From positions 1-19,840 of the forward strand of contig WJKH01000007.1 of NCBI GenBank assembly GCA_014729235.1: 19,840 bases of DNA, given 5' to 3'. A model generated the notes under the pieces. It worked only from the letters and a program-made list of their open reading frames with translations. It was not told the origin of the DNA and did no database searches. Below are positions 1 through 19,840 of this stretch, piece by piece. A program made the translations under genes and the position numbers. Positions within the stretch are counted from its first letter, which is position 1, and every line of letters begins with the position of its first letter. Source of the DNA: Candidatus Dojkabacteria bacterium. Lineage in GTDB: Bacteria; Patescibacteriota; Dojkabacteria; SC72; WJKH01.

Positions 1-160
1 ATGAGAACCCGAGCAGTGAGCGAAGCGAACGAGGGTTCGCTGGAGACTAGGAGAACGAGGAGCGCAAGCGACGAAGAGATCCGAAGTCGGAATGGCGCAG
101 CGAGACCGAGCGGCTGCGAGGGCGAAGCGAGACTACACCCCGTTTCCCGCTTGCCACCCA
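1..160. other. GC-rich, purine-skewed segment of unknown nature; could be a short ORF or CDS tail in frame +1 (open 1..180), or a fragment of an RNA gene
   Basis: Hand count gives 100 G+C in nt 1-160 (62.5%), against a visibly AT-rich remainder. The + strand is G/A-rich and T-poor. Degenerate GCGAAGCGA(GAC)-like motifs occur at 20..28, 62..71, 95..106 and 122..133. Local hairpins are AGCGAAC-GAGG-GTTCGCT (24..41) and CGCAGC-N11-GCTGCG (96..118). Frame +1 is open from ATG at nt 1 to TGA at 178..180 and would give 59 aa rich in R/E/S/A; the other + frames are closed. Confidence 0.3.
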
Positions 161-166
161 AAAAAA

Positions 167-194
167 TTGTAAATTCATGAAAAAAGAGTATAAT
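167..194 (+). promoter_or_regulatory. Candidate sigma70-type promoter for the 229..594 gene
   Basis: TTGTAA (167..172), a 16-nt spacer, then consensus TATAAT (189..194). It lies about 35 nt upstream of the ATG at 229. Confidence 0.4.
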
Positions 195-228
195 CGTCCA
201 TAGAATTAATTTATAAAATTTTTTAACA

Positions 229-594
229 ATGGCAGTAAAAACAGAACTGCACCAAGGAGAACAAGTAATACGCGAAGAGGAGGCCAAGCACGTAGTAGGA
301 AAAATACGCTGCTTTGTCGGCAAAATCGCCCTAACAAACCAAAGAGTGATATTCGAGAAAATTCCTGCTGTAATGGGCGCTTTCGGAGTAATGGGGTACT
401 CAATTGCAAAACTCTTGAACATATATAAGCCGGACTTCAGCATTCAATTATCAAATGTTGCTTCATACGAGCAAAGCCAATTTGGCCTAAACAAGAAGTG
501 CATACTTTTCAAGACTAACGACGGAAATGAATACAAATTCACAGTTTCTTCCAGCTTTGCAGAGTGGAAGACAACACTGGACTCTATGAAATAG
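229..594 (+). CDS. Small hypothetical protein with a bacterial PH/GRAM-like domain pattern
   Basis: 121-aa ORF preceded by a promoter-like site and followed by a strong terminator. 'GKIALTNQRVIFEK' and the C-terminal 'ILFKTNDGNEYKFTV..FAEWKTTL' resemble the G-x-L-x-L-T-N-x-R-(L/V)-I-F core and closing helix of bacterial PH/GRAM-like domains. This is pattern recognition only. Confidence 0.55.
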   Translation: MAVKTELHQGEQVIREEEAKHVVGKIRCFVGKIALTNQRVIFEKIPAVMGAFGVMGYSIAKLLNIYKPDFSIQLSNVASYEQSQFGLNKKCILFKTNDGNEYKFTVSSSFAEWKTTLDSMK

Positions 595-630
595 TGCCGG
601 TGTGATAAAGACTTTTAGTCAATATTTAAA

Positions 631-656
631 GGGCACGGCTCCGCCGTGCCCTTTTC
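631..656 (+). terminator. Rho-independent terminator
   Basis: Perfect 9-bp GC-rich stem GGGCACGGC (631..639) / GCCGTGCCC (643..651) with loop TCC, followed by TTTTCT. It lies 37 nt after the stop at 594. Confidence 0.8.
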
Positions 657-674
657 TCAAAAAACCCGTATTAT

Positions 675-2636
675 ATGAATATGAAGAAACACAGCAAATT
701 AATTTTGGCAGCAATTATGGTAATCTCGGGAAGCCTTGCTGTACTTTTATACATTAAAGTTAATCGCCTAACCGCACAAATAATTGAAACACAGTCGACT
801 AGCGCCGCCAGCCCAAAGATTTATGATAGAAACGGAAAATTGCTATACAAGAAACTTCTTGATGATGAAAAGTATATCTATTACGTCGATGAAAATGAAA
901 TAAATTCGTGGCTTAAAAACAGCTTTATAGTAATTGAAGACCAGAGCTTTTATCGGAATTCAGGAGTAAACTTCAGGAGAACAATTCAGTGTGCACTGCA
1001 GACAATATTTACAAAGAAAAATTGTGGAGGAAGCACGATTACTCAACAGTACGTCAAGCTACGCCTCGGCAATTACAAGCGCAATTTATACTATAAAATA
1101 ATTGAAATTCTTGTCTCATTAAATCTTAATCTCCATATGGAGAAAGCTGACATTCTTGAAAGGTACCTGAACACAGTTTATTTTGGCGGATTAAATTACG
1201 GCGTTGAATCCGCATCAGAATACTATTTTGGGGTAAGCAATACTGAGTTAAGCCTCGCAGAGTCCGCTTTTCTTGCTGCTATACCGAATTCGCCGGTAAA
1301 ATTCGATCCCTATGAGAATTTTGAAGAAACAAAGCGCAGACAGGAAATTATCCTGCATGAGCTCTATCAAGCTCGACTCATAAATGAAGCTCAGCTCGAA
1401 GCTGCTAGAGATGAGACAATTGTTCTTGAGCAAAAAGGCAATCAGATTTTAGCACCACATGTAACGGAGCAAGTTCTAAATCATTCAGATGCTGACATAA
1501 TTACAACAATAGACCTTGAGATCCAAAATCTGATTCAGGCTGAACTTAAGAGTTCCATAGAAAATTTACGGGAAGTTAATATCGACAATGCTGCCGCTGT
1601 AATGATAGACGCAGAATCGGGGGAAATTCTGGCAATGGCGGGCAGCTACGACTACTTTGCTCCTGATATAGGCGGGAAGTTTAATGCTGCGACATCTTTG
1701 CGGCAGCCTGGGTCTACCCTAAAGCCTTTTATATACGCTCTTGGTCTGGAACGGGGTCTAACTGCAGCTACTCTAATTGAAGATAAGGAGCAAATTTTTC
1801 TCATAAATGAAGAGCACTATGTTCCCAGAAATTTTGACCTGAGTGAACATGGTTATGTTACTGTGAGAGAATCATTGGGAAGTTCTCTTAATATCCCCGC
1901 TGTCAAGACTTTGGAATACATTGGTCTGGCAGATTTTTACGAATTTACTAAACAGGTTGGTCTTGAGGAAATACCTGCTCAACAGGCTGATCTCTCGGTA
2001 GCTTTGGGAGGTGCTGGAATTAGTCTTTTGGATTTGACTAATTTATATAGGGTGTTTCCCAATAAAGGTCTTTATCACGGGGATCCAACACTAATTTACA
2101 GTGAAAAAGTCGAGCAGGGAAATGGGACTCAAGTCTTTGGTGAAAACTCAGAAGAAATATCATTTATAATCTCAGATATTTTAAATGATAATGATGCCCG
2201 CAGGCTGACTTTTGGTTCCATGAATAATCTCAAAACTACGTCAATATCGTTCGTAAAGTCAGGAACATCGAATGATTTTAAAGACGCCTGGGCTATAGGT
2301 TACAATGGGGAGTTTGTGCTGGGAGTCTGGGTAGGTAATAGTGATAATCGCTCTATGGACGGGGTTTCCTCCGCCTCAAGTGCAAGCTACATCTGGAATA
2401 ATGCTTATGAAAAGGCCTTCGAATATTATGAATCTAGTTATTGTGACGCTGACAAATGTGACTTTTCAATCAAAAAACCATATAATGTAAGTGAATTTCA
2501 GGTCTGCAGCGGCAATTCCGGCTTGGGAGAACTTTTACAATGTGAAGGCTATCTCTATAAAGAATATTTTTACGAGCCTTTTCTTCCCGGTTCAGATCGA
2601 GCTGTTCACCGGATTTCAGTTGACGGTTCCCCTTAA
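675..2636 (+). CDS. Class A (bifunctional) penicillin-binding protein with a GT51 glycosyltransferase and a transpeptidase; PBP1C-like by genomic context
   Basis: N-terminal TM segment (LILAAIMVISGSLAVLLYI). GT51 motifs are 'IEDQSFYRNSGVN', 'GGSTITQQYVK' and 'KIIEI'. Transpeptidase motifs are SxxK 'GSTLKPFIY', SxN 'SSLNIP' and K(T/S)G 'KSGTSND'. The tail is Cys-containing (C-x4-C ... C-x11-C). ATG at 681 is an alternative start. Confidence 0.9.
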   Translation: MNMKKHSKLILAAIMVISGSLAVLLYIKVNRLTAQIIETQSTSAASPKIYDRNGKLLYKKLLDDEKYIYYVDENEINSWLKNSFIVIEDQSFYRNSGVNFRRTIQCALQTIFTKKNCGGSTITQQYVKLRLGNYKRNLYYKIIEILVSLNLNLHMEKADILERYLNTVYFGGLNYGVESASEYYFGVSNTELSLAESAFLAAIPNSPVKFDPYENFEETKRRQEIILHELYQARLINEAQLEAARDETIVLEQKGNQILAPHVTEQVLNHSDADIITTIDLEIQNLIQAELKSSIENLREVNIDNAAAVMIDAESGEILAMAGSYDYFAPDIGGKFNAATSLRQPGSTLKPFIYALGLERGLTAATLIEDKEQIFLINEEHYVPRNFDLSEHGYVTVRESLGSSLNIPAVKTLEYIGLADFYEFTKQVGLEEIPAQQADLSVALGGAGISLLDLTNLYRVFPNKGLYHGDPTLIYSEKVEQGNGTQVFGENSEEISFIISDILNDNDARRLTFGSMNNLKTTSISFVKSGTSNDFKDAWAIGYNGEFVLGVWVGNSDNRSMDGVSSASSASYIWNNAYEKAFEYYESSYCDADKCDFSIKKPYNVSEFQVCSGNSGLGELLQCEGYLYKEYFYEPFLPGSDRAVHRISVDGSP

Positions 2637-2698
2637 TTTGAATTAAATTGATAGTAAAAGGTATTTAAAATAATCCTGCATGAAAAGGCGACTAGGAC

Positions 2699-2745
2699 TT
2701 ATTGCACTATTGATTTTTGAATTTCGTAACTCACATTAAATTATT
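2699..2745 (+). promoter_or_regulatory. Copy A of a conserved 47-nt upstream element (candidate shared promoter/operator)
   Basis: 41/47 identical to 16283..16329, and the core 2707..2729 is a 23-nt perfect match to 16291..16313. It contains the imperfect inverted repeat TGAATT-TCGT-AACTCA (2718..2733). It ends 9 nt before the ATG at 2755. Confidence 0.55.
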
Positions 2746-2754
2746 AGGTCGATT

Positions 2755-5700
2755 ATGTCCGAGAAAAACAAATCCAAGAATTCCAAACAAAAAATTATCC
2801 AGATAAGGATTGATCTCAAAAAGCTTAGAGCGTTATGGGATAGAATTAAAACATGGGCAAAACAGGTGTTTGAATATTGGTCAGATCATTTTAAGTTTTT
2901 TACTCAAAAGTCTAATTGGAACCGAAAGACTTTGATTAAAAGATTTAAGCTGATTATTTCTGAAGCCGGAGATGCTCTAACTAAAACCTATAACGAGTTC
3001 AAGTTATTCTGGAAGAACCTTTCTTCGATTTTAAAGGGACTTATAGTGGCAGTCTTTATCCTTATCCTATCATTAAGTGCTTTCAGAGCTGCTAAAAAGT
3101 TATACTCAGTAGCAAAATACAGTTTAAGACCGGAGCTTATCGCGGCTTCAATCTACAACAATGAGACAAATGTTGATCCTGAGGAGGTAATATATTTTGA
3201 TTTCTCCAAAAAGATAGGTCAAAACTGGTTTGAGAAAGTGTTTACTGCAGAGAACGAGGGTTCTTACAAAATCATACCAGGCGACAGCGCAAACAGAGTG
3301 GGAGTGATTGCAGAAGGAGGTTGGCTTCCTGATAAAGAATACACATTGAACCTCGATAGTGACTATTTTAAAAAATCCCATATCATAAACTTTACGACTG
3401 TTAGCTCTCCCAAGATTGTTGCAAACAATCTTTCGTCCCACATTTTGCCCGGGCACACATTTTTATTTGCATATAATCAGGAGGTTTTTAATAAATCTGG
3501 TTCTGGAGAATCTGAAACCCAAGTGCCGGAAGATTTCATAAAGTTTGAACCGGCAGTATCCGGTAAGACTGAGGTTTTGTCACCATCAATGATCAGATTT
3601 ACTCCGGATAAGCCGCTAGAGGCTAGAAATTACAAATTAAGTTTGGGATCTCAAGAGCTTATCGGCTCAACCGGCTTGCATCAGACAAATTTTTTTGAAT
3701 CAGACTTTATAGTTACTGCAGAAACAGAGTCATCAAGTTCAGAGCGAAGATCTCACGATGTAGAGTTAATTATTAATGAGACAAGAAATGTCAGGGAAGA
3801 TACAAACGATCCTGTCTATATTTTACTTAATCAAGATATTGATAGAAAGCTTTTCTCTGAAAAATTGTCATTTCGATTCGAAGAAGATACAGAGACGGGG
3901 GCCAAAATTGATCTTCCGGGCATAAAAGAGGTAAAGTACTATTTTATCTCTGCTGAAGAAGCTGATGATAAATTTAAATATTACATATCTCCTGGACATA
4001 AACAGTTCCTCGTAGCTGAGGTGATTCCTGATAGTCCCTGGAGTAAAGCTGAAGCTCAAATCCAACTGGTTATAGCACCGGGAATTTCGTTAATAAATGG
4101 ATCTGGTAAAACTGAAAAAGAAAAGTATAGGAGAATAGACGTTAAAGAAGATATTAAATATGTTCGAACAAATCTTGCAAACGTCGAAGAATATGAAGAT
4201 TGGTATAGAACGGCCAGATTTGCTTTTAACAATGAGCTGATACACAGTGATGAAGAAATTCAGAATTTAGTCAGAGTATATGATAAAAATGGTGTAGTCG
4301 TCCCTTTACAGAAGCTCAGAGTTGTAAACTGGACCGGGGAGATTGTTTTTACAGATATTCTAAGTCCTGGAGAAGAATATACAATTGTGTTTAGCAGAAA
4401 TATAACAGATGTTTTTGGATCAAGATTGGACAAAGATGTCAGCGTAGATTTTACGTATCCAAGAATTCTGAAACCTGACGCAAACGGGAAATTTGTTTCG
4501 ATTTTTGGTACTGATTTTGCTATGGTTGATAACTCTGTTCCGCATCAAATCTATTTACGATCACGGGGATATGAAGAAGTATACGTTGAATTTGCCAGAA
4601 TACACCCAGAAGAGGCTATAGAAATTCTCGAAGCTGACTCTGTAGAAATTGCCGGTCAAAAAGCTGCAACAGCAGGACAAGTTGTAAAATATGACACAAA
4701 ACCGTTCCATGATGTCAAGTTTGAGGAAGGCAGCGGGATAAACGATACTTCACTTGAATTTCAATATGAGATTAAGGATATTCCTGATGGACTTTACATA
4801 GCTCGTGTTCAGAGTATGGACGGTGAGCACCGTGATTATAAGATTATGTCATTTACAACAGCATCAGCATTGCTGAAAGTTTCACGTCCGGAAGATGAGT
4901 TATTTGTTTGGCTTTCAGATTTGCGTGATGGAAAACCGATCTCGGGCAAATCTCTCAAACTGCGTTCGAAGAATTCTGAACTTGGCTCTCTAGAAACTAA
5001 TAAGTCCGGGGTATCAATTTTTCGCGATTTTATAGATAAGTCAGATTATGAAATTAAATCGTACGATGATCTATACGTATTTTCACCGGATGGCTCGATT
5101 TTTACTTCAACTGACTTTGACAACACAATGAATCCACGGGCATTTCTTGATAGGGATGAAGTTGCCACGAATCCAATGTATAATCTTAGTAAGGATGTCT
5201 TTACTTATATCGATAAACCAATATATAGGGTAGGTGATACCTTACACGCTAAATTTTTTTTACGCGATCTAGCTGACAACCAGAACTTGCCGTACATTGG
5301 TGAATTTGAAGTCACAATTGAGAAATATTCCGATGATAAACCTAAGATTTCAAGAATCTATAATACTAATGAGTATGGAACTGCGCATGGAAAATTTAAG
5401 CTGACAGATGAGTTTAAGCCTGGTGAATACAGTATATGCGTTCATGGATATAGACATTGTGAGAGATTTCTTCTTCAAGAGTTCCAGCCGCTTAGGTATA
5501 CATTTAACGTCAATAAAGACTCTAGAAAGACGTATAAGCCAAGTGATACTGTTGAGCTGGGTGTCGATGCAAATTATTATTTTGGGGAGCCTCTGGCAAA
5601 TGCTGAAGTAGAAGTTAATCTGTTTGTAAGAGATGACTACTTTACAGATTTTTATTCGTTGGATGAAGAGGCCTTCCCGGTGGATGATTTTTCAAAGTAT

Positions 5701-8700
5701 TCTCTTCACCTGCGCGACATTTGGGATGATGACTATGAGTATTATGATTCACTAAAGATTGGGACATATTTCGGCAGAACAGATTCAAACGGAAAGCTTT
5801 CTGTCAAATTACCGTTTGATGTACCGGAGCCGTATGCCTCACAAAATCCCAAATTGCTCTCAATAGAGGTCGCAGTGACTGATGAGCTGGGAGAAAAGCA
5901 GTATAGAACCTTATATGGGAAAGTTTTGCCAAAAGGCGGCATGATTGGACTGTTTGACAGTGATCCTGTAGTGGAAGAAGGCCAGACATTTTTTTATGAA
6001 TTTGAAGCTCTTTATATAGATGAGTATCTGAACCCAAAATCAAGTGCTCCGGTAGAATTTAGTCTGTACAGAGTAGAGTATTCCCAAGTAAGATCGCAGC
6101 TAATTAATCGTGATTATTATTGGGAAAATGTATCTAATGAAGTTTTGGAAGATAGAGTTGTTGTAAACACTGATTCGGATGGTAAGGCAGTTGCGAAACT
6201 TACTCCGAAATCAGTAGACGAAAATACCGATTACTATATTGTTGCTAAGTCTCTCTCATATCCAAATGTAGTTAACCGCCGCATGAAGTATGGATATCAT
6301 AAGTACTGGAGTGATCTTTATGATACTTATAATTCGGAGCAGATGCTGGAGATTGATACTGATAAGGGATCATACAAGCTAGGGGATACAGCACAGCTGG
6401 CACCGAAGATTGATTCGGGTAAATATGTAGGACTGCTTACCTATGAGAGAAAGGGTATTGTTGAGTATAAAGTTATTGATTTTAGATCGGATAACTACCG
6501 CAATGATTTGAAGCTTGAGATAAGTGACGATATTAAACCAAATATTTTTGCATCACTTTATGCCTTCACTCCACATGATTCTGGCAGTGAATTTATTGAC
6601 TATAGATTTGGTGTAGTACAGATAAAAGTTGATGAACCCGAACTGCTAAGAGAAATAAATGTGACTTATGATAAAGAGTCATACCTGGCGGGAGAAACGG
6701 TTACTGTAAATATTGACAATCCAGGTGTTGAAGAACAGACTGAGTATTTGGTGGCAGCTGTCGATAAGGCTGTACTGGATTTGTCTCTGGTAGGGCATTA
6801 TCCGAACGTTCTTGAGATGATGAAGGAAGATTTGTGGGAATCATGGAATCTAGGTATTGCATCGTCTTCAAATATTACTGAATATGAAAATAAGCTGATT
6901 AACGAGATAGCCTGGGGGAATAAGGGAGGAGCTGCGGGTGGAGGTGGCGGAGGTTATTACTCACTTGAACAGGAAGATATTCGCAATAAGTTTGAAGATG
7001 TAGCTGTCTGGCTTCCTGAGGTTTCATCTGAGACGGGTGATGCACAAATTAGTTTCAGCACACCGGATAATCTTACTACATGGCAGCTTGTTGTTTTGGG
7101 AATAAGTAAGTCCGGAGCAATTTCAGCCCAGAAAGCTGAGTTTAGAGTTTCAAAAGACGTAAATATCATCTCGCAGATTCCGGATAAGATGTATTTGGAT
7201 GATGAAATTGAAATAAGCGTTAATCCAATCATAGACTCTGAGTTTGTACAAAGGAATTTAAATTCTGGACTTAAAGTTGAAGTTACTGTTGATAGCGGCA
7301 CAATTGAGTGTGGCCAGAATTATGTTAGAGATACTGAGCGTGTTGACCAGGTTTTGGCTGAGGAAATTCAATCGACGCCTTCACAGAGCTGCCTAATTGA
7401 GAGAGAGCATAGTGACTTTCCGCTGCCTGTTATTTATAGACCTTCTGAGGTGGGTAAGACTTCAATTAGAATGACTGTAGGTACTGAGGAGAAGGCATAT
7501 GATTCGCTCGAAAGGGAAATTGAGATTATCCCTCAGTCCAATCAGAATACTATTATTTCCTATGGGGATACGCTGAACGATAATAATATTTCTGTTAAGT
7601 TTCCTGACCGCGCATATGATAAATCTCTTACTGTGAATTTCACAAACGATGTAATAGGTGATTTGGAGTTTAGCCGTGAATTTTTCTATAACTACCAAAA
7701 CTTGTGTAGTGAACAAACTTCTTCTACAATTTTAGGGTTGTTACCAGGTATAGATCAAAATGATGAATATCGGCAGAAGGCACAGCAGATGGTTGATTAT
7801 CTCACCCAGATGCAGAATTTTGACGGCGGCTGGTCTTATTGGGGAGAAGGTTCGAGTCGAGTATATAATTCAGCTTATGTAGTCTATGCTTTATCAAAGG
7901 CTAAAGCTTCCGGCCTTGATGTTCCTGATGCAACTCTAGCAAATGGCATAGATTTTCTGAATGATCAACATGATGATTATACTGTTACACATCTAAACGA
8001 GACTTTTATGAGATACGTGCTATCCGAGAGCGGCAAGTTTGATTTTTCTAGGATTGACAGCCGGTATCGTCGGATTGGTAGAAATTCTTCAACAATTGAG
8101 ACTCATGCTCTATTTCTCGGAATTTATAATAATTATCTAAACAGTGACGAAATTCAACTTGGTCAAAGAGCTTTGGTAAAGGAAAGAATCCGAGAAATTG
8201 AAACCTATTTACTTGATAATCTTATTGTCAGAAACCAGACTGCAAAATGGGGTGAAGCCCAGGAATTTGAAGAATTTTGGGATTTTTATCGAAATGATAC
8301 GAAAGTTACCGCACTGACTTTGGATATCATGCTTGATTCAATGGGGGGAGACGAGTCACTTATTCCGGTCGTAAATTACTTGAAAACGGAATTACAAACG
8401 AAAAAGCTCGGAACCTTGAGTATGTATTATGTTATTGATGCGCTTGAAAATGCAAAGGAAAAGTATGATTTCTCAAGTAAATATGTCAGAGAAGTGGAAA
8501 TTAATGGAGTGACCTACAATAATTTTGAAATTACTGAAAGCGGACGTCAACTGACAATTCCGTTGGATAATGAAGTAAAACAGCTCGGGATTACAGCTGT
8601 GAGCCAGGAAGGAAAACTTGTGTATTTTGATGCTAAAGCAGACTATAAAGTAGCTCTTGCTGATCAGCCCGAGAGCGACAGCGGAGCTGCAATATACGTT

Positions 8701-9111
8701 GAAGTTCTTGATGATGACCAAGTACTTAAAAAAGGAGATCAATATAAAGTCAGAGCTTATGTTGCTTTGACTGACACATCAGAGCCTTATCGACCGACTG
8801 AGATTCGGATCCCAGTTGCTGCCGGATTAACTCCTGTGAATTTTAATTTGGCTCCTACTGCATCAGATTCAATGAAGGATGAGCTATACCAGCTTTCGAG
8901 TGAGTTTGACAATGCAGAGTATCTGAGTAATGAGGTCGTGTTTTACGCTGGAAGTGGCTACGACGGATTGAAGCCCGGGTTTAAACAGTATGAATTTTAT
9001 GTAAACGCTACAAACAGAGGGAGATTTACGGTTCCGGGAGGTAATGTTCAAGAGATGTATTTGCCCGGACGTAGTTCTATTCAGGATAGCAATGTAATAT
9101 ATATTCAGTAA
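2755..9111 (+). CDS. Giant membrane-anchored alpha-2-macroglobulin family protein with a thioester motif (yfhM/ECAM-like)
   Basis: 2118-aa ORF. MG2-like 'YIDKPIYRVGDTLHAKFF..EYGTAHGKFKLTDEFKPGEYSI' and 'FQPLRYTFNV...ANYYFGEPLANAEVEV'. 'LVAAVDKAVLDLS' is A2M_N_2-like. 'FEDVAVWLPEV...STPDNLTTWQLVVLGISKSG' is the A2M domain signature. The thioester-type motif 'NLCSEQTSS' has CSEQ at 7705..7716. The TED-like repeat is 'FDGGWSYWG'. There is a single N-terminal TM (residues ~91-110, nt 3025..3084) and no Cys lipobox. Confidence 0.88.
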   Translation: MSEKNKSKNSKQKIIQIRIDLKKLRALWDRIKTWAKQVFEYWSDHFKFFTQKSNWNRKTLIKRFKLIISEAGDALTKTYNEFKLFWKNLSSILKGLIVAVFILILSLSAFRAAKKLYSVAKYSLRPELIAASIYNNETNVDPEEVIYFDFSKKIGQNWFEKVFTAENEGSYKIIPGDSANRVGVIAEGGWLPDKEYTLNLDSDYFKKSHIINFTTVSSPKIVANNLSSHILPGHTFLFAYNQEVFNKSGSGESETQVPEDFIKFEPAVSGKTEVLSPSMIRFTPDKPLEARNYKLSLGSQELIGSTGLHQTNFFESDFIVTAETESSSSERRSHDVELIINETRNVREDTNDPVYILLNQDIDRKLFSEKLSFRFEEDTETGAKIDLPGIKEVKYYFISAEEADDKFKYYISPGHKQFLVAEVIPDSPWSKAEAQIQLVIAPGISLINGSGKTEKEKYRRIDVKEDIKYVRTNLANVEEYEDWYRTARFAFNNELIHSDEEIQNLVRVYDKNGVVVPLQKLRVVNWTGEIVFTDILSPGEEYTIVFSRNITDVFGSRLDKDVSVDFTYPRILKPDANGKFVSIFGTDFAMVDNSVPHQIYLRSRGYEEVYVEFARIHPEEAIEILEADSVEIAGQKAATAGQVVKYDTKPFHDVKFEEGSGINDTSLEFQYEIKDIPDGLYIARVQSMDGEHRDYKIMSFTTASALLKVSRPEDELFVWLSDLRDGKPISGKSLKLRSKNSELGSLETNKSGVSIFRDFIDKSDYEIKSYDDLYVFSPDGSIFTSTDFDNTMNPRAFLDRDEVATNPMYNLSKDVFTYIDKPIYRVGDTLHAKFFLRDLADNQNLPYIGEFEVTIEKYSDDKPKISRIYNTNEYGTAHGKFKLTDEFKPGEYSICVHGYRHCERFLLQEFQPLRYTFNVNKDSRKTYKPSDTVELGVDANYYFGEPLANAEVEVNLFVRDDYFTDFYSLDEEAFPVDDFSKYSLHLRDIWDDDYEYYDSLKIGTYFGRTDSNGKLSVKLPFDVPEPYASQNPKLLSIEVAVTDELGEKQYRTLYGKVLPKGGMIGLFDSDPVVEEGQTFFYEFEALYIDEYLNPKSSAPVEFSLYRVEYSQVRSQLINRDYYWENVSNEVLEDRVVVNTDSDGKAVAKLTPKSVDENTDYYIVAKSLSYPNVVNRRMKYGYHKYWSDLYDTYNSEQMLEIDTDKGSYKLGDTAQLAPKIDSGKYVGLLTYERKGIVEYKVIDFRSDNYRNDLKLEISDDIKPNIFASLYAFTPHDSGSEFIDYRFGVVQIKVDEPELLREINVTYDKESYLAGETVTVNIDNPGVEEQTEYLVAAVDKAVLDLSLVGHYPNVLEMMKEDLWESWNLGIASSSNITEYENKLINEIAWGNKGGAAGGGGGGYYSLEQEDIRNKFEDVAVWLPEVSSETGDAQISFSTPDNLTTWQLVVLGISKSGAISAQKAEFRVSKDVNIISQIPDKMYLDDEIEISVNPIIDSEFVQRNLNSGLKVEVTVDSGTIECGQNYVRDTERVDQVLAEEIQSTPSQSCLIEREHSDFPLPVIYRPSEVGKTSIRMTVGTEEKAYDSLEREIEIIPQSNQNTIISYGDTLNDNNISVKFPDRAYDKSLTVNFTNDVIGDLEFSREFFYNYQNLCSEQTSSTILGLLPGIDQNDEYRQKAQQMVDYLTQMQNFDGGWSYWGEGSSRVYNSAYVVYALSKAKASGLDVPDATLANGIDFLNDQHDDYTVTHLNETFMRYVLSESGKFDFSRIDSRYRRIGRNSSTIETHALFLGIYNNYLNSDEIQLGQRALVKERIREIETYLLDNLIVRNQTAKWGEAQEFEEFWDFYRNDTKVTALTLDIMLDSMGGDESLIPVVNYLKTELQTKKLGTLSMYYVIDALENAKEKYDFSSKYVREVEINGVTYNNFEITESGRQLTIPLDNEVKQLGITAVSQEGKLVYFDAKADYKVALADQPESDSGAAIYVEVLDDDQVLKKGDQYKVRAYVALTDTSEPYRPTEIRIPVAAGLTPVNFNLAPTASDSMKDELYQLSSEFDNAEYLSNEVVFYAGSGYDGLKPGFKQYEFYVNATNRGRFTVPGGNVQEMYLPGRSSIQDSNVIYIQ

Positions 9112-10427
9112 TGAAATTAAAAAATTCTGCCCAAAATCTGATTTCAAAGCTTTTCAGGGGTGGGGACAAAATTCCGAATCGTTCCCGCCTCCCTGGTAAG
9201 CCTTCAAAAACTCGCCAAGCGTTGGATCGCGCGCCCAAAATAACACTTCCAAAAGGTTTTAAGTCAAAAGAGCCCAGATTTGTTGGTGATGATCCCAATC
9301 CTAAGCTTATAAAAAAGATTCGTAGAAAGTTATCCGGTATCTCAACGAAAAAAATTGTTCCATTGTCTCTACTGTTATTGATCTTGGTATTTTCAGGCTT
9401 AATTCTAAAAAGTCTCGGAGTTTTTACAATTGATGAAGTGGAGATTACGTATGATGGCAGTCCAGACGCTAAGTTTACTGACGTCAAAGAGTATGAAGTC
9501 AGGGGAAGAATGTATGGTCTGAACTACTTTTCTGTAAATCTCGACAAGATTGTGTCGGAACTGGAAGCAACAAAACCATCCATAGACTACGTTATTGCTG
9601 AGAAAATATTTCCGCGAAAAGTTGAAATCAAGATTTTTGAAAGTGATCCACGACTCACATTAAACGTAAATGACTCAGTATGTGCTGTCGTAGATGACTC
9701 AAATCTTGTTCTAAATCATATAAAGTTCGCACATAAAAATGCAGAAGACAGTGATCAAGCAGCAGATAATGATAATAACGGTACCCAAACGGGCCACTCT
9801 CAAGAAGTTGAGGATTATTTGAGAATTGATCAGGAACAGGAAATTTCAGTAGAAGAATCAGAGTCTACTGAAGATGAGCAAGTGTCATTTTTGGAGCTGC
9901 CAGATGACAGTACCAGGATCGAATTAGAACAGGATGATCCGATAGGACAAGAATCAGAACTGGAACAAGTAGGAGATGAAAACGCTTTGCTCGACGAAGA
10001 TAGCGCAATGAGCGCTGAAGCCGAGTCACTCATCATATCTGAAGTAGCAGGATTCTATCCCCCTGAATTTAGTAATTTTGATAGCTGCAAAGATGTGGCA
10101 GATTTTTATGGTACTGAGTATGTGAGACTGATCAATAGCAAGTTGTCTTATGAGATTGGGCAGCAAAGTAACAATTATTTTGACACACAAATTAATAAAA
10201 TTCTTGAGACATTCGAAAAATATAATATCACTATTACTGATTTTTCAGTTGCAAATGAGATTTGCTCAATTGAAGATGATCATGGATCGATTTTTCTCAT
10301 TGCTCTCAACGGAGATGTTGAGTTGCAGTTGCGCAGACTTGAAATAATTCAGCAGCATTTCATCAGTGATTCAAACAGGTATAAAATTGTTGACTTACGC
10401 TATAAAAGACCTGTGTTGAGCAAATAG
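9111..10427 (+). CDS. ftsQ: FtsQ/DivIB-like cell division protein (TM plus POTRA-like domain) with a large acidic insertion
   Basis: It sits immediately upstream of ftsA-ftsZ. It has a basic cytoplasmic N-terminus and a TM 'IVPLSLLLLILVFSGLILKSLGVF', followed by a POTRA-like 'IDEVEITYDG...NYFSVNLDKIVSELEATKPSIDYVIAEKIFPRKVEIKIFESDP'. The ATG overlaps the upstream TAA (TAATG at 9109..9113). Sequence similarity is weak, so the call rests partly on synteny. Confidence 0.65.
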   Translation: MKLKNSAQNLISKLFRGGDKIPNRSRLPGKPSKTRQALDRAPKITLPKGFKSKEPRFVGDDPNPKLIKKIRRKLSGISTKKIVPLSLLLLILVFSGLILKSLGVFTIDEVEITYDGSPDAKFTDVKEYEVRGRMYGLNYFSVNLDKIVSELEATKPSIDYVIAEKIFPRKVEIKIFESDPRLTLNVNDSVCAVVDDSNLVLNHIKFAHKNAEDSDQAADNDNNGTQTGHSQEVEDYLRIDQEQEISVEESESTEDEQVSFLELPDDSTRIELEQDDPIGQESELEQVGDENALLDEDSAMSAEAESLIISEVAGFYPPEFSNFDSCKDVADFYGTEYVRLINSKLSYEIGQQSNNYFDTQINKILETFEKYNITITDFSVANEICSIEDDHGSIFLIALNGDVELQLRRLEIIQQHFISDSNRYKIVDLRYKRPVLSK

Positions 10428-10504
10428 CCGCAGTCAGTTCCGCTTTTATCCGAATAGTAGCTAATTTGCTTGAGATTTATAACCAAATTTGTTATATAAT
10501 AGAG

Positions 10505-10532
10505 TTGACATTTATGATTACTTTCTTATATA
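10505..10532 (+). promoter_or_regulatory. Candidate sigma70-type promoter for ftsA-ftsZ
   Basis: Consensus TTGACA (10505..10510), a 16-nt spacer, then TATATA (10527..10532). It lies in the 152-nt ftsQ-ftsA intergenic region. A weaker alternative is TTGAGA (10470..10475), 19 nt, then TATAAT (10495..10500). Confidence 0.45.
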
Positions 10533-10579
10533 GTGGATTCAGGCATTACCTTAGTTAAATCTTTTTACTTCTCAGTATT

Positions 10580-11896
10580 ATGGCACGACGAATAGTTACA
10601 GCAATTGATGTTGGATCGAGAAAAATTACAACAGTGATTGCTTCAGTTGATGATGGAGAAAAGCGTCCAACAGTTATCGGAGTTTTTACTCATACCAGTA
10701 CCGGAGTGAAAAAAGGGACAATTGTTAATATTGAAGAAGCGACAGATTCTATCTCAGAAAGTGTTACAGCTGCTGAAAAGATGGCAGGCATAACAGTTTC
10801 TGATGTTTATGTAACGATCAATGGGGAGCAAATAACAAGTATCAATAATAAGGGTGTCGTAGCTGTTGCTGCTGGCAATGAGATTACTATTGACGATACT
10901 ATGCGTGCTATTGAAAATGCAAAAACCCTTTCACTTCCACAGAACATCAATCCGATCCATATAATCCCACGTGAATTTGTAGTCGATAATCAGGGCGGCA
11001 TCAAATATCCGATTGGTATGACTGGAATGAGACTTGAGGTTGAAACGCACATAATTACTGCACCTATGTCTTCATGGCAAAATCTTGTTAAGTGTGTTCA
11101 GCAATTAGGTCTTACCGTAAATGATATTGTTTTTACTGGTTGGGCTTCATCACTTGCTGTCTTGACTGATACAGAAAAAGAGCTTGGAGTAGCAATGCTT
11201 GATATCGGCTCCGGAACTACAAGTATTTCGATTTTTCAAGAGGGTTCAATTGCCTATAGCAGTTGTGTTCCTCTGGGCGGGCAGAGTATTACGAGTGATA
11301 TAGCAATCGGATTGCAGGTGGCATTGGAGGATGCTGAACGGATTAAGGTAAATCTTGATAAGATTTTCTCTCCAAAGACACAAGACCCACGCAAGGATAA
11401 GACTCCGGCACTCCTCAGAAAGAAGGAAGAAGTACGTAAGTCTATGAAAGATGATTCTGAAGATATGGTTGATATATCAGCACTTGGGATTCAGAGTAAA
11501 GACAGGATTTCCAAAAAAATGCTGAAACAGATAATTGAAGCCAGGCTTGATGAGATATTTGATATTGTCAAAGAGAATGTTTCGCAAGCCGGTTATGAAG
11601 TCGCTATGCCTGCCGGTATTGTTGTAACCGGAGGGACTTCGCTTTTACAGGATGTTACGAAAGTGGCTGAAGGCAAATTTGGTGTTCCTGTTCGAGCAGG
11701 TTATCCAACAGGACTTTCAGGTATGATAGAGGAGATCTCAGATCCTTCATATTCGGCTGTTCAGGGATTGGTGAAACATGCAATGGATGATGAAATTGAG
11801 TTGGATGCCGGAGTTGGCTCCGGTCAAGGACCTTTAGGCAATGTCGGTGGCGCACTTGGCAAAGCTCTTTCCTGGCTGAGATCGCTGCTTCCTTAA
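10580..11896 (+). CDS. ftsA: Cell division protein FtsA (actin-like ATPase)
   Basis: 'TAIDVGSRKITTVIA', 'MLDIGSGTTSISIF', 'PLGGQSITSDIA' and 'VVTGGTSLLQ' are actin-fold phosphate/adenosine motifs. The C-terminal amphipathic helix is 'LGKALSWLRSLLP'. It lies directly upstream of ftsZ. Confidence 0.93.
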   Translation: MARRIVTAIDVGSRKITTVIASVDDGEKRPTVIGVFTHTSTGVKKGTIVNIEEATDSISESVTAAEKMAGITVSDVYVTINGEQITSINNKGVVAVAAGNEITIDDTMRAIENAKTLSLPQNINPIHIIPREFVVDNQGGIKYPIGMTGMRLEVETHIITAPMSSWQNLVKCVQQLGLTVNDIVFTGWASSLAVLTDTEKELGVAMLDIGSGTTSISIFQEGSIAYSSCVPLGGQSITSDIAIGLQVALEDAERIKVNLDKIFSPKTQDPRKDKTPALLRKKEEVRKSMKDDSEDMVDISALGIQSKDRISKKMLKQIIEARLDEIFDIVKENVSQAGYEVAMPAGIVVTGGTSLLQDVTKVAEGKFGVPVRAGYPTGLSGMIEEISDPSYSAVQGLVKHAMDDEIELDAGVGSGQGPLGNVGGALGKALSWLRSLLP

Positions 11897-11930
11897 TTTG
11901 TAGCATAATATAAGTTTATTTGATCTTAAT

Positions 11931-13109
11931 ATGTTAGTTACACCTACAATAGAACCCATCGCTAAACTCAAGGTAATCGGCCTCGGAGGTGCCGGTGGCA
12001 ATGCCGTTAATACTATGATTTCCGATTATAGTATTGAAGGGGTTGAATTTATGGCCTTCAATTCTGATCAGCAGGCTTTAAAGAATTCACTTGCTCCTAT
12101 TACTTTACAACTTGGCGAAGAGCTCACAAGAGGTCTTGGTGTAGGTGGAGACCATGTTTTAGGTGCTCAGGCTGCTGAAGAAAGTCTCGATGAGATTCAT
12201 GAATATCTCGCCGGTTCTGATATGGTTTTCCTGACTGCCGGAATGGGAGGTGGTACTGGGACAGGTTCAATTCCTGTTGTAGCTGGAGTATCCGGAAATT
12301 TGGGTGCATTGACAGTAGCTGTTGTTACCAAGCCTTTTAATTTTGAGGGAAGAAAGCGTCTGGAAGTTGCAGAAGAAGGAATTGCTGCACTAAAGGATAA
12401 AGTTGACACATTGATTGTTGTTCCTAACCAACGACTTCTGGATATTATTGATACGGATATCTCTTTTCTTGATGCAATGAAGAAAGTTGATAATGTATTG
12501 GCTGAGGGTGTCAAAAGTATAACAAGCCTTGTAACTCAGACAGGCTTTATTAATGTTGATTTTGCTGATGTTAAATCAGTCATGAGCAGTGCAGGTACTT
12601 CACTCATGGGTATTGGGAAAGCTAAAGGTGAAGGTAGAGCCGAAGAGGCAGCACGTATGGCTACTCAGAGTCCTTTGCTGGATATGTCGATAGAAGGTGC
12701 TACCGGGGTTCTATTCAATGTTATCGGTGGCGTTGATATGTCTATGAAGGAGGTTGATCTTTCAGCTGAATTGATTTCTGATGCGGTTGATCCAAATGCA
12801 AACATAATCTTTGGAGCCACAATTGATGAGAGCCTATCCGATGAAATTGTCATTACAATAGTTGCTACGGGGTTTGATGAAACAAAGAGGCCAATGTCGG
12901 CTTCAAATTCCAGCAAATCATCACAAAGCAATGACGATGATGATTCTGATGACAAGAGAAAATCATCTGTTTCTATTGATGATTTTGATCTTGGAGATTC
13001 AAATTCTTCAGCACCTGAAAAGCCAGCACCAACGAAATCTAAAGATGGAGATGGCGATTCCGATAAAAAAGATCTCGAGATCCCGGCCTTTCTGAGGCGC
13101 GGCAAGTAA
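11931..13109 (+). CDS. ftsZ: Cell division GTPase FtsZ
   Basis: 'KVIGLGGAGGNAVN', tubulin signature 'GMGGGTGTGS' and 'KPFNFEGRKR'. A disordered acidic/Ser-rich linker is followed by the conserved C-terminal peptide 'DLEIPAFLRRGK'. Confidence 0.97.
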   Translation: MLVTPTIEPIAKLKVIGLGGAGGNAVNTMISDYSIEGVEFMAFNSDQQALKNSLAPITLQLGEELTRGLGVGGDHVLGAQAAEESLDEIHEYLAGSDMVFLTAGMGGGTGTGSIPVVAGVSGNLGALTVAVVTKPFNFEGRKRLEVAEEGIAALKDKVDTLIVVPNQRLLDIIDTDISFLDAMKKVDNVLAEGVKSITSLVTQTGFINVDFADVKSVMSSAGTSLMGIGKAKGEGRAEEAARMATQSPLLDMSIEGATGVLFNVIGGVDMSMKEVDLSAELISDAVDPNANIIFGATIDESLSDEIVITIVATGFDETKRPMSASNSSKSSQSNDDDDSDDKRKSSVSIDDFDLGDSNSSAPEKPAPTKSKDGDGDSDKKDLEIPAFLRRGK

Positions 13110-13137
13110 TCCTCTTTAGTTTATAGAGGTCTATCAA

Positions 13138-13401
13138 ATGAGCAGTAATCGTAAGCAAGAAAGCAAGCTGCTTTCAGTATTAAAAGAGAACTGGCTTCTG
13201 CTTTTTGCAATTCTATACATAATTTCTCCGATTGACGTAATTCCGGACTGGATACCTGTGGCTGGGCAAGGTGATGATGCGCTGGTTCTTATTATTGAGT
13301 TAATAAATCAACTTCGAAAATTTAAACAGAAGCGCGCTTCCAAGGTTATTGATGGTGAAATAGAGTCTTCTGAAAGCATCCAACATGATCAAAAAACTTG
13401 A
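13138..13401 (+). CDS. DUF1232 (YkvA-like) small membrane protein
   Basis: 87 aa. 'ISPIDVIPDWIPVAGQGDDALVL' matches the DUF1232 hallmark (P-x-D-x-I-P-D-x-I-P-x-x-G-x-x-DD). AGAGG lies 8 nt upstream of the ATG. The 3' end overlaps the next gene by 17 nt. Confidence 0.7.
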   Translation: MSSNRKQESKLLSVLKENWLLLFAILYIISPIDVIPDWIPVAGQGDDALVLIIELINQLRKFKQKRASKVIDGEIESSESIQHDQKT

Positions 13402-14617
13402 TCTAAAAAGAGTAATCCCTGTTTTTCTGATCTCGATCATTGGCCTTGTGGCTTTGGTTTCAACAGAAATTAGTGATTCAGGGCAAATTGTAATAACGGC
13501 TATTATTTGGAAACAATTATCCTTTATGGTAGCTGGCTTTTTGATTTACAAAATTGTTTCACGGCTCGATTATACTTATCTTAAGCATATTCAGGTATCA
13601 CTCGTATTATATTTGCTTGTGTTGCTGGGGCTAATACTTACTCTGTTCTTTGGTCCTGTGAGACATAATGCCCGAAGATGGCTTGTGCTCGCCGGTATCC
13701 AGATTCAACCCTCAGAATTTGCAAAGCTAACCATCATTATTTTGACGTTGTCGCTGCTGTCACTGAGAGATAAATTCAATCAGTGGCTTTTGGTCTTTGT
13801 TTCGGGTCTATTTGCGTTAATATATGTAATTTTAATATATTTGCAGCCTCACGGCAGTATGGCATTAATAATAATGGCACTATGGGCTGTAAGTGTCTTC
13901 ACCGTTTTGCCAAAACAATTCCAAAACATGCTGGCAGGAGTGATATTCATAATTTCTTTTGTCTCCGGAATTATATTAAATCAAATGTCTATTATTGTCC
14001 TGATAGTCTCGGCAATCTTGTCAGGATTATTTGCGTATTTATCAAAAGTAAATAAATATCTGCTTATTGTCGTACTTGTAATCGGTGCTGTTATGGGATT
14101 ATTATTTAATCGATTTTCCTCAGAAATTTTTGTTTTTCAACACCAGAGAGAACGTATTGAAGCGTATTTAAGCAATTCATCAGAAAATGAGGCCGAATTG
14201 TTCAATGTTAACCAATCACAGATAGCGATAGGGTCCGGAAAGCTTTGGGGCAAGGGATTTGGTTTTGGTACGCAAAGTAAATTACGATTTTTGCCCGAAC
14301 ATCAAACTGACTTTATATTTGCTTCATATGCTGAGGAGTTCGGTCTGGTTGGTGTTGTGTTTCTTATAGGCTGCTATGGAGTTTTAATCTTCAATATTTT
14401 AAACGATGGTTTTGAGGTGGCTGACCACTTTGGAGCAGCTCTTGTAGAGATATTAGGTTTTAAAATCATGCTTGAAGTATTTATCAATATCGGTACTAAC
14501 ACAGGGATTATTCCTGCTACCGGAATTCCACTGCCTTTGTTTAGTGCTGGAGGCAGTATAACGCTTGCAACGTTTATCACTCTTGGAATGATTCAGGCTG
14601 TAATATTAAAAGATTGA
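13385..14617 (+). CDS. ftsW: SEDS-family peptidoglycan glycosyltransferase (FtsW/RodA/SpoVE); called FtsW from context
   Basis: Polytopic membrane protein carrying 'IQPSEFAKL', 'LPEHQTDFIFASYAEEFG' and 'IPATGIPLPLFSAGGS', all SEDS family signatures. It is adjacent to ftsZ. FtsW and RodA cannot be told apart from sequence alone. Confidence 0.88.
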   Translation: MIKKLDLKRVIPVFLISIIGLVALVSTEISDSGQIVITAIIWKQLSFMVAGFLIYKIVSRLDYTYLKHIQVSLVLYLLVLLGLILTLFFGPVRHNARRWLVLAGIQIQPSEFAKLTIIILTLSLLSLRDKFNQWLLVFVSGLFALIYVILIYLQPHGSMALIIMALWAVSVFTVLPKQFQNMLAGVIFIISFVSGIILNQMSIIVLIVSAILSGLFAYLSKVNKYLLIVVLVIGAVMGLLFNRFSSEIFVFQHQRERIEAYLSNSSENEAELFNVNQSQIAIGSGKLWGKGFGFGTQSKLRFLPEHQTDFIFASYAEEFGLVGVVFLIGCYGVLIFNILNDGFEVADHFGAALVEILGFKIMLEVFINIGTNTGIIPATGIPLPLFSAGGSITLATFITLGMIQAVILKD

Positions 14618-14642
14618 CAACTAAGTGATTATGATCTAAAAT
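14614..14642 (+). promoter_or_regulatory. Candidate sigma70-type promoter for rplU, overlapping the ftsW stop
   Basis: Consensus TTGACA (14614..14619), a 17-nt spacer, then TAAAAT (14637..14642). The rplU ATG at 14653 begins only 11 nt after the last base of the -10 box. Confidence 0.45.
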
Positions 14643-14652
14643 TAACGCAATT

Positions 14653-15015
14653 ATGGCAAAAACTACTGAAATAACAAAAAAAGTGAAAAAAGAGGAGAAG
14701 AGCACTGACTATGCAATTGTCAAGATGGCAGGGAAACAATTTAAAGTTTCTCCAGGTCAGGAGCTTGAAGTTAACAAAATTGACGCTAAAAAAGGCGACA
14801 AAATCGATATTGATGATGTTTTGTTAGTTAAAAAAGGTGACAAGGTGCAGATTGGGAAACCTGTTGTTGACGGTGCAAAAGTTACTTTTGAAGTGTTGGG
14901 ACAGAAACGTGGTGAAAAAGTGCGAACATTTAAATACAAGGCAAAGTCACGTTCCAGAAAGACACGAGGATCCAGACAGCACATAACTCAGCTAAAGGTA
15001 CTTAAGATACAATAA
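14653..15015 (+). CDS. rplU: 50S ribosomal protein L21
   Basis: 'YAIVKMAGKQFKVSPGQELEV' and 'GEKVRTFKYKAKSRSRKTRGSRQHITQLKV' align with canonical L21. It has a Lys/Glu-rich N-terminal extension of about 19 aa. Confidence 0.93.
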   Translation: MAKTTEITKKVKKEEKSTDYAIVKMAGKQFKVSPGQELEVNKIDAKKGDKIDIDDVLLVKKGDKVQIGKPVVDGAKVTFEVLGQKRGEKVRTFKYKAKSRSRKTRGSRQHITQLKVLKIQ

Positions 15016-15028
15016 TCTATCTTTTCAG

Positions 15029-16243
15029 ATGCAATATTTTTTTATAGCAGGCAGTAATAGAGGACTGTCATTTGCTGAAATACAAACACTTTTTGCCGGG
15101 CAGTATGGCACAGATAAAATTGAGATTGATACTTTTAAGGATGTGCTGCTCATTAAGTTTAAGAGTGCTGCTCCAAGTGATTCCGACATGAAGATCTGGT
15201 TTGATCGGCTTGGAGGGGTAGTAAAGTTTGGCAGAATTGTTGAAGATCAAGATAAGTTTCTGGAAGAAACAGCAGATAAGTTCAACAATGCTGAGACCGG
15301 AAGTATTCGATTTGGTATAAGCTTTCATGGTAAATTGGATCGAGTTGAGGACCCATTTGGTGGAATTAAAAAATTATCCAAAAAAGTTAAAAAGTATTTA
15401 AAAAGTCACGGAGTAAAATCCGGCTATACGCTACCACAAAAAGGCTCAAGCGAGCTTTCCTCTGCGCAGATATTTAACAATTCGCTAACTGAAGATGGGT
15501 TTGAGCTTGTACTGATTTCTCAGCAGAATTCAGACAAACTACTTGCGGGTGTCACTCTTGGCGTCCAGAACATTGAAGATTTTTCATTTCGTGATTTCAA
15601 AAAACCAGCAGTTGATACTGTTATGGGAATGCTGCCTCTTAAACTTGCAAGAATTATGGTTAATTTAGCTGATGTTGAACCCGGTGAGACTATCTGGGAT
15701 CCTTTTTGCGGCTCCGGAACAGTTTTAATGGAAGCTCTCCACCTTGGTTACAATGTCCTTGGCTCTGATTTTAATAATTCTGCTGTTGTAAATTCGAAAA
15801 CCAACATTGAGTGGATGGGGGAGCATTATGCTCTTGATGATAGTAGATATCGAGTTTTTGATTTTGATATTAGTGATCCCGATGGCAAAATTGTCACTGA
15901 ATTGAAACATACTACTATTTCCGCAGTTGTCTGTGAGCCATATATGGGACCTCCTCAAAAAACAGTTATTCCTAACGATGAAGCCGAAGAGCAGGCCCGA
16001 AAATTTGGTTTTTTGATCGAAAACCTGTTTGATCTGCTGGAAAATTTAAGGCAAGAGACTCTAAAAGTGGTTTTGGTGGTTCCTTCTTACAAAACTCGGA
16101 ATGGCTGGGTAAATGTAAGTTTAAATTCTGTAATCAGCTCAAATTGGAATATTGTAAGCTCTGATTACATATGGGACTTGCAATGGAGCAGAAAGAATAG
16201 TATCATCAAGCGAAATATCATGGTTTTAGAGCTTGATAAATAG
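15029..16243 (+). CDS. Putative SAM-dependent RNA methyltransferase (UPF0020/Trm11-like Rossmann domain) with an uncharacterised N-terminal domain of about 200 aa
   Basis: 404-aa ORF. SAM-binding motif I is 'WDPFCGSGTVLMEALHLGYNVLGSDFN'. A motif IV-like 'VVCEPYMGPP' stands in place of the canonical (D/N)PPY. It lies between rplU and rpmA. The substrate cannot be assigned from sequence. Confidence 0.6.
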   Translation: MQYFFIAGSNRGLSFAEIQTLFAGQYGTDKIEIDTFKDVLLIKFKSAAPSDSDMKIWFDRLGGVVKFGRIVEDQDKFLEETADKFNNAETGSIRFGISFHGKLDRVEDPFGGIKKLSKKVKKYLKSHGVKSGYTLPQKGSSELSSAQIFNNSLTEDGFELVLISQQNSDKLLAGVTLGVQNIEDFSFRDFKKPAVDTVMGMLPLKLARIMVNLADVEPGETIWDPFCGSGTVLMEALHLGYNVLGSDFNNSAVVNSKTNIEWMGEHYALDDSRYRVFDFDISDPDGKIVTELKHTTISAVVCEPYMGPPQKTVIPNDEAEEQARKFGFLIENLFDLLENLRQETLKVVLVVPSYKTRNGWVNVSLNSVISSNWNIVSSDYIWDLQWSRKNSIIKRNIMVLELDK

Positions 16244-16282
16244 TTTATTAGTCGCCTGAGGCTCTTTTTCATGATTCAAAAA

Positions 16283-16329
16283 TTATTGTTCTATTGATTT
16301 TTGAATTTCGTAATTCACTTTAATTTATG
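16283..16329 (+). promoter_or_regulatory. Copy B of the conserved 47-nt upstream element
   Basis: 41/47 identical to 2699..2745, with the 23-nt perfect core at 16291..16313. It contains the perfect inverted repeat TGAATT-TCGT-AATTCA (16302..16317). It ends 13 nt before the rpmA ATG. Confidence 0.55.
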
Positions 16330-16336
16330 GTATAAT
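16328..16336 (+). promoter_or_regulatory. Candidate extended -10 promoter (TGgTATAAT) for rpmA
   Basis: TGGTATAAT at 16328..16336 matches TGnTATAAT. The rpmA ATG at 16343 begins 7 nt after the last base of the -10 box, which implies a leaderless or near-leaderless transcript. Confidence 0.4.
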
Positions 16337-16342
16337 AGGACT

Positions 16343-16639
16343 ATGTCACATGTTGCAGCGGCTGGTTCAGCCAGACAAACGAAAAATATGCGGGGAAAGA
16401 GGCTCGGCCTCAAGAAATATGCTGATGAGTTTGTTCTCAACGGCAATATCATTGTAAAACAACGAGGTTCGGTTTATCATCCCGGAAAAAACACCAAAAT
16501 GGGGCGTGACTTTTCTATATACGCCGTAAAAGACGGCTATGTCAAATTTCGCAGAATGTCAGGTGCAAAGCGGGGTCAATACTATATTGATATCGTTGAT
16601 CAACCTCAGGAGGAAAAGTCTTCTCCGGATAAAGCATGA
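16343..16639 (+). CDS. rpmA: 50S ribosomal protein L27
   Basis: 'MSHVAAAGSARQ..GKRLGLKKYADEFVLNGNIIVKQRGSVYHPGKNTKMGRDFSIYAVKDGYVKF' aligns with canonical L27 from its first residues. The start is therefore placed at ATG 16343 rather than the TTG at 16301 used by the ORF track. Confidence 0.92.
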   Translation: MSHVAAAGSARQTKNMRGKRLGLKKYADEFVLNGNIIVKQRGSVYHPGKNTKMGRDFSIYAVKDGYVKFRRMSGAKRGQYYIDIVDQPQEEKSSPDKA

Positions 16640-16690
16640 GATTTTGCTGATAATCTGCTCAATTCCACTCAATTTTAAGTCTAATTTCTG

Positions 16691-17449
16691 ATGGCACGCA
16701 GAAAATACGTACAAATCGAAAACAAAAACGCTCTTTTAGAGCTATTGCGTGAAGGACGTAAGTTTCAAAGAATTTTTGTAGCTCATAACGCTTTTAAAGA
16801 TCCCAAGACCAAGGAGATTCTCGATGAGGCTCATAAAGCTGATGTCCCTATAAATAAAGTTGCACGTCGTGATTTGGACCGCCGCTCCAGGACAGCAGCC
16901 AGAGAAAGTGTAATTGGCCTTATGCTTCCTCAGAATCAATGGAATCTGGATGATTTGCTTGAAAAACTTTATTCGAAGAAGGAAGATCCCTTTTTTCTGA
17001 TCTTTGATCATGTCCGCTATTCATTGAATATTGGGGCAATAATGCGTACTGCATTTGGCGGATTTGTAAATGGTGTAATAACGCATATTAAGAAGGCAAG
17101 TTTTCTAACAGATGAAGCATTGCGTATCTCAATGGGCGCTTGTGAACGTATTCCTGTTGTTGAGATGAATCTATTTTCGGCAATTAAAGAGCTTCAGGAT
17201 AATGCTATTAAAGTTATAGGACTGGAAACCGGTGGGGAACCCTATTTTAATGTTGATCTGACTGGTCCGGTTGCTATCGTGCTCGGTGCTGAGGATGTAG
17301 GGATTTCGCCTCGCGTGTTGGAACGGGTCGACGAGGTTGCTACTATTCCAATGAGAGAGGGGATAGGGTCTCTGAATGTTAATGCCAGCGCTTCAATTAT
17401 GATTTACGAGAAAGTTCGACAGGAGGCTGTCGCCATGGGTAATTCATAG
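16691..17449 (+). CDS. SpoU/TrmH-family RNA 2'-O-methyltransferase (RlmB-like)
   Basis: The N-terminal region resembles a substrate-binding domain. The C-terminal SPOUT motifs are 'IFDHVRYSLNIGAIMRTA', 'VLGAEDVGIS' and 'IPMREGIGSLNVNASASIMIYE'. The specific target nucleotide is not assignable. Confidence 0.85.
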   Translation: MARRKYVQIENKNALLELLREGRKFQRIFVAHNAFKDPKTKEILDEAHKADVPINKVARRDLDRRSRTAARESVIGLMLPQNQWNLDDLLEKLYSKKEDPFFLIFDHVRYSLNIGAIMRTAFGGFVNGVITHIKKASFLTDEALRISMGACERIPVVEMNLFSAIKELQDNAIKVIGLETGGEPYFNVDLTGPVAIVLGAEDVGISPRVLERVDEVATIPMREGIGSLNVNASASIMIYEKVRQEAVAMGNS

Positions 17450-17536
17450 TACGCTGGAATCTCGCTTTTAAAACTGCATGTAGCTCATTCTCCGAGGCAC
17501 TCAAGCTAGCAATTTCGTACTTTACTACAAGTAAAA

Positions 17537-18412
17537 TCAATTATCTTGCAGCTTTTTAACTAGACCGTCCAGGTCCTTATCAGAGTCAAACTTTATCACA
17601 ATTTTACCACCTGAACTCAGCTTTTTGATACTGACATCATAACCCAAATTCTTTGAAAGAGACTCCTCAATACGCTTCTCGGCCTTGGAAAGCTCCTCAA
17701 TCTTACTCTTGCTGCTTTGCTTACTGTAATTAATTTTACGCACCAGAGTCTCTGTTTCGCGAACACTAAGATTGCGCTTTACTGCTATATTAGCAGTGGC
17801 AGTCAGGGAAGACTCATCAGATAGCCCCAGTAAGGCTCTGGCATGCCCCTCCGTAAGCTGATTATTCATCACATACTCTTTCACACTGTCCGGGAGTGCT
17901 AAAAGTCTAAGCTTATTTGTGATCGTTACACGGTTGAGCCCTACTTTTTTGGCAATTTCTGAATGCGTTAACCCGAATTCATCTGCTAATTGCTTGAATG
18001 CCAGGGCTTCTTCAAGGGGATTAAGATCTTGACGCTGGATATTTTCAATCAAAGCCAGCTCGAGCATTTCTTGTGGAGAAATATCTTTTATTACAACCGG
18101 AACAGTGTCCTTTCCTGCAAGCTGAGAAGCTCGAAAGCGTCTCTCGCCGGCAATTAAATAGTACTGATCCTTGTCCTTTGCTTCATTATCTTTTGTAATC
18201 AGCAATGGCTGGATCACGCCGTGTTCACGTATTGAATCAGCAATTTCAATTAATTCGTCCGGATCAATATTCATCCGTGGCTGGTATGGATTAGGCACAA
18301 TTTTATTAATGCTGAAATGTTCCTGATACCCGGTTGAGTCAATTGAACCTGAACTGATCAAAGCTGAAAGGCCTTTCCCTAAACGATTAGCTTGCTGATT
18401 ATCTGATGCCAT
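17537..18412 (-). CDS. parB: Chromosome partitioning protein ParB/Spo0J
   Basis: 'LGKGLSALI', 'GVIQPLLI', 'YYLIAGERRFRAS', 'ENIQRQDLNPLEEA', and the HTH 'THSEIAKKVGLNRVTITNKLRLL'. The start is set at ATG 18410..18412 ('MASDNQQ'), 22 nt downstream of the parA stop. The ORF-track extension to 18526 would overlap parA. Confidence 0.92.
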   Translation of the reverse strand: MASDNQQANRLGKGLSALISSGSIDSTGYQEHFSINKIVPNPYQPRMNIDPDELIEIADSIREHGVIQPLLITKDNEAKDKDQYYLIAGERRFRASQLAGKDTVPVVIKDISPQEMLELALIENIQRQDLNPLEEALAFKQLADEFGLTHSEIAKKVGLNRVTITNKLRLLALPDSVKEYVMNNQLTEGHARALLGLSDESSLTATANIAVKRNLSVRETETLVRKINYSKQSSKSKIEELSKAEKRIEESLSKNLGYDVSIKKLSSGGKIVIKFDSDKDLDGLVKKLQDN

Positions 18413-18434
18413 AGTGATTTCTAGATTTATAAAA

Positions 18435-19226
18435 TTAGTTAAACTTGTTAATAAACTCCTTTGCCAGTTTTCTGTAAGCGATAGCTCCGGTGGAATTTGG
18501 GTCATAGACCTCAATAACCTGGCCATGAGATGGGGCTTCGGAAAGTCTTACGTTTCTCGGGATGATAGTTTTAAAGACAATATCATCAAAATGCGATTGG
18601 ACATCATTGACGACCTGCTCGGCAAGCCTGGTACGCTTATCAAACATTGTGAGGACAACTCCTCCAATAGTCAGGTTTTGATTTATGCCTTTAATCAGCT
18701 CAACAGTTTGCAGGAGCTGACCCAATCCTTCAAGAGCGTAGTATTCACATTGAATTGGGACTATGAGTTTATCGGCAGCAGTCAGGGCATTGATTGTAAG
18801 TAAGCCAAGAGAGGGCGGACAGTCTATAAGGACATAGTCAAAATCTTCAGTCAATTCATTGAGAGCTTTTTTAAGTAGATTTTCGCGAGCTAGAATATTT
18901 ACCATTTCAATTTCAGCACCCGCTAGCGAGAGATGCGAAGGGACAAGGTAAAGATTATCAACATCTGTTGCTACAAATACTGAAGAAATTGGGGCTTTTT
19001 CAATTAAAACATCATAAATGCTTTTGTATGGAGCTTGATCGACCTTATTCCACTGATCACGGGGATATTTCTGCGTGAAACCAACACCTGAAGATAAATT
19101 AGCCTGAGGATCCAGATCAATGAGCAATGTCTTCTTGCCCTTAAACGCCAAATTTGCCCCTAGATTAACAGTAGTTGTAGTCTTGCCGACTCCACCTTTT
19201 TGATTGGCGATTACAAAAGTTTGCAT
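18435..19226 (-). CDS. parA: Chromosome partitioning ATPase ParA/Soj
   Basis: Deviant Walker A 'NQKGGVGKTTTTVNL' plus 'LLIDLDPQAN' and 'VLIDCPPSLG'. It lies immediately upstream of parB. Confidence 0.95.
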   Translation of the reverse strand: MQTFVIANQKGGVGKTTTTVNLGANLAFKGKKTLLIDLDPQANLSSGVGFTQKYPRDQWNKVDQAPYKSIYDVLIEKAPISSVFVATDVDNLYLVPSHLSLAGAEIEMVNILARENLLKKALNELTEDFDYVLIDCPPSLGLLTINALTAADKLIVPIQCEYYALEGLGQLLQTVELIKGINQNLTIGGVVLTMFDKRTRLAEQVVNDVQSHFDDIVFKTIIPRNVRLSEAPSHGQVIEVYDPNSTGAIAYRKLAKEFINKFN

Positions 19227-19234
19227 ACTATATT

Positions 19235-19840
19235 CTACTCGTAATTCGCATGTTTCACAACCCTGAAATGATCAAATGGGAAGTAAACTATCCAGACTTT
19301 GCCTTTGATATCAGTAATCGGTATAGGTCCAAAATCTCTTGAATCAGAACTGTGAGGTCGGTTGTCACCACATACAAAAACTGAGTCATCAGGGACGCTT
19401 ACCACATCGCCTTCATCTAAATATCTGCCTTTATCAGTGTAAATTGTGTCTGACAGATAGTCACTTTCAGAAAGAATTTTGTCGTTTACATAAATGTTGC
19501 CATCTCTGAGTGACACCTGATCTCCCGGTAGACCAATTATACGCTTAATATAATCTTCCGTAGCGGAATGTTTAAAAATTACGACATCACCCCGTTTTGG
19601 CTGGCTTACCCTGTAAACTACTTTATTAGCCAGGAGGATTTCACCATCCTTGTAAGTTGGATACATTGATCGACCAACTACTTCATGGGGCGTAAGTATA
19701 AAGAGGTACAAAACTATCACAAGCGCGACGGCTGTAACAAGCGCTTCTATACTGCCAAAGACAAAACTTCCTATAGCTGCTATAAAAGCTATAAATCCTG
19801 GAAATCCTTTGGGCTTCTCTTCTTGAATTTGATCGTACAT
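19235..19840 (-). CDS. lepB: Signal peptidase I (S26 family)
   Basis: N-terminal TM region. Catalytic Ser box 'GRSMYPTY', 'GDVVIF', Lys box 'YIKRIIGLPGD', and 'GDNRPHSSDSRDFGPI'. The ATG lies exactly at the window edge (19838..19840), so an upstream in-frame start cannot be excluded. Confidence 0.88.
   Translation of the reverse strand: MYDQIQEEKPKGFPGFIAFIAAIGSFVFGSIEALVTAVALVIVLYLFILTPHEVVGRSMYPTYKDGEILLANKVVYRVSQPKRGDVVIFKHSATEDYIKRIIGLPGDQVSLRDGNIYVNDKILSESDYLSDTIYTDKGRYLDEGDVVSVPDDSVFVCGDNRPHSSDSRDFGPIPITDIKGKVWIVYFPFDHFRVVKHANYE

Follow-up and report, generated by a model that had tools for sequence, protein, structure and literature searches.

Two neighbouring genes in a contig labelled Candidatus Dojkabacteria, both annotated merely as 'hypothetical protein', stand immediately before the cell division genes ftsQ, ftsA and ftsZ. 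What do these genes encode, and how far does their position tie them to cell division? We considered both points in a stretch of 19,840 nucleotides (the window). The region is probably a lineage-specific form of a known envelope module, in which a thioester alpha-2-macroglobulin (A2M) is paired with a class A PBP resembling PBP1C, and here the pair makes up a unit coupled to ftsQ.

A PBP1C-like protein and its A2M neighbour

The initial annotation described a co-oriented PBP and A2M, 118 nt apart, ahead of ftsQAZ, and this layout is confirmed by the open reading frames and by Pfam. The features of the pair are as follows.

628 to 660, + strand: intrinsic terminator hairpin, GGGCACGG-loop-CCGTGCCC with a T-run, ending the upstream 121-aa gene
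675 to 2636, + strand: class A PBP, 653 aa, PBP1C-like; TM helix (aa 9-27), then GT51 and transpeptidase domains, without BiPBP_C
2637 to 2754, + strand: PBP-A2M spacer, 118 nt, without stable structure or terminator
2755 to 9111, + strand: A2M-family protein, 2118 aa, ECAM-like, thioester type (Pfam, hhalign, Foldseek)

The hairpin ends about 15 nt before the ATG of the PBP gene and folds with a dG of -21.9 kcal/mol (z -7.0), with 0 of 200 shuffles equally good. The close relative L001 has an analogous hairpin at the equivalent position before its PBP gene (dG -16.7, z -6.6). A simple terminator scan of the window did not list the 628 to 660 hairpin. A sequence scan identified no promoter for the PBP gene upstream of it, and no terminator was detected inside the PBP-A2M-ftsQ unit. 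The spacer between PBP and A2M does not fold better than its shuffles (z +1.55), and the terminator scan was empty there; it is 7 nt long in L001, and the two genes abut or overlap in L004-L007.

Both domains of the PBP are matched in Pfam (Transgly, E=8e-48; Transpeptidase, E=8e-16) and its catalytic motifs are intact, namely EDQSFYRNSG (aa 88-97), GGSTITQQ (118-125), STLKP (347-351), SLN (404-406) and KSGT (528-531). Among NCBIfam models it fits TIGR02073 PBP_1c best, with 448 bits against a cutoff of 494.2 and over profile positions 6-548 of 728, and it aligns to residues 45-553 of the 770 of E. coli PbpC at 30% identity (E=5e-64). Judged by sequence, the protein thus resembles PBP1C most closely, though below the trusted cutoff of PBP_1c. 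BiPBP_C, the C-terminal domain of PBP1C, was absent from it in the Pfam and NCBIfam searches.

A thioester-type A2M beside such a PBP is the yfhM-pbpC pairing, as had been claimed and as we checked against the E. coli layout (PMC4498604). The pairing itself is therefore not new; the association is described, with Budd 2004 cited, in PMC4498604. It is the same pairing as in Proteobacteria with regard to the association, but not in gene order, which is reversed relative to E. coli, nor in the PBP, which is without the PBP1C C-terminal domain.

Fold, anchor and putative thioester site of the A2M protein

The A2M protein can be divided into the following parts.

2755 to 3084, + strand: cytoplasmic tail and TM helix; aa 1-91 basic (22 K+R vs 8 D+E), single TM at aa 92-110
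3085 to 4248, + strand: extra extracellular segment of ~390 residues without ECAM counterpart; predicted beta-sandwich (Ig/MG-like)
6346 to 6975, + strand: bait-region domain (aa 1198-1343), then disordered segment (aa 1344-1407) including GGAAGGGGGG
7663 to 8463, + strand: thioester domain (TED), helical toroid, aa ~1637-1903; CSEQ at aa 1651-1654 (nt 7705-7716)
8716 to 9066, + strand: C-terminal MG domain (bMG10/CTMG), aa 1988-2104; E-M-Y at aa 2100-2102 (nt 9052-9060)

Five Pfam families are matched over their gathering scores: A2M_BRD (53.9 bits; E=3e-14), MG2 (48.1), bMG10 (44.4; E=2e-11), A2M (40.2) and Big_5 (32.3). NCBIfam gave no A2M model match for this protein. In hhalign, a profile of the window's clade aligns with E. 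coli YfhM over 1424 columns (probability 99.6%, E=7e-24), with aa ~499-2105 corresponding to ECAM 94-1639, so homology to ECAM begins near aa 499. ECAM and Sa-A2M are the best Foldseek matches of both halves of the protein. The best PDB matches of its AlphaFold model are native ECAM (5A42, E=2e-42) and Sa-A2M (4U48, E=9e-41), with a further match to the ECAM fragment from MG7 to the C-terminus (4ZIU, TM 0.70). Foldseek aligns the model of the C-terminal half with ECAM and Sa-A2M at 13-14% identity, and because the sequence is so divergent a single-sequence PDB search finds only complement C5, weakly. The AF2 model of the N-terminal half is all-beta (pLDDT 71).

By hydropathy and charge counts, the N-terminus is an N-in signal-anchor with an identical layout in every clade member, and the window A2M has no lipobox. 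A description of the pair as periplasmic does not directly transfer: the A2M is anchored by a TM helix and is not a lipoprotein, and the host, a CPR bacterium, is proposed to lack an outer membrane and hence to have no closed periplasm. Behind the bait-region domain, aa 1344-1407 (model residues 195-258) fall below pLDDT 50 in the runs 195-200 and 213-258. The position of this disordered segment is conserved throughout the clade, and the model makes it a candidate bait.

Of the A2M domain signatures claimed initially, MG2 and A2M are matched in Pfam, while for the TED no match was listed at E<=0.01. The case for a thioester therefore rests on the alignment of CxEQ, the AlphaFold helical domain and the PDB matches. 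CSEQ aligns with the CxEQ column of the A2M family, and aa ~1637-1903 form a confident all-helical domain (helices at pLDDT 80-96), within which weak squalene-cyclase-type repeat matches occur at aa 1665-1737. The MY residues of the C-terminal MG domain align with the family Met-Tyr column, to which Met1625/Tyr1626 of Sa-A2M, the pocket residues shielding the thioester, belong (PMC4498604). Among 180 family members, 131 have both CxEQ and MY, 17 neither, 29 only CxEQ and 3 only MY (odds ratio 26, p=4e-9, no phylogeny correction), and in L007, P0003 and P0009 the two were lost together.

From these features we infer a mechanism in which the signal-anchor would insert the A2M in the cytoplasmic membrane, with an ectodomain of ~2000 aa extending into the region of the wall; the cell probably lacks an outer membrane. 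If a foreign protease cut the bait at aa ~1344-1407, the TED would come away from the MG domain at the C-terminus, exposing a Cys1651-Gln1654 thioester, and the protease would itself become caged and covalently bound, as shown for ECAM and Sa-A2M. The adjacent PBP would polymerise and cross-link peptidoglycan, a role consistent with the defence-plus-repair model of yfhM-pbpC, itself a proposal in E. coli too.

Thioester proteins such as C3 and TEPs tag surfaces, and the A2M of an epibiotic CPR cell might instead be mainly a host-interaction device, either an adhesin or a complement/TEP-like covalent surface tag, and not a protease inhibitor. The protein is the fastest-evolving in its block (44% identity between the window and L001, against 96% for FtsA and 90% for FtsZ), its added Ig-like domains lengthen its reach, and giant CPR surface proteins are considered host-interaction candidates (PMC8080830, PMC13059738). 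However, the full trap architecture is kept as in ECAM-type inhibitors, with the bait-region domain, the disordered bait and a TED shielded by the CTMG Met-Tyr, as is the obligatory PBP partner, and Pfam found no adhesin-type domain aside from Big_5. We regard a primary role in host interaction as very unlikely.

Linkage to ftsQ and its distribution

Downstream of the A2M gene lie the following features.

9109 to 9113, + strand: TAATG, A2M stop and ftsQ start with a 1-nt overlap, as read in the window
9111 to 10427, + strand: FtsQ-like protein, 438 aa, directly 5' of ftsA-ftsZ; basic N-terminus, TM helix, POTRA and long acidic insert
10505 to 10534, + strand: sigma-70-like promoter TTGACA-18-TATAGT in the ftsQ-ftsA spacer; 11/12 consensus match
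10580 to 14617, + strand: ftsA, ftsZ, DUF1232 gene and FtsW/RodA (SEDS) gene (Pfam, NCBIfam), in the same order in L001
10580 to 11896, + strand: FtsA (Pfam)
11931 to 13109, + strand: FtsZ (Pfam)
13385 to 14617, + strand: FtsW/RodA (Pfam)

The POTRA_1 match of FtsQ scores 20.8 bits in the window, just below the cutoff of 23, and 35.1 bits in the L001 ortholog (48% identical). The TAATG overlap is also present in L001. The promoter hexamers in the ftsQ-ftsA spacer are identical in both genomes, the remaining spacer being not alignable. As ftsA-ftsZ have this promoter of their own, the suggestion that the pair is expressed together with the divisome is supported for ftsQ only, with which co-expression is likely through the TAATG overlap. 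The pair probably came to adjoin ftsQ in a common ancestor of the window genome and L001, and PBP-A2M-ftsQ would now be one translation-coupled transcription unit, with ftsA-ftsZ retaining their promoter.

Of 165 related loci, which belong to Patescibacteria, Chloroflexota and metagenome contigs without a label, 88 have a co-oriented class A PBP abutting the A2M. The first set (80 GTDB-genome loci and 5 clade loci) contributes 56 of 85, with only 4 loci lacking such a PBP despite adequate flanks, and the metagenome loci contribute 32 of 80. Searched with the A2M N-terminal region, the window's clade amounts to 9 clusters in a set of 1.84 billion representative proteins; its PBP adjoins the A2M in 10/10 loci with the upstream side visible, and PBP precedes A2M without exception. 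Linkage to ftsQ is real yet narrow: of the 8 clade loci that could be evaluated, two, the window and L001, which are closely related, have the PBP-A2M-ftsQ adjacency, which is thus not absent from all relatives, while the 6 other members whose downstream side can be seen are followed by unrelated genes. Across 160 more distant A2M loci, no copy of ftsQ, ftsA or ftsZ lies within 10 kb.

Does the pair act at the septum, guarding and repairing nascent exposed peptidoglycan, with the A2M tail perhaps aiding recruitment? The TAATG coupling kept in two genomes, an FtsW/RodA SEDS gene in a cluster without a class B PBP, and a cytoplasmic tail of ~90 aa that is absent from ECAM would all suit such integration with the divisome. 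However, the adjacency is confined to those close relatives, the tail also occurs in clade members away from fts genes and diverges more than any other part of the protein (21% identity, window vs L001), and ftsA-ftsZ keep their separate promoter. CPR genomes are compact, and tight packing of unrelated genes is therefore expected anyway. A septal role seems unlikely to us, and a functional tie of the pair to the divisome is unproven.

Another reading takes the PBP as a true dcw component, which would serve a reduced genome, together with FtsW, as its chief or only peptidoglycan polymerase/transpeptidase, and the A2M as a linked passenger. Both the glycosyltransferase and the transpeptidase motifs of the PBP are intact, its conservation between the window and L001 exceeds that of the A2M (61% vs 44% identity), the cluster includes a SEDS protein, and no mur, ddl, ftsI or other class B PBP gene was found within the window by Pfam and NCBIfam. 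This absence, however, covers 20 kb of genome, and other PBPs are possible elsewhere. The closest relatives of the PBP are all A2M-linked, PBP1C-like and in non-division contexts, and E. coli PBP1C is dispensable and no division enzyme. We find this reading improbable, and favour the envelope module of A2M and PBP.

Comparison with known systems

MagD of Pseudomonas aeruginosa is a thioester-less A2M from a mag-type operon. It is likewise a large membrane-associated A2M homolog (PMC3735191), and some relatives of the window A2M (L007, P0003, P0009) are also without CxEQ. Unlike MagD, the window A2M retains CxEQ and the pocket residues, and its partner is a PBP.

Closest in structure are ECAM (YfhM) and Sa-A2M, which share the MG domains, bait-region domain, A2M/MG domain, helical TED with CxEQ and C-terminal MG domain with Met-Tyr; they are also membrane-anchored, with a PBP1C-type class A PBP as same-strand neighbour (PMC4498604). 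The window A2M is longer than ECAM (2118 vs 1653 aa) and has the ~390 extra residues, and its anchor is a TM helix following the basic tail, whereas ECAM has a lipobox (LAGC) and short signal peptides prevail among family members. The CTMG motif RDDR, through which ECAM contacts its TED and bait, is not kept, the window protein having LSNE, and the TED tyrosines are shifted by two residues (YNYQNLC vs YPYGC).

Patescibacteria (Peribacteria, Peregrinibacteria, Gracilibacteria) and Chloroflexota, with which most of the lineages carrying a pair are labelled, show the same co-oriented, abutting association, with CxEQ kept by most; A2M-domain surface proteins of CPR have been noted already (PMC8080830, PMC9793634). 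Their A2Ms, however, are only 22-25% identical to that of the window and do without its clade's N-terminal region, the order is mostly A2M then PBP, the PBPs often retain BiPBP_C, and none lies near fts genes. Distinctive of the window's clade are thus the tail and TM anchor replacing the lipobox, the extra extracellular residues and the PBP-then-A2M order, and of the window a PBP without its C-terminal domain. With the E. coli dcw cluster (mraZ...murC-ddlB-ftsQ-ftsA-ftsZ) the window shares a contiguous, co-oriented ftsQ-ftsA-ftsZ and a nearby SEDS gene, but FtsW lies 3' of ftsZ, and the slot of murC-ddlB directly 5' of ftsQ is, as initially proposed, taken by the PBP-A2M pair.

The PBP–A2M pair and its neighbours

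The class A PBP and the 2118-aa A2M-family protein encoded ahead of ftsQ, ftsA and ftsZ on this low-GC contig (37–43% GC in the window) are 100% identical to GF357_00425 and GF357_00430, respectively, of a Candidatus Dojkabacteria MAG. Both now carry only the label 'hypothetical protein', and their annotation can therefore be improved. ORF calling and Pfam bore out the initial annotation on gene coordinates, the 118-nt spacing and domain content. The genes of the window are as follows.

229–594, + strand: 121-aa protein gene, without significant Pfam or NCBIfam match
675–2636, + strand: class A PBP (Pfam, NCBIfam)
2755–9111, + strand: A2M-family protein, 2118 aa (Pfam)
9111–10427, + strand: FtsQ-like protein
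10580–11896, + strand: FtsA
11931–13109, + strand: FtsZ
13138–13401, + strand: DUF1232 protein
13385–14617, + strand: FtsW/RodA
After FtsW/RodA, + strand, in this order: L21, methyltransferase, L27, SpoU methylase
Opposite (−) strand: ParB, ParA, signal peptidase I

Several features of this neighbourhood recur in L001, the locus of a close relative with the same PBP–A2M–ftsQ order. The 121-aa protein (177–536 in L001) is 59% identical between the two genomes and is encoded directly upstream of the PBP gene in both, with a strong terminator between. The DUF1232 gene lies between ftsZ and the FtsW/RodA gene, overlapping the latter by 17 nt, with the same layout in L001, and a 404-aa UPF0020/N6_N4-type methyltransferase (15029–16243; L001 15504–16721) is encoded between rplU (L21) and rpmA (L27) in both. 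The L27 ORF as listed begins ~16 residues ahead of its Pfam match, and the listed ParB ORF (329 aa, 17537–18526, − strand) overlaps the end of ParA (18435–19226) by ~90 nt; the L001 ortholog has 290 aa, so that ParB probably starts downstream of the listed site. At 438 aa the FtsQ-like protein is far above typical FtsQ length, with a basic N-terminus of ~80 aa and a highly acidic, low-complexity insert of ~110 aa (aa ~205–310) in its periplasmic part. Neither Rfam nor ARAGORN found RNA genes in the window, and a sub-threshold Termite-leu match at 624–687 is merely the terminator hairpin before the PBP gene. Positions 1–160 differ from the remainder of the window in their high GC content and repeats of GAGCGAAGCGA-like units, and L001 begins (1–80) with a tRNA-like T-arm (GGTTCGAATCC). 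Rfam and ARAGORN gave no match to these sequences, in which a structured RNA gene truncated by the contig boundary may have left its 3′ end.

The A2M-family proposal was examined by profile and by structure. In Pfam, A2M_BRD, MG2, bMG10, A2M and Big_5 all scored above their gathering thresholds, so that the profile HMM check called for at the outset came out positive; no model of the thioester domain (TED) stood among the Pfam matches listed. No NCBIfam A2M model matched; all that NCBIfam gave was weak squalene-cyclase-type repeats in the TED. A single-sequence phmmer search of the PDB returned complement C5 weakly and nothing else; a family profile, and a comparison by hhalign with E. coli YfhM (ECAM), were needed. 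The profile of the window protein and its nearest relatives (hereafter the clade) aligned with ECAM at a probability of 99.6% over 1424 columns, window aa ~499–2105 corresponding to ECAM 94–1639. In an AlphaFold model of aa 1150–2118 (pLDDT 73.5, pTM 0.62), aa ~1637–1903 form a helical domain predicted with confidence, and the top PDB matches of the model in Foldseek were native ECAM (5A42, E=2e-42) and the Salmonella counterpart Sa-A2M (4U48, E=9e-41); the ECAM fragment from MG7 to the C-terminus (4ZIU) gave TM 0.70 and rmsd 5.9. The model of the N-terminal half (aa 115–1160) is all-beta, again with ECAM as top match. Profiles and predicted structures together settle the family assignment, and by the same means the protein is homologous with ECAM from end to end, with multiple MG domains, a bait-region domain (BRD), an A2M/MG domain, a helical TED and a C-terminal MG domain (CTMG).

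Thioester-type bacterial A2Ms are marked by a TED CxEQ motif, two TED tyrosines, a Met-Tyr pair and RDDR in the CTMG, and a disordered bait (PMC4498604). In the alignment, CSEQ (aa 1651–1654) falls in the family CxEQ column and E-M-Y (aa 2100–2102) in the Met-Tyr column, which in Sa-A2M (M1625/Y1626 of the CTMG) forms a thioester-shielding pocket (PMC4498604). CxEQ is kept in 7 of the 8 full-length clade members examined; the clade locus L007 has lost both features (LDQQ for CxEQ, ERF for Met-Tyr), as have P0003 and P0009, the closest outgroup proteins. Of 180 family members, 131 have both CxEQ and Met-Tyr and 17 lack the two; CxEQ stands alone in 29, the majority of which retain the Tyr, and Met-Tyr alone in three. 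The Fisher odds ratio for this association is 26 (p=4e-9, without phylogenetic correction). Retention of both motifs argues for a live thioester in the window protein. Two points count against it at the level of the alignment: RDDR is not conserved (LSNE in the window, FENE in L001, RDEE/RDEG in the clade loci L005/L006), and the two tyrosines before the TED Cys are present, shifted by two residues (YNYQNLC vs YPYGC). A Gly-rich segment of low model confidence (aa 1344–1407) lies at the expected bait site of the BRD.

Pfam assigns the domains Transgly (E=8e-48) and Transpeptidase (E=8e-16) to the PBP, which retains all of its catalytic motifs (EDQSFYRNSG, GGSTITQQ, STLKP, SLN, KSGT). Its best NCBIfam model is PBP_1c (TIGR02073): the score of 448 bits exceeds the 383 bits of PBP_1a_fam and falls short of the curated PBP_1c equivalog cutoff of 494.2; only positions 6–548 of the 728 in the profile are covered. 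Identity to E. coli PbpC (PBP1C, the partner of YfhM) is 30% over residues 45–553 of 770 (E=5e-64), and Pfam found no BiPBP_C domain (PF06832) at its C-terminus. Having missed the cutoff and lacking BiPBP_C, the enzyme is therefore PBP1C-like, two of the marks of PBP1C membership being absent; a third, an A2M gene alongside, is present (118 nt away, same strand). A truncated pseudogene was ruled out, as the L001 ortholog ends at the same point and every catalytic motif is kept.

Linkage to ftsQ and the division genes

The A2M stop codon and the ftsQ start codon overlap (TAATG) in both the window and L001. A strong terminator stands upstream of the PBP gene (dG −21.9 kcal/mol in the window, −16.7 kcal/mol in L001), the PBP–A2M spacer in the window is unstructured, and the terminator scan found no convincing terminator within 675–10427; two weak + strand matches (4066 and 10084) both lie inside coding sequence, and total matches were below shuffle expectation. 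These features are evidence for a single PBP–A2M–ftsQ transcription unit, and by them the adjacency would probably bring about co-expression with ftsQ. The spacer between ftsQ and ftsA holds TTGACA-18-TATAGT, 11 of 12 positions of the promoter consensus, with both hexamers identical in L001 and the remainder of the spacer not alignable, which suggests that ftsA–ftsZ are at least partly independent of this unit. The picture of a contiguous, co-oriented and apparently co-transcribed run into ftsQ–ftsA–ftsZ fits the TAATG overlap and the terminator scan, and of the stronger statement that the pair is expressed together with the divisome, the part concerning ftsQ is probable, but ftsA–ftsZ, with a promoter-like element of their own, appear to be partly separate.

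L001 matches the window in gene order all the way from its 120-aa gene to ParA. Identity between the two is uneven: 96% for FtsA, 90% for FtsZ and ParB, 61% for the PBP, 48% for FtsQ and 44% for A2M. The ribosomal proteins are less alike (L21 64%, L27 79%) than FtsA and FtsZ, and the ftsAZ stretch (10504–12989; L001 10673–13172) is 80% identical at the DNA level, beginning exactly at the ftsA promoter. Exceptionally strong constraint could account for such uneven rates, as could a recent event in which the ftsAZ segment was recombined or transferred.

Linkage to fts genes across related lineages did not hold up. It occurs only in the window and L001 (2/8 evaluable clade loci), and no FtsQ, FtsA or FtsZ lies within 10 kb of A2M in any of 160 distant loci. 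In the six other evaluable clade loci the gene after A2M is never ftsQ: it encodes a conserved ~400-aa protein without family match in L005, L006 and L169, an MBL-fold protein in L007 and a VKOR-like protein in L170, and in L173 it is on the opposite strand. The ~400-aa protein has an N-terminal TM helix and directly follows A2M (L005 18497–19675; L006 18514–19749; L169 18538–19755); in these loci the module may have a third member in this protein, and a cryptic FtsQ was ruled out (hhalign probability 0.5%, no Pfam match). A two-genome distribution means that the adjacency is real and most simply explained by one rearrangement in a narrow lineage. True functional integration of the pair with the divisome, for which the TAATG overlap would speak, is accordingly unlikely in our view; the ftsQ coupling is more likely a lineage-specific rearrangement than a functional tie, and the division link, with so narrow a distribution, bears little weight. 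Were the coupling functional, defence of the envelope and division of the cell would be tied together in an epibiont.

Membrane anchor, clade and proposed function

The A2M N-terminus consists of 91 mostly basic residues (22 K+R vs 8 D+E) followed by one TM helix at aa 92–110, and by the positive-inside rule it is therefore predicted to be a signal-anchor, N-in and C-out. A lipobox (LAGC) opens the ECAM sequence and short signal peptides predominate among relatives, whereas no lipobox was found in the window A2M N-terminus, which has the TM signal-anchor instead. It also has ~390 residues of added, predicted beta-domains ahead of the ECAM-homologous part, for which ECAM has no counterpart; this N-terminal region matched only nine clusters among 1.84 billion representatives, and the full-length matches all measure 2018–2144 aa. 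CPR bacteria, the organism of the window among them, have been proposed to lack an outer membrane (10.1101/2025.01.22.634366), so that the site of action of the protein would be the wall zone at the cell surface, not a closed periplasm.

Within the clade the pairing is strict. All PBP relatives at 41–62% identity are immediately followed by an A2M of 2020–2144 aa that shares the tail-plus-TM N-terminus (L001, L004 (partial), L005, L006, L007, L168, L169, L170 and L173), and the order is PBP then A2M in 10 of 10 loci, the window included, where the upstream side is visible. It is improbable that the PBP is the actual division-cluster component here and A2M a passenger. With the alignment of clade A2Ms as query, scans of genomes and metagenomes gave distant relatives only (at most 25% identity), the clade being absent from those collections, and a third homolog search, also with this alignment, added distant A2Ms and nothing closer. 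The L169 (1–5034) and L006 (20781–22241) contigs encode histidine biosynthesis genes, acetate kinase and phosphoketolase, a richer metabolism than is usually expected of CPR, which makes the taxonomic range of the clade uncertain. The TM-anchored, extended, PBP-first clade, together with the ftsQ coupling, is a new variant of the pair. It offers a distinct, testable form, in which the A2M has a TM signal-anchor, a tail in the cytoplasm and a lengthened stalk, the PBP is devoid of its C-terminal domain, and two of the genomes add translational coupling to ftsQ.

The locus is probably best read as a known defence and repair module in a form suited to an envelope that lacks an outer membrane, and here fused transcriptionally and translationally to ftsQ. 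The A2M would be a membrane-anchored, surface-exposed protease trap that forms a thioester and captures its targets covalently, with the PBP1C-like enzyme as its putative peptidoglycan synthase partner. The fast evolution and extra Ig-like domains of the A2M would also suit a giant thioester protein serving as a host-interaction or adhesion device, but the trap architecture is retained and the PBP partner is obligatory, and we hold this to be very unlikely. A further proposal, which we regard as quite unlikely, makes the thioester A2M of this Dojkabacteria lineage a divisome-associated surface guard at the septum, coupled to FtsQ, with the PBP1C-like enzyme patching the wall there. Translational coupling would keep synthesis of the A2M in step with that of FtsQ, the clade-specific cytoplasmic tail would place the A2M at the septum, and the elongated stalk would keep proteases of the host or of competitors away from new peptidoglycan, which lies exposed in an epibiont that lacks an outer membrane; in a still bolder variant, the thioester would serve covalent attachment to the host cell.

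The A2M–PBP pairing in other lineages

The defence and repair module that we favour is of a known kind. The yfhM–pbpC operon and the defence/repair idea have already been described (PMC4498604), and A2M-domain membrane proteins of CPR have been noted before and read as a guard against host proteases (PMC8080830, PMC9793634); the pairing is thus not special to the window, nor is its presence in CPR new. The two E. coli genes lie side by side, with yfhM (A2M) ahead of pbpC (PBP). A first set of 85 loci, comprising 80 from GTDB genomes (Peribacteria, Peregrinibacteria, Gracilibacteria, Chloroflexota) and five from the clade, contained a co-oriented adjacent PBP in 56, with A2M first in 37 and the PBP first in 19; only four loci with adequate flanks were without a PBP. 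Among 80 metagenome loci, 32 had a co-oriented adjacent PBP, bringing the overall figure to 88/165, and 23 had a nearby PBP downstream of A2M on the opposite strand. This convergent layout, seen in those 23 metagenome loci (within L088–L167) and in the genome loci L066 and L075, labelled Saccharibacteria and Staskawiczbacteria, is a third recurrent arrangement of the pair.

What may mildly surprise a specialist is how broad the A2M–PBP linkage is among lineages for which no outer membrane is assumed, together with the unusual anchor. The A2M–PBP1C association was described in Gram-negative bacteria and explained as a system of the periplasm that would 'trap the protease, repair the wall', and the linkage is equally tight in lineages labelled Patescibacteria and Chloroflexota. 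This suggests that the partnership is independent of an outer membrane or a closed periplasm, and mechanistic models must accommodate it.

Follow-up and report, generated by a model that had tools for sequence, protein, structure and literature searches.

Genomic context of the two spacers

The stretch of DNA analysed here (19,840 nucleotides, hereafter the window) belongs to a member of Candidatus Dojkabacteria (WS6, CPR/Patescibacteria). Its plus strand opens with an ORF of 121 aa, a class-A PBP gene (675–2636), a first spacer and the A2M gene (2755–9111, 2118 aa), followed by an FtsQ-like gene, FtsA, FtsZ, DUF1232, FtsW and L21 (14653–15015). Then come a UPF0020/N6_N4_Mtase-like protein of 404 aa (15029–16243), a second spacer, L27 (rpmA, 16343–16639) and a SpoU methylase, whereas the minus strand carries ParB, ParA and a signal peptidase. 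The identities of A2M and Ribosomal_L27, the two non-paralogous genes that the repeat described below flanks, were confirmed by Pfam, and both proteins match NCBI entries of a Candidatus Dojkabacteria MAG at 100% identity.

For comparison, we fetched syntenic Dojkabacteria loci through L27 and A2M homologues (L023/L025, L024 and L026–L033). The closest relative compared was L023/L025 (Logan SRR10018916; L27 80% and A2M 43% identical), which is also the sole fetched relative with an A2M gene (in L025); L27 of L024 (GCA_015657875.1) is 76% identical. The order L21, methyltransferase, L27, SpoU is kept in all fetched loci, with a UPF0020/N6_N4_Mtase-like protein of ~380–405 aa between rplU and rpmA in every one of them (14653–17449 in the window; L024–L033). 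The two spacers are much longer in the window than in its relatives:

2637–2754, plus strand: PBP–A2M spacer (spacer A), 118 bp; 7 bp in L025
16244–16342, plus strand: methyltransferase–rpmA spacer (spacer B), 99 bp; 17–25 bp in relatives

Because the gaps of the relatives are short and free of the repeated element, both spacers are lineage-specific expansions sharing duplicated DNA. Neither the 23-nt core of the element (allowing ≤3 mismatches) nor its palindrome was present at the related loci L024–L033, and the element was missing upstream of rpmA in all fetched relatives and upstream of A2M in L025. An assembly chimera was rejected, since both flanks of both copies are syntenic with relatives.

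Several other features of these genes were recorded. The PBP ORF ends in three in-frame stops (TAA 2634, TGA 2649 and TAG 2652), and GAATTAAATTGATAG (2634–2654) resembles the 3′ end of the L025 PBP gene (GATTTAAATTATTATTAG), which suggests that the PBP stop codon has moved upstream. At the other end of the gene, TATTAT abuts the annotated ATG (675), and 6 nt past this box (669–683) there is another ATG, at 681; judging from this arrangement, the true PBP start may be 681, possibly leaderless. Between the ORF at 229–594 and the PBP gene, a GC-rich hairpin (GGGCACGG-CTCC-GCCGTGCCC) followed by TTTT (631–651) is likely an intrinsic terminator and probably explains a weak 'Termite-leu' Rfam hit at 624–687. 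On the minus strand, the ParB ORF (329 aa) overlaps parA by 92 nt, and its start is probably further downstream because the ParB proteins of relatives have only 286–290 aa. A 16-bp palindrome inside parB (GGATCAATATTCATCC, 18261–18276) is conserved at 15 of 16 positions in L025 (18787–18802).

A repeated element upstream of A2M and rpmA

Spacers A and B share an element of 47 nt close to the start codons of the genes that follow them:

2699–2745, plus strand: copy A, in front of the A2M gene (ATG 2755); 41/47 identical to 16283–16329
16283–16329, plus strand: copy B, in front of rpmA/L27 (ATG 16343); 41/47 identical to copy A
2707–2729, plus strand: 23-mer core CTATTGATTTTTGAATTTCGTAA in copy A, exact; holds TTGATT (2710–2715) and TTGAAT (2717–2722)
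16291–16313, plus strand: 23-mer core CTATTGATTTTTGAATTTCGTAA in copy B, exact

The first-pass annotation had described this pair of copies as 41/47 identical with a perfect 23-nt core, too long a match to be random, and our analysis bore this out. The ungapped alignment of 2699–2744 with 16283–16328 contains 41 identities in 46 positions, and with the mismatched position 47 it amounts to 87%; the mismatches between the copies fall at element positions 7, 8, 32, 37, 42 and 47. None of 200 dinucleotide shuffles of the window produced a chance 23-mer match, and the 23-mer occurs in the window only in these two copies, even with ≤3 mismatches allowed. Both copies were likewise found on the plus strand, as had been stated, ending 9 nt (copy A) and 13 nt (copy B) before an ATG, so that they occupy positions −56 to −10 of A2M and −60 to −14 of rpmA. 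The 6-4-6 palindrome noticed in that annotation (TGAATT-N4-AATTCA) also exists, perfect at 16302–16317 and with one mismatch at 2718–2733.

The perfect core provides no evidence of selection, since a mismatch-free run of 23 nt is expected in 9–15% of random placements of the observed mismatches. Selection on the core is not supported on this basis (run length p 0.09–0.15), and the mismatch pattern singles out neither the core nor the palindrome. A core of such unremarkable length fits a recent duplication followed by drift.

Extent of the similarity and flanking sequences

On the 3′ side of the repeat, the two sites remain similar through TAGG...TATGTC, start codon included, as far as the second base of codon 2:

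2746–2759, plus strand: 3′ extension at site A, AGGTCGATTATGTC, aligned with two indels to 16330–16347
16337–16347, plus strand: 3′ extension at site B, AGGACTATGTC, which takes in the start codon of rpmA

This extension needs a 7-nt and a 3-nt indel (p about 0.009 for global alignment against shuffles, with the ATG fixed), and with indels allowed the whole alignment spans ~61–65 columns at about 80% identity. That the similarity reaches both ATGs fits the duplication of a gene 5′ region. The rpmA start itself (ATGTCA/ATGTCG) is conserved among all relatives compared. Native L025 sequence at the corresponding sites (TTTAAATTAT and TTTAAAATAT) is also similar to the proximal 10–13 nt of the two copies, whose proximal ten bases are ATTAAATTAT and TTTAATTTAT; this blurs the boundaries of the repeat as well as the direction in which it was copied.

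To the left of the repeat, spacers A and B differ, apart from a marginal match in inverted orientation. Three features of these flanks deserve mention:

2686–2694, no strand assigned: AGGCGACTA, reverse complement of TAGTCGCCT at 16249–16257
2642–2654, plus strand: ATTAAATTGATAG, direct repeat (11/13) of ATTAAATTATTAG at 2735–2747; weak, p about 0.08
16274–16283 and 16297–16306, no strand assigned: inverted repeat of copy B (ATTCAAAAAT and ATTTTTGAAT), with 10-nt arms and a 13-nt loop

The first of them, together with the adjoining CATGAAA, suggests an inverted segment common to both spacers: CATGAAA..AGGCGACTA (2679–2694) matches the reverse complement at 16249–16273, with marginal significance (p about 0.05). 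At site A, some 80 additional nucleotides lie between the members of the 11/13 direct-repeat pair; the left member, ATTAAATTGATAG, shares the reading frame of the PBP ORF and is similar to the 3′ end of the L025 PBP gene. The left arm of the copy-B inverted repeat is the upstream flank of copy B itself and has no counterpart in copy A.

Search for further copies

A scan of public genome, metagenome and viral contigs, from sources other than the genome analysed here, with the 20-mer TTGATTTTTGAATTTCGTAA returned 11, 11 and 1 matching stretches, respectively, none with similarity in the flanks; several of them lie inside coding sequence or are mutual orthologues. The full 23-mer is present in a 132-kb viral contig (L034, 5335–5357; IMG/VR UViG_3300042402_002841), which we rejected as a true copy and take to be a chance match, as its flanks are dissimilar and it runs antisense within an ORF of 140 aa. 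When the two spacers were compared by blastn at low stringency with the window and with all Dojkabacteria loci, no third copy emerged, only 8–16-mers at chance level, with the exception of a 16-mer near a tRNA-Glu gene. This 16-mer (ATTTATGGTATAATAG, 16323–16338) is identical in the tRNA-Glu promoter region of L024 (14523–14538, minus strand; blastn E 0.002), and the identity covers the −10 region, outside the shared core.

The convergent spacer between SpoU and ParB (17511–17541) holds both halves of the 23-mer, AATTTCGTA on the plus strand at 17511 and ATTGATTTT, which overlaps the parB stop codon, on the minus strand at 17533–17541; each 9-mer alone is at chance level (E about 5–6). The first of them (17511–17519) had already been pointed out in the earlier annotation as a partial match that could be fortuitous, and its blastn E value agrees with that caution.

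Promoter signals around the two copies

The strongest sigma-70-type sites of the window are TTGACA-18-TATAGT (ftsA), TTGACA-17-TAAAAT (L21) and TTGTAA-16-TATAAT (first ORF). Because these three top-scoring sites are all intergenic, the organism uses canonical promoters. Around the two copies of the repeat, we found the following candidates:

16328–16336, plus strand: extended −10 box TGGTATAAT, a perfect match, with 6 nt between it and the rpmA ATG; putative leaderless-type promoter
2717–2744, plus strand: candidate promoter of copy A, weak (8/12): TTGAAT, then AATTAT after a 16-nt spacer; 10 nt separate it from the A2M ATG

We infer from this box that rpmA has an extended −10, leaderless-type sigma-70 promoter, and place its transcription start by the same reasoning. 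The box, absent from the first-pass annotation, overlaps the last two bases of copy B, and the orthologous place in L025 reads TGTTATAAT followed by 7 nt and ATG. As TGGTATAAT, at 6 nt from the ATG, comes directly after copy B, this copy would span about −60 to −14 of the putative rpmA promoter. At the −35 position (17-nt spacing), copy B offers TCGTAA, a poor hexamer (3/6), and poor −35 hexamers are usual in extended −10 promoters. Since copy B supplies no good −35, the element may be dispensable at rpmA.

Copy A, which has a 7-nt gap relative to copy B, lacks an extended −10 box. Its best candidate pair (AATTAT at 2739–2744) scores below the threshold of the promoter scan, and the distance from this candidate to the ATG equals that of the L21 promoter (14614–14642). 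With no strong −10 box and a best pair of only 8/12, promoter function at A2M is doubtful; the observation of the earlier annotation that no well-spaced −10 box lies inside the element proved correct, as the element has no well-spaced −35/−10 pair. TTGATT, one of the hexamers of the core, can serve as a −35: in L024, it precedes the TGCTATAAT box of tRNA-Leu at the correct spacing of 17 nt.

The architecture of the rpmA start appears to be frequent in this lineage. In six non-redundant Dojkabacteria loci (the window, L024, L025, L026, L027 and L031), a −10 box (at least 5/6 matches, with A2 and T6) ends 5–10 nt before the ATG, often after TGn, at 26 of 101 gene starts, against a background of ~1–2 per offset, although these counts are not independent because the sample contains orthologues. 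The rpmA box, at 6 nt from its ATG, lies inside this 5–10 nt hump, and occurrences of TGnTATAAT are mostly found just upstream of ATGs or tRNA genes. These patterns suggest that leaderless or near-leaderless mRNAs transcribed from extended −10 promoters are widespread in Dojkabacteria.

Origin of the shared segment

The reading that we prefer, with a probability of roughly one half, is a recent, lineage-specific duplication of promoter-proximal DNA, of the kind called 'putative mobile promoter', without an independently conserved binding site. According to this scenario, the PBP–A2M and L21–methyltransferase–L27 regions of the ancestor would have been tightly packed operon junctions, both of which would have gained about 75–110 bp including the shared ~47 nt (~61–65 nt with indels), copied by templated insertion or ectopic recombination. 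The segment would thereby have come to lie in the same orientation and at a nearly equal distance from the start codon at both sites. At rpmA, it might provide at most an AT-rich upstream or −35-region context for a promoter independent of a consensus −35. At A2M, TTGAAT and the downstream AATTAT could form a weak internal promoter, partly uncoupling A2M from PBP; alternatively, the segment might merely be carried on a read-through PBP–A2M transcript. The duplication itself, its absence from the relatives and the promoter geometry at rpmA are shown by the sequences; where transcription starts, whether copy A acts as a promoter, and how and in which direction the segment was copied are inferred.

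The main rival of this duplication of a promoter segment is a neutral insertion relic, which we consider rather unlikely: a functionally neutral repeat that goes back to a small, non-autonomous mobile element of MITE or IS descent, or to a complex templated insertion, which landed in two operon junctions, tolerated since extended −10 promoters and read-through transcription would not depend on the sequence upstream. The expansion of both spacers in this lineage alone agrees with such an origin, as do the differing inserts to the left of the repeat, the possible 11/13 direct repeat around ~80 nt at site A, the possible segment inverted between the spacers, the mismatch pattern devoid of a selection signal and the lack of a good −10 box in copy A. 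However, the copies have no terminal inverted repeats in common (only copy B has one, of 10 nt, formed with its own upstream flank), site B shows no target duplication better than chance, and no further copies were found in the 19.8 kb, the relatives or public collections. Moreover, random insertion does not predict that both copies should have the same orientation and a near-equal distance to the ATG.

A dimeric transcription factor binding TGAATT-N4-AATTCA and co-regulating A2M and L27, as the first-pass annotation had proposed, seems improbable to us. The palindrome is perfect in copy B, where it would lie at approximately −41 to −26, overlapping the −35 region in a plausible position for a repressor, and it has a single mismatch in copy A. 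However, such palindromes are at chance level: the window contains 46 with perfect 6-nt arms and loops of 0–6 nt, 4 of them with a 4-nt loop, and 8 of 16 bp with at least 7/8 pairs. The identity between the copies is not centred on the palindrome, as the core runs 11 nt leftward and copy A has a mutated right arm. In addition, the two copies place the palindrome at distances from the ATG that differ by 4 nt, and at distances from the candidate −10 that differ by ~8 nt, and the site is missing from the orthologous promoters in all relatives (L024–L033). The sole regulator encoded in the window is ParB, and the site resembles parS no better than chance; a parS reading was rejected with 9/16 matches to TGTTNCACGTGAAACA. 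No canonical parS was detected within the window at ≤3 mismatches, although parAB is present (17537–19226). Resemblances to Zur and ARG boxes were rejected as well, being limited to a half-site or wrongly spaced.

We regard it as very improbable that the repeat acts in cis as RNA, within a 5′ leader or intercistronic region common to both genes, for instance as an AU-rich translation enhancer devoid of structure or as a processing site on read-through operon transcripts. The element is indeed AU-rich and unstructured, it would be contained in read-through transcripts because no terminator-like site follows the PBP or methyltransferase gene, and a 9/12 promoter-like site at 2620–2649 would put copy A inside a leader; however, such sites are not in excess (67 in the window versus 53 ± 8 in shuffles), Rfam has no match near either copy at E ≤ 1, the spacers and copies fold no better than shuffled sequences (MFE z-scores −1.03 to +1.25), the putative start at rpmA lies 3′ of copy B, and relatives manage with spacers of 7–25 nt. 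The earlier suggestion of a 5′-leader element is thus not supported.

If copy A is active, the duplication of promoter-proximal DNA would represent a promoter capture that splits a conserved PBP–A2M operon in a bacterium with a reduced genome; the transcription signals of the CPR group, to which it belongs, have hardly been studied. The extended −10 boxes located 5–9 nt before the ATG, apparently common in Dojkabacteria, are possibly more useful than the repeat itself. On a much more speculative note, to which we give little credence, the two copies might belong to a putative family of short, orientation-specific, promoter-proximal cassettes that spread within Dojkabacteria genomes, inserting by TTTAAWTTAT-like sequences upstream of start codons, splitting ancestral operons and providing A2M and other genes with transcription or regulation of their own; or they might contain the operator of an unknown CPR regulator tying envelope protection to ribosome synthesis.

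Comparison with known systems

The palindrome recalls the ARG box (TGAAT-N4-ATTCA), a palindromic operator of dimeric repressors, in its inverted TGAAT and ATTCA half-sites. However, these are separated here by 6 nt instead of 4, no cognate regulator was identified, and the relatives lack the site.

As short repeated intergenic DNA that can adjoin gene starts, the element is also similar to Correia elements, ERIC and REPIN, but its copies have no shared terminal inverted repeats, conserved hairpin or clear target-site duplication, and only two of them are known. Such miniature elements can influence transcription, according to work cited in PMC3575422.

The resemblance to extended −10 (TGnTATAAT) leaderless sigma-70 promoters is that copy B is immediately followed by the box, 6 nt and the ATG, a geometry that recurs in Dojkabacteria. 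In contrast with those promoters, the repeat consists of the DNA upstream of the −10 box, and copy A has no box.

Finally, putative mobile promoters (PMPs) are highly similar upstream regions found before unrelated genes (Matus-Garcia, Nijveen & van Passel 2012; PMC3575422). As described in that article, most PMP families are pairs, with an average identity of 92% and an unknown mobilisation mechanism, and the screen covered regions of at least 50 nt, with at least 80% identity, at −150 to −50 of the start codon. The pair found here agrees with that description in being non-coding DNA, 87% identical, upstream of two unrelated genes of one genome with non-paralogous coding sequences. It differs from the settings of that screen in its length, 47 nt ungapped (~61–65 with indels) versus at least 50 nt, and in its location, −60 to −10, which falls outside the range of −150 to −50. 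This start-proximal position, as compared with the PMP screen, can be explained by the apparently leaderless nature of the genes concerned.
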